Source: Candidatus Zambryskiibacteriota bacterium
Lineage (GTDB): Bacteria > Patescibacteriota > Minisyncoccia > Phycocordibacterales > DATDWN01
Reading direction: 5' to 3'
NCBI GenBank assembly: GCA_023267045.1
Contig: JAHFOB010000001.1
Span: 9,593-73,592 of the forward strand
DNA length: 64,000 nt
Notes under the pieces: model-generated
The model's database searches: none
What the model saw: the letters and a program-made list of their open reading frames with translations, nothing else
Told to the model about the DNA's origin: nothing
Translations under genes and position numbers: made by a program
Shown here: positions 1 to 64,000 of the stretch, one piece after another
How positions within the stretch are numbered: the first letter of the stretch is position 1
How the letters are laid out: every line of letters begins with the position of its first letter

Positions 1-260
1 TAACATACAAAAACGAAGTTATAAAGTCATCTCGTCAGCAGTTTGCAAGACCACGAGCTCAAGTTGAAAAAGAAATAGTTGATTGGCATGGTCCGAGTGA
101 AACAAAAGAAGCCAAAGCACCGTCGGATTTCAGATCTTCTGAACCGAGGAGATTTCAGGAAACAAGATCAAATGATAACAACGGTAGCAGAAGAGAAGTT
201 CCAAGAGAGCCGAGACAAACGGAAAATTTTCAAAAACCAGATCAGACCAAGCAGGTTTTT

Positions 261-650
261 ATGAAAGCGGCCGAGGAACTTCGTACAAAAGAAAAGTTTC
301 AGACAGAACAAAATAAACTGAAACCACAAGAGACAGTCACTTTACCTCATCAAAGAATTGAGAAAGATAAAAAAACTGTGACAAAAGAGAATATGTCGGA
401 TTTAAAGAGCGCTCTGTCTAGTGTGATAAGTAAACAGCCAAAACCAGAAGTTAAGCCAGAGATTAAACAGGAAGAGAAAAAGACTGAAAAAACGGCAGAG
501 AAAAAGCAAGAATCACATCAAGAAGTTCCAGAAAATGTTCTGAGAGATTTGCTCAAAATGGACCCCGTAGTAGATTCTGGCATTGCTCCAGAGGAGCGGG
601 CAAAGCCCAATGCCAGAATTCACTACAGGGTGGATGATACTAGTAAATGA
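261..650 (+). CDS. Hypothetical Lys/Glu-rich low-complexity protein. It may be the C-terminal part of a gene that starts upstream of the window.
   Basis: ORF in the track. The composition is highly charged and repetitive, with no recognisable domain. Confidence 0.25.
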   Translation: MKAAEELRTKEKFQTEQNKLKPQETVTLPHQRIEKDKKTVTKENMSDLKSALSSVISKQPKPEVKPEIKQEEKKTEKTAEKKQESHQEVPENVLRDLLKMDPVVDSGIAPEERAKPNARIHYRVDDTSK

Positions 651-660
651 CCAAATCCCA

Positions 661-1836
661 ATGACCAATGACCAAAGAAGGAGAATTCTGATTTTTTCAA
701 CCGCCTATTATCCTTTCGTCGGAGGAGCAGAAGTAGCAGTCAAAGAAATAACTGACAGATTGGTAGGGAGTTTTGATTTTGACTTGATTACAGCTAGATT
801 TGAAAAAAAACTTCCACCTGTTGAAAAGGTTGGAAATGTTACTGTTTATAGAATAGGTTCTGGAAAGCCAAAACTAGATAAAATATTTCTGCCTTTTAGA
901 GGTGCAGTTTTAGCTTCAAAGTTGAATAAGACACATAATTATTTTTGTTTTTGGGGGATTATGGCCACTTTTGCTAGTGGAGCTGGATATATTTACAACA
1001 TTTTTAGAACCTTGAACGGAAAGAAAAAAATTCCAATGGTTTTAACTTTGCAGGAAGGTGATTCTGAAAATCACCTCCAATACAAATGGCTTGGACTCAT
1101 TTCGCTTTCATGGAAGCTAGCCCTACGACAAACAGATTTGCTTACAGGTATTAGCAATTTTTTATTACATAGAGCTGAGAAAAATGGGTATAAAGGAAAA
1201 TCTTTTCTAATACCAAACGGAGTTGATTTTTCTTTATTTTCTAAAGAAATTTCTGATCAGGATAAATTATCATTAAAAAATCGTCTTGGTAAAAAAGAGG
1301 AAGATATATTTTTGGTCACGGTTGGAAGATTGGTTCATAAAAATGGCGTGGATGATATTATTTCGGCTACTGCATTATTACCAGAAAACATAAGCCTCTT
1401 AGTTATTGGCAAAGGTGACTTGGGTCATAATCTTCAAAAACAAGCTGATAGTTTGGGTCTTGGAAATAGAGTAAAATTTCTCGGTTTTGTTCCTTATTCT
1501 GAATTGCCAAAATACCTCTCGGTTTGTGATATATTCGTTAGGCCGTCGCGTTCAGAGGGCTTCGGTAACTCGTTTATAGAGGCCATGGCAGCCAAAATAC
1601 CGGTTATAGCCACTCCTGTTGGCGGTATTGTAGACTTTATAGATGATAGGGGTACAGGCCTATTTTGCTCCCCAGACAACCCCCAGAGCATAGTATCAGC
1701 TATAAAGGCTATATTGGAGGGCAATAGCCTAAGGGATTCTATGGTCCAGAATGCCTACAATAGGGTTAAGGGGAGCTACACATGGGATAATATAGCTCCA
1801 GAAATGAAGCAGGTTTTCAATCAAATAGAACAATGA
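661..1836 (+). CDS. Glycosyltransferase family 4 (GT-B fold)
   Basis: Translation beginning MTNDQRRRILIFSTAYYPFVGGAEV is GT4 N-terminal-like. The C-terminal half carries the RPSRSEGFGNSFIEAMAAKIPVIATPVGG nucleotide-sugar-binding motif typical of GT1/GT4. An in-frame ATG at 661 gives a more plausible start than the track start at 583. Confidence 0.7.
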   Translation: MTNDQRRRILIFSTAYYPFVGGAEVAVKEITDRLVGSFDFDLITARFEKKLPPVEKVGNVTVYRIGSGKPKLDKIFLPFRGAVLASKLNKTHNYFCFWGIMATFASGAGYIYNIFRTLNGKKKIPMVLTLQEGDSENHLQYKWLGLISLSWKLALRQTDLLTGISNFLLHRAEKNGYKGKSFLIPNGVDFSLFSKEISDQDKLSLKNRLGKKEEDIFLVTVGRLVHKNGVDDIISATALLPENISLLVIGKGDLGHNLQKQADSLGLGNRVKFLGFVPYSELPKYLSVCDIFVRPSRSEGFGNSFIEAMAAKIPVIATPVGGIVDFIDDRGTGLFCSPDNPQSIVSAIKAILEGNSLRDSMVQNAYNRVKGSYTWDNIAPEMKQVFNQIEQ

Positions 1837-2840
1837 AGATTCTTATATCTACAGGTATATATCCACCAAAAATTGGAGGTCCAGCAGAATATAGCAAGAA
1901 CTTAAAAAGTCAGTTTATAACATCTGGACACAAGGTTTTTATTGCTACGTATTCTTTGGAAAATTATTTACCGACCGGCTTAAGACATCTTTATTTTTTC
2001 ATAAAAATAATGCCGAAAGTTTTACGTTCGGATTTCGTTTTAATAATGGATACATTTTCAGTTGGTTTGCCGACGGTTTTGGCTTGCAAACTTTTTGGTA
2101 AAAAATCGATCATTCGTACCGGCGGAGATTTTTTGTGGGAGGGGTTCGTTGAAAGAACGGGTAAAAAAGTATTACTTCGTGATTTTTATGAAAAAGAGAT
2201 AAATAATTTTTCTGCAAAAGAAAGAATTATTTTTAGGTTAACCAAATGGACACTTAAAAATACTTCTAAAATTGTTTTTTCAACACAGTGGCAAAGAGAG
2301 ATTTTTAAAAAACCATATGATCTTGAAATGGGACATACAGAAATAATAGAAAATTTCTACGGGTCTAAAGAGGGAGATTTTCAGCCAAAAGAAAAAGATT
2401 TCGTCGCTTCAACACGCAGACTTGTTTGGAAAAATACAGATCTTCTGAAAGAGGTTTTTCAAAAAATTAAGTCTAGAAATAATGAAGTTTCTCTTTTCTC
2501 TGCAAATTTGCCATTTGCAGAATTTATGGAGAAAATTAAAAACTGTTACGCTGTTATACAAGTTTCTTTAGGTGATATCAGTCCTAACATGATACTGGAT
2601 GCTATACGATATAACAGACCTTTCATTTGTACTAAAGAAGTTGGAATATACGATAGGATTGGAGATGTTGGTATTTTTGTTGATCCACTTAACGAAAAGC
2701 AGATAGAAGAGGCCGTCTTGAAATTATTAGATAAAAATGAATATGAAAAGGCTAAAGAAAAAGTAAAACAGTTTTCTTTTGTTCACACATGGCAAAGTAT
2801 TGCTACAGAATTTATGGGTGTTTATAACAAAATAAAATGA
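1833..2840 (+). CDS. Glycosyltransferase-like protein (GT-B-like N-terminal domain)
   Basis: N-terminus MKILISTGIYPPKIGGPAEY resembles a GT4 N-domain, but the C-terminal E-x7-E motif is not obvious. The gene sits in an operon, with ATGA stop/start overlaps to both neighbours. Confidence 0.45.
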   Translation: MKILISTGIYPPKIGGPAEYSKNLKSQFITSGHKVFIATYSLENYLPTGLRHLYFFIKIMPKVLRSDFVLIMDTFSVGLPTVLACKLFGKKSIIRTGGDFLWEGFVERTGKKVLLRDFYEKEINNFSAKERIIFRLTKWTLKNTSKIVFSTQWQREIFKKPYDLEMGHTEIIENFYGSKEGDFQPKEKDFVASTRRLVWKNTDLLKEVFQKIKSRNNEVSLFSANLPFAEFMEKIKNCYAVIQVSLGDISPNMILDAIRYNRPFICTKEVGIYDRIGDVGIFVDPLNEKQIEEAVLKLLDKNEYEKAKEKVKQFSFVHTWQSIATEFMGVYNKIK

Positions 2841-2841
2841 A

Positions 2842-2940
2842 TCCCGTTAGAGTTTTACTAAATTTGATTAGAGTAATAATTATATTAGAAAATCAGTGTA
2901 TAATAATTGGTATTAGAAAATAATGAAAAACTCTAACGGG
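2842..2940 (+). mobile_element. 99-bp miniature element bounded by inverted repeats TCCCGTTAGAGTTTTAC / GAAAAACTCTAACGGG, flanked by a 5-bp direct repeat ATGAA (copy 1)
   Basis: Read directly: the left arm (2842-2858) and right arm (2925-2940) are reverse complements. ATGAA lies at 2837-2841 and again at 2941-2945. The spacer holds an extended -10 box TGTATAAT (2897-2904) oriented toward the downstream gene. The original ATGA stop/start junction of the two flanking GT genes appears to have been split by the insertion. Confidence 0.6.
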
Positions 2941-4056
2941 ATGAAAGTACTTTCTATAAGCACAGACAGAAAATTGTTTGAAGAAGGAAGCGCTGTTTTA
3001 GAGCGTTCAAAAGATTATGCTTCCAAAATGGAGAAATTGCACATAATAGTTTTTTCCTTAAAAAGTCATAATTTAAAATTTAAAGAAGAAGGGAATTTGT
3101 ACATTTATCCAACAAATTCTTTGTCGAGATGGTTTTATGTGATGGATGCAGTGAAAATAGGAAAAAGTATTTTAAATAAAAGTTTTGTTATTTCCACCCA
3201 AGATCCATTTGAGACTGGTTTAGTCGGCTATAAACTTAAGAAAAAGTTTAATCTGCCACTCCAAATCCAAATACACACTGATTTCCTAAGTCCATATTTC
3301 AGAAATTCTTTCTTGAATTATATTCGTGTTTTTATTTCAAAATTTACTATTCCAAAAGCAGATTATGTTCGTGTTGTCAGTTCTTCAGTAGAAGATTCTC
3401 TAAGAAAAATCTCAACAAAAGTGAAAATTCAGATTTTGCCAGTTTTTGTTGATATTCCAAGAATAATGAATTTTCAACCAAAAAAAGATATAAAAAAAGA
3501 TTTTCCTCAATTTAAATTTAGTATTTTTATGGCTTCCCGGTTGACCAAAGAAAAGAGAATAGACACTGCACTCAAGGCTTTTAGAAAAGTAGTCGATGTC
3601 CACACAGAAGCTGGTTTGATTATTTCTGGATCAGGAAAAGAGGAAGGTAATCTAAAAAGTTTGGTAAAATCTCTAGGGCTTACAAAAAATGTTATTTTCA
3701 CTGGTTGGAATGATGGTTTGATTTCATATTATAAAACAGCAGATATTTTTCTACTTACTTCACAGTACGAGGGTTATGGTATGACTCTTGTGGAGGCTGG
3801 AGCATCGGGCTGTCCTATTGTTACGACAAAAGTTGGTCTGGCAAAAACAGATCTTTTTAAAAACGGAGCAAACTCTTTTGTCTGTTCAGTTTGGGATGTA
3901 AATTGTTTATCAGAATCTATTTTAAAACTTATTTCTAATCCCAATTTAAGACTATTGTTCAAAACAAAAATGCAGGATAGTATTAGAAATACAACTATTT
4001 CAAAAGAAGAATATGTGACAAAGTATGTCAGTTTGCTTCAGGATTTATTAAAATAA
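2941..4056 (+). CDS. Glycosyltransferase family 4
   Basis: Carries the E-x7-E motif EGYGMTLVEAGASGCPIVTT. The track start at 2923 adds MKNSNG, which is encoded by the element's right repeat; 2941 is the ATG contiguous with the gene body. Confidence 0.7.
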   Translation: MKVLSISTDRKLFEEGSAVLERSKDYASKMEKLHIIVFSLKSHNLKFKEEGNLYIYPTNSLSRWFYVMDAVKIGKSILNKSFVISTQDPFETGLVGYKLKKKFNLPLQIQIHTDFLSPYFRNSFLNYIRVFISKFTIPKADYVRVVSSSVEDSLRKISTKVKIQILPVFVDIPRIMNFQPKKDIKKDFPQFKFSIFMASRLTKEKRIDTALKAFRKVVDVHTEAGLIISGSGKEEGNLKSLVKSLGLTKNVIFTGWNDGLISYYKTADIFLLTSQYEGYGMTLVEAGASGCPIVTTKVGLAKTDLFKNGANSFVCSVWDVNCLSESILKLISNPNLRLLFKTKMQDSIRNTTISKEEYVTKYVSLLQDLLK

Positions 4057-4068
4057 CTCTGTAAATAC

Positions 4069-4917
4069 ATGAAAATAGGATTTATTGGAACTGGCTGGAT
4101 CGGTAAAAATTACGCTTTAGATTTCACAGAAAGAGGCTACGATGTTACTTCATACAGTCTTGAACCAGAATACAAAAAAAATAAAGATAAAATTTCAAAA
4201 TGTGATATTGTTTTTATTGCAGTACCAACGCCAACAACGCCAAAAGGCTTTGATGACTCAATAATAAGATCTGTTCTAGGGTTGGTCGGAAAAGGTAAAA
4301 TAGCTGTTTTGAAATCTACAATCGTCCCTGGGAAAACGAAGGAATTACAAAAAAAATTCCCAAACATAACACTCCTTTATTCTCCAGAGTTTTTGTCTGA
4401 AGCTACAGCAAAATTTGACACAAGTAATCCTTTTTCAAGTATTGTCGGGTTTTCAAAAGAAACAAAAATCCAAAAAGAAGCCTGTCAGAAAGTATTATCT
4501 ATTTTACCAAAAGCTCCTTTTTCTCTGGTATCTTCAAGTACAGAGGCAGAGATTATAAAATACACGCACAATACCAGTGGTTTTGTGCAGATCATTTTCT
4601 TTAACATGATCTATGATTTGTCTAGAAAACTTGGTTGCAACTGGAAAACTATCCACAAAGCTATAATAGCTGATCCTTTTATGTCTCATAAATATGCACA
4701 ACCTATTCATAAAAGTGGTCGTGGCGCAGGCGGGCATTGTTTCATAAAAGATTTTGAGGCTTTTCACAGACTCTACGAAAAACTTTTCTCAAATGATAAA
4801 TCCGGTTCAGCTATTTTCAGAGAAAATATAAAAAAGAACATTGAACTTTTGACAAGAACTAAGAAAGACCTGGGGCTTCTGCGCGGTGTTTATGGAGATG
4901 ATATAATTAAAAAATGA
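4069..4917 (+). CDS. Nucleotide-sugar dehydrogenase family protein (UDP-glucose/GDP-mannose dehydrogenase-like), short form
   Basis: N-terminal Rossmann signature MKIGFIGTGWIGK, the FIAVPTP motif, STIVPGKT, PEFLSEATAKFD and a catalytic-Cys-like GRGAGGHCFIKD. At 282 aa it lacks the usual C-terminal UDP-binding domain. Confidence 0.5.
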   Translation: MKIGFIGTGWIGKNYALDFTERGYDVTSYSLEPEYKKNKDKISKCDIVFIAVPTPTTPKGFDDSIIRSVLGLVGKGKIAVLKSTIVPGKTKELQKKFPNITLLYSPEFLSEATAKFDTSNPFSSIVGFSKETKIQKEACQKVLSILPKAPFSLVSSSTEAEIIKYTHNTSGFVQIIFFNMIYDLSRKLGCNWKTIHKAIIADPFMSHKYAQPIHKSGRGAGGHCFIKDFEAFHRLYEKLFSNDKSGSAIFRENIKKNIELLTRTKKDLGLLRGVYGDDIIKK

Positions 4918-5333
4918 TAGAGAGAATGATTGAAAGACTAACCAGACATGTTTTCGTGCGGTTTTTTATATCTGGTGGCACTTCTGCTATGGTGGACTTA
5001 GTTTTACTATATATCCTAAACAGCGTCGTCGGTGTTCATTATCTCTTGGCAGCAACTTTGGCTTTTATTGGGGCGTTTGGAGTTAGTTTTACTTTACACA
5101 AATACTGGACATTCAAAAGTCACGCCGAGGAAACTCATAGACAAGTTGTTATGTACCTTTTCGCTTCTCTGCTTTCTCTCGTTCTCAACACGATTTTGAT
5201 TTATGTTTTTGTCGATCGTTTTCATATACAAGTTTTACTCTCACAGATTTTTGTCGGTCTGATTATTGCTAGTTTTAGTTTTTTTCTTTCGCACAAGTTT
5301 GTTTTTAAGTATAAAGGTCAAATCTCACAATGA
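4914..5333 (+). CDS. GtrA-family small polytopic membrane protein (polyprenyl-phosphate sugar translocation associated)
   Basis: 139 aa with about four TM helices and the GtrA-like N-terminal RFFISGGTSAMVDLVLLYIL. It is positioned like Rv3789, next to the dprE1/dprE2-like pair. Confidence 0.55.
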   Translation: MIERMIERLTRHVFVRFFISGGTSAMVDLVLLYILNSVVGVHYLLAATLAFIGAFGVSFTLHKYWTFKSHAEETHRQVVMYLFASLLSLVLNTILIYVFVDRFHIQVLLSQIFVGLIIASFSFFLSHKFVFKYKGQISQ

Positions 5334-6352
5334 AACTTCTTATATTTACTCAAAAAGTAGACAAAAATGATCCAACTCTAGGCTTTTTCCATACATGGAT
5401 AAAAGAGCTTTCAAAAAAGTCGGATTCTATTGCCGTCGTTTGTCTTGGGAAAGGTCAGTATGATTTGCCTAAAAACGTTACAGTTTATTCACTAGGTAAG
5501 GAAAGTGGTTTATCGAGACTCGGTTATTTGAAAAATCTTTTCCACTATCTTTATTTGATACGAGGTTCATATGACAAAGTTTTTGTTCACATGAACGAAG
5601 AGTACGTTTTACTCTGTGGACTTTATTGGAAGATAAAAAATATTCCAGTTTATTTCTGGCGTAATCATCCTAGGGGTAGTTTGGTCACCAGAGTTTCCGT
5701 TCTACTTTCCAAAAAAGTTTTTTGTACATCAAAAGATTCTTTTACTGCAAGATTTAGGAAAACAGTTATTATGCCAGCCGGCATTGATACAACCATTTTC
5801 AAACCAATAGAGGGTGTCGTTCGCAAGAAATATTCAGTTTGTATGGTCGGTAGAGTTTCTCCGATAAAAAATATTGATCTTGCTCTGCCAGCTATAAGGA
5901 TTTTGGTCTCATGGGGTTTTCAAGTATCACTTTCAATAATTGGTCCTATTCCAAAAAATGATTTGAAATATCTTGATAGTCTGAGGGCGTACGTAAAAAA
6001 TTACAATCTATCAAATTCAATTTCATTTCTTGAGGCAGTTTCTCCGCTAGAGTTAGCAAAAGTATATAGTAGTTACGAGGTAACGCTCAATTTGACTGAT
6101 ACTGGCTCGTTTGATAAAACAATCGTTGAGGCGGCGGCTTGTGGCTCAATACCTCTGGTTTCTAACAAGTCTTTCTCACTTTTACTTCCAGAGGTTTGTA
6201 TAATAGAAAAATCACAAGAAGCCGTATCAGAGGGTATCAAGAGGCTTTTGAGTGCTCACGAACAAATAGAAATCCAAAAAAATTTAGAAACTTTTGTTAA
6301 AGCACAAAGTCTCACGGGGCTGATCGATAAACTTATTGTAGAAATGAACTAA
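5330..6352 (+). CDS. Glycosyltransferase (GT-B-like)
   Basis: 340-aa ORF translationally coupled to its neighbours in the glycosylation operon. The C-terminal region is EAAACGSIPLVSN-like. Homology is weak. Confidence 0.4.
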   Translation: MKLLIFTQKVDKNDPTLGFFHTWIKELSKKSDSIAVVCLGKGQYDLPKNVTVYSLGKESGLSRLGYLKNLFHYLYLIRGSYDKVFVHMNEEYVLLCGLYWKIKNIPVYFWRNHPRGSLVTRVSVLLSKKVFCTSKDSFTARFRKTVIMPAGIDTTIFKPIEGVVRKKYSVCMVGRVSPIKNIDLALPAIRILVSWGFQVSLSIIGPIPKNDLKYLDSLRAYVKNYNLSNSISFLEAVSPLELAKVYSSYEVTLNLTDTGSFDKTIVEAAACGSIPLVSNKSFSLLLPEVCIIEKSQEAVSEGIKRLLSAHEQIEIQKNLETFVKAQSLTGLIDKLIVEMN

Positions 6353-6358
6353 TATGTA

Positions 6359-6457
6359 TCCCGTTAGAGTTTTACAAGTTTTGAAAATGGTACAATTATA
6401 TTTAATAAATTATGGTATATTTGGTCGGGAGGTATAATAATTAAGAACTCTAACGAG
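6359..6457 (+). mobile_element. 99-bp inverted-repeat element, copy 2, flanked by 5-bp direct repeat ATGTA
   Basis: Left arm TCCCGTTAGAGTTTTAC at 6359-6375; right arm GAACTCTAACGAG at 6445-6457. ATGTA lies at 6354-6358 and at 6458-6462. A TATAAT box sits at 6433-6438. The element is exactly the same length as copy 1. Confidence 0.55.
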
Positions 6458-7177
6458 ATGTATAAAAATAAAAAAGTAAGTGTAGTAATATCCACCTATA
6501 ATGAGTCAGCAAGCATTCGTGGTGTTATAGACGATTTTTTTGCTACAGGTCTTGTTGATGAAGTTGTTGTGGTAGACAACAACGCTCTTGGAAATACAAG
6601 AGAGGAAGTTGCTAAGACAAAAGCTCGTCTTATTGTTGAAAAGAAACAGGGATTGGGTTGGGGTTTACGAAAGGGGCTTGAAGAAGTAACAGGAGATTTG
6701 ATTGCAATGGTAGATGCTGATGGATCATATTTTTCAAAGGATATTGAAAAACTTCTTGCATACAGCGATGAGTTCGATGCTGTGCTTGGAACAAGAACTT
6801 CTCGATCTGCGATTTTCTCTGGGGCATTTATGCCCTTTTCTGTACGTATTGCAAATTCAATTTGGGCAAAGTCAGTAGAGTTTTTGTATAACGGACCATT
6901 ACTGAGTGACGTAGGTTGTTTATATAAACTTTTATCGAGAAAGGCACTCAACGAAATAAAGCCATTTTTTCCTATATCTACTGGTGGACCAATTTTTTCT
7001 CTGGAGATTATACTTTGGCTTTTGCGTAAAAAAGTCAAAACTATTGAGGTGCCAGTGATTTTTAAAGAAAGAGTGGGTAAGTCGAGTTATGTTGGTGATA
7101 GCATCTACAAAACGGCAAAATGGGGGTTTAAAATGATACCTTTTATTATAAGAGATAGGTTTATTTCAGTTAGATAA
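6458..7177 (+). CDS. GT2 glycosyltransferase, polyprenyl-phosphate sugar synthase-like (DPM1/GtrB-like catalytic domain)
   Basis: VSVVISTYNE start and DAD motif (IAMVDADGSY), which are GT2 hallmarks. At 239 aa it has no membrane domain. Confidence 0.7.
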   Translation: MYKNKKVSVVISTYNESASIRGVIDDFFATGLVDEVVVVDNNALGNTREEVAKTKARLIVEKKQGLGWGLRKGLEEVTGDLIAMVDADGSYFSKDIEKLLAYSDEFDAVLGTRTSRSAIFSGAFMPFSVRIANSIWAKSVEFLYNGPLLSDVGCLYKLLSRKALNEIKPFFPISTGGPIFSLEIILWLLRKKVKTIEVPVIFKERVGKSSYVGDSIYKTAKWGFKMIPFIIRDRFISVR

Positions 7178-7235
7178 TATTTTTATCTAACTTTATCTAA
7201 ATACACAAGTATAGTATATTATTGAAACAACTACA

Positions 7236-8924
7236 GTGGAATCGATTTCTAAAAAAAAAGAATATATTGTTTTTTCGCTGTTCGTGGTACTTTTTGTGGT
7301 TTTACATCTGTGGGGTGTATCAATTCCTTATCATCAAGATGAATACAAATGGGTATTTTATACGCATCCAGAATTCACTTCTTCCAGCAGTATACCGCAT
7401 CCACCCTTAACAGAATTTATTTATACCAAACTTGGACCAATGTTTGGAGATAACAATTTTCGTTTCATTCCGTTTATTTTTGGCTTTATAAATCTGTTTC
7501 TTATATTTTGGCTTGCACAGACTATATTCAAAATTAGAAAAACTACTTTATGGGTTACAGGGCTATTTACGGTTTCATTTTTCTCTCTTCTTGCTACGCT
7601 TATGGTAGACGTAGACGGAGCTATTATGGCTTTTTTCTTTCTTCTACTGTCCATTGGTTATGTTAAAGCAAAAGAAACACAATGGAAAGATTGGAAGTGG
7701 TTCATTTTGATCCTTATTGGTGCAATCGGAGGGTTTTTGGTAAAAGTTAGTGCCATTTTGCCCATTATGGCATTTGCCATAGATTTTGCTATTGAAAAAG
7801 ATATGTTTTCTGACAGGAGAAAGGTTCTCAAGTATTCATTGTATTTTTTCCTTGGGGCAATTTTTCTTTTCTTAGTTTTGTTTTTTTCAAAGTATATTTT
7901 CCCTTTTTTTAATTTGAAATATTCTCTTTCATATTGGGGGCATTTTTTAAACTCCTCAAGTTTTTTGGACAGAGGATGGTTTCAAACATTTATACAGGTC
8001 GTCAAATCTCTCTTATATGCATCTCCTCTTCTTCTTGCTCCACTGTTTTTTATTGATAAAGATATTTGGAAAAAGACCAGAGGATTTTTCATATTTATCT
8101 TTTGTGCAACATTCTTCTACATAGTTATTTTTGATTTCTCCATTGGTGCCCTAGATCGATATTTACAGTTTATGATTATTCCTCTTTGTCTTGTCTCTGG
8201 GGCGATATATTCTAAATATTTAAATGGAAAAATAAACAAAAAATCAATCATCGTAGGTATTACCATATCCATAGGGATTTTTTGTCTACAATTTTTACAC
8301 CATTTTACACCACCCTTATATCCAAAGGCCGAGTGGCTCCACAGACTAGTTTCTTTCAAATGGAACTTTTTATATCCATTTTCTGGAGGATCTGGACCAT
8401 TACCTTTTTATATTTCGTTTGTTTTCATGGCACTTTTTTGGATTGCCTCATTTGTATTAATTATTTTGTTTTTCAAAAAAAGAAATTGGAAAAAAGAAAT
8501 ACTTATTTGTGTTTTTATCTTCGGTTTCGTATATAACGCAGTTTTTATTGAAGAATATTTGTTTGGCAAGATAAATGGTAGTGCTAGAAAATTGGTTGCG
8601 GATAGTGTTGAATTTATTAAAAACGACAATAACATTGACGCAAATAAAAAAGTTGTGGTTTACAATGACAATGGGGGTTTTAATGTTCAGCAAACAGGTA
8701 AGTACAGAAAGCGTCTATACATAGATCCGAAGTTTGGAGTAGAGTCAAAAATGGATAGCCTTAACTATTACAAAGAATTTTATATGGTGGTGGATATTCC
8801 TCACATCGACCAGAATAGTTTTTACGCTAAATATTTCAATTCTTGTAGTTCAGTTTTTACTGAAAGCTCTGGTGTTATTTTGGTTCATGTTTATGATTGT
8901 AGAAAAGCCCCAGATATAAAATAA
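7236..8924 (+). CDS. Polytopic GT-C-like membrane glycosyltransferase (GT39/ArnT/PMT-like)
   Basis: More than ten predicted TM helices. It has a first-loop acidic motif HQDEYKW, as in the DE motif of ArnT/PMT-family enzymes, and a soluble C-terminal domain. Confidence 0.45.
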   Translation: MESISKKKEYIVFSLFVVLFVVLHLWGVSIPYHQDEYKWVFYTHPEFTSSSSIPHPPLTEFIYTKLGPMFGDNNFRFIPFIFGFINLFLIFWLAQTIFKIRKTTLWVTGLFTVSFFSLLATLMVDVDGAIMAFFFLLLSIGYVKAKETQWKDWKWFILILIGAIGGFLVKVSAILPIMAFAIDFAIEKDMFSDRRKVLKYSLYFFLGAIFLFLVLFFSKYIFPFFNLKYSLSYWGHFLNSSSFLDRGWFQTFIQVVKSLLYASPLLLAPLFFIDKDIWKKTRGFFIFIFCATFFYIVIFDFSIGALDRYLQFMIIPLCLVSGAIYSKYLNGKINKKSIIVGITISIGIFCLQFLHHFTPPLYPKAEWLHRLVSFKWNFLYPFSGGSGPLPFYISFVFMALFWIASFVLIILFFKKRNWKKEILICVFIFGFVYNAVFIEEYLFGKINGSARKLVADSVEFIKNDNNIDANKKVVVYNDNGGFNVQQTGKYRKRLYIDPKFGVESKMDSLNYYKEFYMVVDIPHIDQNSFYAKYFNSCSSVFTESSGVILVHVYDCRKAPDIK

Positions 8925-8933
8925 TGTAATTAT

Positions 8934-10265
8934 ATGAAAAAAAATCAGACTGAATACTCAGGTTGGGGTAATTATCCCAGACTTATGGCAGAGACGCTAG
9001 AACCAGAAAGTATTGAGGCGTTACAAGAAGTAGTTCGAAAAGCCGAAGTGGTTATTCCTCGTGGATTAGGTCGGAGCTACGGAGATTCAGCTCTATCAGT
9101 CCTGTTACTTTCCCTAAAACGCATGAATTATCCACAAAAATTTGATGAAAAAACTGGTATATTAACAACTGGCGGAGGAACATCATTCAAGACGATATTA
9201 GAGATGATTATTCCCCTCGGTTGGTTTTTGCCGGTTACACCTGGCACAAAACATATCACACTTGGTGGGGCCATTGCAGCGGATGTTCATGGAAAAAATC
9301 ATCATAAGGATGGATCATTTGGAGATTACGTGGTCTCAATGAATATTATGATGGCGGGTGGGGACATAGTAACATGCTCGAAAACAGAAAAAACTGAACT
9401 CTTTCATGCAAGTATTGGGGGGATGGGACTCTTGGGTATTATAGTGAGTGCTACAGTGCAGATGAGACCTATAGAGACGTCATTTATTTCACAAAAGATT
9501 GTTCGCACAAAAAACTTTGAGGAGACAATGAATACTCTACAAAATGCAAAAGATACAACATATTCAATCACATGGATTGACTCAGCTGCTCGTGGTAAAA
9601 AGATGGGTAGGGGGGTTGTGTTTTTGGGGGATCATGCGCCCGCTGCACTTATTCCAAGAGGAATTTCTGTTCTTCCTGTATCACGAAAGAAATCATGGCC
9701 AATATTTTTTTCTCTACCACGTTTTGCATTAAACATGTTATCTGTAAAAATACTGAATAAGTTTATTTATTTTTTGCATCCATCGAAAGAGTCGCTTGTT
9801 TCATATGATTCATTCTTCTATCCCCTCGACCAATTCTCAAATTGGAATCGTATTTACGGTAGTTCTGGGTTTTTGGAATATCAGTGTGTTGTTCCTAAAC
9901 AGGGCGGTGACCAGGTAATACGACGCATTATCGAAGAAACTGTATCGAGTGGACTACCAGCGCATCTTATGGGTTTTAAAATTTTTGGTAAGGCAAATGA
10001 CAACCTTCTCTCATTTCCTATGGAAGGATACACGCTTGGAATCGATTTTTCCATTCGCAAGGATTTAACAACTCTTTTTAAAGTTTTCGATGATATAGTT
10101 ATACGTTCTGGGGGGAGATTATATCTTGCAAAAGATACACGTATGTCGAAAGAAATATTCGATACTTCTTACAGGCGTGCTGAGGAGTTTAAAAAATATA
10201 AACGACAGGTTGACCCAACAAGTAAATTTCGTTCTCTCCAGTCAATGCGTCTTGGGCTGTATTAA
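8934..10265 (+). CDS. dprE1: FAD-dependent oxidase, DprE1-like (decaprenylphosphoryl-beta-D-ribose 2'-oxidase homolog)
   Basis: N-terminal SGWGNYP and the motif PRGLGRSYGDSAL match the mycobacterial DprE1 ARGLGRSYGDNAQ FAD-binding signature. At 443 aa the length matches. Confidence 0.7.
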   Translation: MKKNQTEYSGWGNYPRLMAETLEPESIEALQEVVRKAEVVIPRGLGRSYGDSALSVLLLSLKRMNYPQKFDEKTGILTTGGGTSFKTILEMIIPLGWFLPVTPGTKHITLGGAIAADVHGKNHHKDGSFGDYVVSMNIMMAGGDIVTCSKTEKTELFHASIGGMGLLGIIVSATVQMRPIETSFISQKIVRTKNFEETMNTLQNAKDTTYSITWIDSAARGKKMGRGVVFLGDHAPAALIPRGISVLPVSRKKSWPIFFSLPRFALNMLSVKILNKFIYFLHPSKESLVSYDSFFYPLDQFSNWNRIYGSSGFLEYQCVVPKQGGDQVIRRIIEETVSSGLPAHLMGFKIFGKANDNLLSFPMEGYTLGIDFSIRKDLTTLFKVFDDIVIRSGGRLYLAKDTRMSKEIFDTSYRRAEEFKKYKRQVDPTSKFRSLQSMRLGLY

Positions 10266-10291
10266 TAGATAGATGATATTATAGTATAATT

Positions 10292-11026
10292 ATGGAAAAA
10301 CCTTGGATACTCATCATTAGTGCTGGTTCTGATATCGCAATGAAAACAGCAGAAAGGTTTGTGGCTTTAGGTAATAATCTTTATCTAGCTGCTCATCATC
10401 CAGAAGAAATTCAATCATTCGCAGACAACCTTACTTTACGTTACCATGTGAAAATAACTGTTCTACCGTTTGATATTGTAAAGACGCAGTCACACGATGC
10501 TTTCCTAAGTAGTCTTCCAGTTGTGCCGAAAGGAATATTGATTGCTACTGGCTATGCAGGAGAGCAAGAATATTCTGAAAACAACATGAAAGAAGTAGAG
10601 CACATCATCAATGTTAATTTTATAGGTTGTATTTTTTTTCTTGAAATATGTGTGAAATATTTTGAAGGTAAGAAGGCATTTATTGTTGCCATCTCTTCAG
10701 TTGCTGGTGAACGTGGTCGTCGAAGTAATTATATATATGGCGCGTCAAAGGCTGGTCTTACTGCGTACTTGTCTGGACTTCGTGTGCGTCTCAGACCGAA
10801 AGGTATTGAGGTTATTACCATAATACCTGGTATTGTAAGAACGAAAATGTCTGCCGGAAAAGTATTTCCTCAATTCCTTGCGGCGACACCTGAGAAAGTA
10901 GCGATAGATATTGAGAAAGCGATCCGTCAAAGAACACCAGTTATATATACACCATGGTGGTGGCGTTTTGTAATGTTTAGTATAAAACTTATTCCTGAAA
11001 GAATATTTATGAGGATAAATTGGTAG
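10292..11026 (+). CDS. dprE2: Short-chain dehydrogenase, DprE2-like (decaprenylphosphoryl-2-keto-ribose reductase homolog)
   Basis: ISSVAGERGRRSNYIYGASKAGL, IPGIVRTKMSA and the C-terminal WRFVMFSIKLIPERIF align with M. tuberculosis DprE2 ([22 protein letters not shown] ... FRYVMMVLRHIPRSIF). The gene is adjacent to the dprE1-like gene. Confidence 0.7.
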   Translation: MEKPWILIISAGSDIAMKTAERFVALGNNLYLAAHHPEEIQSFADNLTLRYHVKITVLPFDIVKTQSHDAFLSSLPVVPKGILIATGYAGEQEYSENNMKEVEHIINVNFIGCIFFLEICVKYFEGKKAFIVAISSVAGERGRRSNYIYGASKAGLTAYLSGLRVRLRPKGIEVITIIPGIVRTKMSAGKVFPQFLAATPEKVAIDIEKAIRQRTPVIYTPWWWRFVMFSIKLIPERIFMRINW

Positions 11027-11064
11027 AACTCCCTCTTTTATTATAGAATTTAAGGTACTATATT

Positions 11065-12561
11065 ATGGAATATTCAGACTACATAGAGTCATTTTTCACA
11101 GAAAAAAGAAAGAAAATAATTCTAGCTATAGTTTTTGTTTTAGCACTATTTCTAATAACTTTCCAATTCATTAATACTCCAATGGTTTGGACTGACGAAG
11201 GTCTCTTTACTGAGATGTCTCGAAACGTAGCTTTTCACGGAGTGTGGGGTGTTCAGACAGCACCAGGAGTGTATTCTTTAATGAATACCACATTTGTTTC
11301 TGTAAGTTATCCAGTTATATTTGCTGTCGCGGTAAGTTTAAAACTTTTTGGTATCGGAGTTTTTCAGGCACGATTGCCCATGATCTTGTATATGTTTTTA
11401 TTAGTTGTCTTTTTTTATCTTTTTGCCAAAAAAAGATACGGTTTTTATCCAGCTGTTTTGTCAGTTCTTTTACTTTTATCTTTTTCACCTTTTTATGGTG
11501 ATGGTAGGCCTGTTCTTGGAGAAGTGCCCGGTTTAGTTTTTTTTGTTTTAGGTGCGTATTGGCTTCTTTTTTGGGAGGAAAGTGATTTTAAAAATATAAA
11601 GTGGGCGTTACTCACTGGATTTGCTTTCGGACTCTCAGCTGCTACTAAAGAAATTTATTTGATTGGGGTTCCATTAGCATTTATTGTCGCTCTCTTTTTT
11701 TGTTTTAAAAGAGAGCGACAAAAAGTAGAAAACAAAAAAACACTATTGTATTTTTTGTTAGGCTTTATTCCACCAGTTTTTGTATGGGCATATATTCATC
11801 TCATTTCTTCGAATACTGTAATGGATTTTATTCCAAACTATTTATATTTTTCTGGTAATCATGGTAGTAATTTGTCCACTATACAGACAATTGTAAGTAA
11901 TTTTATGAGATTTTTTACCGAATCGACTCCAATTCTTTTCTCTTTTTTACTTATTGTGACAATTGTCTCTTTTCTTTTTAGATTTAGGAAAGGTACATCA
12001 GAGCATTTTAGTGTTGCAGAGTGCACAATATTTGCTTTTGTTATTTTGAATTGGGCAGGATATTTGAAGGGAACAGGTTGGTATCGTTATTTTTTCCCGG
12101 CGCATATTCTACTTTACCTACTTTTTCCGGCTGCTCTTTTACTTTTTGCTAGACATTTTAAAAATCAATTTTTGAAAAAATATCTAATTGTCATTCCTAT
12201 CGTTTTGGTTATATTTCAGTTTTACTATCTAATATTTTTATCAGACACATCTTTTGTTGTTTCAAGAACTAGAAATACGGAGCTTACTCTAGTTCTTTCA
12301 AAAATTGATCCTTCAAAAAATGTTGTGTTCTATAACACTATGGAAACAATCATATTTTTTAAGGGAAATAATTATTCACAGTATTTATCAGTAGGTGATT
12401 TTATAGTAGTTGGAGACAAAAATATCTTATCCAGTACGACAGCAGACTATATAGTCAGTAATACTGATCAAAATCTTTCTGTCTCCCAATTATGTTATGA
12501 AAAAACATCTGTAAGTAGATATTATTTATTTACACGTTTGAATAATTGTAAAAAGAATTAG
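11065..12561 (+). CDS. Polytopic GT-C-like membrane glycosyltransferase (GT39/ArnT-like)
   Basis: 498 aa with many TM helices. The first-loop TDEGLFTEMSRNVAFHG resembles the DE motif of polyprenyl-phosphate-sugar-dependent GT-C enzymes. Confidence 0.5.
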   Translation: MEYSDYIESFFTEKRKKIILAIVFVLALFLITFQFINTPMVWTDEGLFTEMSRNVAFHGVWGVQTAPGVYSLMNTTFVSVSYPVIFAVAVSLKLFGIGVFQARLPMILYMFLLVVFFYLFAKKRYGFYPAVLSVLLLLSFSPFYGDGRPVLGEVPGLVFFVLGAYWLLFWEESDFKNIKWALLTGFAFGLSAATKEIYLIGVPLAFIVALFFCFKRERQKVENKKTLLYFLLGFIPPVFVWAYIHLISSNTVMDFIPNYLYFSGNHGSNLSTIQTIVSNFMRFFTESTPILFSFLLIVTIVSFLFRFRKGTSEHFSVAECTIFAFVILNWAGYLKGTGWYRYFFPAHILLYLLFPAALLLFARHFKNQFLKKYLIVIPIVLVIFQFYYLIFLSDTSFVVSRTRNTELTLVLSKIDPSKNVVFYNTMETIIFFKGNNYSQYLSVGDFIVVGDKNILSSTTADYIVSNTDQNLSVSQLCYEKTSVSRYYLFTRLNNCKKN

Positions 12562-12652
12562 AGGATATTTACGGATATCTCAAAAGATGGTAGGGTTTAC
12601 CAAAATATTTAAGGGCTTATATACAACTGATTAGTCAAACTTTTATATCAAA

Positions 12653-14434
12653 ATGAAGACATTATCAATAGTTATCCCAATATATAACGAAAAGAGTACA
12701 CTCTCCAAGACGCTTAAAAGAGTGGAGGAAAGTCCAGTAGGTGAATTAAAAAAGGAAATAATTTTAGTCGATGATTTTTCAACAGACGGAAGTAGGGAAA
12801 TTTTAGAAGATTTAGTAAAAACAGGCAGGTATAAAATTTTCTTTCAAGATAAAAATAGTGGCAAGGGTTCTTGTTTGCGGTTAGGTTTCAAAGAGGCTCG
12901 TGGAGATTTTATTATTGTTCAAGATGCTGATTTAGAGTACAACCCAAATGAATATCAAAATTTACTAGAACCGCTGACAAACGGTTTGGCCGATGTAGTG
13001 TACGGATCACGTTTTGTAGGTGATAAACAGCATAGAGTTTTATTTTTCTGGCATTATCTTGGCAATAGATTTTTAACATTGTTTTCAAATATTTTCACAG
13101 GTCTCAATCTTTCAGATATGGAAACTTGCTACAAAGCTTTTACAAAACAAGCTCTGTTAAAAGTATTACCATCTTTGAAATCCAATCGTTTCGGTATAGA
13201 GCCAGAAATTACTGCGGTCATAGCTCATAATAAACTAAGAATATTTGAAGTGGGCATATCATATGCAGGACGTACTTACGAAGAAGGTAAAAAAATAAAT
13301 TGGAAGGATGGTTTATCTGCCATCTGGACCATTGTAAAATCTAGTTTCCGTTTATCTTCTATTGGCAGAGATAGATATAAAACTTGGCTTCTTATTATAC
13401 TTTTACTTTTACCTATTTTTTCTATAACCGTACTTAAGCCAGAAATAGAAGGGGATAGTATTTCTTACGTTGAGACTTTGGGGGTACTCAAAGGGGGAAT
13501 TACGCCAACTCATTTTGTGCCAAATCGTCTTATCACGACATATTTTGGACTTTTGACGATTAGGTTTGCAGATGCAATATTTCATAATCTTAAATTTTCA
13601 TGGCTTCTAGTTAACAGTCTTCTTTATGTTATTATGGGTCTGTTTTTTTACTCACTTTTGCAAAAATTATTTCAAAATAAAAGAATATCTTTCATCAGCA
13701 CACTATTTTTAGTGACAAACTATTCTGCCGTCACATTTGGTTTAGCATATCTAATGGATATTGGAGGTTGGACATTTTATATTATTTCTCTTTATTTCTC
13801 TTCACTTTATTTGGAAACTAAAAAGACTGATTGGTTATGGCTTTCTGCTCTGGTACTTTCTTTCGGGGGGTTATTTAAAGAGTATGCTCTTTTGGGCTAC
13901 ATTGTTCTCTTTGGACTTATTTTGTTTATAAACTGGAAAGAATGGAGAAAGATTGCAAAACTCACTTTCTTTACTGGGCTCATAACTTTTGGTCCAGTAA
14001 TTTTGATAAATCTTTATTCATTGTTCGTCTATGATTACACGTATTTCTCTTGGCTTGCTGTTCAATCAAAGTATGTTTATAAATCTAGAATTTTGGAATA
14101 TATAAAAAGTTTTGGTTCGCTGTACAATTTTGATTGGTTCATCTTTTTGCCTGGATTTTACTTACTTTTGAAAAATTACAAAAAAATATTTAAAAATGAA
14201 TCACTATTGTTTATCCTACTTGTCTGTTTGTCTAGCTTACCTATTTTTCTATGGGGAGCTATAACCCAAAGAGTTTTGTTTATTACTGTTCCCGCACTCG
14301 TTTTGATTTCCAGTTTATTTCTTAAAAAAATAGATACATATTGGTATGTGGTGTTATCTCTTTTATTTCTGTATGTTTTATCTAGTTTTCTTATGGATTC
14401 TTATATTTTAAACACTGTTAATCTTGGTTTTTGA
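12653..14434 (+). CDS. GT2 glycosyltransferase (polyprenyl-phosphate hexose synthase-like) fused to a large C-terminal polytopic membrane domain
   Basis: N-terminal LSIVIPIYNE ... DDFSTDGS ... VQDADLEY (GT2 DxD region), followed by about ten TM helices. Confidence 0.6.
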   Translation: MKTLSIVIPIYNEKSTLSKTLKRVEESPVGELKKEIILVDDFSTDGSREILEDLVKTGRYKIFFQDKNSGKGSCLRLGFKEARGDFIIVQDADLEYNPNEYQNLLEPLTNGLADVVYGSRFVGDKQHRVLFFWHYLGNRFLTLFSNIFTGLNLSDMETCYKAFTKQALLKVLPSLKSNRFGIEPEITAVIAHNKLRIFEVGISYAGRTYEEGKKINWKDGLSAIWTIVKSSFRLSSIGRDRYKTWLLIILLLLPIFSITVLKPEIEGDSISYVETLGVLKGGITPTHFVPNRLITTYFGLLTIRFADAIFHNLKFSWLLVNSLLYVIMGLFFYSLLQKLFQNKRISFISTLFLVTNYSAVTFGLAYLMDIGGWTFYIISLYFSSLYLETKKTDWLWLSALVLSFGGLFKEYALLGYIVLFGLILFINWKEWRKIAKLTFFTGLITFGPVILINLYSLFVYDYTYFSWLAVQSKYVYKSRILEYIKSFGSLYNFDWFIFLPGFYLLLKNYKKIFKNESLLFILLVCLSSLPIFLWGAITQRVLFITVPALVLISSLFLKKIDTYWYVVLSLLFLYVLSSFLMDSYILNTVNLGF

Positions 14435-14443
14435 TAAAATTAT

Positions 14444-15556
14444 ATGCATCAAAAAAAAATAATTTTTGCAATTGATCAATTGGGAATGGGTGGTGCTGAA
14501 AACATGATTGTGCAGCAGGTAAATCATATAGACAGAAAAATCTTCAAAGTCTATCTGATTACTCTTTTTTCCAATCCAAAGGTCAATGTAGCAGATAAAA
14601 TTGACCCTGACGTTACATATGTTCAGTTTAATTTTCGTAGTCCATTTTCCGGGCTTTTGGATATTAGTTCTTGGTGGAGATTATATAAATTTTTTCGAAA
14701 AGAAAAATTTGATGTAGTTGATACTAATCTTTTTATCACAAATATTATTGTTCGTATCGTTGCTATATTTGCGGGTGTACCAGTCATTTTATCTAACGAA
14801 CTAAATGTGTATAAAAATAAAAAGTATTGGCAGATATGCATTGATAAAATACTAGCTCGTTTTACAAAGGTAATATTTGCTAGTTCTTCTGAAGTTCTAG
14901 AATTTACAGCAGAGCAGGAGCACCTATCCAAGGATAAATTTTGTTTGAATTATAATGCCATTCCTCTAAAACTTTTTAAAGTTAAAGAAAATCGTAATAA
15001 AGTATTGACCGAATTCGCCTTACCTACCGACTCTTTTTATATTGTTACAGCCGGCAGACTTATAGTCCAAAAAGGTCACAAGTATCTATTAGAAGCAGCT
15101 CAAATACTTAAAAAACAAGGTATTTCTAATTTCAAAGTTCTTATTTTTGGTCAGGGAGTTCTAGAAGAAGAGATTTCAAAGCAAATTATTTCTCTAGGTT
15201 TGGAATACCAAGTAAAATTAATGGGGTTAAGTTCGATGGACAATATTCTTGCTATAAGTGATACTTTTGTCTTGCCTTCTTTATGGGAAGGTTTGTCCAT
15301 AGCTCTCCTTCAGGCTATGGATTCTGGTTCAGTTATTGTAGCTACAGATATTAGTGGCTCAAGAGAAGCTATTATAAATGGCACGAGTGGTCTAGTTGTT
15401 AGTTCTGGTGATTCGGAGAAACTTGCTTCGGCTCTAAGTACTGTTATGAAAGATACACAATTGCGAACTAAGCTTTCACGTGGAGCACTTGAACAGGTGA
15501 AAAAATTTTCAATTGAAGCAAATGTCAAAATAATAGAAAGGGAAGCTCTAAAATAG
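14444..15556 (+). CDS. Glycosyltransferase family 4
   Basis: C-terminal PSLWEGLSIALLQAMDSGSVIVATD is an E-x7-E motif. The GT-B layout is evident. Confidence 0.7.
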   Translation: MHQKKIIFAIDQLGMGGAENMIVQQVNHIDRKIFKVYLITLFSNPKVNVADKIDPDVTYVQFNFRSPFSGLLDISSWWRLYKFFRKEKFDVVDTNLFITNIIVRIVAIFAGVPVILSNELNVYKNKKYWQICIDKILARFTKVIFASSSEVLEFTAEQEHLSKDKFCLNYNAIPLKLFKVKENRNKVLTEFALPTDSFYIVTAGRLIVQKGHKYLLEAAQILKKQGISNFKVLIFGQGVLEEEISKQIISLGLEYQVKLMGLSSMDNILAISDTFVLPSLWEGLSIALLQAMDSGSVIVATDISGSREAIINGTSGLVVSSGDSEKLASALSTVMKDTQLRTKLSRGALEQVKKFSIEANVKIIEREALK

Positions 15557-15573
15557 GTTATAATTAGAAAGAT

Positions 15574-16569
15574 ATGAAAAGTATACAAAAAAGAGTATTT
15601 AAGGATAAAAACGTACTTATTACTGGTGGGGCTGGGTTTATCGGTAGTTCTTTGGCTCACGCTTTAGTCAGTTTGGGTGCAAAAGTCACTGTGGTTGATC
15701 CTCTACTACCTCTATATGGCGGCAATATGTTTAACCTTGAAAGTATTTTAGATAGGATAACTTTTGTAGATGGAGATATTCGTGATGGAGATTTGATGAT
15801 GAAACTAGTAAAAGATCAGGATATAGTTTTCAACTTAGCTGCCCAGGTTAGCTATATCGATTCCAAGACAGAACCTTTCCTTGATTTGGAAATTAATTGT
15901 CGTGGACATTTGAACGTTCTTGAGGCTGTTCGTACTGTTTCACCAAAGTGTCGAGTCATTTTTTCTTCATCTCGTATGGTCTACGGAAAGATTTTGAAAG
16001 TACCTGTTTCAGAGGATCATCCAACAAATCCACTTAGTCTATACGGAATTCATAAACTAACCGCCGAAAAGTATTATAAGTATTATCACGATACTTTCGG
16101 CCTAGATACTATTGTTTTACGTATTCCTAATCCATATGGGCCACGGCAACAGATGAAACACAGTAAGTACTCAATAGTGGGGTGGTTTATCAGGCAAGCT
16201 TTTGAATCTAACCCGATTACTATTTTTGGTGATGGAAAACAGGATAGAGATTATCTATATATAGATGATATTGTTTCGGCATTTTTGAAATTGGCAGAAA
16301 GTGGAAAATCAGGGGAGATTTATAATGCTGGCACAAAAGAAAAGGTAACTTTTGTTCAAATGGTTGATGCTATTTTAGCTGAAGTACCATCTGGAACAAA
16401 AAAGCATGTTCCATGGCCAGATAATTATGAAAAAAATGAAACGGGTGGTTACGTGGCAGATGCTTCCAAAATTGAGCGAGACACATCATGGCAAGCAAAA
16501 GTAAGTTTGAAAGATGGCATTCATAAAACTGTTGCGTATTACAAAAAGAATAAAAAACATTACTGGTAA
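15574..16569 (+). CDS. NAD-dependent nucleotide-sugar epimerase/dehydratase (extended SDR)
   Basis: GGAGFIGSSLAHAL Rossmann motif and a YxxxK catalytic region (SLYGIHKLTAEKYYKYY). Confidence 0.75.
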   Translation: MKSIQKRVFKDKNVLITGGAGFIGSSLAHALVSLGAKVTVVDPLLPLYGGNMFNLESILDRITFVDGDIRDGDLMMKLVKDQDIVFNLAAQVSYIDSKTEPFLDLEINCRGHLNVLEAVRTVSPKCRVIFSSSRMVYGKILKVPVSEDHPTNPLSLYGIHKLTAEKYYKYYHDTFGLDTIVLRIPNPYGPRQQMKHSKYSIVGWFIRQAFESNPITIFGDGKQDRDYLYIDDIVSAFLKLAESGKSGEIYNAGTKEKVTFVQMVDAILAEVPSGTKKHVPWPDNYEKNETGGYVADASKIERDTSWQAKVSLKDGIHKTVAYYKKNKKHYW

Positions 16570-16574
16570 GACAT

Positions 16575-17711
16575 ATGGAAGAAACAATTCACAAACCTAA
16601 AGTTGCTTTAATGAGCTACTCGATGGACAACCGTCGGACAAAGGGAACTGCTCTCTATGCACGGAAACTTATAGAAGGTCTTCTAACTAACCAAAAGTGT
16701 GATTACTATCTAGTTCACTACGACAAAGTAGATGATCCGTTGTACAAAAAAGCCAACGAAATTTTAATACCCAAAATAAAACTTCCATATGGTTCTAGGT
16801 TTGTGTCACAATTTATATTTTTTTGGAAATATAGAAACAATAAGTTCGATGTTGTTCACTATTTCCAACCAAGACTTTACCCTTTTTTCTGGTTTGTTCC
16901 TGCAAAAAAAATAATTGTCACGGTACACGGCGCTGGAGATATCTCTGCTCCACAGTACTTTATTTTTTCTCGTACAGTTTTTAACTTTGTTATAGTTCAT
17001 TTTCAGAAGTTCGTAGAAGTGTTTATTGCTGATTCAATCGATGCCAAGGTTGAGATAGTGCAGTATTACAAGTTTCCCGAAAGTAAAGTAAAGGTTATCT
17101 ACCTCGGAGGTGCTGAAAACTATACAGTTATTCCTAAAAATGAGGCTAAAGAATTAGTTTCAAAAAAATATGGAGTAAACGGTGCATTTATACTAGATGT
17201 CTCACGTCTTGTTCCACACAAGAACATAGTTAATCTTATAAAAGCTTATGATAGTATGAGAACAGAATACAGTTCTCATACAGAGAAACTGGTTATTGTG
17301 GGCAGTTCTGTACCCAACCGTGTAGATGAATTCGAGCAGGCAAAAAGTTCACTATTCTCAAAAGACATTTGCTTTATTGGTTTTATTGACGCCGGAGATT
17401 TGAACGCTATTTACTCCGCATCAGATCTTTTTGTGTACCCATCTCTTTCCGAAGGCTTTGGTCTACCTATTTTGGAGGCGATGGGCTCTGGTACGCCAGT
17501 GGTCACTTCAAACATCACTTCAATGCCTGAAATCGCTGGAGATTCAGCGCTTTTAGTTGACCCACTGAATATTACAGAAATAGCCACAGCGATGCATAAA
17601 GTACTTACGGATAAAGAGTTGCGAGAAAAAAATATAGATAAAGGATTTGAGCGCGTAAAAAAGTTTACTTGGGCTGGAACAGTTCAGAAGACAGAGGAAC
17701 TATATAAATAA
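16575..17711 (+). CDS. Glycosyltransferase family 4
   Basis: PSLSEGFGLPILEAMGSGTPVVTSN E-x7-E motif. Confidence 0.7.
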   Translation: MEETIHKPKVALMSYSMDNRRTKGTALYARKLIEGLLTNQKCDYYLVHYDKVDDPLYKKANEILIPKIKLPYGSRFVSQFIFFWKYRNNKFDVVHYFQPRLYPFFWFVPAKKIIVTVHGAGDISAPQYFIFSRTVFNFVIVHFQKFVEVFIADSIDAKVEIVQYYKFPESKVKVIYLGGAENYTVIPKNEAKELVSKKYGVNGAFILDVSRLVPHKNIVNLIKAYDSMRTEYSSHTEKLVIVGSSVPNRVDEFEQAKSSLFSKDICFIGFIDAGDLNAIYSASDLFVYPSLSEGFGLPILEAMGSGTPVVTSNITSMPEIAGDSALLVDPLNITEIATAMHKVLTDKELREKNIDKGFERVKKFTWAGTVQKTEELYK

Positions 17712-17714
17712 AAT

Positions 17715-18539
17715 ATGAAAAATCAATGCCCAATCTGTAATAGTGAAAATACTAAAATTAGGGATAGAGAGATCGGTGTATACGAATGTCTAAAATGTAC
17801 TCACGTTTTTACTGTTATCACAGGCAATCCACTCACACCTTATACAGAGGAATATTATAATAACAAACACAAAAACTGGTTTGAACATCCTGATGTAAGG
17901 TTGTTTAGAAAAATCGTAAAACAACTTGATCTAGAAAATAATCAAGGCAAATCACTAATAGATGTTGGTTGTGGAAAAGGTGATTTTTTGAAATATGTAA
18001 AAAATACTGGATTAAAGATACAACTATACGGTATAGATCCTACTAAAAACGTATACGATGGGATTTATTTTATCCAAGGAGATTTTATGAATATTGATTT
18101 TCCAGACAGAAAAGATTTTGTTGTTTCCACGATGGTTGTTGAACACGTTACAGAACCAAATCTTTTTATGCGCAAGATCGTAGATATACTAAAACCAAAC
18201 GGAGTATTGGTGCTTAATACAATAAACAGTGGTGCACTTATACATTATCTAGCAAGATTTTTAAAAATATTTGGTGTTCGAGTAGTTTTTGATCGTTTAT
18301 ATGACCATCATCATTTGCAACACTATACAAAAAAATCACTATCCCAGTTAGTCATACAAAACGGTTTTGAAATCACTTCTCACACGATTCATAATTTCCC
18401 TTTAAAAGCAGTTGATTTACCTGAAAATCGTGCTATTATAAGGCAAATTTACTTAGCTGGTGTAGCTATTATATTTGCATTTTCCAATGTATTTGGAGGA
18501 GGATTGAGCCAGACAATAGTTTGTCGTAAACACACATGA
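17715..18539 (+). CDS. Class I SAM-dependent methyltransferase with N-terminal Cys4 zinc ribbon
   Basis: CPICNSE ... CLKCTH zinc ribbon, then LIDVGCGKGDFL (SAM motif I). Confidence 0.6.
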   Translation: MKNQCPICNSENTKIRDREIGVYECLKCTHVFTVITGNPLTPYTEEYYNNKHKNWFEHPDVRLFRKIVKQLDLENNQGKSLIDVGCGKGDFLKYVKNTGLKIQLYGIDPTKNVYDGIYFIQGDFMNIDFPDRKDFVVSTMVVEHVTEPNLFMRKIVDILKPNGVLVLNTINSGALIHYLARFLKIFGVRVVFDRLYDHHHLQHYTKKSLSQLVIQNGFEITSHTIHNFPLKAVDLPENRAIIRQIYLAGVAIIFAFSNVFGGGLSQTIVCRKHT

Positions 18540-19486
18540 AAAAAGAAATATTATCAATAGTTGTGCCGTGTTATAACGAGAGTGAGACTACAGAAAGTAG
18601 TTTCAGGATTTTACAGCAGCTTTGTAACTCTTGGAAAGAAAAAACCCTCATAGCTGACTATGAGTTGCTTTTTGTAAACGATGGGTCTACAGATGATACA
18701 TTTGATATTTTGAAAAAGATTTATAACAAAAATAAAAATGTTTCGATAGTAAATCTCCGAAAAAACTCTGGATTTCAGGCGGCGTTAACCGCTGGTCTTT
18801 TCGAGTCGACAGGGGATATTGTGGTAAGTATTGACGCTGATCTACAGGATGATCCAGAAAAAATAGAAGAAATGATACAGAAATACCATGAGGGGTTTGA
18901 GATGGTGCTCGGTATCCGAAAAGACCGTAGCACAGATACATTTTTCAAACGTTTGTTTGCAGAAACATATTATAAAATCCTTCGAAAAATTGGAGTGAAA
19001 TCTGTATATAACCACGGCGATTTTCGTTTACTGAGTCGCGGTATCATAGATGACCTCAAAAAGTTTCCAGAACGAGTGCGCTATTTGCGATCACTCATCT
19101 TTGAAATAGAACCACGATATGCTTGTGTATACTACGCTCGTACCAAAAGAAAATTTGGTCAAAGTAAGTTTACCTTTTCTAAATCTTTATCACTTGCTAT
19201 TGATGGTGTAACATCTTTTACGGCACAACCAATAAGACTTCTCTCTGTCTTGGGATTTTTTATGTTTATATTGTCTATCGTTTGTACAGTGATTGTGTTT
19301 TTTGGAAAGTTCTACTGGCACTTGGGTATTCCTGGGTGGGCATCTCTTGCACTCATCGTACTTTTTTTCGGAGGCATTCAAAACCTTTCACTAGGAGTGG
19401 TTGGAGAGTATGTTTCTAAAATATATATAGAAAACAAAGCTCGTCCACTATATCTTGTTCGTGATATTTATACACATGGAAAATAA
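18536..19486 (+). CDS. GT2 polyprenyl-phosphate sugar synthase (DPM1/GtrB-like) with C-terminal TM helices
   Basis: LSIVVPCYNE, VNDGSTDDT, SIDADLQDD (DxD), and two C-terminal TM helices, which is the typical GtrB/DPM1 architecture. Confidence 0.7.
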   Translation: MKKEILSIVVPCYNESETTESSFRILQQLCNSWKEKTLIADYELLFVNDGSTDDTFDILKKIYNKNKNVSIVNLRKNSGFQAALTAGLFESTGDIVVSIDADLQDDPEKIEEMIQKYHEGFEMVLGIRKDRSTDTFFKRLFAETYYKILRKIGVKSVYNHGDFRLLSRGIIDDLKKFPERVRYLRSLIFEIEPRYACVYYARTKRKFGQSKFTFSKSLSLAIDGVTSFTAQPIRLLSVLGFFMFILSIVCTVIVFFGKFYWHLGIPGWASLALIVLFFGGIQNLSLGVVGEYVSKIYIENKARPLYLVRDIYTHGK

Positions 19487-20342
19487 TTCACAAAAACTTT
19501 TCCGAGAATATATAGATAAACTTGCTGTAACCACTACCCAGAAAAATGTCCTACATGGAATTATTCTCAAAGATAATTCTCAAGTGCCAGAGTTTCATGA
19601 AGGGAAAATATATTTTGTTGAAAAACCGAGCATCGGGTTTAACGAGGATTCCAACGATGTATTTGTAAACAAGATTAAAATTTTTTTAAAAAAGTTTCCT
19701 GGACTTTTTTTTATTATTTATCATCTTGTAGGAGCATCTTTTGTTGGTAAAAGTTCAAAAAAATCTATACAAGAAATACCAAAAGGCAAAGTCATAATAA
19801 ATCTAGGTTCTGGAGTAACAGTAGTCAGAGAAGATGTTGTAAATATTGATTTTTATCCATTTGAAAATGTTCACATAGTTGCAGACATAAGCAATCTGCC
19901 TTTTGCGGCAGCCCAAGTGGACGCAGTATTGTGTGAATATGTTTTGGAACACGTTCCAGATCCAGAAGCGATTGTAAAAGAGATTGAGAGAGTGACGAAA
20001 CCCGGTGGCACGGTATATGTATCAGTTCCTTTTGTAGCTAGTTTCCATTCCTCACCAAACGACTATTATAGATGGAGTAAAATGGGACTAAAGGAACAAC
20101 TAAAAAATTTTGAAGAAGTTAATTCTGGTGTGCGGTCTGGGCCAGGCGCTGCTCTAGATTATATTTTGGCAGAGTTTGTTGCAACATTATTTTCTTTTGG
20201 TTCTAAAACAATACACCAAGTTCTTTTTATGACATTTTTAATCTTGTTTGCTCCACTTTGTTACCTTGACTATCTTATTGCAAGATATCCAACGAGTGAA
20301 AATATTGCATATGGTTTTTATTATATCGGTCGCAAAAAATAA
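19455..20342 (+). CDS. SAM-dependent methyltransferase (Methyltransf_11-like)
   Basis: Motifs VINLGSG, LEHVPDPE and VKPGGTVYVS. Confidence 0.5.
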   Translation: MFVIFIHMENNSQKLFREYIDKLAVTTTQKNVLHGIILKDNSQVPEFHEGKIYFVEKPSIGFNEDSNDVFVNKIKIFLKKFPGLFFIIYHLVGASFVGKSSKKSIQEIPKGKVIINLGSGVTVVREDVVNIDFYPFENVHIVADISNLPFAAAQVDAVLCEYVLEHVPDPEAIVKEIERVTKPGGTVYVSVPFVASFHSSPNDYYRWSKMGLKEQLKNFEEVNSGVRSGPGAALDYILAEFVATLFSFGSKTIHQVLFMTFLILFAPLCYLDYLIARYPTSENIAYGFYYIGRKK

Positions 20343-20344
20343 TT

Positions 20345-22105
20345 ATGGATAGAATAAAACAACTCATACGGCAACATTGGATAGCTCTATTACTCGCATT
20401 TATCATTGGTGTTTTGGTTGTGAGTCCGACTCTTGTATCTATTAGAAAACTTACCCCAAATACATTTAAGGGTATTTACCCAATGTTCAATGATGATGAG
20501 GATGTGTATTTGACGATGACTCGCGAAGCGTACGACGGACATACCAATCTATCCAATGCATATATAAAGGATTATAAGGCTGGACCATATTTACAACCAC
20601 CGCTTCCAGAGGTAGTTTATTCGGGCATAGCAAAAGTTCTACATGTTTCTGTTGCCACAGAGGCAGTTGTCAATGACTTTTTTACACCGCTTATCTCATT
20701 TCTCATTCTGTATTCTTTAATATGGATGCAAACCAAGTCAAAAAAGATTTCCCTTGCTCTTTCAAGTTTATTTTTTCTATTTTTTCTTGGATCTTTTGGA
20801 AGACCAATAAACCCACAGTTTGGTTTTATCTTTCTTTTGCTAGGATTTCAATGTATTTGGATCATTGCTACTAATACTTTCCCTAAAAAGAAAATAATTC
20901 TTTGGAATCTTGCTCTCGCCGGATGCTTTGGAGTCTTGGTCTACGCCTATCCTTTTTATTGGATGACTCTTGGAGTGGTTTATACAGTCTGGACACTTTC
21001 CATTGCTCTGAAAGAAAAAGAGTGGAGATATTGGCTTACCAACTGGCTATGGTTTTTTATTCCGGCAGGAATATGTACACTACCATTTCTCTATAACGCA
21101 AAACTTCTTGCATCAAGTCCATTTTTTATAGAAGCAAACGAACGGTTTGGATTTCTTGCTACGCATTTTCCCGGTTCTTATTTCCAGATAATTTTAATAA
21201 TACTCTGTTTTCCACTAGCTTTTGCTGTTTGGAAATTGAACCAAAAATATCTTAGTAATATTGTACTTTTCGCTCCAGCACTTATACTTTCTGGAATTAT
21301 TCTTAATTGGCAAAATATTATAACTGGCAAAACTTTGCAGTTTCCTCCGCATTTTTATCCAGTTATGGTCTTGTTTATTTTTCTCATAGCTAGTGTAACT
21401 ATACATACAGTGTGTAGAGAAGGTGTGCGTAGATTATGGAGCATTATCTGTGTAACAACTTTAGTTTTGTTGTGTATCATCATTGGCAACAGACAAAAAG
21501 GAGAAGCTATAGCGGTGATCAGAAATATATATAAACCGGTGGATATAACTAAACTACAAGATATTGGTAGAGTGACACAGTGGCTTAGTCAAAATACTCC
21601 ACCAGATTCAGCGGTCTATGCACTCGGAGAGAACTATTTCTGGGCAATACCAATATATACCAGCGATAATCTGTATTTTGCTCCAAATGCAAGTCTAACA
21701 ATGATGTCGGATTTAGAACTTGAAAACAGATGGGCAATTCAGCATTTCTTTGACGATGAGACAGAAAGTAGGGTGACACAAGCTAGTCGTGAAATATGGG
21801 CCAATAAATTCATTGATTCATATCAAAACAAAGAAGTGCGCAGAAAGATTTTAGAACTTATTACAAGAAAACAATATCCAGAAAATATTCTTATGGATGA
21901 AAGTTATCCAAAAAGAGTATTCCAAATCTACAAAAAAAATAAAGAAATGGGTTTTGAAAAAGCTCTGAAAACTTATTCTGTTGATTATATTCTTTTGGAC
22001 AATAGCGACAAAAGATACACTTCTTTGGAAGAAAAGTTTAATTCTTTTTCTTTTATAAAAGAAGTAGCGCGTTTTGGGGACACGATAATATATAAAATAA
22101 AATAA
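20345..22105 (+). CDS. Large polytopic membrane protein, possibly GT-C-like
   Basis: 586 aa with many TM helices and the acidic loop PMFNDDEDVY. No firm family assignment. Confidence 0.35.
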   Translation: MDRIKQLIRQHWIALLLAFIIGVLVVSPTLVSIRKLTPNTFKGIYPMFNDDEDVYLTMTREAYDGHTNLSNAYIKDYKAGPYLQPPLPEVVYSGIAKVLHVSVATEAVVNDFFTPLISFLILYSLIWMQTKSKKISLALSSLFFLFFLGSFGRPINPQFGFIFLLLGFQCIWIIATNTFPKKKIILWNLALAGCFGVLVYAYPFYWMTLGVVYTVWTLSIALKEKEWRYWLTNWLWFFIPAGICTLPFLYNAKLLASSPFFIEANERFGFLATHFPGSYFQIILIILCFPLAFAVWKLNQKYLSNIVLFAPALILSGIILNWQNIITGKTLQFPPHFYPVMVLFIFLIASVTIHTVCREGVRRLWSIICVTTLVLLCIIIGNRQKGEAIAVIRNIYKPVDITKLQDIGRVTQWLSQNTPPDSAVYALGENYFWAIPIYTSDNLYFAPNASLTMMSDLELENRWAIQHFFDDETESRVTQASREIWANKFIDSYQNKEVRRKILELITRKQYPENILMDESYPKRVFQIYKKNKEMGFEKALKTYSVDYILLDNSDKRYTSLEEKFNSFSFIKEVARFGDTIIYKIK

Positions 22106-22704
22106 TAAAAAAGTGCCCAGCTACTAGCGAATAGCTGGGCACTCAGGAAATACGCTCCAAATGTTGCGATCGTGATCACAACACTTGCGATTAAAACCAC
22201 CTTCTCAAATGGTTTGAGATGGAAAAGTTCTCCAGCGCTATATCTGTAGTCCTCTATGCCCATGACCTCACCGAGCTTGAGCTTTGTGAAGTACGGGTAG
22301 ATTGGCCAGATGCAACTGTTATCCGTCGAGTTCCAGATCGGATCACAGTGCGTCAGGCAGTCTATGAATGTGTGCAGGATCATCCCGAGCGAAAGGGCGA
22401 CAAAGAAGGTTCCGATCGGCTCCGATTGATACTGAAGACCGATGAGTAGTAGTAGCTCTATAACAAACGAATGACTGGTCTCCTTTGTCAGAAGAAAGAA
22501 CGGCTGGTTTTCTCCTCCTGAAAAGACTGGACGTTTGTAATAAAACTTATCCAACGCCCACTGTCCAAATGTTGGAATATCTGGCGTGACGTTGCCCATG
22601 ACAGTTCCAGCAAGGGCGCATTGTCCCAAGACTGGGTCATGTGAGGCCAGTAAAACTGCTCCGCCGATCGCTGTTCCCATAACCAAGTGCGTGTATGTTT
22701 GCAA
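21985..22704 (-). CDS. Membrane-bound metal-dependent hydrolase-like protein (DUF457/YdjM-like). GC-rich and SD-bearing, so likely horizontally acquired.
   Basis: MQTYTHLVMGTAIGG N-terminus and His-rich TM segments. TTG start preceded by AAAGGAGG. The 22140-22700 segment is about 50% GC against a ~33% background. The 3' end of the ORF, as drawn by the track, runs through the terminator hairpin and overlaps the upstream gene, so the true C-terminus is uncertain. Confidence 0.45.
   Translation of the reverse strand: MQTYTHLVMGTAIGGAVLLASHDPVLGQCALAGTVMGNVTPDIPTFGQWALDKFYYKRPVFSGGENQPFFLLTKETSHSFVIELLLLIGLQYQSEPIGTFFVALSLGMILHTFIDCLTHCDPIWNSTDNSCIWPIYPYFTKLKLGEVMGIEDYRYSAGELFHLKPFEKVVLIASVVITIATFGAYFLSAQLFASSWALFYYFILYIIVSPKRATSFIKEKELNFSSKEVYLLSLLSKRI
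22112..22143. terminator. Bidirectional rho-independent terminator hairpin between convergent genes
   Basis: GTGCCCAGCTA-ctagcgaa-TAGCTGGGCAC, a perfect 11-bp stem, with an A-run upstream and a T-run on the opposite strand. Confidence 0.5.
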
Positions 22705-22809
22705 GGCGTCCTCCTTTGTACATTATACTACCTTATACTAAATTTGTCAACAAAAAAAATAGGAAATATTCTCGTATTTAAGGTAAACTAAAGTTAATAA
22801 CTTAACAAC

Positions 22810-23937
22810 ATGAAGGGGAAATTAGTCTATATTTCAAATAGCAGAATGCCGACCCAACTTGCACACGGACTTCAGGTTATGAGTATGTGTAGGGCTTTTA
22901 CTCAAAACGGACTCCAAGTAGAGCTTTTAGTGCCTAGGCGAGTAAACAGGATTAGAGAAGCCCCTTTTTCTTATTATGGAATAGAGAAAAATTTTTCCAT
23001 AAAGAAAATCTTGTGTCTTGATCTTATTTTTCTAAACAACAGAAGTATTTTCTTTTGGATACAAACTTTGTCTTTTCTTCTTTCAGTAAAAAGTTATCTT
23101 GCCTCTAAAAAGTACGATATTTTATATACTCGCGAACAGATGGTAGGACTTTTTTTTAAAAATTTTGTATTGGAAATCCATTCTTTGCCTAAAAAAACAA
23201 GAAAATTTCATAAAAAGATTTGGGAAAAAGCCAAAGCTTTGGTTGTCTTGACACCTTTTATAAAACAAAATTTAGTTGATCTGGGAATTCCAAAAGAAAA
23301 AATAATAGTTTCTCCTGACGGAGTAGATCTAGAGCTTTTTGACATTTCAGTCTCAAAGGAAGAGGCTAGAGAAAAAACTTCTCTTCCTCAAAATAAAAAA
23401 TTAATTGGTTACGTTGGAATGTTGCGTACTCTTGGTATGGAAAAGGGAATTGATACGGCAATTTTGGCTATGAAAAGATTGGATGAAAATACCAGTCTAA
23501 TTTTGGTCGGTGGTAGTCTAGATGATATCAATTATTACAAAAAAATGGCAATGGATAAAGGTTTAGAAAATAGAGTTATTTTTACTGGGAGGGTCTCACA
23601 CCAGGAAATTCCAATTTATCTCAAAGCTTTTGATATTCTGATTGCACCTTTTCCAGAAAACCAGCATTATAGCTACTATATGTCACCAATGAAGATATTT
23701 GAATACATGGCCTCTAAAAGGCCTATAATAACGACTTCTCTACCCAGTTTGGTGGACATATTAGGGAGTGGAAAAGCTCTCCTAATCGCCCCAGGGAGCT
23801 CCGAGGGGCTTTCTTCTGGCATAGAGAGTCTCCTAGAGTTAGGTCAAAAAGAGGTCTATTCTACAGAAGCTTTCGAAGCAGTAAAAGGTTATACATGGCA
23901 AGAAAGAGCAAGGAAAATTCTAGAATCAATAAAATGA
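22810..23937 (+). CDS. Glycosyltransferase family 4
   Basis: GT-B layout; the C-terminal domain carries FEYMASKRPIITT. Confidence 0.65.
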   Translation: MKGKLVYISNSRMPTQLAHGLQVMSMCRAFTQNGLQVELLVPRRVNRIREAPFSYYGIEKNFSIKKILCLDLIFLNNRSIFFWIQTLSFLLSVKSYLASKKYDILYTREQMVGLFFKNFVLEIHSLPKKTRKFHKKIWEKAKALVVLTPFIKQNLVDLGIPKEKIIVSPDGVDLELFDISVSKEEAREKTSLPQNKKLIGYVGMLRTLGMEKGIDTAILAMKRLDENTSLILVGGSLDDINYYKKMAMDKGLENRVIFTGRVSHQEIPIYLKAFDILIAPFPENQHYSYYMSPMKIFEYMASKRPIITTSLPSLVDILGSGKALLIAPGSSEGLSSGIESLLELGQKEVYSTEAFEAVKGYTWQERARKILESIK

Positions 23938-24887
23938 GAACATTAATCATAAAAAGTGTCAAAAAGGCGGTAGTTGCTACAGCCTATAATTCTGGTCTAG
24001 CCAAGCTTTTTGGTAGCATACACTCATCTAAACTTTTTTGTGTTGGTTATCATAGTGTATGGAGTGATAAAAATAAAAAAGAATTACACAGAGAACTTTA
24101 CTCAAATATTTCTATAAAAGTTGAAGATTTTGAAGAGCAGATACTTTTTATGAAAAAAAATAATCATACTTTTATAAACTTTTCAGATTTAAGTGACCCA
24201 AATACAAAAAAATTAAAAAAAGCCACAATTATATTTTTTGATGATGGGTTTAAAGATATACTTGTTAACGCTCTTCCTATTTTACAAAAACACAATATTC
24301 CAGCTACTGTTTTTGTAACAACAGGTCTTATTGAGCGCACTCATTTTCTCTGGACATTAAAAGTTCGTCATATAATGTCTAGGAGTGGTCTAAAGAACTT
24401 TGAAGTCGAGAAAAAAATATTGGAGTTAAAAAAGATGTCAATGGCGGAAAGGGACAAAAAGATAAAAGATTTAGAAAAAGAATATGCTTTACAAATTCAA
24501 CCTGAAAAACTCGGCATTTTTCTAGACTGGAATGAAGTTAATGATTTAAAAAATGGGGGATTTGAAATTGGATCACACGGAGTAAAACATGAAAAACTCA
24601 TAGAATTATCAGGCAATGAACTTCTGGCTGAACTTTCAGAATCAAAAAAAATATTAGAAGAAAAAATTGGTCAACCTGTCTTTACAGTTTCTTATCCTTA
24701 CGGTCGTTATAATATAGGTGTAGAAAAAGCTGCACAGTCAACAGGATATTTTTATGGTATGACGACCGAAAGTGGTTGGAATAAAATTGATGATGTTTTA
24801 AATGATCCTTATAAAATGAAAAGAATTGAACCAAATTCAGGAGATAAACTAACTAGTTTTGCTGTAAAACTTTATATGAATATCTAA
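23895..24887 (+). CDS. Polysaccharide deacetylase (NodB homology domain)
   Basis: TIIFFDDGFKD and HGVKHE motifs of carbohydrate esterase family 4. Confidence 0.65.
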   Translation: MARKSKENSRINKMRTLIIKSVKKAVVATAYNSGLAKLFGSIHSSKLFCVGYHSVWSDKNKKELHRELYSNISIKVEDFEEQILFMKKNNHTFINFSDLSDPNTKKLKKATIIFFDDGFKDILVNALPILQKHNIPATVFVTTGLIERTHFLWTLKVRHIMSRSGLKNFEVEKKILELKKMSMAERDKKIKDLEKEYALQIQPEKLGIFLDWNEVNDLKNGGFEIGSHGVKHEKLIELSGNELLAELSESKKILEEKIGQPVFTVSYPYGRYNIGVEKAAQSTGYFYGMTTESGWNKIDDVLNDPYKMKRIEPNSGDKLTSFAVKLYMNI

Positions 24888-24888
24888 T

Positions 24889-25638
24889 ATGTTAATTACA
24901 CAAAATAAATTATGGTTTAAAAAAGCAATTGTTTTACTTGATGATTCTCTGGTGAAAGAGGTCGTGGCAAGTAAAATATATTCAGCGATTGATATTTTGT
25001 CTTATAAAAAAATGTTGCTTGTTGGTTTTCGAGTGAAAGAAAAAACTATTGCATTAATTGATCTTATGAGAGAGGAGCAGAATATTTTTGATTCATTCGG
25101 AGAAACAACGCGAAAGCACATACGTAGAACACAGAATAATCCAGACTTGAGATTTGATTCTATAGCGATACCAACAGATGAATGGTACGAGTTATTTAAG
25201 AAGTTTGAATATTCTCAAAACAGAGTGCCAATGCCTCGAAAGGATTTCAAAAGTTTTCGTTTGTTTGCTGCCTACTATAAAGACAGCCCCATTTCTGGTG
25301 TATCTGTTATTGAAAGTGGACATTACATTCGTACAATAACTATTTTTTCAAAACGACTTGATATCGAAGATAAAAAATTATATAAACTTACCGCTTGGAG
25401 TACAAGGCGAATCATGTGGGAGATTTGTTTATGGGGCAAGAAAGAAGGTTTTACATCTTTTGACCTTGGATCAGTCAATCTCGTAGACCCAAAGAAAGCT
25501 GGGATATCTGATTTTAAACTATCTTTTGGAGGTGGTACAATGCCAGAATATACACATATATATAAAAGTAATACCTTCGCTTTTTTTGAGAAACTAGCTA
25601 TGCTAAAAAATCAGATAAAAAAAATAATTAAGCTCTAA
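24889..25638 (+). CDS. FemAB-like / GNAT-fold acyl- or aminoacyl-transferase
   Basis: Weak resemblance to the FemAB/GNAT fold (FDLGSVNLVDPKKAGISDFKLSFGG). Assigned from context. Confidence 0.3.
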   Translation: MLITQNKLWFKKAIVLLDDSLVKEVVASKIYSAIDILSYKKMLLVGFRVKEKTIALIDLMREEQNIFDSFGETTRKHIRRTQNNPDLRFDSIAIPTDEWYELFKKFEYSQNRVPMPRKDFKSFRLFAAYYKDSPISGVSVIESGHYIRTITIFSKRLDIEDKKLYKLTAWSTRRIMWEICLWGKKEGFTSFDLGSVNLVDPKKAGISDFKLSFGGGTMPEYTHIYKSNTFAFFEKLAMLKNQIKKIIKL

Positions 25639-25645
25639 TACAATC

Positions 25646-27325
25646 TTGATGGAAATATATATTGAAAAAGCAAAGATTTTTTTGAAAACAAATAAAATAG
25701 AAATACTCGTCTTTCTGCTATTTCTTGGTGTTACTATTCTCGCGCTTTTGTATTCGTTCACACTGCCGTTCACTATTCATGGTGATACATACGTTAGTCT
25801 TCTTGGAAATAAAGTAGCTACCGACCCTACGTATCCCGACAGAGCATTTCTCCTTAACCTCGATTTCAAACCATATCTCTACACAAATCTTCTTTCTATC
25901 ACGACAAATCATTTTTCTCTCTATACTGGCAAACTCATCATCTTCTTCTTTGCTGTGTTTGGTATTGGGTATGGCGCATATATAGGTTTTAGAATGTTGC
26001 GATTTCCTAGAAGCGTCGCTATTTTAACTGCACTTGTGGCTTTGATGCCGAGAGGTGAGATATCTGGTGGTATTTTTGCTGCAATCACTCCTGACGATGT
26101 GCTCGGTAGTGCTTTGGCCATTCCAATAATGTGGCTTGTGCTTAGCTGGTTTCTACAAAGAAGATTTGAAAAAAAATCACTTTGGCCAGTTATGCTTGTA
26201 TCTGGTCTTTCGACATACATGCACCCTGTCAGTCTCATATTTTTTAACTGTGTTCTTTTTCTCACTATATTGTACTGGGCAATTATTGATAAAAATTACA
26301 AAAAAGATCTAAAAGACTTTTTTTGGAGTATCGTCTCTTTTTCTCTAGGAGCTTCTTTTTTATTGATAAAGATTTTTACTGTTTCTAGGGGTGTAAGTCT
26401 AACTAAATCTGGATTTGCAACGGCTTCGGCTCATGAATATGTGACTGCCCTTTTATATAGAATAGGATTTGATTTTTTTCCAACAAGCGCCTCATACATA
26501 GTTCAATTTTCTATTATCAACGTTTTGTTCTGGGTTGCAGTTGTGTATGTGTATTACAATATTCGCAAAGGGAAAATTGTGAAAGGGAGTTTGTTACACT
26601 TTATATCCAATTTTAGTTTCTTTGTTATTATTGTTTCTGTTTTTCTTTCTTTCTCTCTTCCGGCTTTACAGCTTTGGCTTGTACAAAAGTTTGATTTTCC
26701 GTATATACTCCAGCAAACAAGTCGTTTTTTCAGGTACTATTATCTTGGGATTTTCCTTTTATGGGGAGTTGCAGTCACTGTGTTTCTTGAGCAGTATAAA
26801 GAAAAAAGAAAAATTCTTTTTACCATTTTACTTATTTTAGGCATCGTTAGCTCCACATTTTTCTTTGAAGTATTTCAGTTTTCTGTTGGATACTATGGAT
26901 ATCAAAGAGAGTACATTCCGGCCTTCCTCCAGAAAGCAAAGGATGTTTATTCTGACGGCACAAAAGTTTATCCGGCTTTGTGTGATCAGATTACACAATC
27001 AGGCATCACCAGAAACGATCTTATTTTATATGATGATTTTACACTGCGTTATTGGTGTGAGAGCCGACTGTATACAACGTTTGAAGAAGGTACCATTTAC
27101 TTGCTTTCAGGTAAAAACCAGCTTGTGTGGTGGTATAAAACTTATCTAGAGCAAGAACATGCGTTACATTTTGGTGATGTCGCCGAATTAACAGCTTTTG
27201 CCAAAAAGGTCGGGGCACGCTATGCTTTCCTCAATATTGATTCACCGATTATTTCTACACTTGAAAAGAAGGGTGAAGTAGTCTCCAAAGGTTCTCGATT
27301 CGATATTATACGATTCAAACAATAA
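25646..27325 (+). CDS. Polytopic membrane protein with C-terminal soluble domain (GT-C-like candidate)
   Basis: About twelve TM helices, then a ~170-aa soluble domain. No firm motif. Confidence 0.35.
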   Translation: MMEIYIEKAKIFLKTNKIEILVFLLFLGVTILALLYSFTLPFTIHGDTYVSLLGNKVATDPTYPDRAFLLNLDFKPYLYTNLLSITTNHFSLYTGKLIIFFFAVFGIGYGAYIGFRMLRFPRSVAILTALVALMPRGEISGGIFAAITPDDVLGSALAIPIMWLVLSWFLQRRFEKKSLWPVMLVSGLSTYMHPVSLIFFNCVLFLTILYWAIIDKNYKKDLKDFFWSIVSFSLGASFLLIKIFTVSRGVSLTKSGFATASAHEYVTALLYRIGFDFFPTSASYIVQFSIINVLFWVAVVYVYYNIRKGKIVKGSLLHFISNFSFFVIIVSVFLSFSLPALQLWLVQKFDFPYILQQTSRFFRYYYLGIFLLWGVAVTVFLEQYKEKRKILFTILLILGIVSSTFFFEVFQFSVGYYGYQREYIPAFLQKAKDVYSDGTKVYPALCDQITQSGITRNDLILYDDFTLRYWCESRLYTTFEEGTIYLLSGKNQLVWWYKTYLEQEHALHFGDVAELTAFAKKVGARYAFLNIDSPIISTLEKKGEVVSKGSRFDIIRFKQ

Positions 27326-27329
27326 AGTT

Positions 27330-28271
27330 ATGAAAATTTCCGTTATCCTGCCGGTCTATAATGAAGAGAAAAGCATTCCTACTTTGCACGAGGAGCTAAA
27401 AGAGGTTTTTCTTGGTCTCCAAAAAGAATACGAGGTTATTTGGGTCAACGATGCGTCAGAAGACGGAAGTCTGGAAGTTTTAAAGGAGCTTGCTTTTAGA
27501 GATAGACGTATCAAAGTCATAAACTTTAGATTTAATTCCGGACAAACAGCTGCGATGTCTGCGGGCATAAAACATGCAACAGGTGAAATTATAATTCCAA
27601 TGGACTCAGATTTACAAAATGACCCCAAGGATATCCCCAGATTTCTAGATAAGTTGGATCAAGGTTTTGATGTAGTTTCCGGCTGGAGAAAAAATAGAAA
27701 AGATTTTGTTCTAAGCAGACGTCTCCCATCAGTTTTAGCAAACGGACTTATTCGTTATATAACAGGGGTTAAGATTCATGATTATGGTTGTTCAATGAAA
27801 GCTTACAAGAGTGATATAATAAAAGACGTTATTTTGTATGGTGAGATGCATAGATTTATTCCAGCTTACACGGCTTGGCATGGAGGAAAAATAACAGAAA
27901 TCGTTGTTAATCATCGTCCTAGAAAATTTGGCAAAACTAATTACGGTATTGGGAGGACTTTTAATGTAATCCTTGATCTAATTGTTGTGAAGTTTCTTTC
28001 TAAATATATGGACAAGCCTATGCACTTTTTTGGTGGGATAGGATTTTTATCTTTGGGTTTGGGAATTTTTTCAGGTCTATGGTCTGTTTTTCTTAAAATA
28101 GTGCATTTAAGAGATTTTGTTACTACACCACTTCCTGTATTTTCAGCACTGTTTATTATTGTTGGGGTGGTCTTAATTACTATGGGAGTGATAGCTGAAA
28201 TGATTATGCGTGTTTACTACGAGTCACAAAATAAAACTCCTTATCAAGTGCGCGAAACTATTAACTTTTAG
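27330..28271 (+). CDS. GT2 polyprenyl-phosphate sugar synthase (DPM1/GtrB/ArnC-like) with C-terminal TM helices
   Basis: ISVILPVYNE, NDASEDGS, PMDSDLQND (DxD), and two C-terminal TM helices. Confidence 0.7.
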   Translation: MKISVILPVYNEEKSIPTLHEELKEVFLGLQKEYEVIWVNDASEDGSLEVLKELAFRDRRIKVINFRFNSGQTAAMSAGIKHATGEIIIPMDSDLQNDPKDIPRFLDKLDQGFDVVSGWRKNRKDFVLSRRLPSVLANGLIRYITGVKIHDYGCSMKAYKSDIIKDVILYGEMHRFIPAYTAWHGGKITEIVVNHRPRKFGKTNYGIGRTFNVILDLIVVKFLSKYMDKPMHFFGGIGFLSLGLGIFSGLWSVFLKIVHLRDFVTTPLPVFSALFIIVGVVLITMGVIAEMIMRVYYESQNKTPYQVRETINF

Positions 28272-28292
28272 AACCTATATTAAAAACATACT

Positions 28293-30173
28293 ATGTGTGG
28301 AATAGCAGGATATTGGGGAAAAGGAGATGAGCAAGTCCTAGACAGTATGATAGATGCTATTTCTTATCGTGGACCAGATGATAAAGGTTTGTTCGTAAAA
28401 GGAAATATGGGTCTGGCTCAAAGAAGACTTTCTATTATAGACCTGACTTCTGCAGGTCATCAGCCGATGTCAAACGAAGACAAGACAGTTCAAATTATTT
28501 TTAACGGAGAAATATATAATTATAAAGAACTCAAAACATCACTAAAACAAAAACATACCTTTAAAAGTAGTACTGATACAGAAGTTATTCTTCGTCTATA
28601 TGAAGAATATGGAGAAGAAGTTTTTTCTAAAATTCAAGGAATGTTTGCTATTGCTTTGTTTGATTCAAAAAATAACAAACTTTTTTTAGCTAGAGATAGA
28701 ATGGGTAAAAAACCATTATATTGGTATAAAAATGATAAAGTTTTTCTTTTCGGTTCAGAATTAAAAGCACTCATGAAGCACCCATCTTTTGAAAAAGAAA
28801 TTGATTTAGTTTCACTCAATAAATATTTAACATATGAATATGTACCAACTCCGCATTCAATTTTTAAAAATACATATAAATTAGAACCAGGAACGTATCT
28901 GACTTGGGATGGAAAAGAAACTCTGAAAAAGGTTTTTTGGGAGCCAAAGTTTCTACCAAAGTCTGACTCTTTCGAACAGTCTCTGGAGTCTCTAGATAAG
29001 GCCCTAGAGCAGTCTGTCGAGGACAGGCTAGTTTCCGACGTTCCTATAGGTGTTTTCCTCTCTGGGGGAATAGACAGCAGTACGGTGGCTTACTATGCTT
29101 CTAGGGCACAAAAGAACAAGCCAGAAGGCAAAATAAAGACCTTTTCCATAGGATTTAAGGAAACCTCCTTTGACGAGTCTTCCTACGCAAAGCAAGTAAG
29201 TAAACACCTGGGTACAGAACATTATGAGAAAATACTAACAAGTGAAGACAGTCTTTCTCTCGTGCCAAAAATAGGGGAAATACTTGATGAGCCAATGGCG
29301 GATTCATCTCTTATCCCGACATACCTTTTGTCTAAGTTTACCAAAGAAAATGTTACAGTGGCGCTCGGTGGTGACGGGGGAGATGAACTTTTTCTCGGCT
29401 ACGATACGTTTCTTGCACATCGACTTGCTTCTCTGTATGAAAAAGTGCCACGTGTAATTCGTACGAAAATTATACAGCCACTAGTAAAACTACTTCCCAC
29501 ATCGTTTGTAAATATGAGTTTGGACTTTAAAATCAAAAAGTTTGTAGAAGATTTTGAAGGTAATAAAAATTATCGTAACGATCGATGGCTCGGAGCTTTT
29601 AGTCATATAGATAGAGCAAATCTTTTCAAAAAAGAAATATCTGAAAAGCTCAAGAGTAAAAATGAGTTTGATGATATTGATACGTATCTCTCCCATCTAG
29701 ATTCACAGGATTTCTTTGATCAAGTCACCCTACTTCACCAGAGGATGTATATGATGGACCAGGTTTTGGTAAAGGTTGACCGGGCCAGTATGGCGAACTC
29801 TCTGGAGGTTCGTGCGCCGTTTCTCGATACTCGAGTGGTTGATTTGGCGAACCATATGCCGATAGAGTTCAAACTAAGAGGTCTAGAGCGGAAATATATT
29901 TTGAAAAAGCTTATGGGGGGTAAGTTGCCTGATAATATTGTCTACAGAAAGAAAAAAGGCTTTGGAGTACCCATAGCGGAATGGATTCGTGGGGGTTTGA
30001 AACCTGTCATACTCGATTTTTTAGGTAGAGAATCGGTAGAAAAAATGGGGTTGTTTAATTATGATTATATTGAAAAAATATTAGACGAACATTTCTCTGG
30101 CAAAAAAGATAATCGGAAACAAATCTGGACTCTTTTTGTCTTTGCAATATGGCACAGAAAATGGTTACAATAG
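28293..30173 (+). CDS. asnB: Asparagine synthase (glutamine-hydrolysing)-family amidotransferase, WbpS/AsnB-like
   Basis: MCGIAGYWG N-terminal nucleophile-Cys glutaminase start and the SGGIDSS PP-loop. Its position inside a glycan locus suggests sugar amidation. Confidence 0.8.
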   Translation: MCGIAGYWGKGDEQVLDSMIDAISYRGPDDKGLFVKGNMGLAQRRLSIIDLTSAGHQPMSNEDKTVQIIFNGEIYNYKELKTSLKQKHTFKSSTDTEVILRLYEEYGEEVFSKIQGMFAIALFDSKNNKLFLARDRMGKKPLYWYKNDKVFLFGSELKALMKHPSFEKEIDLVSLNKYLTYEYVPTPHSIFKNTYKLEPGTYLTWDGKETLKKVFWEPKFLPKSDSFEQSLESLDKALEQSVEDRLVSDVPIGVFLSGGIDSSTVAYYASRAQKNKPEGKIKTFSIGFKETSFDESSYAKQVSKHLGTEHYEKILTSEDSLSLVPKIGEILDEPMADSSLIPTYLLSKFTKENVTVALGGDGGDELFLGYDTFLAHRLASLYEKVPRVIRTKIIQPLVKLLPTSFVNMSLDFKIKKFVEDFEGNKNYRNDRWLGAFSHIDRANLFKKEISEKLKSKNEFDDIDTYLSHLDSQDFFDQVTLLHQRMYMMDQVLVKVDRASMANSLEVRAPFLDTRVVDLANHMPIEFKLRGLERKYILKKLMGGKLPDNIVYRKKKGFGVPIAEWIRGGLKPVILDFLGRESVEKMGLFNYDYIEKILDEHFSGKKDNRKQIWTLFVFAIWHRKWLQ

Positions 30174-30754
30174 ATGTCACAATGACCGAAAACCTTAAAA
30201 AACTTAATCTCGGATCTTCAGGAAGAAAAAAAGAAGGATATATAAATGTTGATTGGCTTTCACTCGTAAAGCCAGATGTTGAGCATAATCTAAATGTCTA
30301 CCCATATCCATTCAAAAATAATGAGTTTGACGTGGTGGAGGCAAATCATGTTATTGAACATTTAGAAAGACCGTTTGAAGTTATGCGAGAGATTTGTAGA
30401 ATTTCTAAACCAGGTAGTAAAATCATCATTCGTGTACCGCATTTCAGTCGGGGAATGGCTCATCCAGAACATGTACACGGTTTTGATGTTACCTTTCCAA
30501 ACTATTTTAATAAAAAATATGCAGATGTTGGATACTTTGGAGTTGATTTGCAGGTAGAAAGTTTAAGGCTAAAATGGTTTGCCTTTCCGCATATCACACA
30601 GAAAATGGGTTTTGGTGCTGTAACTTTATTTTTTGCGAAGTTAGCTAATAGTATTATTAATTTCTTTGCGAACTTGTCTCCAAGTTTTTGTAGTCGTATC
30701 TGGTGTTTCTGGGTCGGAGGATTTGAGGAGATAGAGTTTGTTTTTATTAAATAA
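30149..30754 (+). CDS. SAM-dependent methyltransferase
   Basis: Methyltransf_11-like region (ANHVIEHLERPFEVMREICRISKPGSKIII). Confidence 0.5.
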   Translation: MAQKMVTIDVTMTENLKKLNLGSSGRKKEGYINVDWLSLVKPDVEHNLNVYPYPFKNNEFDVVEANHVIEHLERPFEVMREICRISKPGSKIIIRVPHFSRGMAHPEHVHGFDVTFPNYFNKKYADVGYFGVDLQVESLRLKWFAFPHITQKMGFGAVTLFFAKLANSIINFFANLSPSFCSRIWCFWVGGFEEIEFVFIK

Positions 30755-30771
30755 TGTTATTATAAAGTTCC

Positions 30772-31458
30772 ATGACACAAATAACGAAAGAAGAAATATC
30801 AAAGGGGTATGATGCTGTGGCTGATAAAATCCATCACGGAATGACTGGTAAGTTCTATACTCGAGTAGTTGCTATGCAGTCTAACTACCACGGAAAGATC
30901 CTTGATATTGGTTGTGGGGGTGGGAGTCTGATTAAAAAAGTTAGTGTGATTGCACAGTCTGGCACGCAGTTTTTTGGTCTAGATATTTCTGAAAAGCTTT
31001 GCCAGATAGCAAGAGAAGGTAATCCTAATGCACAAATTACAAAAGGAGATGCAGAGAACTTACCATATGTAGATAATACGTTTGATATTGTCTTAATGAC
31101 GGAAGCGCTTGAGCATATGCTCGATTATAAGAAAGCTGTCTTGGAAGCGAGAAGAGTTTTAAAACCAAAAGGTATATTTATAGTCACTGTTCCAAACAGA
31201 GATTGGCTTCAGTATGATTTTTATAAACCATATATTGATAGACACGAGTTTCAACCTGTTCAGGATCACTACTTTAGGTTCAAAGAAATAACTAGCTTGC
31301 TAAAAGATAATGGTTTTAAAATTGTAAAATATAAGGGTTCAGATAATCTTTTTTACTACGGAACTATACACACCTTTGAACAAATAGCCGCTTTCTTTCT
31401 ACCATCCCTAAAAAAACGGATGAAACGTCTCATTTTCAAATGTGTGAATGAAAAATAA
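30772..31458 (+). CDS. SAM-dependent methyltransferase
   Basis: ILDIGCGGGS motif I, then LMTEALEHM and LKPKGIFIVT. Confidence 0.6.
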   Translation: MTQITKEEISKGYDAVADKIHHGMTGKFYTRVVAMQSNYHGKILDIGCGGGSLIKKVSVIAQSGTQFFGLDISEKLCQIAREGNPNAQITKGDAENLPYVDNTFDIVLMTEALEHMLDYKKAVLEARRVLKPKGIFIVTVPNRDWLQYDFYKPYIDRHEFQPVQDHYFRFKEITSLLKDNGFKIVKYKGSDNLFYYGTIHTFEQIAAFFLPSLKKRMKRLIFKCVNEK

Positions 31459-31473
31459 TAGTCCGGTTCATTT

Positions 31474-32490
31474 TTAGAAAAATTGTTTGAATCTTCGGAG
31501 TGAAGCTGATGTGTTTGCTATGAGTTTTGGTGCGATGATCATACTTAAAAACTGAATATTTTCTGGAAAAATATCGAAATAAATACTAAGTGCATTCAAC
31601 GAAAATTTACGCACCCTTACCCCATTAAATGATTTTAGCAAGAGTCCTCCCATGAGAAGTGATGCCCAGTGTTTTCTGTATTTTCTATATTCACTTGGTA
31701 AATACTCTTTTATAATTTTTGCCACTTCAGGTGGGTCAAATGTATCTATCCAAAAATCGAGTGGGATATTATGTGTCCAATTTGTTTCGTTTTTTCGATG
31801 AAGTACAAAACACTGTCCGATAATAAGCAGTTTTCCATATTTGCCAATACCTATAAGTAATGGCGCTTGAAATATATACACATTTTTTGGTTTTAAGTAT
31901 TTTCTTGTAGTTTCAAGTTCTTTGTTAAATATATCCTTTTTAAAAACGACAGCTGTAGCCAAGTTTGTCATATGAATCCAATTGTTAACATCCCTCAGTT
32001 TGTTACAATCTCTTTCAAAATCTTCTATAAAGATATCTTTTGTAATATTGAGTCTGTTTTGTAGAGAGATCTCATACTTTTTATTTGAATCATCAAGCGA
32101 CATCATATTTGATGTGTTGATCAAAATAATATTTGGTTTTTTTTCTCTAATACAATCAATAATATATTTCAGTGCTCCATCTGTAAGCAAATCATCGTCG
32201 CAACATATAAGAACATAGGGGCCTATCGCTTTATCTATAAGCCATAATATGTTTGGCGAAACCCCAAGATTTTTCTCTTGGACATATCCATCTACAAAAC
32301 CATATTCGTTGTCAGCGTGTTTGACGTATGTGGCTGTATCATCGCCAGATGCATCATCGCTTATAATTATTTGGACTAGGTTTTCCAGTCCAGCACTTTT
32401 GATTTGATTAGCTAAAGTGGTAACTATAGTTTCAAGAAATTTTACTCTCTTGTACGTAGGAATAACTATACTAAGTAAAATATTTTTCAT
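31474..32490 (-). CDS. GT2 glycosyltransferase
   Basis: LLSIVIPTYKR start and a DDD region (ICCDDDLL). The track start at 32508 adds MNDSNG from the repeat footprint. The ATG at 32490-32488 is contiguous with the gene body. Confidence 0.65.
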   Translation of the reverse strand: MKNILLSIVIPTYKRVKFLETIVTTLANQIKSAGLENLVQIIISDDASGDDTATYVKHADNEYGFVDGYVQEKNLGVSPNILWLIDKAIGPYVLICCDDDLLTDGALKYIIDCIREKKPNIILINTSNMMSLDDSNKKYEISLQNRLNITKDIFIEDFERDCNKLRDVNNWIHMTNLATAVVFKKDIFNKELETTRKYLKPKNVYIFQAPLLIGIGKYGKLLIIGQCFVLHRKNETNWTHNIPLDFWIDTFDPPEVAKIIKEYLPSEYRKYRKHWASLLMGGLLLKSFNGVRVRKFSLNALSIYFDIFPENIQFLSMIIAPKLIANTSASLRRFKQFF

Positions 32491-32503
32491 CCCGTTAGAG
32501 TCG
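32491..32503 (-). repeat. 13-bp footprint or solo terminal repeat (CGACTCTAACGGG on the minus strand) of the 99-bp element, flanked by ATGAA direct repeats
   Basis: Plus strand reads TTCAT-cccgttagagtcg-TTCAT (32486-32508). The footprint sits at a TGA/ATG stop-start junction, the same target context as the full copies. Confidence 0.5.
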
Positions 32504-32504
32504 T

Positions 32505-33581
32505 TCATATTTTCCAGCTTATTCTTCGAGGAATAAAATGTTTATCATCTTTCCACTCTTTCAGTGTTGCTTCTCTGGCTGCAGTCCAAATACTCATATT
32601 CCAGCTTATGTTTCCATTCGTGTCCATTACTGGTGGTATATTATGTTCTTGACACCATTTTTTTGCAGAGTCAGCATATATTTTTTCGTCTGTTGATGTT
32701 TGGCCACTTAAATGTTCACAGGCTAATCCAAGTACTGCCACGGTATAACCTTTTTCTATTGCTTGAAGACAAATAAGTCGGTCATAGTAGTGGTTAATAG
32801 GGAAGTTTGGTCGATAACCAATCTCATTCCAGACTTTTCTAGGGAAGGCAATTGCGCATCCATCTAGTAAAATTGCTTCGGTCAGTCCATCAAAACGCTC
32901 ACCATGTACCTTTGCGTCTGTGCCAGTCCATTTTTTGTCTTTGTATCTATATGTTCTCGCGGCAAAGTTTGAAGTTGTCCCCCATCCTCGTCCACCAGTT
33001 TTGTTTATTTCATCAGAACCTACAAAACCAACTACACCAAGTTTCGGATCGCGTGCAAACAAATATTTTAGGAGAACATCAAAGTTGTCTTCATCGACTA
33101 CGATATCGCTGTGAATAAAAAGTATAATATCTCCCTCCGTGTTTTTCATACCAACATCGAAACACGGATAAACGCTTATATTTCCTTCTGGCGGGCAAAT
33201 CACTTTTACTTTGATATCTGCTGGTAAGTGCGAAGTTTCTGGTCTGAAATCACCCCCATTGTCTATCACAACAATTTCAATTGGTTCGCTATGGTGTTTT
33301 ACAATTTTATTAATACAAAATTGTGCCAAATCATGTTGTCCCAACACCGGAATTATAATTGAAAATGTAAGGTGGTGAGTTTTTTTGTGGCCATATTCTT
33401 TTGCCGCTTCTCGCAACTCCTTTCCAGGATTTTTGCCTACATAAAGTCCGATCTTTCTTATGAGGTTTTGAGTTTTGTGATATATAAATCTATACGTCTT
33501 ATACAAGAGTGGACTAAATCCTTGTTTTCGGAGCATACGATAGGCATTCTGGATTTTAGTTGTGAGTGGTATTTTCTGCAT
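32505..33581 (-). CDS. Glycosyltransferase, GT2-like
   Basis: FSIIIPVLGQ ... VVIDNGGD and SDIVVDEDNFD motifs. Confidence 0.5.
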   Translation of the reverse strand: MQKIPLTTKIQNAYRMLRKQGFSPLLYKTYRFIYHKTQNLIRKIGLYVGKNPGKELREAAKEYGHKKTHHLTFSIIIPVLGQHDLAQFCINKIVKHHSEPIEIVVIDNGGDFRPETSHLPADIKVKVICPPEGNISVYPCFDVGMKNTEGDIILFIHSDIVVDEDNFDVLLKYLFARDPKLGVVGFVGSDEINKTGGRGWGTTSNFAARTYRYKDKKWTGTDAKVHGERFDGLTEAILLDGCAIAFPRKVWNEIGYRPNFPINHYYDRLICLQAIEKGYTVAVLGLACEHLSGQTSTDEKIYADSAKKWCQEHNIPPVMDTNGNISWNMSIWTAAREATLKEWKDDKHFIPRRISWKI

Positions 33582-33587
33582 TTGTTT

Positions 33588-34955
33588 TTAGTTTGTTAGT
33601 ACAGGCTCAGGATTTATAGAGGCTTTATTATAAAGTATAATCACAATAATAGCCCATACAAGACGAATAATCACTCGAGCAATGACAAGACCAATAAGTC
33701 CCCACCACATAATACCCATGGTCAAAAGTATCATCTGTACTATAACTCCAGAAATACTATTTATATATTGTTCTTTTATTTTTTTCTTAGCTGACAGATA
33801 CGCATTTGCTGGTATAGAAAACATATATAGAAGTGAAAGGGAGAAAATCTGTGAATAGAAAACTGAACTCATGTATTTTGGAAAAAATATCTGGAAAATA
33901 TACGGAGCTGTAATCCAATAAGTAGCAATAAAAACAACACTGGTTATAAACAAAAGCATATACTTATTGCTCATTCCAGCTTTTATTTCTTTGTCAGAAC
34001 GTTCGGTGAATTTTGGTAAAATCAAATTACCGAGGTTTTGGATGGGACCTTTGATTTGGTTTGGTATGGCAGTAGCAAAGTTGTAGATTGCCAGTTGGAC
34101 TGGACCGATAAAATGGAACACCAAGATCTGGTCGATGTTGTCAGAGAATCCACCGAGAATACTAATCAGACTTAAGTGTTTACTGTAAGTCATCATGTTA
34201 GGATCCACCTTATTATTTGGTTTATAGATTTTTACTATTCTTTGATAGAGAATAAGACCGATGAGTGCATTTGAAGCAAAGTATACAAAAACTAAAACAA
34301 CAGGGTTGCTCGTTCTCATTATCGTCAATAGTAAACAAAGGTATGGAAAAAGATTACCAATTATTGTGAAGTATATTGCGATTCGTCTGAAATCTTTTTT
34401 TGCTGTCAGATATGAGCTATAAAAATTGGTGCTACTAAAAATTGGCCATAGACATCCGACGATAAGTATCGATATGCCAAGCGATGCATTTCCGTTCACA
34501 AAATAATATATTGAGGTACCAGCAGCTCCAATGAAAAACAACACAGACCATTTTATATTTTGCCAGAAGGCATAGTGGAGTGTTCCTTCAAATCCTCTAC
34601 TTACAGACTCAAATGTGGCAAGCCCTAATCCTGTCATTGTAAATGTAGCCAGGATACTACCTATAGATAGGATGTATTTATATTGACCATAAGCTTCTTT
34701 TGATACGAAATGCGCAAAGGCAATAGCCATTAGAAATGTGGCGAGAGAGGAGACCACCTGACCTATTGTTGACCAAAAACTACCCCGAGCGAGGTAGATC
34801 ATATCTATCTTGGCGTAACGCTCAAGCCACTTAAGCGTACGAAAGCCTTTTTCTCTGATGCTTTGCATATCGAGTACCGCTTCAATATATAACAAAAAAG
34901 CTATAAAGTATAGGGAAGAAATATTATTCAAACCACAGAATTGTGTAGGGTGCAT
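33588..34955 (-). CDS. Wzx-like polysaccharide/oligosaccharide flippase (MOP superfamily)
   Basis: 455 aa, about twelve TM helices, with the typical Wzx length and topology. Located inside the glycan locus. Confidence 0.55.
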   Translation of the reverse strand: MHPTQFCGLNNISSLYFIAFLLYIEAVLDMQSIREKGFRTLKWLERYAKIDMIYLARGSFWSTIGQVVSSLATFLMAIAFAHFVSKEAYGQYKYILSIGSILATFTMTGLGLATFESVSRGFEGTLHYAFWQNIKWSVLFFIGAAGTSIYYFVNGNASLGISILIVGCLWPIFSSTNFYSSYLTAKKDFRRIAIYFTIIGNLFPYLCLLLTIMRTSNPVVLVFVYFASNALIGLILYQRIVKIYKPNNKVDPNMMTYSKHLSLISILGGFSDNIDQILVFHFIGPVQLAIYNFATAIPNQIKGPIQNLGNLILPKFTERSDKEIKAGMSNKYMLLFITSVVFIATYWITAPYIFQIFFPKYMSSVFYSQIFSLSLLYMFSIPANAYLSAKKKIKEQYINSISGVIVQMILLTMGIMWWGLIGLVIARVIIRLVWAIIVIILYNKASINPEPVLTN

Positions 34956-35988
34956 CGCCTGGAAAAGTTATATTACCAAAAACTTTTCCGAGGCGTTGTT
35001 TCCATTTTGGCAGACTAAAAGATGGAGTAATCTCTACGTCAGGATGTTTTTGATGCAACTCTTTTTTTGATGAAAATTTTTCTACACTTTTTACAGTTCG
35101 TTCAAAAGTTGGAACGCCGACCTGGGCTACAGTTATACGAAATAATCTGTAGACTATTTTGTGACCAGGTAGGACAGGTATAAGTTCTGTCAAGTCTGCA
35201 GCTATTCGACAGTCATAATTTTTCTCCCTACTTGCAAGTTTTTTGTAGTGTGGAACCTGAACTGGTTTTGTGACGAGAACCTGAACTGTGCCGTCGTAGA
35301 CAGGGTATTTCCTCATAAAATCCACGAAATTATCTAATTTTTGCTCAAAAGTTTCCTTGTATTCAGGGTTTTGAGAAAGCCATTTGGAGATATCTGTGGA
35401 TCTTAATCCGTGCCAACCAAACTGCCCGTTCCATACTACTCCGTGATTTCCACCTTCTATACTAAAACGTTCCGCTACTTCAACTGGCGCAAACGTCATA
35501 TCTTCTTTTTCCAAAAAAGGTCTAGCCGTTTCGCATATCCACAAATCTTCCGGATGAAATTTCCCTCCGATTTTTTTGTAATTTTTCGAAATATAATCTA
35601 AGAGTCTTTTGCTACGAATACTAAATCCTCCACCACCAACATGTGTTTTTCCGAGATGGTACCATGGTGCTCCAATATAATCGTATGTTAAAAATTCATC
35701 TTCCCAAGCTGAAGGGTTGGCTATAAAGCTGTCTGGATGGAAACAAAGGGCATATTCTGTTTCTACATGTTTAGCAAATTCACTGATATAAAATTCCGAA
35801 TACTTTTGCCAATCGTTGAGAATTTCTGGGACTTGTATTACTCGAGGATCACTGTCCGGAATAGATGAAAGTATTTTCACCGCACCGAAAGAAAATTCTT
35901 TTTCGCATATGTCCGCTGCAACTTTTGTTGTTTTTAGATTTATGCAATCAAAAGTAATAAGGGTAACATTTGGCAAATATTTTTTCAT
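34924..35988 (-). CDS. Hypothetical soluble protein of the glycan locus
   Basis: Intact 354-aa ORF with no motif I can confidently name. Confidence 0.3.
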   Translation of the reverse strand: MKKYLPNVTLITFDCINLKTTKVAADICEKEFSFGAVKILSSIPDSDPRVIQVPEILNDWQKYSEFYISEFAKHVETEYALCFHPDSFIANPSAWEDEFLTYDYIGAPWYHLGKTHVGGGGFSIRSKRLLDYISKNYKKIGGKFHPEDLWICETARPFLEKEDMTFAPVEVAERFSIEGGNHGVVWNGQFGWHGLRSTDISKWLSQNPEYKETFEQKLDNFVDFMRKYPVYDGTVQVLVTKPVQVPHYKKLASREKNYDCRIAADLTELIPVLPGHKIVYRLFRITVAQVGVPTFERTVKSVEKFSSKKELHQKHPDVEITPSFSLPKWKQRLGKVFGNITFPGDAPYTILWFE

Positions 35989-36004
35989 TTTTTTATTTTT
36001 GGGT

Positions 36005-37063
36005 TTATTCTATCTTAAACAAGCTTTCGAAGAAACGTATTTGAATTTTGCATTCTCGCCAGTAGATTTTTTCCCAGTTTTTGTATACAGGATAGTCACT
36101 TTCTCGGATAGTCACGTTTTCGTTCGGTATCTCGGAAACCTTCCATTGCTTAGAATAAAAATAACCTGATGTAAGACGATCGATCAGTTTATAGTAGTAC
36201 GTTATCTGGTCCATACGCATTTCATGAAGTGAAGATATGTTAACAAATATATCTGTGCATTTAGACGGAAGTAGTTCAAGTTGACTTGAAAGAAGGAATA
36301 TAATGTCAGCATTTTGGAATTCATCCTTGATATCTTCAAATGAATTCCAATCTCTGAATTTGAATATTTTTCTCTCTGGAAATTGCTCTGAAAGATATTT
36401 TTGAGCTATCCATAAGGCGGGAGGTATGTCGACGATAATATAGCGTATTTTTGGCATCGTTTTCAAAAATACATACGCTGTTCTTCCGTATCCAGCACCA
36501 AGCTCAATTATTGTTTTTATTTCTTTTTTATCTTTTACGTTTTCTATTGCAGAATAATATTCCAATACAGAATGTGCTAGGTCTTGTGATATTAGTTTCT
36601 TGCCACGGTAGATTTGTGGGGGGTTACCCTCAAGTGGTTCGTCCAAAGAATCAAGCAAGTTTTCCTTATCATTTTTTTGTGTGAAATCCCAAAGTAGATT
36701 GCTAAAATAGTTATATGCAAGTGATTGTGTCAAGGTAAAGAATTTATGTTTTTTTGGAAAAAAGAGTACACGGAAAATATTACCCAGAACAATACCCGTG
36801 GAGAGATTTTTCCTAAGTTCTCTAATCTGTCTGTCTTTTGGGAAACTTCTTACTAGGTATCTTAGTGGTGCACTGGGTCCAGCCATAGTCCAGGTAAAGT
36901 AGTTGAGTGCAATAGTTTGTTTGAAATTTTCATACCCGTGCTCCTCAAGCTGCTCTAGGTTTTTTCGGTTGAGTTCAATCCAGTATTTTGAAGGTAAAAC
37001 CTCTGTAGGTGCTCCGGAAAGGGCGTCAAACATTTCTCTGATCTCTTTTTTCTCCTTTTCCAT
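36005..37063 (-). CDS. Putative SAM-dependent sugar O-methyltransferase
   Basis: IELGAGYGRTAYVF glycine-rich SAM motif in the C-terminal half. The architecture resembles glycan-locus O-methyltransferases. Confidence 0.4.
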   Translation of the reverse strand: MEKEKKEIREMFDALSGAPTEVLPSKYWIELNRKNLEQLEEHGYENFKQTIALNYFTWTMAGPSAPLRYLVRSFPKDRQIRELRKNLSTGIVLGNIFRVLFFPKKHKFFTLTQSLAYNYFSNLLWDFTQKNDKENLLDSLDEPLEGNPPQIYRGKKLISQDLAHSVLEYYSAIENVKDKKEIKTIIELGAGYGRTAYVFLKTMPKIRYIIVDIPPALWIAQKYLSEQFPERKIFKFRDWNSFEDIKDEFQNADIIFLLSSQLELLPSKCTDIFVNISSLHEMRMDQITYYYKLIDRLTSGYFYSKQWKVSEIPNENVTIRESDYPVYKNWEKIYWRECKIQIRFFESLFKIE

Positions 37064-37123
37064 AATAAATGATATAGTATCACACTAAAGGGGGATTTAT
37101 AAGAATCTATTAAATATATAATT

Positions 37124-37669
37124 ATGGCAAAATTTAAGTTTACACCACTTGCAATTCCAGAAGTTATTATGATTGAGCCAACAGTTTTTTCTGATTCTCG
37201 CGGTTTTTTTACTGAAACGTATAATAAAAAAGAATTTGCTGATGCCGGTATTTTTGAAGATTTTATTCAAGATAATCATTCGTATTCAACAAAAGGTGTG
37301 GTGCGAGGATTACATTTTTCACTTCCACCACATGAAACAGCAAAGCTTGTGAGGTGTGTAGAGGGTGAAGTTCTAGATGTAGCAGTGGATATTAGAGCCA
37401 ACTCGAAAACTTTTGGAAAATGGGTGGCAGAAAAGCTTTCTAGGGAAAATGGCAAGATGCTTTTTGTTCCAAAAGGTTTTGCTCACGGTTATTGCGTATT
37501 GAGTGAAACTTCTAGTTTTCTATATAAAGTAAGTGAGTATTACTACCCAGAAAGTGATCGCGGAATTCTCTGGAATGACTCTGATTTGGCTATAGATTGG
37601 GGGGTAGAAAACCCTATTTTGTCTGAAAAGGACTCAAAACTACCTACTTTTAAAGATTTGTCAAAATAG
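37124..37669 (+). CDS. rfbC: dTDP-4-dehydrorhamnose 3,5-epimerase
   Basis: RmlC cupin signatures: FKFTPLAIPEVIMIEP, RGLHF, and the catalytic His/Tyr region AHGYCVLSE. Confidence 0.8.
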   Translation: MAKFKFTPLAIPEVIMIEPTVFSDSRGFFTETYNKKEFADAGIFEDFIQDNHSYSTKGVVRGLHFSLPPHETAKLVRCVEGEVLDVAVDIRANSKTFGKWVAEKLSRENGKMLFVPKGFAHGYCVLSETSSFLYKVSEYYYPESDRGILWNDSDLAIDWGVENPILSEKDSKLPTFKDLSK

Positions 37670-37695
37670 GTTTGTGGTGCTAATATGCTTTACTT

Positions 37696-38562
37696 ATGAA
37701 GACCAAGGAAGACGCTATCTTGTCCCAAGTACTAACTACAGGGGGAAACGGAATGGTTGGCAGCTATGTGGATTTTGGTATCAAACTTGACCGTCGAGCT
37801 CTAGATGTTACAGATTTAAATGATGCACTGTTTGTGTGTAGACAACATAAACCAAAGGTCATTATTCATTTAGCCGCTGAAACTGACGTTGGTCGTTGCG
37901 AGCGAGACCCACAGTACGCGTACCTTGTAAATACTATAGGTAGTTATAATATGGCGCTTGCAGCAAAGGAAATTGGTGCAAAGCTTATCTATGTTTCCAC
38001 ATCAGCTGTTTTTGATGGTTCAAAAAAAGATCCATATATTGAAACAGATGAATGTAATCCACAGAGTTACTACGGACGTTCTAAGTTTCTCGGAGAAGTG
38101 GCAGTAAAAAGCGTTTTGAATGACTACATTATCGCACGAGTGTGCTGGATGTTTGGGGGTGGTCAAGAAAAAGACAAAAAGTTTGTTGCAAAGATTATCG
38201 AACAAACAAAAGGGTCCGAAATCAAGATTATTAGTGGTAAGTATGGTTCTCCAACATATGGTAAGGATCTTGTTGGTGCTCTGAAAAAACTGATTCTCCA
38301 GGATGCCACAGGAATTTTTCATTTATCCAACAAAGGTTCACCATCTCGATTTGATGTGGCAAAAGAGATTATAAAAATTACTGGTTCAAAAACAAATGTG
38401 ACAGAAGTAGACCCGAGTTTCTTTAGCAATATTCATTCTGAAAGTATGCCAAACAACAATAATGAAAGTTTGTCTTCAAAAATAGATCTTATAAGAGGAT
38501 GGCAGGAGGCAGTGCGAGAGTATATATTAGAAGAGTGGCCAACGTATGTTAAAAAATATTAA
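37696..38562 (+). CDS. rfbD: dTDP-4-dehydrorhamnose reductase-like (RmlD family)
   Basis: SDR-like fold with YGRSK (YxxxK) and RmlD-like length and layout. Adjacent to rfbC. Confidence 0.6.
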   Translation: MKTKEDAILSQVLTTGGNGMVGSYVDFGIKLDRRALDVTDLNDALFVCRQHKPKVIIHLAAETDVGRCERDPQYAYLVNTIGSYNMALAAKEIGAKLIYVSTSAVFDGSKKDPYIETDECNPQSYYGRSKFLGEVAVKSVLNDYIIARVCWMFGGGQEKDKKFVAKIIEQTKGSEIKIISGKYGSPTYGKDLVGALKKLILQDATGIFHLSNKGSPSRFDVAKEIIKITGSKTNVTEVDPSFFSNIHSESMPNNNNESLSSKIDLIRGWQEAVREYILEEWPTYVKKY

Positions 38563-39799
38563 TTCCATGAAAGAACATTATCACAGAACAACATGTCGAA
38601 TTTGTAATTCTTCAGATTTGAAGAAGTTTTTGGATTTAGGAAAAAGTCCTCTTGCAAACGCTCTTGTAAATAAGAAAAATCTAAATAAAAAAGATAAAAC
38701 CTTTCCTCTGGCTGTTTATTTTTGTCAAAATTGTTCACTCGTTCAAGTTTCTGATGTAGTTGATCCTAGGATGCTTTTTAGTGATTATTATTTTATAACC
38801 TCAGCTTCTTCCCCATCAGTCGACCACTTCAAGAAATATGCTCAGGATATTCTAAAAAACTTCATCAAGTCATCTGGAGATTTAGTGGTTGATATTGGTG
38901 GAAATGACGGAACACTTCTCAATGAATTAAAAAACGATTCTCGAGTATTAAACGTTGACCCAGCTACAAACATCGCAAAAATATCAAAAAAGAAAGGAAT
39001 CAAAACTGTAAACGACTTTTTCTCAAAAAAACTAGTAACGGATCATCTTCTTAGAAATTTTGGTAAAGCAGATGTTGTTACAGCCAACAACATTATTGCT
39101 CACACAGACACAGTTATCGATTTGTTTAAGGGGGTAAAAGAGTTCCTTACACCAGGTGGTGTTTTTATATTTGAGACTCATTGGGTTCGAAATTTGGTAG
39201 AAGAGAGGGCATTTGATCAGGTGTATCATGAGCATCTTTCTTATTACTCACTTCACGCACTGAAACACCTTGTAGAATCTGTCGGACTTTCTGTCTTTGA
39301 TGTCAAAACAGTCCCAATACAAGGAGAATCCATTCGAATCTATGTTTCAAATAATCGTAAATCAAAACCTTCTGTCAAAAAATTTTTGGCACGAGAGAAA
39401 AGTCTTGGCCTACACAAATTCAAAGTTTTTTCAGATTTTTCTAAAAAAGTACTTGAAAGTAAAAATATAATGTTAAAACTTCTTGCCTCACTTAAAGAAA
39501 ATGGTAAAAAGATAGTAGGGTATGGCGCTCCAGCAAAAGGAACAACGTTTCTCAATTTTTTTGGTATTGGTAAGGACACCATTGATTACATTATAGATAC
39601 AACGTCCATAAAACAAGGACTCTTTATGCCTGGTGTTCATATCCCCATTTATCCCCCAGAGAAACTTCTTGAATCAAAACCAGATTATATATTGATTTTG
39701 GCTTGGAACTACGCCGATAGCATTCTCAAGAAAGAAAAAGATTTAATAGAGTCTGGTGTAAAATTTATCATACCTGTTCCAAAAATAAAGATAGTATAG
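38546..39799 (+). CDS. NDP-hexose C-methyltransferase (TylCIII/NovU-like) with N-terminal zinc ribbon
   Basis: CRICNS ... CQNCSLVQ zinc ribbon, SAM motif VVDIGGNDG, and the C-methyltransferase C-terminal domain. Confidence 0.6.
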   Translation: MLKNINSMKEHYHRTTCRICNSSDLKKFLDLGKSPLANALVNKKNLNKKDKTFPLAVYFCQNCSLVQVSDVVDPRMLFSDYYFITSASSPSVDHFKKYAQDILKNFIKSSGDLVVDIGGNDGTLLNELKNDSRVLNVDPATNIAKISKKKGIKTVNDFFSKKLVTDHLLRNFGKADVVTANNIIAHTDTVIDLFKGVKEFLTPGGVFIFETHWVRNLVEERAFDQVYHEHLSYYSLHALKHLVESVGLSVFDVKTVPIQGESIRIYVSNNRKSKPSVKKFLAREKSLGLHKFKVFSDFSKKVLESKNIMLKLLASLKENGKKIVGYGAPAKGTTFLNFFGIGKDTIDYIIDTTSIKQGLFMPGVHIPIYPPEKLLESKPDYILILAWNYADSILKKEKDLIESGVKFIIPVPKIKIV

Positions 39800-39804
39800 G
39801 TTTT

Positions 39805-42015
39805 GTGTATAGAAAGTTTGTTGGTATACTACTTGTTGTTATGCAAATGACAAAAAATGTAATTAAATATCTAGTTTTGGCAGGACTTTTTGCTGTACCG
39901 TTTATTGTATTTATCATTCCGAGTGGCATGTTTTTTCCTTTTATTTCGGGAAAAGGTTTTACCTTTAGGATTATTATAGAAATAATATTTGGGGCGTTTG
40001 TTGTTTTGGCTTTTTTGGATGCACAATATCGTCCAAAATTTTCATGGATTACAAAATCAGTTCTATTTTTCACTCTGGCTATTCTAGTTGCTGATTTATT
40101 TAGTGTAAATTCTTACAAAAGTTTATGGAGTAACTACGAGCGTATGGAAGGTTTTGTTTTGATCGCTCATTTAGCTTTGTATTATATCGTTGCTTCTTCC
40201 GTGTTTAGAAATCTTAAAAATTGGAATACCTTTTTCAATGTTTCAATCATTTCTAGCGTTCTCTTGTCTTTCTATGGAGTTTTACAATTAGCTCGAAAAA
40301 TTACTATCAATCAAGGGGGAGTTCGTGTCGATGGAACATTTGGAAATGCTACATATTTTGCAATTTATCTAGTCATTCACATTTTCCTTTGCCTATATAT
40401 GTTAGTTGATTCTAGTAAGCCAAAATGGCAGAAATGGCTATACGGTCTCATCGCCTTATTTGAAGCAGTTATACTATATTACACAGCAACAAGAGGAGCT
40501 ATCCTTGGTCTTATTGGCGGGCTTGTACTTGCAGCAATACTTATAGTTTGGAAAGAAAAAGAAAATCTGTTACTTAAAAAAATAAGTTATGGGGTTATTA
40601 TTTTTATAGTCATTTTTAGTGGGTTGTTTGTATCTTTGAGGAATACATCTTTTGTAAAAAATAGCCCCGTTCTTTCAAGATTTTCTTCTCTTGGTCCAGA
40701 GGAGTTAAAAACCCAAGGACGATATTTTGTCTGGCCAATGGCAATAAAAGGATTTTTGGAAAAACCAATATTAGGTTGGGGGCAGGAGAGTTTCAACTTT
40801 GTTTTCAATAAATATTATGACCCACGAATGTACAATCAAGAGCAGTGGTTTGACCGAACACACGATGTATTTTTAGACTGGCTTATTGCCGGTGGATTAG
40901 TTGGTTTTTTGGCCTACGCAAGTATGTATTTTGCCTTATTTTATTACATCTGGCGAAAGAAAAGTACATTATCTATTCCTGCCAAAAGTGTTTTAACTGG
41001 AATGATTTCAGCATATATATTTCACAATATATTCGTTTTCGACAATCTTATAAGCTACATATTATTCTTCTCAATTCTGGCTTTCGTTCATTCTATTAGT
41101 TCGGAAAATGAAGTTAGTACAAAAAAGTTTTACACAAAAATTTTTTCAAATGATGTAATACATTACATTGTTTTACCAGTTGCCGTTGTCGCCACATGCA
41201 CTGCAATATATTTTGTTAACGTTCCTGCAATAGAAGAAAACAAAGCTCTAATACAAGCCATAACCACCCAAGGTGATTTGGAAAAAAACTTTACATTGTT
41301 CAAAAAAGTTTTTGATTACAACTCATTCGGCAATTCAGAGGCGGTTGAACAACTACTCCAGGTCACTTCACAGATCTATTCTTCCCAAGCGCCAGATAGT
41401 GTAAAACAGGAGTTTTATGATTTTTCAAAAACAAAAATAGAAGAAAAGATTAATCAGACTCCAACAGATGCAAGATATCTAGTTTTTGCTGGGAGTTTCT
41501 TCAACCGTTTTGGCCAGTTTGATTTAGCTATACAGTATTTAGAGCGAGCAATAAAAGAATCTACAAATAAACAGACAATATATTTTGAACTTGGTTCTTC
41601 ATATCTTGGAAAAGGTGATAGAGCAAAGGCTTTTGAAACTTTCAAAAAAGCCTATGATCTCGAACCAGATTCACAAGAATCAAAAATTATTTATGCCGTC
41701 GGTGCTATATATACTCAAAATAATTCTGTTCTCAATCAAATAATTAAAACTATAGACCAAAATACTCTGATTGGGGATAACAGAATTATAAAAGCATACG
41801 CCGATATTGGGGACTACACTACAGTCATAAATATATTAAACGCTAGACTACAAAAAAATCCTACAGATAAAAATAATCGTCTGTCTTTAGCCTCCGTCTA
41901 TTCAACAATCGGGCAAAAACAAAAAGCTATAGATATTATTCAAGCAATGATAAAAGAGAATCCTAATTTCAAAGATGAAGGGGAAGGTTATATAAAACAA
42001 ATCCAATCTCAATAG
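39805..42015 (+). CDS. O-antigen ligase/polymerase-like (Wzy_C) membrane protein with C-terminal TPR repeats
   Basis: GTFGNATYFAIYLVIHIFLC ... TATRGAILGLIGG Wzy_C core, about eleven TM helices, and a C-terminal TPR-like helical repeat region. Confidence 0.55.
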   Translation: MYRKFVGILLVVMQMTKNVIKYLVLAGLFAVPFIVFIIPSGMFFPFISGKGFTFRIIIEIIFGAFVVLAFLDAQYRPKFSWITKSVLFFTLAILVADLFSVNSYKSLWSNYERMEGFVLIAHLALYYIVASSVFRNLKNWNTFFNVSIISSVLLSFYGVLQLARKITINQGGVRVDGTFGNATYFAIYLVIHIFLCLYMLVDSSKPKWQKWLYGLIALFEAVILYYTATRGAILGLIGGLVLAAILIVWKEKENLLLKKISYGVIIFIVIFSGLFVSLRNTSFVKNSPVLSRFSSLGPEELKTQGRYFVWPMAIKGFLEKPILGWGQESFNFVFNKYYDPRMYNQEQWFDRTHDVFLDWLIAGGLVGFLAYASMYFALFYYIWRKKSTLSIPAKSVLTGMISAYIFHNIFVFDNLISYILFFSILAFVHSISSENEVSTKKFYTKIFSNDVIHYIVLPVAVVATCTAIYFVNVPAIEENKALIQAITTQGDLEKNFTLFKKVFDYNSFGNSEAVEQLLQVTSQIYSSQAPDSVKQEFYDFSKTKIEEKINQTPTDARYLVFAGSFFNRFGQFDLAIQYLERAIKESTNKQTIYFELGSSYLGKGDRAKAFETFKKAYDLEPDSQESKIIYAVGAIYTQNNSVLNQIIKTIDQNTLIGDNRIIKAYADIGDYTTVINILNARLQKNPTDKNNRLSLASVYSTIGQKQKAIDIIQAMIKENPNFKDEGEGYIKQIQSQ

Positions 42016-42186
42016 TTTTCTTTTTTAAAAATTAAAAATTTTAAATTAAAAATTCTTTTTTGTCTCAAACAAAAAAGTTATCCACACTTTTGCTTAAAAA
42101 TAACATTTATTTATTTTTTCTGTACTATAATAAATTTAGGTCGTAAAATACTTTTAGTTTTATAAAAAATAATCTCACTAAATAAA

Positions 42187-42258
42187 ATGAAGAAAAAAAT
42201 GAAAAAAGTTGCAAAGAAAAAGAAAGCAACAAAGAAAAAATCAAAGAAAAGAAGATAA
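42187..42258 (+). CDS. Micro-ORF encoding a 23-aa poly-lysine peptide (MKKKMKKVAKKKKATKKKSKKRR)
   Basis: ATG..TAA ORF in an A-rich intergenic region, followed 15 nt later by a perfect terminator hairpin. It could equally be chance in A-rich DNA. Confidence 0.15.
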   Translation: MKKKMKKVAKKKKATKKKSKKRR

Positions 42259-42273
42259 ATAAATTACTTTTCC

Positions 42274-42299
42274 AAAAATCCGCCATCGTGCGGATTTTT
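42274..42299. terminator. Rho-independent terminator hairpin AAAAATCCGC-catcgt-GCGGATTTTT, potentially bidirectional
   Basis: Perfect 10-bp stem with T/A runs on both sides. Confidence 0.5.
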
Positions 42300-42325
42300 G
42301 TTTCCCAGTAGTAGAGTTTTGGTGT

Positions 42326-42457
42326 TGCACAGATTACCGTGCGTATGAAATGACACCAAACTCACTACCGGGTTTGCCCCGTAGTGAAGTTGGCATTATG
42401 TGTATCACGCAGGGTAATCCCTGCCATGACAACTTCTACTACCGGGGTTTTTGTGTT
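42326..42457 (+). promoter_or_regulatory. Structured secA 5' leader: hairpin GTTTTGGTGT...ACACCAAAC, then a long terminator/attenuator-like hairpin CCCCGTAGTGAAG...CTTCTACTACCGGGG followed by a T-tract
   Basis: Inverted repeats read directly. TTTTTGTGTT immediately follows the second stem, and the secA ATG at 42474 follows. Confidence 0.35.
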
Positions 42458-42473
42458 AAAATATCCTCTATCT

Positions 42474-45038
42474 ATGTCAATTTTGACCAAGATATTTGGT
42501 GATGAATCAAGTAAGACTTTGAAGGAGATTCAGCCTTTAATTGTCAAAATAAACGCTCTAGAGAGCGTTATTTCTGGTTTGTCAGACGCAGAACTTAAAG
42601 ATAAAACTACAGAATTTAAAAAAAGATTGTCTTCCGGAGAAACTCTTGAAGATATTTTGCCAGAGGCTTTTGCTGTCGTTCGAGAAGCGTCAAAAAGATG
42701 TCGTGATCAAAGACATTTTGATGTTCAACTTTTGGGAGGAATTATCCTTCATCATGGCGAAATTGCTGAAATGAAAACTGGAGAAGGAAAAACTTTGGTG
42801 GCAACTCTTCCAGCTTATCTAAACTCACTGACTGGAAAAGGAGTTCATGTTGTAACTGTAAATGATTATCTTTCTCGGCGTGATGCCGTTTGGATGGGAG
42901 AGATTTATTCTTTTCTAGGAATTTCTGTTGGGGTTATAAATCATGATGAATCTTTTTTGTATGATCCAACTCATACCAAAGAATATGAACAGCTTGATAA
43001 AAAAAGAGATGAAGTAGGTTCTTTCAAAGTGGTCAATGAATTTCTCCGACCAGTTACTCGGCGTGAGGCATATCAAGCTGATATTACTTATGGAACAAAC
43101 AATGAGTTTGGTTTCGACTATTTACGTGACAATATTGAATATGAAGAGTCACGATTGCGTCAGCGTGAACCAAACTACGCTATTGTTGACGAAATCGACT
43201 CAATATTAATTGACGAAGCAAGAACTCCACTGATTATTTCTGCACCGACGTCAGAATCAGAGGATTTGTATAATACTTTTGCTCAAATTGCTACCAAACT
43301 AGAGAAAGGCGAGCACTATACTGTAGATGAAAAGTTTAAAAGTATTGCCTTAACTGACTCTGGAATAACCAAAGCTGAGGAACTTTTGGGTGTGGAAAAT
43401 ATATATACAGAGAAAGGAATAAAATATGTTCATCATTTGGAAACTGCTGTCAGAGCGGCGGCACATTTTCATAAGGATAAAGAATATGTTGTAAAAGATG
43501 GAGAGATCATTATTGTTGATGAATTTACCGGACGACTGCAGCCAGGTCGTAGATGGTCCGAAGGCTTGCACCAAGCCATAGAAGCAAAAGAACATGTGCC
43601 AATACAGAAAGAATCAAAAACTTTTGCTTCTGTTACATTCCAAAATTATTTCCGTTTGTATAAAAAACTTTCTGGTATGACTGGAACAGCTCAAACTTCA
43701 TCCGAAGAGTTTTACAAAGTTTACGGTCTCCACGTTATCTCGATTCCGACAAACAAGATTACCGCACGTCTTGATCACAACGATCTTATATTTCAAACCG
43801 AAAATGGAAAGTTCAAGGCAATTGCTCGAGAAGTAAAGTTACGTCACGCAAATGGCCAGCCTGTTTTGATTGGAACAGTTTCGATAGAAAAAAATGAAAT
43901 GCTTTCTGAATATTTGAAAGCTGAAGGCGTTCCGCACGAGATATTAAATGCCAAAAATCACGGAAGAGAAGGAGAGATTATTGCTCAAGCAGGCAGACCA
44001 TCTGCTGTAACTATTGCTACAAACATGGCAGGACGAGGAGTGGACGTAAAGCTCGGTGGAAATCCCGGAAGTATAGATGCCTACGAAAAAGTTAAATCTG
44101 TCAGTGGACTTTTTGTTCTTGGTACGGAGCGACATGATGCACGCAGAATAGACAATCAGCTTCGAGGACGATCTGGTAGACAAGGTGATCCGGGTGAAAC
44201 ACAGTTTTTCGTTTCTCTAGATGATCATTTGATGCGTGTTTTTGGCGGAGATTCAATAAAAAATATGATGGGTCGGCTTGGTATAAAAGAAGATGAGCCG
44301 ATAGAAAACCGTTTGATCACGCGTTCTCTTGAAAGTGCTCAAGAAAAAATAGAAGGACTTAATTTTGACGCACGAAAACATGTTTTGGAATTTGACGATG
44401 TTCTAAATTTTCAAAGAAAAATAATGTATGGAAGACGTAGAGAAATATTGATTGGCAATAGTCAGACTATAAAATCGTACGTTAATGAACTTTTGCAAAA
44501 CGCCGAAGAAAAAGATAGAAAAATCGTGGAAGATAAGTTGCAAAATATTGATCAAAATTACACAAATGCTCTTCGTGGAGCAATACTTCAGGCAATGGAC
44601 ATGTACTGGGTTGAGCACCTAGAAGTAATGGACTACATGAGATCTTCTGTAAACTTGCGCGCATACGGTCAACGTGATCCACTGGTCGAATACAAACGTG
44701 AAGGCTTGAAACTTTTCAAAGAAATGGAGATTTCTATTGGTAACGAGATTTTGAAATTGATTCCACAAATACAATCTAATAAAGTTTTTCTTGATACGCC
44801 AACTAAACTAGTGGAAACAAGACAGGATGCTGAAGCGCTTACGGCAGAAGCGCCAAAGGCCTCTGAATCCAGCAGAACTCCAGATGGTCACCCCAGTAGC
44901 AGAGCACAGCACGCTACAGGGCAAGGAAAAATTGGCAGAAATGATCCGTGTTTCTGCGGAGCGATTAATCCAGAAACAGGTAAAGTTTATAAATACAAAC
45001 AATGTGGTATGATTAACGCGCCTTATCACAAAAGTTAG
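42474..45038 (+). CDS. secA: Preprotein translocase ATPase SecA
   Basis: Clear SecA motifs: Walker A MKTGEGKT, DEAD-like IVDEIDSILIDEARTPLIIS, helicase motifs, and the C-terminal RNDPCFCG...KQCG zinc-finger-like tail. MSILTKIFG at 42474 is the conserved SecA N-terminus. The track start at 42384 is an upstream in-frame extension. Confidence 0.9.
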   Translation: MSILTKIFGDESSKTLKEIQPLIVKINALESVISGLSDAELKDKTTEFKKRLSSGETLEDILPEAFAVVREASKRCRDQRHFDVQLLGGIILHHGEIAEMKTGEGKTLVATLPAYLNSLTGKGVHVVTVNDYLSRRDAVWMGEIYSFLGISVGVINHDESFLYDPTHTKEYEQLDKKRDEVGSFKVVNEFLRPVTRREAYQADITYGTNNEFGFDYLRDNIEYEESRLRQREPNYAIVDEIDSILIDEARTPLIISAPTSESEDLYNTFAQIATKLEKGEHYTVDEKFKSIALTDSGITKAEELLGVENIYTEKGIKYVHHLETAVRAAAHFHKDKEYVVKDGEIIIVDEFTGRLQPGRRWSEGLHQAIEAKEHVPIQKESKTFASVTFQNYFRLYKKLSGMTGTAQTSSEEFYKVYGLHVISIPTNKITARLDHNDLIFQTENGKFKAIAREVKLRHANGQPVLIGTVSIEKNEMLSEYLKAEGVPHEILNAKNHGREGEIIAQAGRPSAVTIATNMAGRGVDVKLGGNPGSIDAYEKVKSVSGLFVLGTERHDARRIDNQLRGRSGRQGDPGETQFFVSLDDHLMRVFGGDSIKNMMGRLGIKEDEPIENRLITRSLESAQEKIEGLNFDARKHVLEFDDVLNFQRKIMYGRRREILIGNSQTIKSYVNELLQNAEEKDRKIVEDKLQNIDQNYTNALRGAILQAMDMYWVEHLEVMDYMRSSVNLRAYGQRDPLVEYKREGLKLFKEMEISIGNEILKLIPQIQSNKVFLDTPTKLVETRQDAEALTAEAPKASESSRTPDGHPSSRAQHATGQGKIGRNDPCFCGAINPETGKVYKYKQCGMINAPYHKS

Positions 45039-45182
45039 CGAAGTCCTGTACCGAGCTTCTTGCCGTGTACTGAACTTTGTTCTAGTACTGCGGTGCTCTG
45101 GTACTGGGGTGGTTCAGGAAAGAAGTATAAAAAGTGCGGTGAATTGAATACGGAAGAGCATCAGAAGAGGATGGTAAAGTAG
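45039..45182 (+). other. In-frame 47-codon open extension after the secA TAG stop, encoding a second SecA-type C-terminal tail (…PCTELC…GSGKKYKKCGELN…)
   Basis: Codon-by-codon read from TAG 45036-45038 to the next stop TAG 45180-45182. GSGKKYKKC matches the canonical SecA C-terminal metal-binding motif. Confidence 0.4.
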
Positions 45183-45209
45183 AAACTGAAAGATAATGCA
45201 TAGTTTGCT

Positions 45210-45238
45210 TTGACAATAATACCCCTAGGGGGTATCAT
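45210..45238 (+). promoter_or_regulatory. Copper-operon promoter with a CsoR operator palindrome ATACCCCTAGGGGGTAT in the spacer
   Basis: TTGACA (45210-45215), 17-bp spacer, then TATCAT (45233-45238). The perfect 17-bp palindrome at 45219-45235 resembles known CsoR boxes (TACCC-N-GGGTA). Confidence 0.6.
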
Positions 45239-45247
45239 TGTCTGTAT

Positions 45248-45514
45248 ATGAAAATAGATATAAAAAATAAAGCTATTAAGCGTTTGAAAATTGCTGAAGG
45301 ACAAATAAGAGGAGTTCAATCTATGGTTACTAATGAGAAGTATTGTATAGATATTATTACTCAAGTTTCTGCCATAAAAGAAGCTTTGTCAGGTATTGAA
45401 GATTTAATTTTGGAAAATCACATATCTACACACGTAGTTCACCAAATAAAGCATGGTAATGAAAAGAAAGCTACGGAAGAGATTCTAAAAGTCTATAAAC
45501 TCAAAAGAAAATAA
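45248..45514 (+). CDS. csoR: CsoR/RcnR-family metal-sensing transcriptional repressor
   Basis: RLKIAEGQIRGVQSMV...YCIDIITQVSAIKEAL matches the CsoR (DUF156) signature, including the Cys and His ligand positions. Confidence 0.7.
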   Translation: MKIDIKNKAIKRLKIAEGQIRGVQSMVTNEKYCIDIITQVSAIKEALSGIEDLILENHISTHVVHQIKHGNEKKATEEILKVYKLKRK

Positions 45515-45515
45515 T

Positions 45516-47852
45516 ATGAGCAATACTAAAACTTATAAAGTTAAGGGTATGCATTGTGCATCATGCGCAAGTATTATCGAAAAAATATTCAAAAAAACTC
45601 CAGGTGTTCATAACGCAGAAGTAAATTATGCCACCGAGACTGCAAAGGTTTCTTTTGATGAATCCAAAACAAATCCACTCCATCTCTCTAAAAAAATCGA
45701 ACCACTCGGATATTCTTTAAACATCCCAACGGCACAATCAATGCATATGTCAGAGAGTGAACATGTGGCACATTTAGGCCTCAACCAATCAAAAGCTGAG
45801 AAACTTTCTGAACTTAAAGATATGAGGATAAAAGTTTTGTCTGCTTTACCTCTTGCAGTATTTAGTATTTTTATAATGGGCTGGGACACTTTGATTCAAT
45901 TCAAGACAGTCCCAGAAATGCCTATTATATGGAATGAGTTTTTTCATCATTTATTGCCTATATTTGCCACTTACACACTTTTTATTGTTGGTAAACCATA
46001 TTTATTGGGGTTTTATCGCTTTGTACGTTTTGGAAAAGCAAATATGGATACTCTTATTGGTATCGGTACTTCCGTAGCTTTTCTTTATAGTTTTGTAGTA
46101 ACTGCTTTTCAGGAGACTTTGAAACCTTTCATAAATGTAAATCAAACATATTACGATGTAACAATTGTTGTCATTACTTTTATTGCTCTTGGTAAATATC
46201 TTGAGACAAGATCAAAACTTAAAACTGGTGATGCCATAGAGAAACTCCTTAATCTACAGGCCAAGACAGCTTTGGTGGTGAGAGACCAAAAAGAAATCGA
46301 GATTCCAATTGGCCAAGTTGTTCATGGAGATTTGATTATTGTAAAACCAGCGGCTCTAATACCAGTAGATGGTGTTATAACCGAAGGGTCATCATACGTT
46401 GATGAATCAATGCTCACAGGAGAGTCTATGCCGATAGGAAAGAACATTGGAGACAATGTGATTTCTGGAACAATGAATACATCTGGCTCGTTTACTTTCA
46501 AAGCTACAAAAGTCGGTTCGGAAACTATGCTAGCTCGTATAGTAAAAATGGTAGAAGAAGCGCAAGGAAGTCGCGCTCCAATACAAGCACTGGCTGATAA
46601 AATATCTAGCATATTTGTACCTATCGTTTTGGCACTTTCTTTTGTTTCTTTGAGTGCATGGTTATTTATTGGGACATCATATTTCGGTTTCTCACAAGCT
46701 CTTTCGTTAGGCCTAGTATCATTTGTCGGCATTCTTGTCATAGCTTGTCCTTGCGCTCTTGGACTTGCCACTCCTACAGCAATTATTGTTGGAGTAGGTA
46801 AGGGAGCGAAAGAGGGCATTTTGATTAAAGATGCTGGTACATTAGAGAAACTTGGAAAGGTTGATATCGTGGTTGTAGATAAAACAGGGACGTTGACCAA
46901 AGGAAAACCTGAACTTGTATCAATCAAAAATTTTTCCCGAGGGGAAAATAATTTAAATGACGATGAGCTTGTTACTATTTTAGCTTCGTTAGAAAAAAAA
47001 TCAGAACATCCAATTGCTCTGGCTATTATTTCTTCAGCAAAGGAAAAAGAACTTCCTATTTATTCTGTGGAAAAATTTGAGGCAATTAAAGGTAAGGGTT
47101 TGAAAGGGATTATTAATAATGTTCAGTATTTTGTCGGTAATGCAAAACTTGTCAAAGATCTGGGCATTTCGTTTGATACAGAGTCATTTGTAAAAGATAC
47201 TAAGGAAGGCAAAACTCCTGTTATTTTAGCAACAAAAGAAAAAGTACTCGGGATCGCATATGTGGCAGACACAATCAAGACTGAAACAAAAGATGCAATA
47301 GTAAATCTCCATAAACTTGGAATAAAAATAGTCATGCTTACAGGGGACGATAGAAATACTGCGGAGTTTATTGCAAAACAAATCGGTATTGACGTTCGTC
47401 CCGAGTCCTCAGCCCCGAGGGATGAAGTAGTGGCAGAAGTTATGCCTGAAGACAAACTTAACAAAATAAAAGAATTACAATCAGAAGGAAAAATCGTGGC
47501 CATGGTTGGAGATGGAGTAAATGACGCGCCAGCTCTTGCTCAAGCTGATGTTGGTATCGCTATGTCAACGGGGATTGATGTTGCCATTGAAAGCGCTGGT
47601 ATTACACTCTTGCATGGAGATATCTCAAAACTTGTAAAAGCAATAAAACTTTCAAGGATAACAATGCGAGGTATTAAACAAAATCTTTTCTGGGCTTTTG
47701 CCTATAACATCATAGGCATTCCGCTTGCAGGAGGATTGTTTTATCCAATTTTCGGTTGGCTACTTTCTCCAGTTTTTGCTGGCTTTGCAATGGCCATGTC
47801 CAGTGTTTCGGTCGTATCAAATTCACTCCGTATTAAAGCTAAAAAAATATAA
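45516..47852 (+). CDS. copA: Copper-translocating P1B-type ATPase
   Basis: N-terminal HMA GMHCASCA; CPC motif (IACPCALGLATP); phosphorylation motif DKTGTLT; the HP motif region; and the hinge GDGVNDAPAL. Confidence 0.9.
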   Translation: MSNTKTYKVKGMHCASCASIIEKIFKKTPGVHNAEVNYATETAKVSFDESKTNPLHLSKKIEPLGYSLNIPTAQSMHMSESEHVAHLGLNQSKAEKLSELKDMRIKVLSALPLAVFSIFIMGWDTLIQFKTVPEMPIIWNEFFHHLLPIFATYTLFIVGKPYLLGFYRFVRFGKANMDTLIGIGTSVAFLYSFVVTAFQETLKPFINVNQTYYDVTIVVITFIALGKYLETRSKLKTGDAIEKLLNLQAKTALVVRDQKEIEIPIGQVVHGDLIIVKPAALIPVDGVITEGSSYVDESMLTGESMPIGKNIGDNVISGTMNTSGSFTFKATKVGSETMLARIVKMVEEAQGSRAPIQALADKISSIFVPIVLALSFVSLSAWLFIGTSYFGFSQALSLGLVSFVGILVIACPCALGLATPTAIIVGVGKGAKEGILIKDAGTLEKLGKVDIVVVDKTGTLTKGKPELVSIKNFSRGENNLNDDELVTILASLEKKSEHPIALAIISSAKEKELPIYSVEKFEAIKGKGLKGIINNVQYFVGNAKLVKDLGISFDTESFVKDTKEGKTPVILATKEKVLGIAYVADTIKTETKDAIVNLHKLGIKIVMLTGDDRNTAEFIAKQIGIDVRPESSAPRDEVVAEVMPEDKLNKIKELQSEGKIVAMVGDGVNDAPALAQADVGIAMSTGIDVAIESAGITLLHGDISKLVKAIKLSRITMRGIKQNLFWAFAYNIIGIPLAGGLFYPIFGWLLSPVFAGFAMAMSSVSVVSNSLRIKAKKI

Positions 47853-47857
47853 CCGCT

Positions 47858-48904
47858 ATGAGCACACACGATGAAAATAATTTACTAAAGACTTACACAT
47901 TTCACGTTAGTGGTATGCATTGTAATGCTTGCATATTAATCACCGAAAGTGAATTAGAAGAAGTACCTTATGTTACAAAAGCAAAGTCTAGTCTCAAGAA
48001 TCATTCAGTAGAAATAACTGGGAACTTTGGTAGCAAAGAAAAAACTTTGATCGCCGAAGAACTAACACAAGTTTTAATTAAGCACGGATACAGTCTTTCT
48101 GTAGAGAAACAAATAAAAACAAAAAATTGGTCAGATTTTAAAATTGCTATTCCAATTACTTTCGGTTTTGCTGTTTTGTTTGTGATTCTTCAAAAAATAG
48201 GTTTGGTAAATCTAGTTGGTGGCGGAAATGTATCATACGGAACAGCGTTTGTTATTGGAATTATTGCTTCTCTTTCTACTTGCATGGCTGTGGTTGGTGG
48301 ACTTCTATTATCAATGTCGGCAACATTTGCAAAAGAGGGAGATAAAATAAAACCTCAACTCCTTTTTCATGGCGGCCGCATTGTTTCTTTCTTTGTTCTC
48401 GGAGGTGTAATAGGTGCTATTGGATCTGCATTTACTCTGAATACGGAAATGACGTTTATGCTTAGTGTAATTATTGGGGTCGTCATGCTTATTCTTGGTG
48501 TAAATCTTCTCGACACATTTCACTTTGCTAAAAGATTACAACCTAGTATGCCCAAGTTTCTTTCCAAACACGCTCTCGGTATATCAAAATTTAACCACAC
48601 ACTTACTCCACTTTTTGTCGGTATTGCAACATTCTTTTTGCCTTGTGGTTTTACTCAATCAATGCAGTTGTATACTCTTACGACAGGAAGTTTTATAGAA
48701 GGCGGACTAACTATGCTGGCTTTCGCTGTTGGAACATTGCCAGTATTAGGTCTTATTAGTTTTAGTTCTTTCAGTATCAAAAATAGTTCTAAAGCAGGAG
48801 TTTTCTTCAAAACTGCTGGGCTTATTGTAATTATGTTTGCACTTTTTAATCTGATTAACAGTTTAGTAGTTATCGGTTTGATACCACCCATATTTAGTTT
48901 TTAG
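47858..48904 (+). CDS. HMA-domain protein fused to a polytopic membrane domain (CcdA/DsbD_2-like or permease-like)
   Basis: N-terminal GMHCNAC metal-binding domain, then about eight TM helices with paired conserved Cys (SLSTCMA...). Part of the copper cluster. Confidence 0.45.
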   Translation: MSTHDENNLLKTYTFHVSGMHCNACILITESELEEVPYVTKAKSSLKNHSVEITGNFGSKEKTLIAEELTQVLIKHGYSLSVEKQIKTKNWSDFKIAIPITFGFAVLFVILQKIGLVNLVGGGNVSYGTAFVIGIIASLSTCMAVVGGLLLSMSATFAKEGDKIKPQLLFHGGRIVSFFVLGGVIGAIGSAFTLNTEMTFMLSVIIGVVMLILGVNLLDTFHFAKRLQPSMPKFLSKHALGISKFNHTLTPLFVGIATFFLPCGFTQSMQLYTLTTGSFIEGGLTMLAFAVGTLPVLGLISFSSFSIKNSSKAGVFFKTAGLIVIMFALFNLINSLVVIGLIPPIFSF

Positions 48905-48916
48905 TATAATGAAAAT

Positions 48917-49309
48917 ATGAAATTAACTATCATCTCAGTCTTTATAGCTATTACACTAATTGGTGGGGCTATCGCACTCTCTGGTAATAATAAATCTGCA
49001 TCAACAAATAATATTCCCGCAAATAATGTAACCCTTAGTCAAGGAAAACAAATAATCGAAATTGATGTAAAGGGTGGTTATAATCCAACAAAAAGTTTTG
49101 CTAAAGCTGGCATGCCTACAGTTCTTAGGTTTATAACTAATGGTACTTTTGATTGCTCTTCATCAATTCGTATTCCGAGTTTAAATGTAACTAAAATACT
49201 TCCACAAACAGGGAATACTGATATAGATGTTGGCACTCCACAGCTTGGTATTCTTTCTGGGACTTGCGGTATGGGCATGTATCGATTCCAAATAGATTTT
49301 CAGAGTTAA
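48917..49309 (+). CDS. Secreted/anchored cupredoxin-like domain protein (copper-cluster associated)
   Basis: Signal/anchor helix, then a ~90-aa beta-rich domain with Cys/Met residues (CSSS...CGMGMY), resembling cupredoxin-like domains often encoded next to copA. Confidence 0.35.
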   Translation: MKLTIISVFIAITLIGGAIALSGNNKSASTNNIPANNVTLSQGKQIIEIDVKGGYNPTKSFAKAGMPTVLRFITNGTFDCSSSIRIPSLNVTKILPQTGNTDIDVGTPQLGILSGTCGMGMYRFQIDFQS

Positions 49310-49393
49310 TTTTGTAAAATTACCAAAAGGTTGATTTGACAGGTGTCTATTTGACATGTTAAAGTCAGGTTGGACTAGAAAAGGAGGTGGGGC

Positions 49394-49933
49394 ATGAAAG
49401 TCAAAAACGAACAAGCCCTGCGTTCTGGCAGGGAGTTTGAGGAATTGGTATTTGGTCACGTGGCAAAACAGGACCAAATAAGCATTTCGGAGTTGGGGGC
49501 TCCTACGTACCTCCACTTTAAGAACAGTCTTCAACAGCAGATCTACCATAACTGGAGTATTGCTGAGGCTGCCGTAGAACAAGGAAGAAGTGATTACTAT
49601 AATCCATCAAATCCTCGTACCGGACAATCTCACAAAGTTTGGGAATCGGTAAAAAACTTCTTACCAACTGAAGAATCTGGCAAGAAGGAACCTCTCCATT
49701 TCTACATGTCAATCGGAAGGAATTCTCTTGACTATTGGCATGGGGTTGACGCTTTCTTTGTTTGGAGAGGTACTTTTGTAACAATAGACCTCTCTTTGGG
49801 GCGTAAGAAGTATCCAAGCGCCGATTTCATCTTAACTCCTGCTGATATGAATGACCACAAAAGACTTTTGGTTTTTGGCAGAAAGGCTGCTGATCTTTTA
49901 ATAAAGCGCCATGAGAATAATGAAACACTATAA
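49394..49933 (+). CDS. Hypothetical protein; GC-rich single-gene insert with a canonical Shine-Dalgarno
   Basis: AAGGAGGTGGGGC-ATG start context, about 43% GC, followed by a long 14-bp-stem hairpin at 49932-49967. No family recognised. Confidence 0.4.
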   Translation: MKVKNEQALRSGREFEELVFGHVAKQDQISISELGAPTYLHFKNSLQQQIYHNWSIAEAAVEQGRSDYYNPSNPRTGQSHKVWESVKNFLPTEESGKKEPLHFYMSIGRNSLDYWHGVDAFFVWRGTFVTIDLSLGRKKYPSADFILTPADMNDHKRLLVFGRKAADLLIKRHENNETL

Positions 49934-50008
49934 ATCCGGGTCGGGACGCATGTTCCCACCCGGATTTCTTAATGGAAATTTTTTGTTCAATATGTTAATC
50001 TGATCAGT

Positions 50009-50395
50009 ATGAAAAAAATAAGCTATATTGTATTAGTTTTGGCTTTAATAGGGGGGGTCGCTTGGCTTGTTATAACACCAGGCAAGGACGGTAAATACGA
50101 CGTTTTTGCCAAGTGTATAAAAGATTCAGGCACTATATTTTACGGTGCTTTCTGGTGTCCTCACTGTCAGGCCCAAAAAGCTCGGTTTGGTAAATCCGCA
50201 GACCTTCTTCCATATGTAGAGTGTTCAACTGCCGATAGTCAGAGCCAGACGCAAATTTGTAAAGATAAAAATATACAGACATATCCGACGTGGTACTTTG
50301 CAAGCAGTACTGCTGTTGGTGGTTATGAGATCGTGGTGGGGGAGTTGGAACTAGCCCAATTATCTGAAAGAACAAGCTGTCCTTTAGCTCAATAA
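50009..50395 (+). CDS. Thioredoxin-fold thiol:disulfide oxidoreductase (DsbA/BdbD-like), membrane-anchored
   Basis: N-terminal TM anchor and a CPHC active site (FWCPHCQAQK). Confidence 0.55.
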   Translation: MKKISYIVLVLALIGGVAWLVITPGKDGKYDVFAKCIKDSGTIFYGAFWCPHCQAQKARFGKSADLLPYVECSTADSQSQTQICKDKNIQTYPTWYFASSTAVGGYEIVVGELELAQLSERTSCPLAQ

Positions 50396-50398
50396 AAC

Positions 50399-50962
50399 AT
50401 GACATCTTTAATTCAAGCAAGTGCCACTCCAGTAATAGGATTTCTGACTTTATTATCGAACATTATATTTGTTGTTGTTTTAATTGTTGTTTTGGCCCAC
50501 TCTGATTCTCGTAAGCATTTGTATAATTTTGTACATAAATATGTTTTAGAGTTATTGTTTTTTGCCATTCTTTCTGCAGTTGTAGGAAGTCTGATATATT
50601 CTGACGTTGTCGGGTTTCCTCCTTGCGATTTGTGTTGGTGGCAGAGGATTTTCATGTATCCTCAGTTGATTATCGTTGCTTTGGCTATGTATAGAAAAGA
50701 CAAGACGGTTATTGATTATCTTGTTCCACTATCCGTTTTAGGTGCTTTGGTTTCATTATTTCAATCCTTCGTTCAATGGGGTTTTTCTTTCGGTGTCAGT
50801 GGCGGTTGTACTGTTCTCGGCGGCGAGTGTGCGAAAGTTTATTTCACTCAATATTCATACATTACCATTCCTTTCATGTCTTTCACCGTTTTCATTTATA
50901 TTATCGCTATAAAATTTATTTATTATCATAAGAGTTGGAAAACAAAAAATGGTTGGGAATAA
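50399..50962 (+). CDS. Disulfide bond formation protein B (DsbB/BdbC family)
   Basis: Four TM helices, the CDLCWWQRIFMYP motif of BdbC-type DsbB, and a second Cys pair in loop 2 (GGCTVLGGEC). Confidence 0.6.
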   Translation: MTSLIQASATPVIGFLTLLSNIIFVVVLIVVLAHSDSRKHLYNFVHKYVLELLFFAILSAVVGSLIYSDVVGFPPCDLCWWQRIFMYPQLIIVALAMYRKDKTVIDYLVPLSVLGALVSLFQSFVQWGFSFGVSGGCTVLGGECAKVYFTQYSYITIPFMSFTVFIYIIAIKFIYYHKSWKTKNGWE

Positions 50963-51848
50963 AAAGATAACGATAGTTACACATAGTTCTGGTTTTCATA
51001 CTGATGATATTTTTGCTGTAGCGACACTACTTTTGACTTTAGGGGGGGGCGATAATATTTCCGTTGTTCGCTCTCGAGATAAAAGCATTATTGAAAGCGC
51101 TGATTATGTTACAGATGTTGGAGACCTCTACGATCCATCTAGAAATAGATTTGACCATCACCAAAAAGGTGGAGCTGGAAAACGAGAAAATGGAGTTCCG
51201 TATGCGTCTTTCGGTCTGGTTTGGAAAGAATTTGGTCAAAAATTATCTGGGGATAAAGCTGTAGCAGATAAAATTGATCAGATGATTGTCCAACCTATTG
51301 ATGCTGGTGATAATGGAATGAAGTTTTTAGACGCAAGAATTCCAGGATTGTATCCTTTTGATATAGAACTCTTAACTTCAATATTTTATCCAACATGGAA
51401 AGAGGATCCAGACAATTTTGACGATATCTTTAATACTTTGGTTTCTTATGCGAAAACTATCATCAGTCGTTTAATAATTTCTGTTAGAGACGATACTGAA
51501 GCAGAAAGTTTGGTGGTGGAGGCATATAAAAATTCTCCAGATAAAAGATTAATTGAAGTAGGTGATAGGTATCCTTGGGAAGAAGTACTTTCAAAATTTC
51601 CAGAACCTATTTTTGTTATTTACAAAAATAAAGACAATAACTGGACTATAGAAGGTGTTCGTAGTGATCAATTTTCCTATAAATCAAGAAAAGATCTTCC
51701 AGAATCATGGGCCGGTAGAAGAGATGAAGAATTAGAAAAAATAACTACTGTAGCAGGAGCAGTTTTCTGTCACAACGCTAGATTTATGGCAGTTAACAAA
51801 ACAAAAGAGGGAATTCTGAAAATGGCTGAAATAGCATTAAATTCTTAA
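50949..51848 (+). CDS. MYG1/UPF0160-family metal-dependent hydrolase
   Basis: ITIVTHSSGFHTDDIFAVATLL and DHHQKGG motifs characteristic of MYG1 (GAMM1) proteins. Confidence 0.6.
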   Translation: MVGNKKITIVTHSSGFHTDDIFAVATLLLTLGGGDNISVVRSRDKSIIESADYVTDVGDLYDPSRNRFDHHQKGGAGKRENGVPYASFGLVWKEFGQKLSGDKAVADKIDQMIVQPIDAGDNGMKFLDARIPGLYPFDIELLTSIFYPTWKEDPDNFDDIFNTLVSYAKTIISRLIISVRDDTEAESLVVEAYKNSPDKRLIEVGDRYPWEEVLSKFPEPIFVIYKNKDNNWTIEGVRSDQFSYKSRKDLPESWAGRRDEELEKITTVAGAVFCHNARFMAVNKTKEGILKMAEIALNS

Positions 51849-51850
51849 CC

Positions 51851-51961
51851 CTAGCTAAATAAACCCGGTAGATAGAGTGCTATCATACCAACGATAACTA
51901 GGACGCAGATGACTGTCCAGATTATTTGAAATGTTTTTTTGTTCTTTTTTTGAAAAAGCAT
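51851..51961 (-). CDS. Possible 36-aa single-TM micro-protein (MLFQKKNKKTFQIIWTVICVLVIVGMIALYLPGLFS)
   Basis: ATG..TAG on the minus strand with a hydrophobic core. Not in the track because it is under 60 aa. Confidence 0.15.
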   Translation of the reverse strand: MLFQKKNKKTFQIIWTVICVLVIVGMIALYLPGLFS

Positions 51962-51963
51962 AG

Positions 51964-52009
<46 letters not shown>

Positions 52010-52013
52010 ACTC

Positions 52014-52397
52014 ATGATGCTTGATTTCTCACAAAAACGCAAGTTTAGAAGTCTACTATATAACTGGATAACTATAGGTATTTTGGCTATTATTGTTTTG
52101 TTTTTTTTACATTCTACCTGGTCTGTTTATAAAAAAGATAAAGAAAGTGAACAAATGAAACAGGTCTCACTCCAGAACGTAGAGGAGTTGAGGGCCAGAA
52201 ACGAGAATTTGCAGACTAAAATAGATAGACTGGCAACTCCGGAGGGTGTCGAAGAGGAGATTCGTTCAAAGTTTAGTGTGGCAAAGGAGAATGAGAATAT
52301 GGTTTTGGTTGTAGAGAGTGAGCAGAACTTAGAGCAACCAACAACAACGGAACAAGTTACATTTTGGCAAAGGATACGAAGTTTCTTTGGAAATTAA
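52014..52397 (+). CDS. FtsB/DivIC-like septum formation initiator
   Basis: N-terminal TM helix, a coiled-coil with leucine heptads (NVEELRARNENLQTKIDRLA), then a PEGVEEEIR motif typical of the FtsB/DivIC family. Confidence 0.45.
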   Translation: MMLDFSQKRKFRSLLYNWITIGILAIIVLFFLHSTWSVYKKDKESEQMKQVSLQNVEELRARNENLQTKIDRLATPEGVEEEIRSKFSVAKENENMVLVVESEQNLEQPTTTEQVTFWQRIRSFFGN

Positions 52398-52474
52398 AAA
52401 TTAAAAATTGAAAAATTCTAGTTGATATATATTATGTAGTAGTATATACTTCCAGAAATAACCATAATAAAAAG

Positions 52475-52732
52475 ATGAAGAAAGTCACGATATACTCAAC
52501 ACCTGTTTGCCACTACTGTGCAATGGCGAAAGAATACTTCAAAGCAAACGGAGTCGCATATGAAGAGTTTGACGTTGCAAGTAATGCCGACAAAAGAAAA
52601 GAAATGATGGAAAAGTCAGGTCAGCTTGGCGTACCTGTAATACTAATTGACGATAGTGTTGTGGTCGGTTTCAATAGGCCTAAACTAGCTCAACTTCTAA
52701 ATATTGGCCAACCCGCTCCACAGACAGCGTAA
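52475..52732 (+). CDS. Glutaredoxin-family protein
   Basis: KVTIYSTPVCHYCAMAKEYF with CxxC, and GVPVI toward the C-terminus. 85 aa. Confidence 0.6.
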   Translation: MKKVTIYSTPVCHYCAMAKEYFKANGVAYEEFDVASNADKRKEMMEKSGQLGVPVILIDDSVVVGFNRPKLAQLLNIGQPAPQTA

Positions 52733-52808
52733 ATCTCACGATACTAGTGGATAAAACGATACATAACTAGTATTGTTTTGGTTTATCCAAATAGTGTATA
52801 ATTGATTA

Positions 52809-53432
52809 ATGGGTAAAGCATTATTATTAAAATCAGAGATTGATAAAATAAAAAAGCTAAGAGAAACAGGGCATTCTCTGAATGAGATAAAAAGCGTTGT
52901 TAATCGAGGATATGGAACAGTGTATCGTTATATGAAAAATGTTCCTGTCATCTCAAAGTACCAAGATATTTTAAAATCTAAACAAGGTGGTAGTAGTGCG
53001 AGATCTCAAAAAAATTGGAACAATGCTAGAAAAAATGCCAGTAAAATTATAAATGATCTTAATTTCAAAGAAAAGATGGTAGCACTTTCTTGTCTTTATT
53101 GGGGTGAGGGTAATAAGACAGAATTAAGTTTAATTAATAGTGATCCTAGTTTGCTTAAAGTTTTTCTGTCATGTTTAAGAGAGTTGGGTATTAAAGAAAG
53201 TGATTTGAAAATAAGTTTGAGATTATTTGAAGATATAGATAGAAATAAAGCAACAGATTTTTGGTTGAAAATTCTACATCTACCAAACGGGAGTATTACA
53301 AAATATGACATAAAAAAAGGAAGTAAATCGGGAAAACTTAAATACGGTATGTGTAGAATAAGAGTGAAAAAATCTGACAAATATTTCAAATTGATTATGA
53401 GTATGATAGATTTAATTAAATTAAAGGTTTAA
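52809..53432 (+). CDS. HTH-containing DNA-binding protein with a single LAGLIDADG-like motif (putative free-standing homing-endonuclease-like)
   Basis: N-terminal HTH-like IKKLRETGHSLNEIKSVV. ALSCLYWGEGNKT resembles a degenerate LAGLIDADG helix, followed by a basic beta-rich region. Confidence 0.3.
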   Translation: MGKALLLKSEIDKIKKLRETGHSLNEIKSVVNRGYGTVYRYMKNVPVISKYQDILKSKQGGSSARSQKNWNNARKNASKIINDLNFKEKMVALSCLYWGEGNKTELSLINSDPSLLKVFLSCLRELGIKESDLKISLRLFEDIDRNKATDFWLKILHLPNGSITKYDIKKGSKSGKLKYGMCRIRVKKSDKYFKLIMSMIDLIKLKV

Positions 53433-53435
53433 AAT

Positions 53436-53507
53436 GCCGTCGTAGTTAAATGGATATAACTCCTTCGTCCTAAGAAGGAATTGACCGTTCGATTCGGTCC
53501 GATGGCA
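53436..53507 (+). tRNA. tRNA-Arg (anticodon CCT)
   Basis: Manual fold: acceptor GCCGTCG/CGATGGC, D-stem GTTA/TAAC, anticodon stem CCTTC/GAAGG with loop GTCCTAA, T-stem GACCG/CGGTC with loop TTCGATT, discriminator A. CCA is not encoded. Confidence 0.75.
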
Positions 53508-53537
53508 CAAAAAAAAGAGAGCTCCACTCTCTTTTAA

Positions 53538-53752
53538 AGGGGTGCTCCCTGTCTGGTCCCTACAAGTTCTCTGTTTTGAGATACTTTGTCCTCACCACGC
53601 TCTGGATGATAACCTAGGATTAACTCATCACCCAAGGTGGAAGCCTTTGCGAGTTACGCGCCTCGTTGGCGGTCTTGGATTTTCTCTCGTCAAGAGACTT
53701 ATGAGGGATCTGATCGCGCGATCAAGATTAACCTTAAAGGAGCACCCCGTTT
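53538..53752 (+). ncRNA. Candidate ~215-nt structured RNA closed by a terminal helix GGGGUGCUCC / GGAGCACCCC. Identity unknown; it could be a 6S-like or other regulatory RNA.
   Basis: GC about 48% against a ~33% background. The 10-bp terminal helix and internal imperfect complementary strands were read directly (UCCCUACAAGUUCUCU vs AGAGACUUAUGAGGGA). The track ORFs across it are low-complexity and lack start context. Confidence 0.3.
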
Positions 53753-53819
53753 CATTCTAAGGGTCTCTAATTTTTTGTCAACTTATTTACTTTTCTTCAT
53801 ATTTTGCTACTATAATCTC

Positions 53820-54056
53820 ATGTCACCAGAGGAAAGAGAGCTCCTTAAAAGAACAGCTGATCTTGCAGAAGATAACAATAAAATGTTGCGCTCGATGCAA
53901 CGTTCTATGCGTTTACAAAGGATAATGACTCTATTTTATTGGGTTTTTATAATAGGCTCGGCCATAGGAGCGTATTATCTTATTCAGCCATATATAGATA
54001 GTATTAAAGGGGCATATGGAGGTGCTAGTAGCGGTTTCAAGGATCTTTTTAACTAA
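53820..54056 (+). CDS. Small membrane protein (78 aa) with an N-terminal coiled/charged segment and one TM helix
   Basis: MSPEERELLKRTADLAEDNNKMLRSMQRSMRLQRIMTLFYWVFIIGSAIGAYYLI. The ATG is preceded by TATAAT. The upstream part of track ORF 53637 overlaps the GC-rich structured region and is probably not translated. Confidence 0.35.
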   Translation: MSPEERELLKRTADLAEDNNKMLRSMQRSMRLQRIMTLFYWVFIIGSAIGAYYLIQPYIDSIKGAYGGASSGFKDLFN

Positions 54057-54478
54057 AATTTAAGAGTTCGCCCTTTATAATTCAAAGCTTCTTTAACAAA
54101 TTTTTCCCCAAGTTTTGTGCTATGTTCTATCATGTGACAGTTTGCACAAAGTAAAAGACATTTTTGCATCTCGGCTTTAATTGAATCCCAACTTTTATTT
54201 GCAACACCCCCGATAATGAATTCTTTCTTTGAAGAGTCTTTGTGGTGAAATTGCATTGCTGCTTGATTCCCATGCCATCCACATTTCTCACACTTTCCTC
54301 CCAATAATTTAATAGCTGCGGCTTTAGACCGAAATCTTCGAATTTTTGTATTACATGAACCACAACGATTTCTTTGTCTATTTTGGTAATCTTTAAATGG
54401 TTTATTACACAATTTGCATATTGTCATATTGGTCAGTATAACATATATGGCTCTACCAAAATCAAGAATGGGTTGCAA
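54053..54478 (-). CDS. HNH endonuclease
   Basis: Cys4 zinc site plus the HNH core: CEKCGWHGNQAAMQFHHKD...N...LLCANCHMIEH. Confidence 0.7.
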   Translation of the reverse strand: MQPILDFGRAIYVILTNMTICKLCNKPFKDYQNRQRNRCGSCNTKIRRFRSKAAAIKLLGGKCEKCGWHGNQAAMQFHHKDSSKKEFIIGGVANKSWDSIKAEMQKCLLLCANCHMIEHSTKLGEKFVKEALNYKGRTLKF

Positions 54479-54503
54479 AATAGGTATTTTTTAGTAATAT
54501 ATC

Positions 54504-54579
54504 CATACCACATGCCGAGGTAACTCAGTTAGCAGAGTGCTTCCCTGAAGAGGAAGAAGTCGCCAGTGCAACTCTGGCC
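54504..54579 (+). tRNA. tRNA-Phe (anticodon GAA)
   Basis: Manual fold: acceptor GCCGAGG/CCTCGGC, D-stem ACTC/GAGT, anticodon stem CTTCC/GGAAG with loop CTGAAGA, T-stem GCCAG/CTGGC, discriminator A, and an encoded CCA. Confidence 0.8.
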
Positions 54580-56132
54580 CTCGGCACCATAATCCGACTT
54601 TCGTCGGAAGAACCAACGGATGCGTGGGACGCGCGAAGTGCGTCCCACGGAGTTCCGCCTGAATCTGCGAGGGAATCTGTCAAAAATGAATCTGAATTTG
54701 GAGTGCAAGCACTCACGGTTTTTTCGCGGAGGAGGAGGTTCGAGCCAAAGACTTTTTTGGCAGCAACCTTTTTATTCAAAAGGTTGCTATCCAATGCAAT
54801 TTTTTCCATATTCTGGGCTTCTTTTATCCATTCTGACATCGGTTCGAGCCAATGTTTTTGCTTTTGTTCATTCCGAGATATTTCTTCTTCCAGCGACTTT
54901 TTCTCGGATAACAATTTTGCTTTTTGTTCACGATATACTTCTTTTTCTACATCTTGGTCTAAATATCCATCTAAAAGTCGCTGGAGCTTCACAGTAATAT
55001 CTTTTATACGATTTTGATTTTTTAGAACAAAAGCAGAAACAGATTGGGCGGATTCCGTTTTGTCGTTTTCTAAACGACCGAACATATATTCCGCCCAATC
55101 TTGTGGCAAAGAAACTTTTTGAAGAAGTGATGAAATTTGTTCGTCCAAGACTTCCTGGCGAATACAGGGTTCAGGACACTTAATATCTCGTCGCTTTTTG
55201 GAACAGTGATAGTAAGTGTAATAATGTTCTTTACCACTGACTTGTTTCTTCACCCTGTATTCGCCAGTGATCATCATTCCGCAAGTTCCACAGGATAACA
55301 AACCACAATATGCTTGGGGTTCATTTTTCTGTTTGTGTCTTGGACGACCTCTTTGCTTCATCACTTCTTGGACTCTATCAAAAAGTTTCTTGTCCACGAT
55401 TGGCTCAAACTTTCCTTCATAGACTTCACCAGAATATCTAAAGTGTCCATAGTAAAAAGGATTAGACAGAATAAAAGTAGCTCTGGTTCTATGGATTCTC
55501 TTTCCGTGTTTTGTTAAAAGATTGTGCTTCGCCAAAAACATACCGATAGTATTAAGAGTTTGATTACCTTGTGAATACAGTTCGAACGCTTGTCTTATAA
55601 CAGGCGCGGATTTTTTGTCCACCACGATTGTCTTTGTTCTACTATCGTTTATATATCCCACTGGTGAAAGTCCTGGATATTCTCCGCGCCTAACTTTTTG
55701 GCGAAGTCCTCTTTTGGTATTTTCGGAAAGAGAATCCACATAGTATTTACTTTGTCCGAAAGCCATGTTGAGCATGAATTTACCTTGACTCGTAGAATCA
55801 CACCAAAAAGTAGGAAACTTCAAGCTCGCAAGTTTCCCTGTGTCGAGGAGGTATATTATTTTTCCACCATCAATACTATTTCTTGCGAGACGATCCGGAT
55901 GCCAAGAGAGGATAGAATCTGCATCGCCATTTTCGATACATCTCATCATTTCGTTGAAAATAGGACGACCTGGAATCTTGGCAGATTGTTTTTCTATAAA
56001 CTCAAGGGCGATGTTCAGATTTTCTCGCTTGGCATAGTCTCGCAATTCGTTGAGCTGTGCCTCAATCGAAAGAACTTGTTTGTCCTCGACATCTGTTGAC
56101 TTGCGAGCGTATAAAAAGAATTTTTGTTCCAT
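54525..56132 (-). CDS. Large serine recombinase (resolvase/integrase family)
   Basis: N-terminal catalytic domain FFLYARKSTDVEDKQVLSIEAQ (Ser nucleophile context) ... WHPDRLARN, a recombinase domain, and Cys-rich zinc-ribbon CGTCGMMITGEYRVKK...CSKKRRDIKC. M at 56132 is the likely start. The 3' end of the ORF runs through IR-A and antisense through tRNA-Phe with no stop until 54525, so the true C-terminus is uncertain. Confidence 0.75.
   Translation of the reverse strand: MEQKFFLYARKSTDVEDKQVLSIEAQLNELRDYAKRENLNIALEFIEKQSAKIPGRPIFNEMMRCIENGDADSILSWHPDRLARNSIDGGKIIYLLDTGKLASLKFPTFWCDSTSQGKFMLNMAFGQSKYYVDSLSENTKRGLRQKVRRGEYPGLSPVGYINDSRTKTIVVDKKSAPVIRQAFELYSQGNQTLNTIGMFLAKHNLLTKHGKRIHRTRATFILSNPFYYGHFRYSGEVYEGKFEPIVDKKLFDRVQEVMKQRGRPRHKQKNEPQAYCGLLSCGTCGMMITGEYRVKKQVSGKEHYYTYYHCSKKRRDIKCPEPCIRQEVLDEQISSLLQKVSLPQDWAEYMFGRLENDKTESAQSVSAFVLKNQNRIKDITVKLQRLLDGYLDQDVEKEVYREQKAKLLSEKKSLEEEISRNEQKQKHWLEPMSEWIKEAQNMEKIALDSNLLNKKVAAKKVFGSNLLLREKTVSACTPNSDSFLTDSLADSGGTPWDALRASHASVGSSDESRIMVPRARVALATSSSSGKHSAN
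54622..54756. repeat. Inverted repeat IR-A (~135 bp, left copy) flanking the serine recombinase gene
   Basis: About 85% identical to the reverse complement of 56185-56317. It contains the hairpins CGTGGGACGC-gcgaagt-GCGTCCCACG and GAGTGC-aa-GCACTC, and ends in a T-arm-like GGAGGAGGTTCGAGCC. Confidence 0.7.
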
Positions 56133-56184
56133 ATGTTTGTAGTATAGCAAAAATTCTTTTTGTAAAGAAAAGTAAAAATTGTAT

Positions 56185-56317
56185 TGGATTCGAACCTCCT
56201 CCTCCAAAACAAATTAGTGCGCGCTTGCGCGCCAGATTCAGATTCATTTTTGGCGGATTCCATCGCAGATTCAGGCGGGAACCCTTGGGATGCACTTCGT
56301 GCGTCCCACATTATGGC
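56185..56317. repeat. Inverted repeat IR-A' (right copy, about 50 bp upstream of the recombinase start)
   Basis: Reverse complement of 54622-54756. The hairpins are conserved with compensatory changes (GCGCGC-aa-GCGCGC against GAGTGC-aa-GCACTC). Confidence 0.7.
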
Positions 56318-56334
56318 TTCTTCAAAACCGATTT

Positions 56335-56575
56335 GTTCTATTTTGGTGTGTCTTTACGACTTCGCTCGAACTTATTTCATTAAAACTGTTTAAGTGGTGA
56401 ATCTGACAATGAATTCCGTCACGGCTCGGCATCCGCTCCAGAACACGCTGGAAAGCGTGTTCTTCCGCTTCTGCCTTACCGTGTCCGCCCTCGCACCCAT
56501 CGCTTCCAATCCTAAATCTGTTTTGCGCGGGATTTCTTTTTTCGGAATGGGCGATTGGTTCTCGGGCTACTTGCC
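56335..56575. repeat. Inverted repeat IR-B (~240 bp, left copy), GC-rich, with internal hairpin GAACACGCT-ggaa-AGCGTGTTC and a terminal hairpin plus T-tract
   Basis: Near-identical to the reverse complement of 59355-59598. The identical 61-aa track ORFs (56394-56579 + and 59347-59547 -) are a consequence of this repeat. Confidence 0.75.
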
Positions 56576-56611
56576 GTGACAAAAAATTAACCAAAATGTT
56601 ATACTTAAAAC

Positions 56612-58228
56612 ATGGATGAACAAACTCCTACTATTATTCCTCCCCCGATACCCCAGGAAGAACCTCAAAAAACTAAACAGCCATTATGGTTAGCGGTCTC
56701 AATTCTGGCTGCAGTTTTTGTAGTTGTCGGTAGTTATTTTATATATCAAAAACTAACGACAAAATCACAGATTCAGAATGTAAATTTTGTAAATATTGCT
56801 ACGACCACAGATCAATTTGCAAATTGGAAAACATATACCGATGAACAGTATAAATTTGAGTTTAAATATCCAGCTACACTTGAAGTTTTTAAAGATAATA
56901 CGGCGATTATTCACATTATTCATCCCGAAGATAAGGACGTAGATTTAAGTAAAACTGGGCCAGTAGATGGCATGTGGATACATGTTGTGGATAATACAGA
57001 TAAATTATCCGTCACTGATTGGTGGAATAAATACGGACCTTATACTCCAAAAAGAAATGGTACTGGACTTAAACCCGACACTTTTCCAATTAAGAATATG
57101 AGCGTGGGTAATTTAAACGGTATTTACATTGGTGGTTCAGAGGGTGTTTTATCGAATTACCTCATTTTGCCATATATGGATAAAATCCTTGAAATTAATG
57201 TAATGACTAAAGATTTCAAGGAAATTCTCTCTACTTTAAAATTACCAGAATCATTAACAAAAGATTGGCAAACCTACAGAAACGATGAGTTTAAAATTTT
57301 TGAAATAAAATATCCTGGAGGATGGGTAATTCAACAGGAAGATCCTTACCAGCTTATTTTATCAAGTGCTCCAAAAGAACAATATTTGAAAGATGTTGGT
57401 GTCGCTCCTTCTGGAAATATGTCAATAACCGTGTCAGAGGGTGTAAATTGCTCTAGTGATGATTTCAAAAGCCTTCTCGGTTTTACGAAGTCAAACATTT
57501 CAGTTAAAAGAGTTTGTGTTGATGGATTTCAGATCTCAGCAGTTATTTGGAATGATGATACGCAAATAATTTCTCATAAAGAACTACTGAATGAAATTAT
57601 TTCCACATTTAAATTTATTGAGAAAAAACGACTTAGTAAAGAAGAACTAGCAAACAGAATATTACTAACTTCAGAAAATATTCCTACTTACGCAAAATAT
57701 AATGAACCATATAAAAGCGGGAGTTTACCCTCAGCATGTACTGAAAAATTTAATTATGACGAGCCAAATAGTACAACTACTTATTCTAATACAAAATGGG
57801 GCATATCGTTTGGAGTTCCATATAATGTAAATTGGGGAAATAGTAAGTACAGAATAGATCCGTATGAAGAAATTGAGGTAAATAATAAATATAACAACGA
57901 TGTCTTATCTGCTATTTCATGGGGTTATATTAGTGGTGGTGAGGGATGTTCATGGGGAAGACAATATTTTGTTGATATTAAATCAAAAAAATCAGCGGAG
58001 GATCTTATGACATCAATGAAACCGGATAATCTTCCTTACGATATATTTCATGCTAAAATCGAGACAATAAATAACTTACAGGTTGTAAAATATAGTACTG
58101 CCGATATGTGTGCATATTACTATATAGTAGTTATTGGTAAAAAATATAATTATGAATTCACATCTTCATGTAATGGAAGTTTTGATGACGTTGAACCGGT
58201 AGTTAAAACAGTAAAACTACTTGATTAA
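56612..58228 (+). CDS. Secreted or membrane-anchored protein of unknown function (N-terminal TM/signal anchor, Pro-rich linker, ~480-aa extracytoplasmic domain)
   Basis: KQPLWLAVSILAAVFVVVGSYFIY anchor. No recognisable catalytic motif. Enclosed between the IR-B copies. Confidence 0.4.
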   Translation: MDEQTPTIIPPPIPQEEPQKTKQPLWLAVSILAAVFVVVGSYFIYQKLTTKSQIQNVNFVNIATTTDQFANWKTYTDEQYKFEFKYPATLEVFKDNTAIIHIIHPEDKDVDLSKTGPVDGMWIHVVDNTDKLSVTDWWNKYGPYTPKRNGTGLKPDTFPIKNMSVGNLNGIYIGGSEGVLSNYLILPYMDKILEINVMTKDFKEILSTLKLPESLTKDWQTYRNDEFKIFEIKYPGGWVIQQEDPYQLILSSAPKEQYLKDVGVAPSGNMSITVSEGVNCSSDDFKSLLGFTKSNISVKRVCVDGFQISAVIWNDDTQIISHKELLNEIISTFKFIEKKRLSKEELANRILLTSENIPTYAKYNEPYKSGSLPSACTEKFNYDEPNSTTTYSNTKWGISFGVPYNVNWGNSKYRIDPYEEIEVNNKYNNDVLSAISWGYISGGEGCSWGRQYFVDIKSKKSAEDLMTSMKPDNLPYDIFHAKIETINNLQVVKYSTADMCAYYYIVVIGKKYNYEFTSSCNGSFDDVEPVVKTVKLLD

Positions 58229-58272
58229 TAATTTGTTGCTTAAAAATTGGTATTTGATATAATGTCAGTAAT

Positions 58273-58755
58273 ATGGCTCGCGATGTACTAAATGCACAAC
58301 AAATAGCCGAATACTTCCTCTGGAAAGCGCAAAACGAGAAAAAGGCAATTACGAATAAGAAACTGCAGAAATTACTTTACTATGCTCAAGCATGGTCTTT
58401 GGTTTTGCGTGACAAAAAACTTTTCAGTGACAAAATTGAGGCGTGGGTACATGGGCCTGCTGTTCGTGATGTATATTTTGAATACAAAAAATTTGGCTTT
58501 GGGCCAATCACAAAAACTGTAAAGGAAAATGACTTAGAAAAAATTTCTATAGATACAAAAAAATTCCTCGATCAAGTTTGGTCTGTATATGGTAAAAAAG
58601 ATGCAGCTTATTTGGAATATCTTTCTCACTCTGAAACTCCTTGGCAAAAAGCCCGCGAAGGACTTGAACCACATATTGGGTCTGAAAATGAAATTTCTCC
58701 TAAAGACATGAAGGAATTTTACAGTTCTAAACTCACAACACAGAAACATACTTAA
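58273..58755 (+). CDS. Panacea-domain (DUF4065/SocA-like) protein, a putative antitoxin-type component
   Basis: ARDVLNAQQIAEYFLWKAQ...ITNKKLQKLLYYAQAWSLVL...AWVHGPAVRDVY matches the DUF4065/Panacea core. Three nucleotides separate it from the next ORF. Confidence 0.45.
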   Translation: MARDVLNAQQIAEYFLWKAQNEKKAITNKKLQKLLYYAQAWSLVLRDKKLFSDKIEAWVHGPAVRDVYFEYKKFGFGPITKTVKENDLEKISIDTKKFLDQVWSVYGKKDAAYLEYLSHSETPWQKAREGLEPHIGSENEISPKDMKEFYSSKLTTQKHT

Positions 58756-58758
58756 ACT

Positions 58759-59187
58759 ATGACAATACCATCACCGGACGAGAAACTTCCAGAAAGTCCA
58801 ATACCATTGACCGCTGTTGAAATTCCACAACCTGAAGAACCGCCAGAAGCGAAACCTTTTCTGATATCTTTCGAAAAGTATAACGATAAGGAGTGCCAGC
58901 TAGACGGAATGGAGAGCAAAATGGCTAAAAAAGCTTTTAAAACTATTCGTGATATTGGTGTAAATATAAGAGACGAAAGCGATTTTGGTAAATATTTACC
59001 AAAATTAGAAGTTGTCCCTATAGAAAATAGTGGAGATTACAGAAAATTATACAAAGGACTAACAGATATGCCAGATGTTGAAGTGAAAGAAGCAAAAATT
59101 GATCGTCATACAGGTCGATTATTCTTTTTCTTGGTAGGTAAAATTTTTCATATTATCGCGGTAAGAGAAAGTCATTACCAAACATAA
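58759..59187 (+). CDS. Hypothetical protein with a RelE/ParE/Gp49-like C-terminal region; putative toxin partner
   Basis: C-terminal KIDRHTGRLFFFLVGKIFHIIAVRESHY resembles the RelE/ParE-superfamily C-terminal strand-helix. The Pro-rich N-terminal extension is unusual. Tightly coupled to the upstream Panacea gene. Confidence 0.25.
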   Translation: MTIPSPDEKLPESPIPLTAVEIPQPEEPPEAKPFLISFEKYNDKECQLDGMESKMAKKAFKTIRDIGVNIRDESDFGKYLPKLEVVPIENSGDYRKLYKGLTDMPDVEVKEAKIDRHTGRLFFFLVGKIFHIIAVRESHYQT

Positions 59188-59354
59188 AAAGCACAGCAGT
59201 TTACTTGTAGCCTCGGACATATTCCGTTTTGGGCGTCGTCACATAACTACAAAATGATACATTACCACTAGCGCAAAGGAATGTCTGAGGCGAATGATTA
59301 TGTTAGAGTAAAGATATAGGTAGGTAGTACAGTAGTTTGAATTCCGTCAGTTTC

Positions 59355-59598
59355 TCCCTTTAAGGAGAAACCCGCCCGAGAACCAATCGCCCATTCCGAA
59401 AAAAGAAATCCCGCGCAAAACAGATTTAGGATTGGAAGCGATGGGTGCGAGGGCGGACACGGTAAGGCAGAAGCGGAAGAACACGCTTTCCAGCGTGTTC
59501 TGGAGCGGATGCCGAGCCGTGACGGAATTCATTGTCAGATTCACCACTTAAACAGTTTTAATGAAATAAGTTCGAGCGAAGTCGTAAAGACACACCAT
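59355..59598. repeat. Inverted repeat IR-B' (right copy)
   Basis: Reverse complement of 56335-56575. The match breaks at TTCTCGGGC on both sides. Confidence 0.75.
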
Positions 59599-59663
59599 AA
59601 TCAAAAACCATCCTGAGTTTATCGAAGGATGGTTTTTTGATTGCGGTGCCAAATATGGAAGTT

Positions 59664-60140
59664 CTACCCCTTAACCTTTAGTCTTGTTTGTCTATTTTTA
59701 TCTATCTTTGGTAGACGTATTATAAGCAGTCCATGTTTTTCCACAGCATCTGCTTCATCCACTTGGACTTCGGCTGGGAGCATAATAGTTCTTGAAAATG
59801 AACCCCAGTAGAGTTCCTGGTGAAAATAGTCCTCATCTTTTACAAATCTTTCCGTCTCTCGCTTGCCTTTTATCGTAACAACATCACGAGTAATAGAAAT
59901 ATCCAAATCTTCTGGTTTTACACCAGCAACCATGCTTTTTATGACAATCTCCGAAGGTGTTTGATAGACGTCAACCGTCAATTCTCCTTCCGAAGCTTCT
60001 TCGTCAAACCAAGCTTCACCAGAAGGTGAAGTTTTGTCTTTACTAGGTAGTTTACTTACCGTAGGAGTCTCTTCTGTGTCATTTTCATCAACTCTGCTAC
60101 TACCAGTTAGCTTCTCAAAGAACGATCGGTTATCTTTCAT
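59664..60140 (-). CDS. Hsp20/alpha-crystallin family small heat-shock protein
   Basis: Alpha-crystallin domain (DVYQTPSEIVIKSMVAGVKPEDLDISITRDVVTIKGKRE...LPAEV...A..E.GLLIIRLPK). Confidence 0.8.
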   Translation of the reverse strand: MKDNRSFFEKLTGSSRVDENDTEETPTVSKLPSKDKTSPSGEAWFDEEASEGELTVDVYQTPSEIVIKSMVAGVKPEDLDISITRDVVTIKGKRETERFVKDEDYFHQELYWGSFSRTIMLPAEVQVDEADAVEKHGLLIIRLPKIDKNRQTRLKVKG

Positions 60141-60154
60141 TTTTATTTTATTTA

Positions 60155-60895
60155 TTAAATTATTTTTCTAGGTTCTGTATATTTGCTATTATCTTTGATA
60201 TGCTTTACTTTCTCAAAGAGTAACAATAGTATCACTATGCTTACCCAGACCATTCCGAATACAAAGAAAATATTTCCAGACGATTGCCTAATTATAAATA
60301 AATTGAACGTAGTATGCAACACCACTGCCATCAAAATACCGAATAAAGTGTAGAAAACTCGAGTTTTTCGATTTTTATAGTAGGACAGAGCCATACATAT
60401 ACCTATTGTGGCCGATGACATTGTGTGCAGTAGACTTGCACCGATAAATCGCAGATTGCCGTGTATTATAGTGTTAATAATCTCACCATTTTTTATTGGG
60501 TCTATTAAAAAAAGAGTGTTTTCAAATGTTACAAAACCTAGGGCTGACACAATAAGGTAGATTATGTCGTCTACGGGCTCATCTGCCAGAGCTTTGTTCC
60601 GCAAAGCTATGAACCATACAAAACCAAACTTAGCCAGCTCTTCTATCATTGCCCATAAAGTAAATGCTAGAGTTTCGTGGTCGTTTATATTATTGAAATA
60701 GTAGTAGATTTTTTCTTGAAGAGGCAAAGAAAACATAACAGCTACCATTCCGCCTAGAAATGCCAGCGTTATCATTTTTGATGGTTCATGGTGTCTATCT
60801 TCTTTGAGCCAAAACCAAAGCCAAATGAGCGCTGGGACTAGTCCAAGAATGAAAGCCAGTATAAACGGATATTCTTTTATAAAATCAAGGAACAT
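60155..60895 (-). CDS. PrsW-family (or related) intramembrane metalloprotease-like protein
   Basis: Six to seven TM helices, an EELAKF (EExxK-like) motif, and conserved His in later helices (HGNLRFIGASLLH). Confidence 0.4.
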   Translation of the reverse strand: MFLDFIKEYPFILAFILGLVPALIWLWFWLKEDRHHEPSKMITLAFLGGMVAVMFSLPLQEKIYYYFNNINDHETLAFTLWAMIEELAKFGFVWFIALRNKALADEPVDDIIYLIVSALGFVTFENTLFLIDPIKNGEIINTIIHGNLRFIGASLLHTMSSATIGICMALSYYKNRKTRVFYTLFGILMAVVLHTTFNLFIIRQSSGNIFFVFGMVWVSIVILLLLFEKVKHIKDNSKYTEPRKII

Positions 60896-60900
60896 ATTTT

Positions 60901-63033
60901 TTACTTAGGCCACATCGATATCATAAGCATCTCTTTTTCTTTGCCAGGAAGGTTTTGCCAGATTTCTTCTGTTATAAAAGGCATGAACGGGTGTAGTATC
61001 GTAAGGCAAGTTTCCAGAATATGAGTCAATGTATATTGTATCGATGAAACCACTTCAGGATCTTCACTTTTTAATTTTTCTTTTGATTGTTCTATTATTT
61101 TATCAGCAAATGTGTGCCAAACATAGTGATAAAGTTTTTCTGTAGCTAGATAAAATCTAAAGTTGTCCATATCACTTGTAACATCTTGAACTAAAAGATT
61201 TAGTTCATCGAGCGTAGTTTGGTCACTACTTTCGATTTTTCCGGGTCTTTTAGCATCCCAGTTTTCGGTATTTGATAATACAAATCTAGTTATGTTCCAA
61301 ATCTTATTAGCGAAAAGTTTATAAGCCTTAACTTTGCTTTCTTGCAGTGCTAGATCTGTTCCTGGCGTATTTCCGACAATGAGAGCCATTCGCAAAGCAT
61401 CTGTTCCGTATTTTGAAGTCAGATCGAGTGGATTTACGACATTACCTTTTGACTTACTCATTTTTTTACCTTTGGCGTCGTTTACAAGTCCATGAAGATA
61501 GACAGTATTGAAAGGTACTTTGCCAGAAAGATAGAGACCAAAAATGACCATACGTGGGACCCATTTGAAAATCAAGTCATGTCCAGTTTCCATAACGTCT
61601 GTCGGATAATACTTTTCAAAATCTTTTCCATCTGGGTAGCCGGTGACAAATAGTGGCCATTGCCCAGACGAGAACCATGTATCAAATGTGTCAGAGTCTT
61701 TTATCCAACCGTCACCTTCCGGTTTTTCTTTGCTTGCTGTAGCTTCATTTTCTTTGAGCCATGCTGGTATAGGTATACCCCAAACTATCTGACGAGAAAT
61801 ATTCCAATCTATTGTATTGTTCATCCAATATCTAAAGATTTTTTCGTAGTTATCAGGTATAAATTTCACTTCCCCTCTATCAACTGATTCCAGAGCTTTT
61901 TTTGCCAGAGGTTCCATTTTAACAAACCATTGATCTTTTATTTGAGGTTCGATTATTGTATTGCATTTGTAGCATCTTTTAACAACATTTTTATATTTGT
62001 CATCTATTTTTACAAGCAGTCCTTTTTCTTTCAATTTATCAACTATTTTTGGCCGAGCTTCTTTTATATTTATTCCAGCAAATTCTCCCGCAACAGGCAA
62101 AAGTTTCCCACGCCAGTCGATTATTTGTTCAACATCCAAGTTATATTTTTGAGCTAGCTCAAAATCCACCTGCGAATGCCATGGTGTGATAGTCATAACT
62201 CCCGTTCCAAACTCCATATCAACGACTGGGTCTTTTATGACAGTTGCTTCGATCGGGCCATTTATCCATTCGACCATCATTTTCTGTCCATGTTTATATT
62301 CGGAATATCTTTTGTCGTCTGGATGCATTACCACATATTTATCAGCAAATTTTGTTTCTGGCCTAACAGTTCCTATTTCAAATGGCCCGTATTTGAAATA
62401 ATAAAAAGGATTTATCTCTTCAACAGATTCAGTTTCAACTTCAGATAGGGAAGTCTGATGTTTTGAACACCAGTTCACAGTTCGTTTGCCTCTGTAAACT
62501 AAACCATCGTTATACATTTTTATAAACGTATCTTGAGTTTTTTTTACAATGTCTGGATCAAGTGTAAATTTTTCACGCGACCAATCACATGAAGCCCCAA
62601 GAGATCTGACTTGAGTCTCCATATTCTTTTTATTCTCTAAAGTAAAATCTAGAATTTCTTTGTATAAATCTTTTGGATCCATGCCAAATCTAGATCTCCC
62701 TTCTTTCTCAAGTTTCTTTTCATAAACAACTTGTGTTTCAAATCCAGCATGGTCTGCACCAGGAATCCAAAGACTTCTAAATCCCTGCATTCTTTTGAAA
62801 CGAGTCAGTATGTCTTCAATAGTTATAAACAAAGCATGTCCAGCATGGAGGTTGCCGTTTGCATTAGGTGGGGGCATAACTATTGTAAACGGTTCAGCTT
62901 TTGAGTTAGTGTTGTTGTCTGGACTAAAAAATCCACTGTTTTCCCACATACTGTAGATCCGATTTTCCGTATTTTCTGGTTTGTATGGGGATAAGAATAT
63001 TTCTTTCATCCCGTTAGAGTTTTTCATAATCAA
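60901..63033 (-). CDS. valS: Valyl-tRNA synthetase (compact form lacking the long C-terminal coiled-coil)
   Basis: PFTIVMPPPNANGNLHAGHA (HIGH region, with the ValRS-type PPPN context) and KMSKSKGN. The track start at 63033 includes MIMKNSNG encoded by the 99-bp element. MKEIFL at 63009 is the ATG contiguous with the gene body. Confidence 0.8.
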   Translation of the reverse strand: MIMKNSNGMKEIFLSPYKPENTENRIYSMWENSGFFSPDNNTNSKAEPFTIVMPPPNANGNLHAGHALFITIEDILTRFKRMQGFRSLWIPGADHAGFETQVVYEKKLEKEGRSRFGMDPKDLYKEILDFTLENKKNMETQVRSLGASCDWSREKFTLDPDIVKKTQDTFIKMYNDGLVYRGKRTVNWCSKHQTSLSEVETESVEEINPFYYFKYGPFEIGTVRPETKFADKYVVMHPDDKRYSEYKHGQKMMVEWINGPIEATVIKDPVVDMEFGTGVMTITPWHSQVDFELAQKYNLDVEQIIDWRGKLLPVAGEFAGINIKEARPKIVDKLKEKGLLVKIDDKYKNVVKRCYKCNTIIEPQIKDQWFVKMEPLAKKALESVDRGEVKFIPDNYEKIFRYWMNNTIDWNISRQIVWGIPIPAWLKENEATASKEKPEGDGWIKDSDTFDTWFSSGQWPLFVTGYPDGKDFEKYYPTDVMETGHDLIFKWVPRMVIFGLYLSGKVPFNTVYLHGLVNDAKGKKMSKSKGNVVNPLDLTSKYGTDALRMALIVGNTPGTDLALQESKVKAYKLFANKIWNITRFVLSNTENWDAKRPGKIESSDQTTLDELNLLVQDVTSDMDNFRFYLATEKLYHYVWHTFADKIIEQSKEKLKSEDPEVVSSIQYTLTHILETCLTILHPFMPFITEEIWQNLPGKEKEMLMISMWPK

Positions 63034-63107
63034 TTTTTAATTTTAGTCTATATTTTGCGCGATAGATAATACATATCCACATTCGTTATAAGTAAAACTC
63101 TAACGGG
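63009..63107 (-). mobile_element. 99-bp inverted-repeat element, copy 3, immediately upstream of valS, flanked by ATGAA direct repeats (minus-strand sense)
   Basis: Plus-strand arms TCCCGTTAGAGTTTTTC (63009-63025) and GTAAAACTCTAACGGG (63092-63107). TTCAT lies at 63004-63008 and again at 63108-63112. Same length as the other two copies. Confidence 0.55.
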
Positions 63108-63399
63108 ATTCATGTAATAAGATTAACATATAGACGTCGTAGTTAGTAGGTTTTGTTAAAAAAGACTATTTTCATATAAAGGACATAGCATATCGACTCT
63201 AAATCTAATGTCCTTTATAAGTCTTTTCTAAAATAAGTCGCAAAATAATGTCTTAATAGAATCTAAAGGACATCAATTTTGGCATAAAAGACAAATATTA
63301 AAATACAGCTCAGATTAGCCATATAATAAAAATCACTAAAATTTTCTAGCTATTGACGACATCGCAAAGCAAGTGTATCCTTTACGAACTAAAGTTTTT

Positions 63400-64000
63400 A
63401 TGATGAATTTTCTACGAATACAGAACAATAATTCTCTAGGCAAAAAAGGATTATTCTCTTTTATTGTTTTGACTCTACTTTTATCTACTTTTGGCGTTTT
63501 TCAAACGGCAAGAGCTACTACTGTTTCTACTTGCTTTAACCCAGACACACTAGGTAATAGTTCTAACCTAACTATTGGTCAGAGTTGGGATGATGGAGAT
63601 ATAGTAAATCTTCAAGATATACTAAACAGTCTCGGTTTTTCTATCGATACTGTAAACAATCAAACTCATTATCAAACATGGATTCCGACTACAAACAGTA
63701 CAACAATAAAAGTTAAAGCTCTTTCACACAATAGTGATTGGAAAGAAGTTTTTGGATATTTTCAAAATGGAACTTTTCACCCAATATATAAAACTACAGA
63801 TGGGACAATCGGATTTGAATCAACTCCACTTCTTAGTTCTGGAGGTCAGATTGATGTAACTATTTCTGGAACAGATATTGTTACTTTTGCAATGTATGTT
63901 TCCGACATTGATACTTTCAGATATACTCAAAATTCACTTAACAACCCAAATAGCGAATATTTTTCTGTTGTTTACAATGCAAATAATAGTAATGAAAGTT
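63400..64000 (+). CDS. Secreted protein of unknown function (5' partial within the window)
   Basis: ATG at 63400, with signal peptide MMNFLRIQNNNSLGKKGLFSFIVLTLLLSTFGVFQTARA, then a Thr/Asn/Ser-rich domain. Open to the window end. Confidence 0.4.
   Translation, partial: MMNFLRIQNNNSLGKKGLFSFIVLTLLLSTFGVFQTARATTVSTCFNPDTLGNSSNLTIGQSWDDGDIVNLQDILNSLGFSIDTVNNQTHYQTWIPTTNSTTIKVKALSHNSDWKEVFGYFQNGTFHPIYKTTDGTIGFESTPLLSSGGQIDVTISGTDIVTFAMYVSDIDTFRYTQNSLNNPNSEYFSVVYNANNSNES

Follow-up and report, generated by a model that had tools for sequence, protein, structure and literature searches.

A short repeat that occurs three times in full in a 64,000-nucleotide stretch of Candidatus Zambryskiibacteriota DNA (the window, by which we mean the whole stretch analyzed) is, with good confidence, a non-autonomous MITE-like mobile DNA element that in about two thirds of its copies lies flush with a start codon and there leaves both neighbouring genes intact. 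As is typical of MITEs, it is short and non-coding, is bounded by terminal inverted repeats and duplications of varying sequence, forms multicopy subfamilies with recent identical copies, and is present or absent at orthologous sites. Stretches with its arms numbered 104 and came from 60 public assemblies, most of them of Patescibacteria/CPR. The outside loci were all retrieved with a pattern requiring perfect arms, so that arm conservation is partly built into the sample.

Copies in the window and their target sites

An initial annotation of this DNA had described three copies flanked by ATGAA, ATGTA and ATGAA, together with a footprint of a fourth. All three were present where it had placed them, with those flanking repeats, and the footprint proved to be a real solo arm between ATGAA repeats on the minus strand. 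The features are as follows.

2842..2941, plus strand: copy 1, an element of 100 bp whose arms span 2842-2856 and 2927-2941; it ends in A2941, which is also the first base of the start codon of the GT4 gene at 2941-4056
2838..2841 (left) and 2942-2945 (right), plus strand: duplication of copy 1, TGAA, 4 bp
2923..2940, plus strand: in-frame ATG plus right arm of copy 1, giving a spurious N-terminal extension, MKNSNG
6359..6458, plus strand: copy 2, with arms at 6359-6373 and 6444-6458; A6458 begins the GT2 gene at 6458-7177, plus strand
6355-6358 and 6459-6462: duplication of copy 2, TGTA
32490..32503, minus strand: solo right-end remnant (the footprint), CGACTCTAACGGG plus a terminal A
63009..63108, minus strand: copy 3, in the same orientation as valS (60901-63009, minus strand), with its gene-distal arm at 63094-63108 and its gene-proximal arm at 63009-63023
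63005-63008 and 63109-63112: duplication of copy 3, reading TTCA on the plus strand
63027-63010, minus strand: MKNSNG extension of the valS product, of the same origin

The length of the window copies depends on the boundary chosen: counting from CCCG to CGGG gives 98 bp, including the extra T of the initial annotation 99 bp, and including the complementary outer pair 100 bp. On the two strands of the window together, CCCGTTAGAGTTTT occurred 5 times as an exact 14-mer, compared to a calculated expectation of ~0.0005 for a 14-mer in 128 kb. The interiors of the three copies were unrelated to one another. Their arms were shared as reported, but the end given as GTAAAACTCTAACGGG is true only of copy 3 in plus-strand reading, and the right arm of copy 2 (6444-6457) bears two mismatches (AGAACTCTAACGAG). 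A 10-mer of the element was confined, within the window, to these elements, on which ground a DNA uptake sequence was rejected.

At copy 1, the left TGAA is preceded by A2837, giving an original ATGAA, and its TGA serves as the stop codon of the upstream gene at 1833-2840. Conceptual excision yielded the expected ATGA stop/start overlap at this site (1833-2840 / 2941-4056) and TAA-T-ATG at copy 2 (5330-6352 / 6458-7177). Read on the minus strand, the footprint is ATGAA-CGACTCTAACGGG-ATGAA (32486-32508), with ATGAA (32504-32508) on one side of the remnant and (A)TGAA (32486-32490) on the other. The GT2 gene at this locus in fact starts with the ATG at 32490-32488, and homologues begin at the MKN.. 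position; the ATG further upstream, at 32508, shares bases with the stop codon of the gene at 32505-33581.

Across the family, a full copy consists of 15-bp terminal inverted repeats (Y-CCCGTTAGAGTTTT ... AAAACTCTAACGGG-R) around an AT-rich interior, with a total length of about 92-115 bp and a measured range of 92-130 bp. The old ATG opens only short ORFs, arbitrary in both length and frame, and the element is thus without coding capacity. A conserved leader-peptide or reinitiation design was rejected, as stops were scattered through the element with no frame preference from the old ATG. Taken together, the family supports the earlier description of a non-coding, multicopy element bounded by terminal inverted repeats and target-site-like duplications. 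At least 13 copies lie in the examined parts of WY3.bin113, and at least 13 in those of Moranbacteria MFD04408.

Of the 83 copies of the start class, 65 had a flanking repeat of 4 bp and 11 had one of 3 bp; in the family the repeat was sometimes 5 bp. Its sequence differed between copies (TGAA, TGTA, TGGA, TGAG, TGCA, TATA, TCCA and TTGA), conforming roughly to TNNA, and the base preceding the left repeat was A in 74 of 78 copies. In copies ending in C..G, the left side reads ATGAAC and the right side GTGAA, the start codon having changed from ATG to GTG; the start of nfo, for instance, is ATG in L033 and GTG in L077. The initial annotation had proposed a 5-bp duplication of an ATGWA target at translation starts. 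Its association with starts is borne out, but the duplication is best read as 4 bp beside a variable complementary terminal pair (T..A or C..G), and the first base of the start codon therefore comes from the element. The codon is re-formed from the last purine of the element and the TG of the right repeat, while the left repeat retains the old ATG and often the TGA stop of the upstream gene, so that both neighbouring genes remain intact. Among the 41 non-start copies, 15 displayed no flanking repeat, and several others possessed 6-7 bp of flanking identity (GTCCAC, GTATAC, GTGGAC, GTCAAC, GCGTAAC).

This architecture misleads gene calling. MKNSNG was absent from all 119 other GT homologues among the matches listed, and the NCBI protein P0001 begins at MKE. 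Of the three proteins said to carry MKNSNG, two do (from 2923 and 63027); copy 2 lacks an in-frame ATG upstream, and the third case is instead MNDSNG at the footprint.

Mobility, start-codon preference and polarity

A comparison with related genomes, as the initial annotation had proposed, revealed no element at any of the three window sites in the closest available relatives. The valS site was empty in orthologues L107-L113, and the glycosyltransferase junctions of copies 1 and 2 were empty in L115; valS of the nearest relatives is 81-82% identical at the protein level. In the MAG WY3.bin113, two copies that are identical in their interiors and agree in their arm ends lie on different contigs with different downstream genes, and the start codons of topA and valS have been hit by different subfamilies in different genomes.

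These observations bear on the alternative that the repeat is a conserved operator or cis-regulatory RNA, vertically inherited at a fixed set of genes. One arm sequence does recur across many lineages; however, the nearest relatives lack an insertion at each of the three window positions, the interior is unconserved and without excess structure, and the downstream genes are unrelated housekeeping genes that include valS, topA, ssb, secY, ftsH and dnaN. We therefore regard an inherited operator as scarcely credible. A regulon was likewise rejected, the downstream genes being unrelated. The window gave no Rfam match at the gathering score, and the best sub-threshold match, lysM-TM7 (12.5 vs 61.5 bits), was discarded as absent from 10 Saccharibacteria loci.

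The preference for translation starts was very strong. The ATG or GTG of a real ORF adjoined 83 of 124 copies, and among copies with a TGAA repeat 52 were at starts compared to ~3 elsewhere; unoccupied TGAA sites numbered 133 at starts, 2127 in intergenic and 7441 in intragenic DNA. Occupancy of start codons far exceeds the expectation from a TNNA preference combined with loss of intragenic copies. An additional motif separating occupied from unoccupied ATGAA starts was sought and none was found. About half of the copies lie within tight same-strand gene junctions.

Element polarity relative to the downstream gene was 55:6 (p = 5e-11), and the interior was oriented alike in about 90% of copies. 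An invertible promoter switch, in which a recombinase flips the ~70-bp interior and toggles glycosyltransferase and other genes, should instead display both orientations together with a dedicated invertase. Such an inverton would account for inverted repeats around an AT-rich segment ahead of surface-glycan genes, and a serine recombinase is encoded in the window. Nevertheless, that recombinase is of the large integrase type adjoining a tRNA gene, the targets are mostly housekeeping genes, and independent assemblies agree in interior orientation (the window with L001 and L002; L117 with L118). Empty sites and flanking repeats, moreover, point to insertion rather than to a resident switch, and we judge the inverton highly improbable.

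Returning to the mobile element, we found no transposase among the 49 window ORFs scanned, but only the large serine recombinase next to tRNA-Phe. In ~840 kb of element-rich loci, where unpaired arms were checked by eye only, no two arms were noted at the spacing of a transposon, nor was a parent IS or transposase found in the data examined; the ends were assigned to no IS. Exact-protein look-ups of the 'excised' gene forms returned none on record. A metagenome scan for the copy 1 empty site and a viral scan for the element each gave 0 matches, in collections from which the source organism may be absent. Our literature searches, including searches with the arm sequences, found no description of a start-codon targeting habit for bacterial mini-transposons.

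The polarity bias and the excess at start codons imply either that targeting is coupled to gene starts or that selection on expression is strong. The former in its strong form is conceivable but less likely than not; in it, the element actively homes to translation start sites rather than merely surviving there; its machinery would read a feature specific to gene starts, insert with fixed polarity, swap the leader and rebuild the start codon. The cue might be DNA opened by transcription or translation initiation, or hairpin-dependent recombination via a TGNA overlap. In the mobile-element reading itself, homing or not, a putative trans-acting enzyme would make a staggered cut, and in two thirds of copies the target is TGNA, composed of part of the start codon and the next two bases (A|TGAA). 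The immediate 5' leader of the gene would be exchanged for ~100 nt of AT-rich sequence, which in some copies may hold a promoter. In read-through transcripts, the arms could pair as a 15-bp stem that stops at the AUG.

Promoter content and arm pairing

The initial annotation had viewed the element as a mobile promoter, each interior carrying a TATAAT-like box directed into the downstream gene. We accordingly considered whether an outward-facing interior promoter that drives or uncouples this gene is the main function of the element and the reason for its retention. Fixed polarity is consistent with such a role, as is the location of about half of the copies in tight same-strand junctions, a setting in which gaining a promoter would make a difference. 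The gene-distal arm reads TTTTAC at its inner end, containing the -35-like TTTAC(A), in 38 of 84 copies compared to 9 for the proximal arm, and -10-like hexamers cluster 18-23 nt further in. Strong sigma-70-type matches were present family-wide in 12% of elements in the forward direction, compared to 4% in reverse and 4% after shuffling; native upstream regions likewise scored 12%. This excess amounts to only about 10 vs 3 elements, judged by rules from which those of Patescibacteria promoters may differ. Each interior does possess TATAAT or a near-match, but at no fixed position and without strand excess: such hexamers were as common on the reverse strand, and the family profile displayed no position-specific -10 signal. 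A sigma-70 scan of the three window copies did not rise above shuffled sequences, and the sole match in copy 1 was antisense. Thus, the mobile promoter as originally claimed was not upheld, the window copies lacking a sigma-70 excess and the family-wide one being small and equal to that of native upstream regions. The sequence evidence for a promoter is marginal, and we consider a primary promoter role doubtful.

The arms displayed an unusual pattern of variation. Their basal 9-10 bp are constant, while the next few positions vary yet remain complementary. Pairing was observed at positions 0-12 in 82-84 of 84 start-codon copies, ended sharply beyond position 15 and was at background level from position 15 onward. 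The outer pair in these 84 copies was T-A in 66, C-G in 16 and T-G in 2, with no other mismatch, and it covaries between subfamilies together with arm positions 10-12. In 12 copies unconstrained by the search pattern, 47 of the 48 cells at positions 9-12 were paired, and the pairs were of several types. By contrast, the interior added no folding energy (mean z about 0). Interior shuffles folded equally well, and a hairpin of the whole element, whether REPIN-like or a structured RNA, was rejected on this basis.

The initial annotation had held that covarying arm substitutions would speak against a mobile element. Covariation was indeed observed; the mobile-element reading stands nonetheless, because copies have flanking repeats and empty sites. 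Compensated variation in the arms and terminal pair goes beyond what sequence-specific binding by a transposase alone predicts and hints at a hairpin requirement. We therefore examined the alternative that the element moves or persists through a hairpin, which would require pairing of the arms, either in single-stranded DNA or in mRNA. In the DNA version, a structure-specific recombinase recognizes the folded stem, as with integron attC sites or Xer on folded phage DNA, and the 4-6 bp of flanking identity is the crossover (overlap) region rather than a duplication made by a transposase. In the RNA version, the stem loops the insert out and brings the old leader beside the rebuilt AUG, so that the only copies tolerated are those with a perfect stem flush with the AUG. 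The covariation, the pairing in the 12 unconstrained copies and the sharp limit of pairing all favor this alternative, as does the 6-7 bp of flanking identity at several non-start copies. Abutting the ends (...CTCTAACGGG-R-TGAA-Y-CCCGTTAGAG...) gives a 14-bp arm, 6 bp and a 14-bp arm, which may correspond to the core-site layout of a tyrosine recombinase, and the arm core GTTAGAG/CTCTAAC resembles the GTTRRRY/RYYYAAC boxes of attC. However, the order of the core is the mirror image of that in attC, with neither a cassette array nor an integrase in the window, and matched ends also occur in subfamilies of ordinary MITEs. Two near-identical strains each hold one uncompensated arm mutation, and selection on pairing in place is therefore not strong. 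Mismatches comprised 37 G-T vs 49 A-C, revealing no wobble bias of the RNA type. On balance, movement or persistence through a hairpin appears improbable.

Relation to known elements and implications

Among described repeats, the Correia elements of Neisseria (CREE/NEMIS) provide a close parallel. These are non-coding, ~100-155 bp long and bounded by terminal inverted repeats, and they duplicate a short target; many copies adjoin genes and are co-transcribed, their repeats can form an RNA hairpin, and some create promoters. To our knowledge, they have no cognate transposase. The element described here resembles them in size class, lack of coding capacity, terminal inverted repeats, short duplication and the many copies adjacent to genes. 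Correia elements differ, however, in having a TA duplication, 26-bp repeats, a conserved interior with an IHF site and a distribution limited to one genus, compared to a TNNA duplication on the start codon, 15-bp arms, a free interior and 60 assemblies, mostly Patescibacteria. They are neither flush with start codons nor do they rebuild them.

Ordinary bacterial MITEs (IS5/PIF-like, IS1380/piggyBac-like and IS3-like, with 3-5-bp duplications) are likewise similar in their small size, terminal inverted repeats, short duplication and subfamilies with several copies in one genome. The CCC ends and T..A four-base target recall IS1380/piggyBac (TTAA), which we take as a lead only. Unlike MITEs derived from these IS families, the present element has a variable terminal pair, covarying arms, mostly start-codon sites and a fixed polarity.

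Integron attC sites are imperfect palindromes of 57-141 bp, located between genes, in which only the basal boxes are conserved and the middle varies in sequence and length. The present element shares the conserved basal boxes (GTTAGAG/CTCTAAC, compared to GTTRRRY/RYYYAAC) and the variable middle. In contrast to attC, its boxes run GTTAGAG ... CTCTAAC on both strands rather than RYYYAAC ... GTTRRRY, its junctions lie outside the whole arm and not at G|TT, and it has flanking duplications and precedes housekeeping genes. The copies are isolated, and no tyrosine recombinase was present among the window ORFs scanned.

Rickettsia palindromic elements (RPE) lie in-frame inside genes and are translated, the insertion leaving the genes functional, while REPINs are hairpin-forming doublets that are moved by a single-copy Y1 transposase (RAYT), fold over their whole length and follow genes without duplications. 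The present element is, like both, a short mobile palindromic repeat. It differs from RPE in lying at the start codon rather than in-frame within genes, and from REPINs in pairing only at its 15-bp ends, in its flanking repeats and in its position at gene starts.

The element has practical consequences for these genomes. It produces false N-terminal extensions (MKNSNG, MNDSNG and MTKNSNG), turns ATG start codons into GTG and, in many Patescibacteria genomes, separates gene pairs that overlapped; gene calls would improve if the element were simply masked. Its arm sequence also offers a handy marker of horizontal exchange among these uncultivated lineages. In biological terms, a small mobile element lies directly against the start codons of essential genes and does not destroy them, recurrently in different lineages and in one polarity. 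This argues either for a targeting mechanism aimed at gene starts or for selection for a portable 5' leader, and both bear on the evolution of expression in tiny genomes with few known regulators. If active homing is correct, the element would represent a class of bacterial mobile DNA that homes to start codons, and would offer a natural means of rewiring gene expression in the reduced genomes of Patescibacteria.

Copies, ends and flanking repeats

The initial annotation placed three full copies of a short element in the window, copies 1, 2 and 3 (2842-2940, 6359-6457 and 63009-63107; before the GT4, GT2 and valS genes, respectively), and its coordinates were borne out; each copy spans 98 bp from CCCG to CGGG, with arms CCCGTTAGAGTTTT and AAAACTCTAACGGG. 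The proposal of common arm ends held exactly for 5 of 6 arms, the arm at 6444-6457 containing two mismatches. Since a 14-mer is expected ~0.0005 times in 128 kb by our own calculation, arm recurrence is not due to chance. The interiors of the three copies failed to align with one another. We likewise recovered the proposed fourth site, a footprint reading ATGAA-CGACTCTAACGGG-ATGAA on the minus strand (32486-32508), as a solo right end. Orientation of the window copies tracks the strand of their own gene, not that of the contig.

The surrounding 40 kb form a glycan-synthesis cluster. The window, whose DNA is also recorded in ENA and Logan metagenome assemblies, further encodes secA, a copper ATPase and the genes valS-prsW-hsp20; it also has a single large serine recombinase, in the following setting.

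54525-56207, minus strand: large serine recombinase, abutting tRNA-Phe (54514-54589)
54624-54758 and 56175-56309: 135-nt inverted repeat (80%), bracketing the serine recombinase
56340-56567 and 59374-59601: perfect 228-nt inverted repeat, adjoining the recombinase region and bracketing 2.8 kb

Within these 2.8 kb are genes for a PsbP-like protein and a SocA/Panacea antitoxin, together with a small ORF. The region 54514-59601 may represent an integrated island or a segment capable of inversion, or else an artefact of assembly.

Outside loci (L-numbers) were found with an exact-arm pattern allowing a 57-87-nt gap, and the sample is thus selected for perfect arms; these genomes were viewed as 8-kb tiles, with mechanical ORF calls and MAG taxonomy taken from record titles. 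The pattern matched 104 stretches, distributed over 60 public assemblies, almost all of them Patescibacteria: Parcubacteria-type hosts (Zambryski-, Taylor-, Moran-, Uhr-, Nomura-, Yonath- and Gribaldobacteria, Paceibacterota) and Saccharibacteria. One element-bearing Saccharibacteria contig also carries a group I intron above the Rfam threshold (L036 286-510; 57.6 bits). Some exact-arm copies lie on contigs assigned to Omnitrophota, Nitrospirota, Gammaproteobacteria and Bdellovibrionales bins (L032, L054, L080, L047, L078, L083; GC 45-56%), meaning either that the element has spread horizontally outside Patescibacteria or that these contigs were mis-binned. Host GC ranges from 34% to 58% and that of element interiors is 25-38% throughout. 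Subfamilies within one genome have 70-86% interior identity.

The inverted repeat reaches one base further on each side, T..A for the window copies (which then span 2842-2941, 6359-6458 and 63009-63108) and C..G in other genomes. Of 124 copies overall, 120 have a complementary outer pair; among start-codon copies the figure is 82 of 84, the remaining two being T..G. Arm pairing spans 15 positions before falling to background, and lengths are mostly 92-103 bp. With this boundary, the flanking direct repeat is 4 bp; the repeats proposed initially (ATGAA, ATGTA and ATGAA) are present, albeit one base shorter than the 5 bp assigned to them.

2838-2841 and 2942-2945: TGAA, direct repeat of copy 1
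6355-6358 and 6459-6462: TGTA, direct repeat of copy 2
63005-63008 and 63109-63112: TTCA (plus strand), direct repeat of copy 3

With a 4-bp repeat and the extended terminal pair, the downstream gene starts on a codon whose first base is the element's terminal purine and whose TG comes from the duplication. In elements ending in C..G, the left flank is ATGAAC and the downstream gene now begins with GTG; nfo starts with ATG in L033 versus GTG in L077. In L052 (5529-5744), two tandem copies share the same CGTAA repeat between them and on both flanks, and the second insertion thus reused the first's duplicated target.

Insertion at start codons

The empty sites that the initial annotation had suggested looking for were found. 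The nearest relatives reached (valS 81-82% identical as protein, valS-prsW-hsp20 synteny kept) lack the element, the valS start reading simply ...AAATAAATGAAAGAT; this lineage also retains the glycosyltransferase cluster, in which neither junction is occupied (...AATAATATGAAAGTA... and ...AAATAAAATGTACAAG...). Likewise, the MKNSNG extension is absent from all 119 other listed GT4 homologues, nearly all of which begin directly at the MKVLSI-type motif, and homologues of the footprint gene begin at its second ATG. One MAG (WY3.bin113) has a pair of copies whose interiors are identical and whose arm ends match, on different contigs before different genes. Taken together, the element is a multi-copy insertion that is non-coding and bounded by TIRs. 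It has short duplications and empty sites, was duplicated recently at least once, and its insertion rebuilds the start codon and keeps the upstream stop. An inverton or fixed operator has very little probability.

Other lineages carry an element with unrelated interior at the same valS ATGAA, and two topA orthologues have different subfamilies at one and the same start; these start codons have therefore been hit repeatedly. Upstream of valS, a palindromic motif (AAAGGACAT / ATGTCCTTT) occurs 2 or 3 times (window ~63150-63330, minus-strand sense) and also in three related lineages (L107, L111, L114), element present or not; it is possibly a conserved operator or a structured leader. At copy 1, a 28-codon ORF runs from the old start codon through the element (2837-2925); its TAA (2921-2923) overlaps an in-frame ATG at 2923 (TAATG), a geometry not general across the family.

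Target choice and polarity

The CGGG end lies flush with an ATG/GTG opening an ORF of at least 60 codons in 83 of 124 distinct copies. In 74 of 78 start-codon copies an A precedes the left repeat, and the old start codon is therefore still visible upstream. The genes downstream are housekeeping genes with no relation to one another; roughly half of the copies occupy tight same-strand junctions (nine in ATGA overlaps), and the rest head transcription units. Polarity relative to the gene is 55:6 (p = 5e-11). The gene-distal end, that facing away from the gene, carries TTTTAC and, 20-35 nt in, a G-rich patch, a weak motif (aTAAcGGGGT) similar to the right end.

Non-start copies have similar four-base targets (TTGA, TCAA, TATA, TCCA, TGGA), and several sit on functional boundaries, namely a tRNA-Ala CCA end, a tRNA 5' end and TTGAC boxes. 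The tRNA sites are the 3' CCA end of tRNA-Ala(ggc) in two genomes, with a TCCA repeat, and the 5' end of tRNA-Pro in one.

L026 6320-6430; L041 6820-6930; L096 4641-4740: elements flush with tRNA gene ends

In L100 (995-1109), variant arms CCCGTTAGACAT ... ATGTCTAACGGA enclose a whole tRNA-Ala(cgc) gene on the opposite strand. TTGA-repeat copies lie inside TTGAC boxes at L078 2639-2852 and 7003-7110 and at L072 930-1006. In L078 a TATACT lies 17 nt after the rebuilt TTGACC, and insertion may thus have restored a -35 box just as it restores start codons.

Among free TGAA sites in ~840 kb of loci (crude ORF calls), 133 lie at start codons, 2127 between genes and 7441 within genes; TGAA-repeat elements number 52 at starts versus ~3 elsewhere. 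A TNNA preference combined with loss of intragenic insertions does not give this ratio, and a search for an extra motif marking occupied starts found none.

Arms, interior and relation to known elements

Because of the perfect-arm selection, arm conservation is not directly readable from the sample. In 12 copies outside that filter, 47 of the 48 cells at positions 9-12 are paired, by several pair types, and the outer pair, never in the search pattern, covaries; these observations favour a requirement for pairing or, at a minimum, subfamily masters whose ends match. They would also suit hairpin-dependent recombination or an RNA-stem constraint, which we regard as unlikely. One uncompensated arm mutation is found in each of two near-identical strains, arguing against strong in-place selection, and mismatch types show no wobble bias.

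Interior folding revealed no structure beyond the arms, and we found no conserved small ORF or reinitiation geometry there. Evidence for the mobile promoter of the initial annotation is thin. A sigma-70 scan of the three window copies gave nothing above shuffles. Family-wide, strong matches occur in 12% of forward, 4% of reverse and 4% of shuffled sequences, the forward rate equalling that of native upstream regions. A promoter within some copies is plausible, and a real promoter role for the element is possible, if doubtful.

Five of the six MITE properties examined were found, the evidence on the sixth, a cognate transposase, pointing neither way; the element works like a MITE. We have good confidence in a mobile-element core. 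Movement would proceed by cut-and-paste or copy-paste through a putative trans-acting enzyme, which would cut TNNA with a ~4-nt stagger. Of known systems the Correia element of Neisseria comes closest; however, it differs in target, in the length of the arms, in interior and in host range, so the present element is no member of that family. Resemblance to attC fails on box order and context, and that to REPINs on folding and duplications. A literature search that included the arm sequences returned no relevant description in an incomplete library. The unusual part is polar insertion flush with the start codon, which rebuilds that codon.

Follow-up and report, generated by a model that had tools for sequence, protein, structure and literature searches.

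Bacterial MITEs are non-autonomous derivatives of DDE insertion sequences. The Correia elements (CREE/NEMIS) of Neisseria are inverted-repeat elements of ~100-150 bp that adjoin genes, are co-transcribed with them, form long mRNA hairpins and can provide promoters or sites for RNase III processing; these elements duplicate TA, carry 26-bp repeats and are not known to be bound to start codons. The excision footprints of eukaryotic cut-and-paste elements usually consist of a few bases from both ends. The site analyzed here is located at positions 32486-32508 of a 64,000-nucleotide stretch of DNA from Candidatus Zambryskiibacteriota (hereinafter the window), and its sequence most likely (with a probability of roughly 0.8) includes a 14-nt residue of a MITE-like element copy that was inserted at an ATGA overlap and subsequently lost its left side through deletion.

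The minus strand reads ATGAA-CGACTCTAACGGG-ATGAA from 32508 to 32486 (TTCAT CCCGTTAGAGTCG TTCAT on the plus strand), in agreement with the preliminary description, and this sequence sits exactly on the overlap between two glycosyltransferase genes, where the TGA stop codon of the upstream gene (32507-32505), contained within the upstream TSD copy, overlaps the first ATG of the downstream gene (32508-32506). Comparison of multiple copies of the element sets the duplicated unit at 4 bp (TGAA), so that the remnant is 14 nt long (CGACTCTAACGGGA) rather than 13; the A of the second ATG is derived from the element, and the A preceding the first TGAA is native. The components of the site are:

31474-32508, minus strand: downstream GT2 glycosyltransferase (Pfam PF00535)
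32505-33581, minus strand: upstream GT2_5-type glycosyltransferase (Pfam PF13712 and PF00535)
32486-32508, minus strand: whole putative remnant site, A-TGAA-CGACTCTAACGGGA-TGAA (TSD copy, 14-nt right-end remnant, TSD copy)
32504-32507, minus strand: upstream TSD copy TGAA; A32508 and its TG form the first ATG
32490-32503, minus strand: putative element right-end remnant CGACTCTAACGGGA; its final A opens the second ATG (32490-32488)
32486-32489, minus strand: downstream TSD copy TGAA, providing the TG of the second ATG and the first bases of codon 2

When read from the first ATG, the protein begins MNDSNGMKNILLS..., and the second ATG is in frame, in agreement with the MNDSNG extension of the preliminary description; the downstream GT2 protein consists of 344 aa with this extension and of 338 aa when read from the ATG at 32490. 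The N-termini of GT2 homologs line up with the second ATG, and the extension is found in 0 of the 32 other homologs (39-70% identity). Depending on the start used, the remnant would either add the six residues MNDSNG to the protein or form a 15-nt spacer before the second ATG. Three assemblies carry the GT2 gene, all encoding the MNDSNG form, and no population heterogeneity is seen at the junction, where the two assemblies with DNA (L001 and L002) are identical. Exact look-ups of the empty-site products, namely a 338-aa GT2, a 371-aa GT4 and a 702-aa synthetase, returned no record.

In addition to the solo remnant, the window contains three full copies of an element of roughly 100 bp, with the terminal inverted repeats TCCCGTTAGAGTTTTAC / (A)AAACTCTAACGGGA:

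2838-2945, plus strand: copy A; TSD TGAA 2838-2841, element 2842-2941, TSD TGAA 2942-2945
6355-6462, plus strand: copy B; TSD TGTA 6355-6358, element 6359-6458, TSD TGTA 6459-6462
63005-63112, minus strand: copy C; element 63009-63108, with TGAA on either side

At copy A, the upstream gene has its stop codon at 2838-2840 (TGA); this copy contains an internal ATGAA at 2923-2927, and the ATG of the downstream GT4 gene is at 2941. Copy B, in which the right arm is degenerate (CTCTAACGAG), precedes a GT2 gene with its ATG at 6458, and copy C, with an internal ATGAA at 63027-63023, precedes a class I aminoacyl-tRNA synthetase gene with its ATG at 63009. The RNAs of all three copies are predicted to fold, at -29.5 kcal/mol (z -6.2) for A, -25.1 kcal/mol (z -3.0) for B and -29.6 kcal/mol (z -5.8) for C; the remnant region is predicted to be unstructured (z +0.5), and no partner arm is present within 200 nt of it. 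The 23-mer that comprises the remnant with its flanks is identical to the right ends of copies A and C in 21 of 23 positions, the two base differences being CGA versus AAA; CGA at these positions is absent from every sampled subfamily. With up to 3 mismatches, the 23-mer occurs 3 times in the window (the remnant site itself and the right ends of A and C) against 0.00 expected from 100 shuffles, and for the 13-mer, with up to 2 mismatches allowed, 6 occurrences compare with 0.35 expected.

The closest relatives with the same GT2_5-GT2 gene adjacency (L118 and L119; 40-48% protein identity) read ...TGGAAAATATGAAAG... at the junction, with a single ATGAA and without the 13 bp. Therefore the window carries an 18-bp insertion, which consists of the 14-nt element end and a second TGAA. 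The next-nearest GT2 genes, in L071 and L073, similarly start at a single ATGAAAAAT that overlaps an upstream stop codon, and the 18 bp are absent from all four junctions. Together with the match to the ends of A and C, this insertion supports the proposal that a mobile element left its right end here as a solo remnant. The preliminary description had regarded an invariant 13 bp shared by relatives, with full elements missing, as a sign of a conserved translational signal; we observe the opposite, with abundant full elements and relatives that lack the 13 bp. No full copy was found at the GT2_5-GT2 junction among the relatives, and the full-length intermediate at exactly this site is accordingly one that we infer. 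A longer remnant of ~30 nt with a derived SWKI tail, suggested by the resemblance of GGAAAATATGAA at the solo site to AGAAAATAATGAA in copy A, was considered and rejected: the upstream protein ends in ...FIPRRISWKI*, with the stop codon within the first ATGAA, but a C-terminal xWKI* is common to this protein, P0041 and P0043 (the latter two end in DWKI), and the context TGGAA(A/G)ATATGAA, which occurs once in each of L118 and L119, is native there.

The element family is common in CPR/Patescibacteria and is usually inserted exactly at gene start codons. We identified 87 unique copies in Patescibacteria genomes and metagenomes, mostly ~78-104 nt between the termini, with some subfamilies of up to ~170 nt. 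The terminal inverted repeats are TCCCGTTAGAG(TTTTAC) ... CTCTAACGGGA, with perfect pairing over the terminal 14-18 positions in most of the 69 oriented copies. The 4-bp flanks are identical within a copy in 57 of the 87 cases and vary in sequence between copies; among the 30 copies with a right flank other than TGAA, 15 are matched, whereas 0.84 would be expected and 10,000 permutations never gave more than 6, and a minority of copies resemble 3-bp duplications (ATGA|TCCCG). In approximately 80% of the copies, the end coincides exactly with the start codon of the following gene, the ATG of which is rebuilt from the terminal A of the element and the duplicated TG. In 36 copies the TTTTAC arm is the one farther from the gene, and in 2 it is the nearer one; the terminal 16 bp are symmetric. 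The genes behind the copies include ssb, secY, ftsH, pyrG, murA and aminoacyl-tRNA synthetases. The glycosyltransferase context mentioned in the preliminary description is real at this site but incidental, given that housekeeping genes follow copy C and the majority of copies at other loci.

Two 105-nt copies (including the 5-nt ATGAA flanks) of a single genome, in L052 and L060, are identical although they lie on separate contigs and their flanking sequences are unrelated, and the MAG WY3.bin113 accounts for 12 of the 68 loci that the genome scan yielded. Two subfamilies with different duplications occupy the same gene start in separate lineages, in the cases of a class I aaRS gene and ssb. 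The comparisons recovered empty (L118 and L119) versus solo (window) sites and full versus left-deleted sites; no pair of a full copy and a clean empty orthologous site was recovered. The preliminary description took the footprint as support for real mobility; mobility of the family is supported, most strongly by the full copies rather than by the footprint. The exact 18-base terminal repeat occurs in numerous lineages of Patescibacteria, among them MAGs labelled Paceibacterota, Zambryskibacteria, Uhrbacteria, Taylorbacteria, Yonathbacteria and Nomurabacteria, and the paired repeat was not found outside Patescibacteria. The arm has no match in viral contigs, and no long-range arm pair surrounding an ORF, as would mark an autonomous partner, was detected in the 122 loci or the window; one candidate, L055, proved to be a chance match in an enterobacterium. 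The only ORFs inside the copies are variable leaders of 6-34 aa. Most copies read MNPVRVL... from their left ATG, which brought up the possibility of a leader peptide or attenuator, but there is no conservation past the arm and stops are scattered, so this candidate was discarded as a conserved feature.

A probable history of the solo site can be reconstructed from these comparisons. A full copy would have targeted the TGAA at the stop/start overlap (ATGA) of the two glycosyltransferase genes and duplicated it, and the terminal A of the element together with the duplicated TG would have remade the downstream ATG. A later deletion of ~86 bp, comprising the left arm and the interior, would have left the last 14 nt between the TGAA copies, most likely via slippage or microhomology-mediated joining of the left ATGAA with an internal ATGAA. 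Such a deletion would have eliminated the long hairpin and brought back the ATGA stop/start overlap. An internal ATGAA exactly 18 nt before the ATG of the gene is present in copies A and C and in 23 of the 69 copies, a count inflated by the metagenome scan pattern, which required this motif. Left-deleted derivatives are found at orthologous sites elsewhere, in L093 compared to the full copy in L091, and in L081 and L089 compared to the full copies in L101, L097 and L075; the remnants at other loci vary in length (~21, 45 and 55 nt) and have lost the left flank.

Excision of the full copy by a transposase, with imprecise repair that left 14 nt of one end, would equally place the remnant precisely between two intact TGAA copies and would suit an element family with signs of recent movement. 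This route is nevertheless unlikely: the right end contributes all 14 nt and the left end nothing, the variable lengths of the other remnants and the loss of their left flanks fit ordinary deletions rather than a fixed cut, and the internal ATGAA offers a simpler path to exactly the same product. Of the two origins put forward in the preliminary description, internal deletion is accordingly better supported, and imprecise excision less so. Even less probable is the acquisition of the right arm alone, together with its ATG, as a selected functional module, be it a translation-initiation or protein-binding signal or an N-terminal tag. The persistence of the right end in every deletion derivative appears to favor such a module, as do the fixed polarity toward the gene and the location of copies ahead of essential genes; however, any viable deletion must keep the right end because the start codon of the gene is part of it. 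Furthermore, orthologs of the gene pair function without the remnant, and in Patescibacteria loci nearly every arm that matches the 10-mer core exactly is partnered, the solo being the exception. A conserved translational signal or N-terminal extension is not supported, given the absence of the extension from all 32 other GT2 homologs and the lack of the 18 bp in L071, L073, L118 and L119. Finally, the motif is short and very many genes of this genome begin with ATGAA, but chance resemblance in AT-rich sequence beside a start codon has a negligible probability, being refuted already by the shuffle counts and by the orthologous junctions without the 18 bp.

Tentatively, the family may go beyond a passive MITE: the element might act as a mobile 5' leader specialized for Patescibacteria gene starts, kept in one orientation for the expression control of the next gene, although we consider this doubtful. 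Under this scenario, the element would land in the TGAA of ATGAA starts, remaking the ATG with its own last base, and the targets would often be either ATGA stop/start overlaps or starts of leaderless type, with an extended -10 box 6 nt upstream. Control, including that of essential genes, would be exerted by the interior and/or the hairpin, possible routes being an internal promoter, sequestration of the start codon or cleavage by RNase III, and solos such as 32486-32508 would represent repaired sites from which the cost of the hairpin has been removed. Selection on the RNA hairpin was considered as well: within the stems, sense-strand G.U mismatches outnumber A.C mismatches, but the variants are inherited within subfamilies and are not independent events. 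Extended -10 boxes favor the forward strand 9 to 1, whereas -10-like hexamers show hardly any strand preference (50 versus 43 copies), so that the case for an internal promoter, as read from sequence, is suggestive only.

On its own, the footprint is minor, dating an old insertion and possibly adding six residues to one glycosyltransferase. The element family is more interesting: it would account for spurious MK(N/I)SNG extensions at protein N-termini and for short leader ORFs in the annotation of these genomes, and it provides a handle on how reduced genomes tolerate, and possibly exploit, hairpins of 16-18 bp that cover the start codons of essential genes.

Several known types of elements can be compared with this family. 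The window has no match to known RNA families (Rfam 15) at gathering thresholds, and near copy A there is only a chance-level hit (E = 2.1). The consensus order of integron attC sites is RYYYAAC ... GTTRRRY, the reverse of the order GTTAGAG ... CTCTAAC that is found here on both strands, and invertible promoters (invertons) occur in both orientations, in contrast to the 36 to 2 bias; both identifications were discarded on these grounds. No description of the family was found in Rfam or in the searched literature on MITEs in the Candidate Phyla Radiation and leaderless Parcubacteria genes; a start-codon-tied MITE-like family before essential genes thus looks undescribed, and the remnant itself looks ordinary.

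As in solo or truncated transposon ends and excision footprints, a short end piece is located between TSDs at a former insertion site, but a cut-and-paste footprint would contain bases from both ends, whereas here a single end survives and the product fits deletion between two ATGAA repeats. Compared with Correia elements as generally described, the Patescibacteria family is similarly inverted-repeat, gene-adjacent, of comparable size and predicted to form RNA hairpins, but it duplicates 4 bp (mostly TGAA) and its repeat sequence is unrelated. The similarity is closest to bacterial MITEs: the copies are short (~80-110 bp), non-coding and devoid of a transposase gene, with perfect terminal inverted repeats of 14-18 bp and short TSDs of fixed length and variable sequence, and they are present in many copies per genome, including identical or near-identical ones at unrelated loci, and in subfamilies that differ in the interior. 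Unlike bacterial MITEs, the Patescibacteria element has no parent insertion sequence with matching ends among the 122 loci and the window, ~80% of its copies end on a start codon and rebuild it, and its polarity is fixed despite the symmetry of the terminal 16 bp.

The plus strand at 32486-32508 reads TTCAT-CCCGTTAGAGTCG-TTCAT, and the minus strand at the same site (32508-32486) reads ATGAA-CGACTCTAACGGG-ATGAA; the placement of this flanked stretch at a TGA/ATG overlap, as given in the preliminary description, is thus confirmed by direct reading. The stop codon of the upstream gene overlaps the ATG at 32508. Another ATG follows in the same frame at 32490, and the recorded protein (P0001) carries the described MNDSNG extension. 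The ORF downstream of the junction encodes a GT2 glycosyltransferase. With at most 2 mismatches, the 13-mer is present 6 times in the window (0.35 expected); the 23-mer, with at most 3, is present 3 times (0.00 expected). The likeness of this short piece, hereafter the solo, to the ends of the element is not due to chance. The remaining matches fall in three units of about 100 bp.

Upstream gene and full copies of the element in the window
32505-33581, minus strand: GT2_5-type glycosyltransferase gene, TGA stop at 32507-32505
2842-2941, plus strand: copy A, a GT4 glycosyltransferase gene starting at its right end
6359-6458, plus strand: copy B, a GT2 glycosyltransferase gene starting at its right end
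63009-63108, minus strand: copy C, a class I aminoacyl-tRNA synthetase gene starting at its right end

All three copies consist of a left arm, (ATGNA)TCCCGTTAGAGTTTTAC, an AT-rich interior of about 60 nt without conservation, and a right arm, AAAACTCTAACGGGA, which is followed by TG such that the ATG of the downstream gene begins with the final A of the arm. As RNA, the full copies are predicted to fold into long hairpins (-25 to -30 kcal/mol, z -3 to -6). The solo had been presented as one more glycosyltransferase start, and a GT2 gene is indeed found there; the link is incidental, however, given that copy C precedes an aminoacyl-tRNA synthetase gene.

No relative of the GT2 protein with more than 70% identity was found in a collection of 15 billion proteins, and the MNDSNG extension is absent from all 32 other GT2 homologs. 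In the two nearest (L071 and L073), the gene starts with just one ATGAAAAAT, in overlap with the stop codon of a flippase gene, and the upstream neighbor is unlike that in the window. Two genomes with the same gene adjacency as the window (L118 and L119) were reached through homologs of the upstream gene.

Junction in the window and in the genomes that share its gene adjacency
L118: ...GATTGGAAAATATGAAAGAAAATATATTACTA...
L119: ...GACTGGAAGATATGAAAGAAAATATACTA...
window: ...AGCTGGAAAATATGAA (CGACTCTAACGGGATGAA, bracketed) AAATATTTTACTT...

The upstream protein ends in xWKI* in all three, which identifies the first ATGAA as the native site. Compared to L118 and L119, the window contains an 18-bp insertion that consists of 14 nt of the element end and a second TGAA. 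Relatives sharing the 13 bp without variation, with full-length elements absent everywhere, had been named beforehand as the outcome that would refute a footprint; the opposite is seen. The footprint reading is supported, with revised sizes: the duplicated unit is 4 bp rather than ATGAA, and the remnant is 14 nt rather than 13 bp. The junction lies in a block of five minus-strand genes (31474-37063; methyltransferase-like, DUF5672, flippase, GT2_5 and GT2) within an otherwise plus-strand polysaccharide cluster. The genes of this block recur in relatives in varying order, with an extra methyltransferase in L115, and the cluster is undergoing rearrangement between lineages.

Comparable remnants are found elsewhere. 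Relative to the full copy in L091, L093 has a deletion of 71 nt that takes away the left arm along with some of the interior and spares the right end. Upstream of the RNase R gene, where seven loci contain a full copy, the left part is lost in L081, and only TATGAAAATCTCTAACGGGATG, adjoining the host promoter, is left in L089. The remnants are about 14, 21, 45 and 55 nt long and all keep the right end, as viable deletions must, because the start codon is carried there. Copies A and C have an internal ATGAA exactly 18 nt before the ATG of the gene, as do 23 of the 69 oriented copies, a count that the search pattern of the metagenome scan inflates. A deletion joining the left ATGAA to the internal one would yield exactly ATGAA-13 nt-ATGAA, placing the left breakpoint at the element boundary, and would restore the ATGA overlap and eliminate the hairpin. 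The two base differences between the solo and copies A and C (CGA vs AAA) are consistent with drift once the pairing partner was lost, or could reflect a parent from an unsampled subfamily. Of the two routes originally proposed for this right-end remnant, internal deletion and imprecise excision, deletion is favored. Excision by a transposase followed by imprecise repair would be expected to leave bases from both element ends, whereas right ends are what these remnants retain, and we consider this route unlikely.

The claim that the element is mobile is borne out by the flanks. Of the 87 unique copies from Patescibacteria genomes and metagenomes, 57 have the same 4 nt to the left of TCCCG as to the right of CGGGA. 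Because TGAA predominates, a fair test is limited to the 30 copies with a different right flank; 15 of these have an identical left flank (TGGA in five, TGTA and TAAA in three each, and TGCA, TCAA, CAAA and TGAG in one each), compared to 0.84 expected and a maximum of 6 in 10,000 permutations. Flanking direct repeats that are fixed in length and variable in sequence imply insertion at a staggered cut; 3-bp duplications are apparent in a minority of copies. In the MAG WY3.bin113, two contigs with unrelated flanks share an identical copy, 105 nt long with the 5-nt ATGAA of either side included. At one and the same gene start, differing subfamilies and differing duplications are found from lineage to lineage, namely TGAA, TGCA and TGGA for the class I aminoacyl-tRNA synthetase gene (TGCA on both sides in L083, TGGA on both sides in L099) and TGAA and TGTA for ssb, which points to repeated insertion at one spot. 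The flanks can diverge after insertion, as shown by the left TGCA and right TGAA at the same synthetase start in L082 (compared, with L105 and L114, to L083 and L099). Upstream of the ssb gene in L025 (2595-2760), two left arms, ATGAATCCCGTTAGAGTTTTAC and, 24 nt later, ATGAATCCCGTTAGAAAATTAC, precede a single right arm, TTCTAACGGGATG; this nested or tandem arrangement looks like one copy inserted inside another. A transposase-bearing partner, which is among the features that define a MITE, was not found in the 122 loci collected or in the window.

Separately, the window encodes a large serine recombinase (54525-56207, minus strand; Resolvase, Recombinase and Zn_ribbon_recom domains), which is bracketed by a 135-nt inverted repeat, 80% complementary (54624-54758 and 56175-56309), and adjoins a perfect 228-nt inverted repeat (56340-56567 and 59374-59601). 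The arms of the latter, seemingly higher in G+C than their surroundings, enclose 2.8 kb with a PsbP_2-like 538-aa gene, a SocA/Panacea antitoxin-like gene and a 142-aa ORF. The region 54525-59601 may be a cassette that is invertible or mobile.

The scan of 185,579 species-representative genomes with ATCCCGTTAGAGTTTTWC returned 68 loci. Paired arms, mostly 82-92 nt apart (core start to core start), are confined to Patescibacteria/CPR among these genomes, in MAGs labeled Paceibacterota, Zambryskibacteria, Uhrbacteria, Taylorbacteria, Yonathbacteria, Nomurabacteria and Minisyncoccia, with some Saccharibacteria; in other phyla, only single arms without a partner were detected, as expected by chance. 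A metagenome scan with ATGAANNNCTCTAACGGGATG added 41 loci and uncovered a shorter subfamily with arms TCCCGTTAGAGAT and ATCTCTAACGGGA. Where the motif occurs, and how the homologs are named, suggest a Paceibacterota-type genome as the most probable source of the window. The arm was not matched in viral contigs, and no Rfam family matches the element. At Rfam gathering thresholds, the whole 64-kb window is devoid of known RNA families, tRNA and rRNA included.

In 69 of the 87 copies, the right end directly precedes TG and an ORF that is 60 codons or longer; the genes include those for RNase R, FtsH, CTP synthase, MurA, SecY, M24 peptidase, MurG, SSB and aminoacyl-tRNA synthetases. Of 61 copies, 16 have an extended -10 box (TGnTAnnnT) whose end lies 6-8 nt upstream of the left ATG (12 of them at exactly 6 nt); the form TGnTAnAAT is seen in the upstream flanks of, for example, L095, L085, L099, L082 and L101. 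This spacing is that of a leaderless-type start, such that the whole element would be the 5' end of the mRNA, and suggests that such starts are common in these Patescibacteria; no paper mentioning both 'leaderless' and 'Parcubacteria' was found. Copy A and the solo are located at ATGA stop/start overlaps, not behind such boxes. Polarity is fixed: 36 copies have the TTTTAC arm distal to the gene and 2 have it proximal, which suggests selection on orientation and rules out an invertible promoter. Leader ORFs from the left ATG show no conservation among copies.

Around the solo, predicted RNA structure is no better than chance (z +0.5), and the remnant is predicted to have no structural role now. 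It would either add MNDSNG to the enzyme or serve as a 15-nt spacer. The recorded gene call starts at the first ATG, the GT2 homologs align from the second, and restart at the first is favored by the ATGA overlap.

It is noteworthy that about four-fifths of the copies finish exactly at a start codon, which they rebuild, and that the copies lie in one orientation, ahead of essential genes, in many Patescibacteria lineages. Neither the motif nor MITEs of these bacteria turned up in our literature searches. The element family is MITE-like and appears undescribed; as the remnant of a decaying MITE, the solo is unremarkable.

What the first reader, a model, noticed from the sequence alone, without database searches (positions are those of the whole stretch)
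44930..45182. SecA stop codon followed in-frame by a second canonical SecA zinc-finger tail
The annotated SecA ends ...RNDPCFCGAINPETGKVYKYKQCGMINAPYHKS-TAG. Translating in the same frame past TAG gives 47 sense codons, RSPVPSFLPCTELCSSTAVLWYWGGSGKKYKKCGELNTEEHQKRMVK, ending at a second TAG. GSGKKYKKC is the hallmark of the SecA C-terminal SecB/ribosome-binding zinc finger. Three readings are possible: (i) programmed TAG readthrough producing a longer isoform; (ii) a recent nonsense mutation or tandem duplication of the tail; (iii) an assembly error. The segment 44820-45130 is also markedly more GC-rich than the rest of secA, which suggests the tail region was acquired by recombination.
Basis: seen in the sequence. 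Interest (0 to 1): 0.6.

Follow-up and report, generated by a model that had tools for sequence, protein, structure and literature searches.

The report
Displaced SecA tail behind inserted tail cassette
The second zinc-finger tail after the secA stop codon is the gene's original tail, pushed downstream when about 150 bases carrying a different tail, its stop codon and a conserved hairpin were inserted; the same swap recurs in many ultra-small (CPR) bacteria.

Summary
secA ends at TAG 45036-45038, and 47 in-frame sense codons follow, ending in GSGKKYKKCGELNTEEHQKRMVK-TAG.

Programmed readthrough is not supported:
- 23 related loci carry the same two-tail layout, with the second tail spread over all three frames. 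The closest homologue, L121, has it in +1 with stops between.
- TAG is an ordinary stop in this window (12 of 55 gene-like ORFs).

The evidence points to an insertion of about 153 nt (44961-45110):
- It splits one SEC-C motif between CFCG and SGKKYKKC.
- It supplies a long-loop tail (AINPETGKVYKYKQCGMINAPYHKS), a stop codon and a 72-nt hairpin.
- The displaced piece matches the tail used by the nearest SecA relatives, which carry a single tail.
- The relatives' hairpin family shows compensatory base changes and matches no Rfam family.
- Between the window and L121, the inserted tail is much less diverged at synonymous sites (0.83 codon identity) than the secA body (0.46) or the displaced tail (0.39). 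The insert therefore looks laterally acquired.
- Some loci carry three tails in series.

How the insert moves, and what the hairpin does, are unknown. A recombination origin is supported. Nonsense mutation, local duplication and assembly error are not.

The parts
42474..45038 (+). secA coding sequence. The start is taken at MSILTKIFG; the mechanical ORF starts at GTG 42384. It ends at TAG 45036-45038.
   Evidence: ORF. (Pfam SecA_DEAD, SecA_PP_bind, P-loop_SecA, SecA_SW).
44820..44933 (+). Hypervariable, GC-rich (54%) flexible linker of the resident SecA. It is unrelated in sequence even to close relatives.
   Evidence: composition. (linker not alignable to L121, L122 or L009).
44934..44960 (+). 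Resident conserved motif GRNDPCFCG, the first half of the SEC-C metal-binding motif. CFC is the variant of the window's own clade, so the left border of the insert lies at TGC GGA (44955-44960).
   Evidence: CFC in L001, L002, L004-L006, L011, L014, L016, L021, L027, L028; CPC in nearly all long-loop tails. (SEC-C profile positions 1-8)..
44961..45038 (+). Inserted alternative tail module AINPETGKVYKYKQCGMINAPYHKS plus its own stop TAG. This is a long-loop finger: CxC-X15-C-G-X7-H.
   Evidence: same tail in L009, L042 and many others. (91% nucleotide identity to L121, against 59-62% for the body).
45039..45110 (+). 72-nt hairpin spacer, with core stems 45044-45108. It belongs to a conserved hairpin family that always lies between the new stop and the displaced tail.
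   Evidence: MFE -31.8 kcal/mol, z = -2.9. (homologous hairpins in L121, L122, L007; the basal stem differs from L122 by two compensatory pairs). (covariation in the long form). (no Rfam family).
45111..45182 (+). Displaced ancestral tail remnant GSGKKYKKCGELNTEEHQKRMVK plus its original stop TAG (the second half of the SEC-C motif and the end module). It is probably untranslated.
   Evidence: SEC-C profile positions 8-16. (matches the tails of nearest relatives L027, L001, L003, L004). (frame not conserved in homologous loci).

Best explanation
The window comes from a Patescibacteria (Parcubacteria/Paceibacteria-like) genome. Its secA originally ended ...GRNDPCFC-GSGKKYKKCGELNTEEHQKRMVK*, as in its nearest relatives.

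A discrete segment of about 153 nt was inserted exactly between CFCG and SGKK. It has three parts:
- an alternative long-loop metal-binding tail (AINPETGKVYKYKQCGMINAPYHKS);
- that tail's own stop codon;
- a 72-nt structured hairpin.

SecA is now made with the new tail and terminates at TAG 45036-45038. The old distal tail is left behind the hairpin as an untranslated orphan, and its in-frame position here is a coincidence.

The unit 'tail + stop + hairpin' is a recurrent, laterally spreading cassette in CPR bacteria. It occurs with different tail modules on the same hairpin base, in front of different displaced tails, and sometimes in series.

Shown: the split motif, the homology of each piece, the recurrence, the lack of frame conservation, the conserved hairpin structure in the relatives' long form, and the lower synonymous divergence of the inserted tail.

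Inferred: that the remnant is not expressed, and that the cassette moves between genomes.

Unknown: whether it moves by site-specific insertion or by recombination at the conserved blocks CxCG and KxC, and whether the hairpin acts as a recombination site or as an mRNA 3' structure.
For: Split motif: Pfam SEC-C positions 1-8 fall on the attached tail and positions 8-16 on the extension.

Relatives:
- 80 GTDB relatives show four tail types.
- On a SecA-body tree the window sits among type-A (GSGKKYKKCGELNTEEHQ) genes. In every case checked, the remnant matches the tail of the nearest single-tail relatives: the window with L027/L001/L003/L004, L007 with L005/L013, L042 with L041, and L036/L076 with L043.
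- In the unbiased GTDB sample, remnants follow 6 of 24 long-loop tails and 0 of 56 short-loop tails (p = 4.5e-4).

Recurrence:
- A metagenome scan found at least 15 further distinct loci with new tail, hairpin and remnant.
- Three tails in series occur in L101 and L110.

Frame: 6/7/8 loci in frames 0/+1/+2. L121, the closest homologue, is +1 with stops in frame 0.

Hairpin (relatives' long form, 9 loci): 23 pairs, 94% paired, 13 pairs with compensatory changes (0 of 500 shuffles reach this), about 47% paired in slid controls. The window and L122 share the hairpin base apart from two compensatory pairs, yet carry different tails (B and D).

Lateral origin:
- Window versus L121, codon identity at conserved residues: body 0.46, inserted tail 0.83, remnant 0.39. 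Fisher p = 0.002 (tail vs body) and 0.008 (tail vs remnant); remnant versus body is not different.
- In L111/L115, L086/L091 and L036/L076, the cassette or its hairpin spacer is 83-100% identical while the secA bodies are 40-87% identical by 30-nt window.
- Borders are sharp.

Code: TAG is a normal stop in the window (12 of 55 ORFs).
Against: - No near-identical genome with the empty site was found, so the insertion event is inferred, not seen.
- Most remnants are intact ORFs that end at their native stop and differ between loci mainly by synonymous changes. This fits recent independent displacement but also continued selection.
- No recombinase, transposase or homing nuclease was tied to the cassette.
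- The window's hairpin scores only 11.6 bits with the model built from the long form, and its fold is only moderately better than shuffles (z = -2.9).
- The lower synonymous divergence of the tail could also reflect constraint on the nucleotide sequence.
- All comparison data are metagenome assemblies, and reads for the window were not available.
Confidence: 0.72

Rival explanations
1. The downstream tail is still functional. The cassette array would be a switchable reservoir: site-specific or repeat-mediated excision and re-insertion of 'tail + hairpin' units (integron-like or shufflon-like) changes which metal-binding tail SecA carries. Alternatively, an RNA-level event removes the insert.
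For: - Remnants are mostly intact, end at native stops, and show many synonymous but few non-synonymous differences: 11 synonymous against 5 non-synonymous for window/L121, and 10 against 5-7 for L086/L089/L099.
- Arrays of three tails occur.
- The hairpin structure is under selection, with conserved base sequences.
- The same hairpin carries different tails.
- Cassette borders are sharp.
Against: - Several remnants are frameshifted, truncated or interrupted (L104, L036/L076, L084, L085, L095, L083/L108).
- No attC-type core sites are present, and no recombinase is linked to the cassette.
- The remnant pattern is equally explained by their history as functional tails before a recent displacement. 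Remnant synonymous divergence equals that of the body.
- No excised allele was seen.
Confidence: 0.14
2. Programmed TAG readthrough, or ribosomal bypass of the hairpin, makes a longer SecA isoform carrying both tails.
For: - In the window the 47 codons after TAG are open and in frame.
- A strong hairpin starts 5-8 nt after the stop.
- 5 of the 6 two-tail loci in the GTDB-based sample, the window included, use TAG.
Against: - The frame is not conserved (6/7/8 in frames 0/+1/+2).
- L121, the closest homologue, has stops in frame 0.
- The stop codon varies between TAA, TGA and TAG.
- There are no matched take-off and landing codons: AGT before the stop in the window, against GGT/TCA at the remnant.
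- The product would hold a complete finger plus a half finger without CxC.
- No fused double tails occur among 240 database proteins.
- TAG is an ordinary stop.
Confidence: 0.03
3. A local event in this genome only: a tandem duplication of the tail followed by divergence, or a nonsense mutation.
For: Two tail-like segments lie in direct orientation 150 nt apart.
Against: - The attached tail is 33/34 residues identical to L009 and 91% nucleotide-identical to L121. It ends at the same residue as in those genomes, so it was not derived in place.
- The hairpin between the tails is homologous to hairpins in other genomes.
- The second segment lacks the CxC part, so it is a split motif, not a duplicate.
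Confidence: 0.03
4. An assembly artefact that joins two strain variants of the secA 3' end in tandem.
For: The window is probably from a metagenome-assembled genome. Strain variants with different tails exist in nature (L012 and L013 are very close yet have different tails).
Against: - The same order (new tail, hairpin, old tail) occurs in more than 20 independent assemblies from different projects and assemblers, some recovered identically three times (L089 = L098 = L102).
- The hairpin spacer is present in neither simple variant, so a chimera of two single-tail alleles cannot create it.
Confidence: 0.03

Closest known systems
SecA C-terminal metal-binding domain (MBD; SEC-C motif, CXCX8C[H/C]) (PMC6620043; bioRxiv 10.1101/613315)
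   Same: - Both pieces belong to this domain.
- The resident CFC plus the displaced GSGKKYKKC restores CXCX8C, with the conserved Ser and Tyr.
- It sits at the C-terminus after a flexible linker.
   Different: - The expressed tail has a 15-residue loop, Ala instead of the conserved Ser, and Gly after the third Cys with a His 8 residues later.
- It scores below Pfam's threshold.
- Interchangeable tail modules, and tail swapping by insertion, are not described in the two SecA-tail papers read. A further search listed no paper on the subject by title or abstract.
Displaced 'orphan' C-terminal modules of polymorphic toxins (CDI CdiA-CT, Rhs-CT); from my own knowledge, not tested here
   Same: - A conserved motif marks the border of a variable C-terminus.
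- New C-terminal sequences insert at that border and push the old ones downstream.
- The old ones remain as promoterless, start-less fragments, sometimes in arrays.
   Different: - There is no toxin or immunity pair.
- The host gene is an essential housekeeping ATPase.
- The unit is only about 150 nt and carries a conserved hairpin.
Integrative elements that replace the 3' end of their target gene (prophage e14 in icd; islands in tRNA/tmRNA genes); from my own knowledge
   Same: The insertion keeps the target gene functional by bringing a substitute 3' end, and the original 3' end is left as a duplicate fragment on the far side.
   Different: Here there is no element body and no integrase between the two ends, only a 72-nt hairpin. 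The substitute end is a different variant of the domain, not a near copy.
Integron gene cassettes with attC hairpins; from my own knowledge
   Same: - The unit is a short coding piece followed by an imperfect hairpin of variable length, with a conserved base and a compensating stem.
- New units sit nearest the expressed position.
- Arrays occur.
   Different: - The attC core sites (RYYYAAC/GTTRRRY) are absent.
- The insertion is in frame inside a gene rather than at attI.
- No IntI is known here.
Translational bypass in phage T4 gene 60, and stop-codon readthrough signals; from my own knowledge
   Same: A stop codon is followed closely by a stable hairpin and, further on, by coding sequence that would complete the protein.
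   Different: There are no matched take-off and landing codons, no conserved frame or distance, and the stop codon is variable.

Membership tests
SecA metal-binding domain / SEC-C motif (PF02810; CXCX8C[H/C]) | CXC pair at the C-terminus after a flexible linker | tested here: met
   CFC at 44949-44957 within GRNDPCFCG. SEC-C profile positions 1-8 match.
SecA metal-binding domain / SEC-C motif (PF02810; CXCX8C[H/C]) | Eight residues to the third Cys, with the conserved Ser and Tyr (E. coli S889, Y893; 10.1101/613315) | tested here: not met
   The expressed tail has GAINPETGKVYKYKQ (15 residues), with Ala where Ser is expected. The resident CFC plus the displaced GSGKKYKK-C would meet it.
SecA metal-binding domain / SEC-C motif (PF02810; CXCX8C[H/C]) | Fourth ligand His or Cys directly after the third Cys | tested here: not met
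   Both tails have C-G, with a His 8 residues later (CGMINAPYH, CGELNTEEH). The functional type-A tails of the relatives share this C-G arrangement.
SecA metal-binding domain / SEC-C motif (PF02810; CXCX8C[H/C]) | Score above Pfam's gathering threshold (20.4 bits) | tested here: not met
   14.7 bits for the attached tail and 12.6 bits for the extension. Each covers half of the profile.
Programmed stop-codon readthrough | The downstream extension is in frame and open in related genes | tested here: not met
   Frames 0/+1/+2 = 6/7/8 among 21 loci. L121 is +1 with stops in frame 0 and L122 is +2.
Programmed stop-codon readthrough | Conserved stop codon identity and context | tested here: not met
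   TAG in the window, L009, L121, L042, L007 and L036; TAA or TGA in most metagenome loci.
Programmed stop-codon readthrough | TAG reassigned, or a suppressor tRNA present | tested here: not met
   TAG ends 12 of 55 gene-like ORFs. Only tRNA-Arg(CCU) and tRNA-Phe(GAA) lie in the window; the rest of the genome was not seen.
Translational bypass (T4 gene 60 type) | Matching take-off and landing codons flanking the gap | tested here: not met
   In the window, AGT-TAG lies before the gap and GGT GGT TCA at the landing. This is inconsistent across loci.
Integron cassette / attC | Core sites R'' RYYYAAC and R' GTTRRRY at the hairpin base | tested here: not met
   Hairpin bases read GCGRAGTCC... and ...GGRGGAYGG or ...CTGGGGTGG.
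Integron cassette / attC | Integron integrase and attI next to the array | not tested
   ORFs beside secA are a Wzy_C/TPR protein, a CsoR-like repressor and a P-type ATPase. No systematic search of the related loci was made.
Orphan C-terminal modules of polymorphic toxins | A conserved border motif, with displaced C-terminal fragments downstream | tested here: met
   GRNDPCxCG is the border. Remnants lie downstream, with arrays in L101 and L110.
Orphan C-terminal modules of polymorphic toxins | Toxin domain with a cognate immunity gene | tested here: not met
   The tails are 23-34-residue metal-binding motifs. No gene lies between or after them.
REP / MITE-type repeated palindromic element | Many copies per genome in intergenic regions | tested here: inconclusive
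   There is no second copy in the 64-kb window. One copy lies outside secA, in L100 416-512. Whole genomes were not scanned.
Intrinsic transcription terminator | GC-rich stem-loop followed by a run of T | tested here: not met
   No T run follows the hairpin. The scan reports only the operator palindrome at 45219-45235.

The most novel reading that the evidence does not exclude
CPR bacteria may possess a dedicated cassette-exchange system for the SecA metal-binding tail. In it, short 'tail + stop + hairpin' units are inserted site-specifically at the CxC|G position of the SEC-C motif. The hairpin would serve as the recombination site, and the displaced tails would be kept as a silent reservoir that can be re-expressed after excision. 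This would amount to an integron-like or shufflon-like mechanism acting in frame on an essential housekeeping gene.
Probability: 0.15. Interest if true: 0.85.

Novelty: new variant of a known kind. Interest (0 to 1): 0.62.

Why it matters
The SecA C-terminal metal-binding domain contacts ribosomes (and SecB where it is present), tunes SecA autoinhibition and binds zinc or iron (PMC6620043; 10.1101/613315). It is normally treated as a slowly evolving, vertically inherited motif.

In two large CPR groups it instead behaves as a set of interchangeable modules. These are swapped by insertion of a tiny cassette that carries a conserved, unclassified hairpin and leaves the old tails as fossils.

This matters in three ways:
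- Annotation: such 'double tails' should not be read as readthrough or as errors.
- SecA biology: natural long-loop variants (CxC-X15-C...H) could be tested for metal and ribosome binding.
- Mobile-DNA biology: a unit of about 150 nt inserts into an essential gene without breaking it, and its mechanism is unknown and now testable.

Tried and rejected
- Rfam, gathering threshold on the whole window and E-value scans of 44900-45260 and of L091: no family for the spacer.
- tRNA/tmRNA scan: nothing near the site.
- Second copy of the window's hairpin in the 64 kb: none. The R1 hit at 53965-54041 lies inside the gene-like ORF 53637-54056 and is weak (11.9 bits, E = 2.7), so it looks like chance.
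- Exact look-up of the window's SecA in public assemblies: not on record.
- Two protein searches for near-identical relatives with an empty site returned mostly fragments, at most 70% identical. L119 and L120, whose tail equals L113's remnant, are only about 70-77% identical in the body, so they do not form a filled/empty pair.
- Viral contigs: neither the long-loop tail pattern nor the hairpin core was found.
- MAFFT alignment of the short or variable hairpins (A2) was not usable because the apical parts differ in length. I compared them pairwise instead.
- The 2.1 kb between two tail copies in L108/L083 holds small metabolic and membrane genes and no obvious recombinase. This was judged by eye, not by HMM.
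- The conserved sequence downstream of L013 and L034 turned out to be a small zinc-ribbon gene, not a cassette.
- I considered that the hairpin arms are a degenerate inverted copy of the GAYCCNTGYCCNTGYGG motif. Similarity of 44-61% is too weak to claim.
- L091/L113: 1.25 kb is 100% identical with unrelated flanks, but L113's left flank is not secA. A chimeric contig cannot be excluded, so it was not used as main evidence.
Full report
**1. The observation**

- The secA ORF (42384/42474-45038, + strand) ends ...GRNDPCFCGAINPETGKVYKYKQCGMINAPYHKS with TAG at 45036-45038.
- The same frame stays open for 47 codons (45039-45179) and ends GSGKKYKKCGELNTEEHQKRMVK-TAG.
- Pfam confirms a full SecA: DEAD, PP_bind, P-loop and SW domains.
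- The 19-position SEC-C motif is split. Profile positions 1-8 match NDPCFCG in the attached tail, and positions 8-16 match GSGKKYKKC in the extension.
- So the second piece is the distal part of a finger whose CxC lies upstream, not a second complete finger.
- TAG is an ordinary stop here: 34 TAA, 12 TAG and 9 TGA among 55 tightly packed gene-like ORFs.
- GC content is 54% in the linker (44820-44957), 35% in the attached tail coding part, 53% in the 72-nt spacer and 40% in the distal piece.

**2. Relatives**

A scan of one genome per GTDB species gave 80 loci, L001-L080, labelled Parcubacteria, Paceibacterota, Zambryskibacteria and similar. Their SecA tails fall into four types:

- A: CxCGSGKKYKKCGELNTEEHQ...
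- B: CxCGAINPETGKVYKYKQCGMINAPYHKG
- C: the canonical CxCGSGKKYKKCHGK
- D: CxCGAKKSDGVPVKYKNCHGRNE

On a tree of the SecA body the types are scattered.

- The window (type B) sits among type-A genes (L027, L001, L003, L004, L008, L010).
- It keeps the CFC variant of that clade, whereas nearly all B tails have CPC.
- The left border of foreign sequence therefore lies at TGC GGA (44955-44960).

Five other GTDB loci have the window's layout of a B or D tail, a stop, a spacer and then a distal piece of an A or C tail: L007, L009, L042, L036 and L076.

- In each, the distal piece is the tail type of the nearest single-tail relatives: L007 with L005/L013, L042 with L041, L036/L076 with L043.
- Remnants follow 6 of 24 long-loop tails and 0 of 56 short-loop tails (p = 4.5e-4).

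**3. More examples**

The one metagenome scan used the pattern for MINAPYH[KN] and returned 38 stretches.

- Most true secA ends among them carry the same layout.
- There are at least 15 further distinct loci, with remnants such as GSGKKWKKCHDLN*, GSGKKYKKCHYPELPA*, GSGLKWKKCGLINAPQHQG* and GSGKKYKKCGLINTPEHQQ....
- These belong to Microgenomates/Gottesmanbacteria-like SecAs, where CHYP-type tails are the common native form.
- L101 and L110 carry three tails in series, and in L093, L101 and L110 a short-loop tail has displaced a B tail. Replacement therefore goes both ways.
- Some remnants are decayed: frameshifted in L104, truncated in L036/L076/L085/L112, interrupted in L095.
- The tails of 240 database proteins show every combination of loop module and end module, and no fused double tail.

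**4. Readthrough is not supported**

- The remnant lies in frame 0, +1 or +2 in 6, 7 and 8 of 21 distinct loci.
- L121 (Hainich groundwater) is the closest homologue of the window's whole arrangement. It has the same tail, a clearly homologous hairpin and the remnant GSGKKYKACGSINSEEHQKRTVK* in frame +1, with stops in frame 0. L122 is in +2.
- The stop codon varies between TAG, TAA and TGA.
- There are no matched take-off and landing codons for a gene-60-type hop.
- The in-frame state of the window is therefore a one-in-three coincidence.

**5. The spacer is a conserved hairpin**

- In all loci the interval between the new stop and the remnant folds into a strong hairpin. It starts a few bases after the stop with GCG[AGT]AG[TC]CC and ends at the first Gly codon of the remnant.
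- The window's hairpin folds at -31.8 kcal/mol, z = -2.9.
- Nine long-form copies give a rod of 23 pairs, 94% paired, with 13 pairs showing changes on both sides. No shuffle of 500 reaches this, and slid controls give about 47% paired.
- G.U cells outnumber C.A cells 12 to 4 on the sense strand, which favours a structure read on the sense strand.
- No Rfam family matches, and no T run follows the hairpin.
- A model of the long form found one copy outside secA, in an intergenic region of L100 just upstream of a YdjC-like gene. It found none elsewhere in the window.
- The window and L122 share the hairpin base except for two compensatory pairs (GTACCGAGC/GCTCTGGTAC against GTAGTGAGC/GCTCTACTAC). 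Yet L122 carries a D tail and a type-C remnant.
- L036 and L076 share a 97%-identical spacer behind a B tail and a D tail respectively.

**6. The insert looks laterally acquired**

Window versus L121:

| Region | Codon identity at conserved residues | Count |
|---|---|---|
| secA body | 0.46 | 45/98 |
| Inserted tail | 0.83 | 19/23 |
| Remnant | 0.39 | 7/18 |

- Tail versus body gives p = 0.002, tail versus remnant p = 0.008, and remnant versus body is not different.
- The alignment shows near identity from TGCGGAGCG through the hairpin to ...CTGGG[GA]TGG. Synonymous differences then begin at the first remnant codon.
- L111/L115 are 100% identical from the motif to mid-hairpin, with an unrelated linker upstream and about 88% identity downstream.
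- L086/L091 are 83-90% identical over the cassette and 40-77% over the body.
- The remnants therefore diverged with their host genes, and the cassette is younger or far more constrained.
- The sharp right border, with no tract of shared remnant sequence, is not what plain homologous recombination predicts. This keeps a site-specific mechanism open.
- The mosaic of modules also shows that recombination occurs at the conserved blocks CxCG and KxC.

**7. Conclusion**

- The window's second tail is the ancestral distal tail of this secA.
- It was displaced by an insertion of about 153 nt (44961-45110, counting one duplicated Gly codon) that provides an alternative long-loop tail, its stop codon and a hairpin.
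- Readthrough, nonsense mutation and local duplication are not supported. An assembly error is unlikely but could not be tested on reads.
- How the cassette moves, what the hairpin does, and whether the downstream tails are only fossils or a usable reservoir all remain open.
- The two SecA-tail papers I read describe the motif CXCX8C(H/C), the conserved Ser and Tyr, and losses of the domain, but not modular swapping. A further search listed no paper on the subject by title or abstract.

Noticed in passing
window 54525-56207 (-), 56340-56567 and 59374-59601: A 560-aa large serine recombinase (Resolvase + Recombinase + Zn_ribbon_recom) abuts tRNA-Phe (54514-54589). Next to it, a perfect 228-nt inverted repeat (100% complementary) flanks a 2.8-kb segment. 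That segment holds a PsbP-like protein, a SocA/Panacea-domain protein and one unassigned ORF. It could be an invertible segment or an integrated element.
   Followed up: partly
window 45210-45238, 45248-45514, 45516-47852: A sigma-70-like promoter (TTGACA-17-TATCAT, 11/12) overlaps a perfect palindrome, ATACCCCTAGGGGGTAT. It lies just upstream of a CsoR-family metal-sensing repressor and an HMA-domain P-type ATPase, so this is a likely copper-efflux operon with its operator, directly after the displaced SecA tail.
   Followed up: partly
window 2841-2942 and 62998-63119: Two copies of a hairpin repeat with the core ATCCCGTTAGAGTTTT lie 60 kb apart.
   Followed up: no
window 42300-42450: A GC-rich (46-50%) island lies in the AT-rich intergenic region just upstream of secA. 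No Rfam family matches above noise. It may be a leader or an unclassified RNA.
   Followed up: partly
L036 and L076 (both DATDXX01); L012 and L078 (both CAZDPS01): Some Paceibacteria MAGs hold two secA loci with different tails and different downstream genes. They are either paralogues or mixed strains.
   Followed up: no
L113 1-360 and 1660-4166, compared with L091: L113 is 100% identical to L091 over 1.25 kb (the 3' third of secA plus the cassette), but both flanks are unrelated and its left flank is not secA. It is either a chimeric contig or a partial secA copy fused to another ORF.
   Followed up: partly
L100 416-512 (-): A copy of the secA-spacer hairpin family (60 bits with model R1) lies in a non-secA intergenic region, 13 nt upstream of the start of a YdjC-like gene. 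Its basal stem differs (ATCCGCC/GGCGGAT).
   Followed up: partly
L108 2791-2813 and 4899-4921 (also L083): A decayed SEC-C tail (DCPCGNGGKWKKRGMINAPYHKG*) lies 2.1 kb downstream of the secA stop, with five small genes in between.
   Followed up: partly
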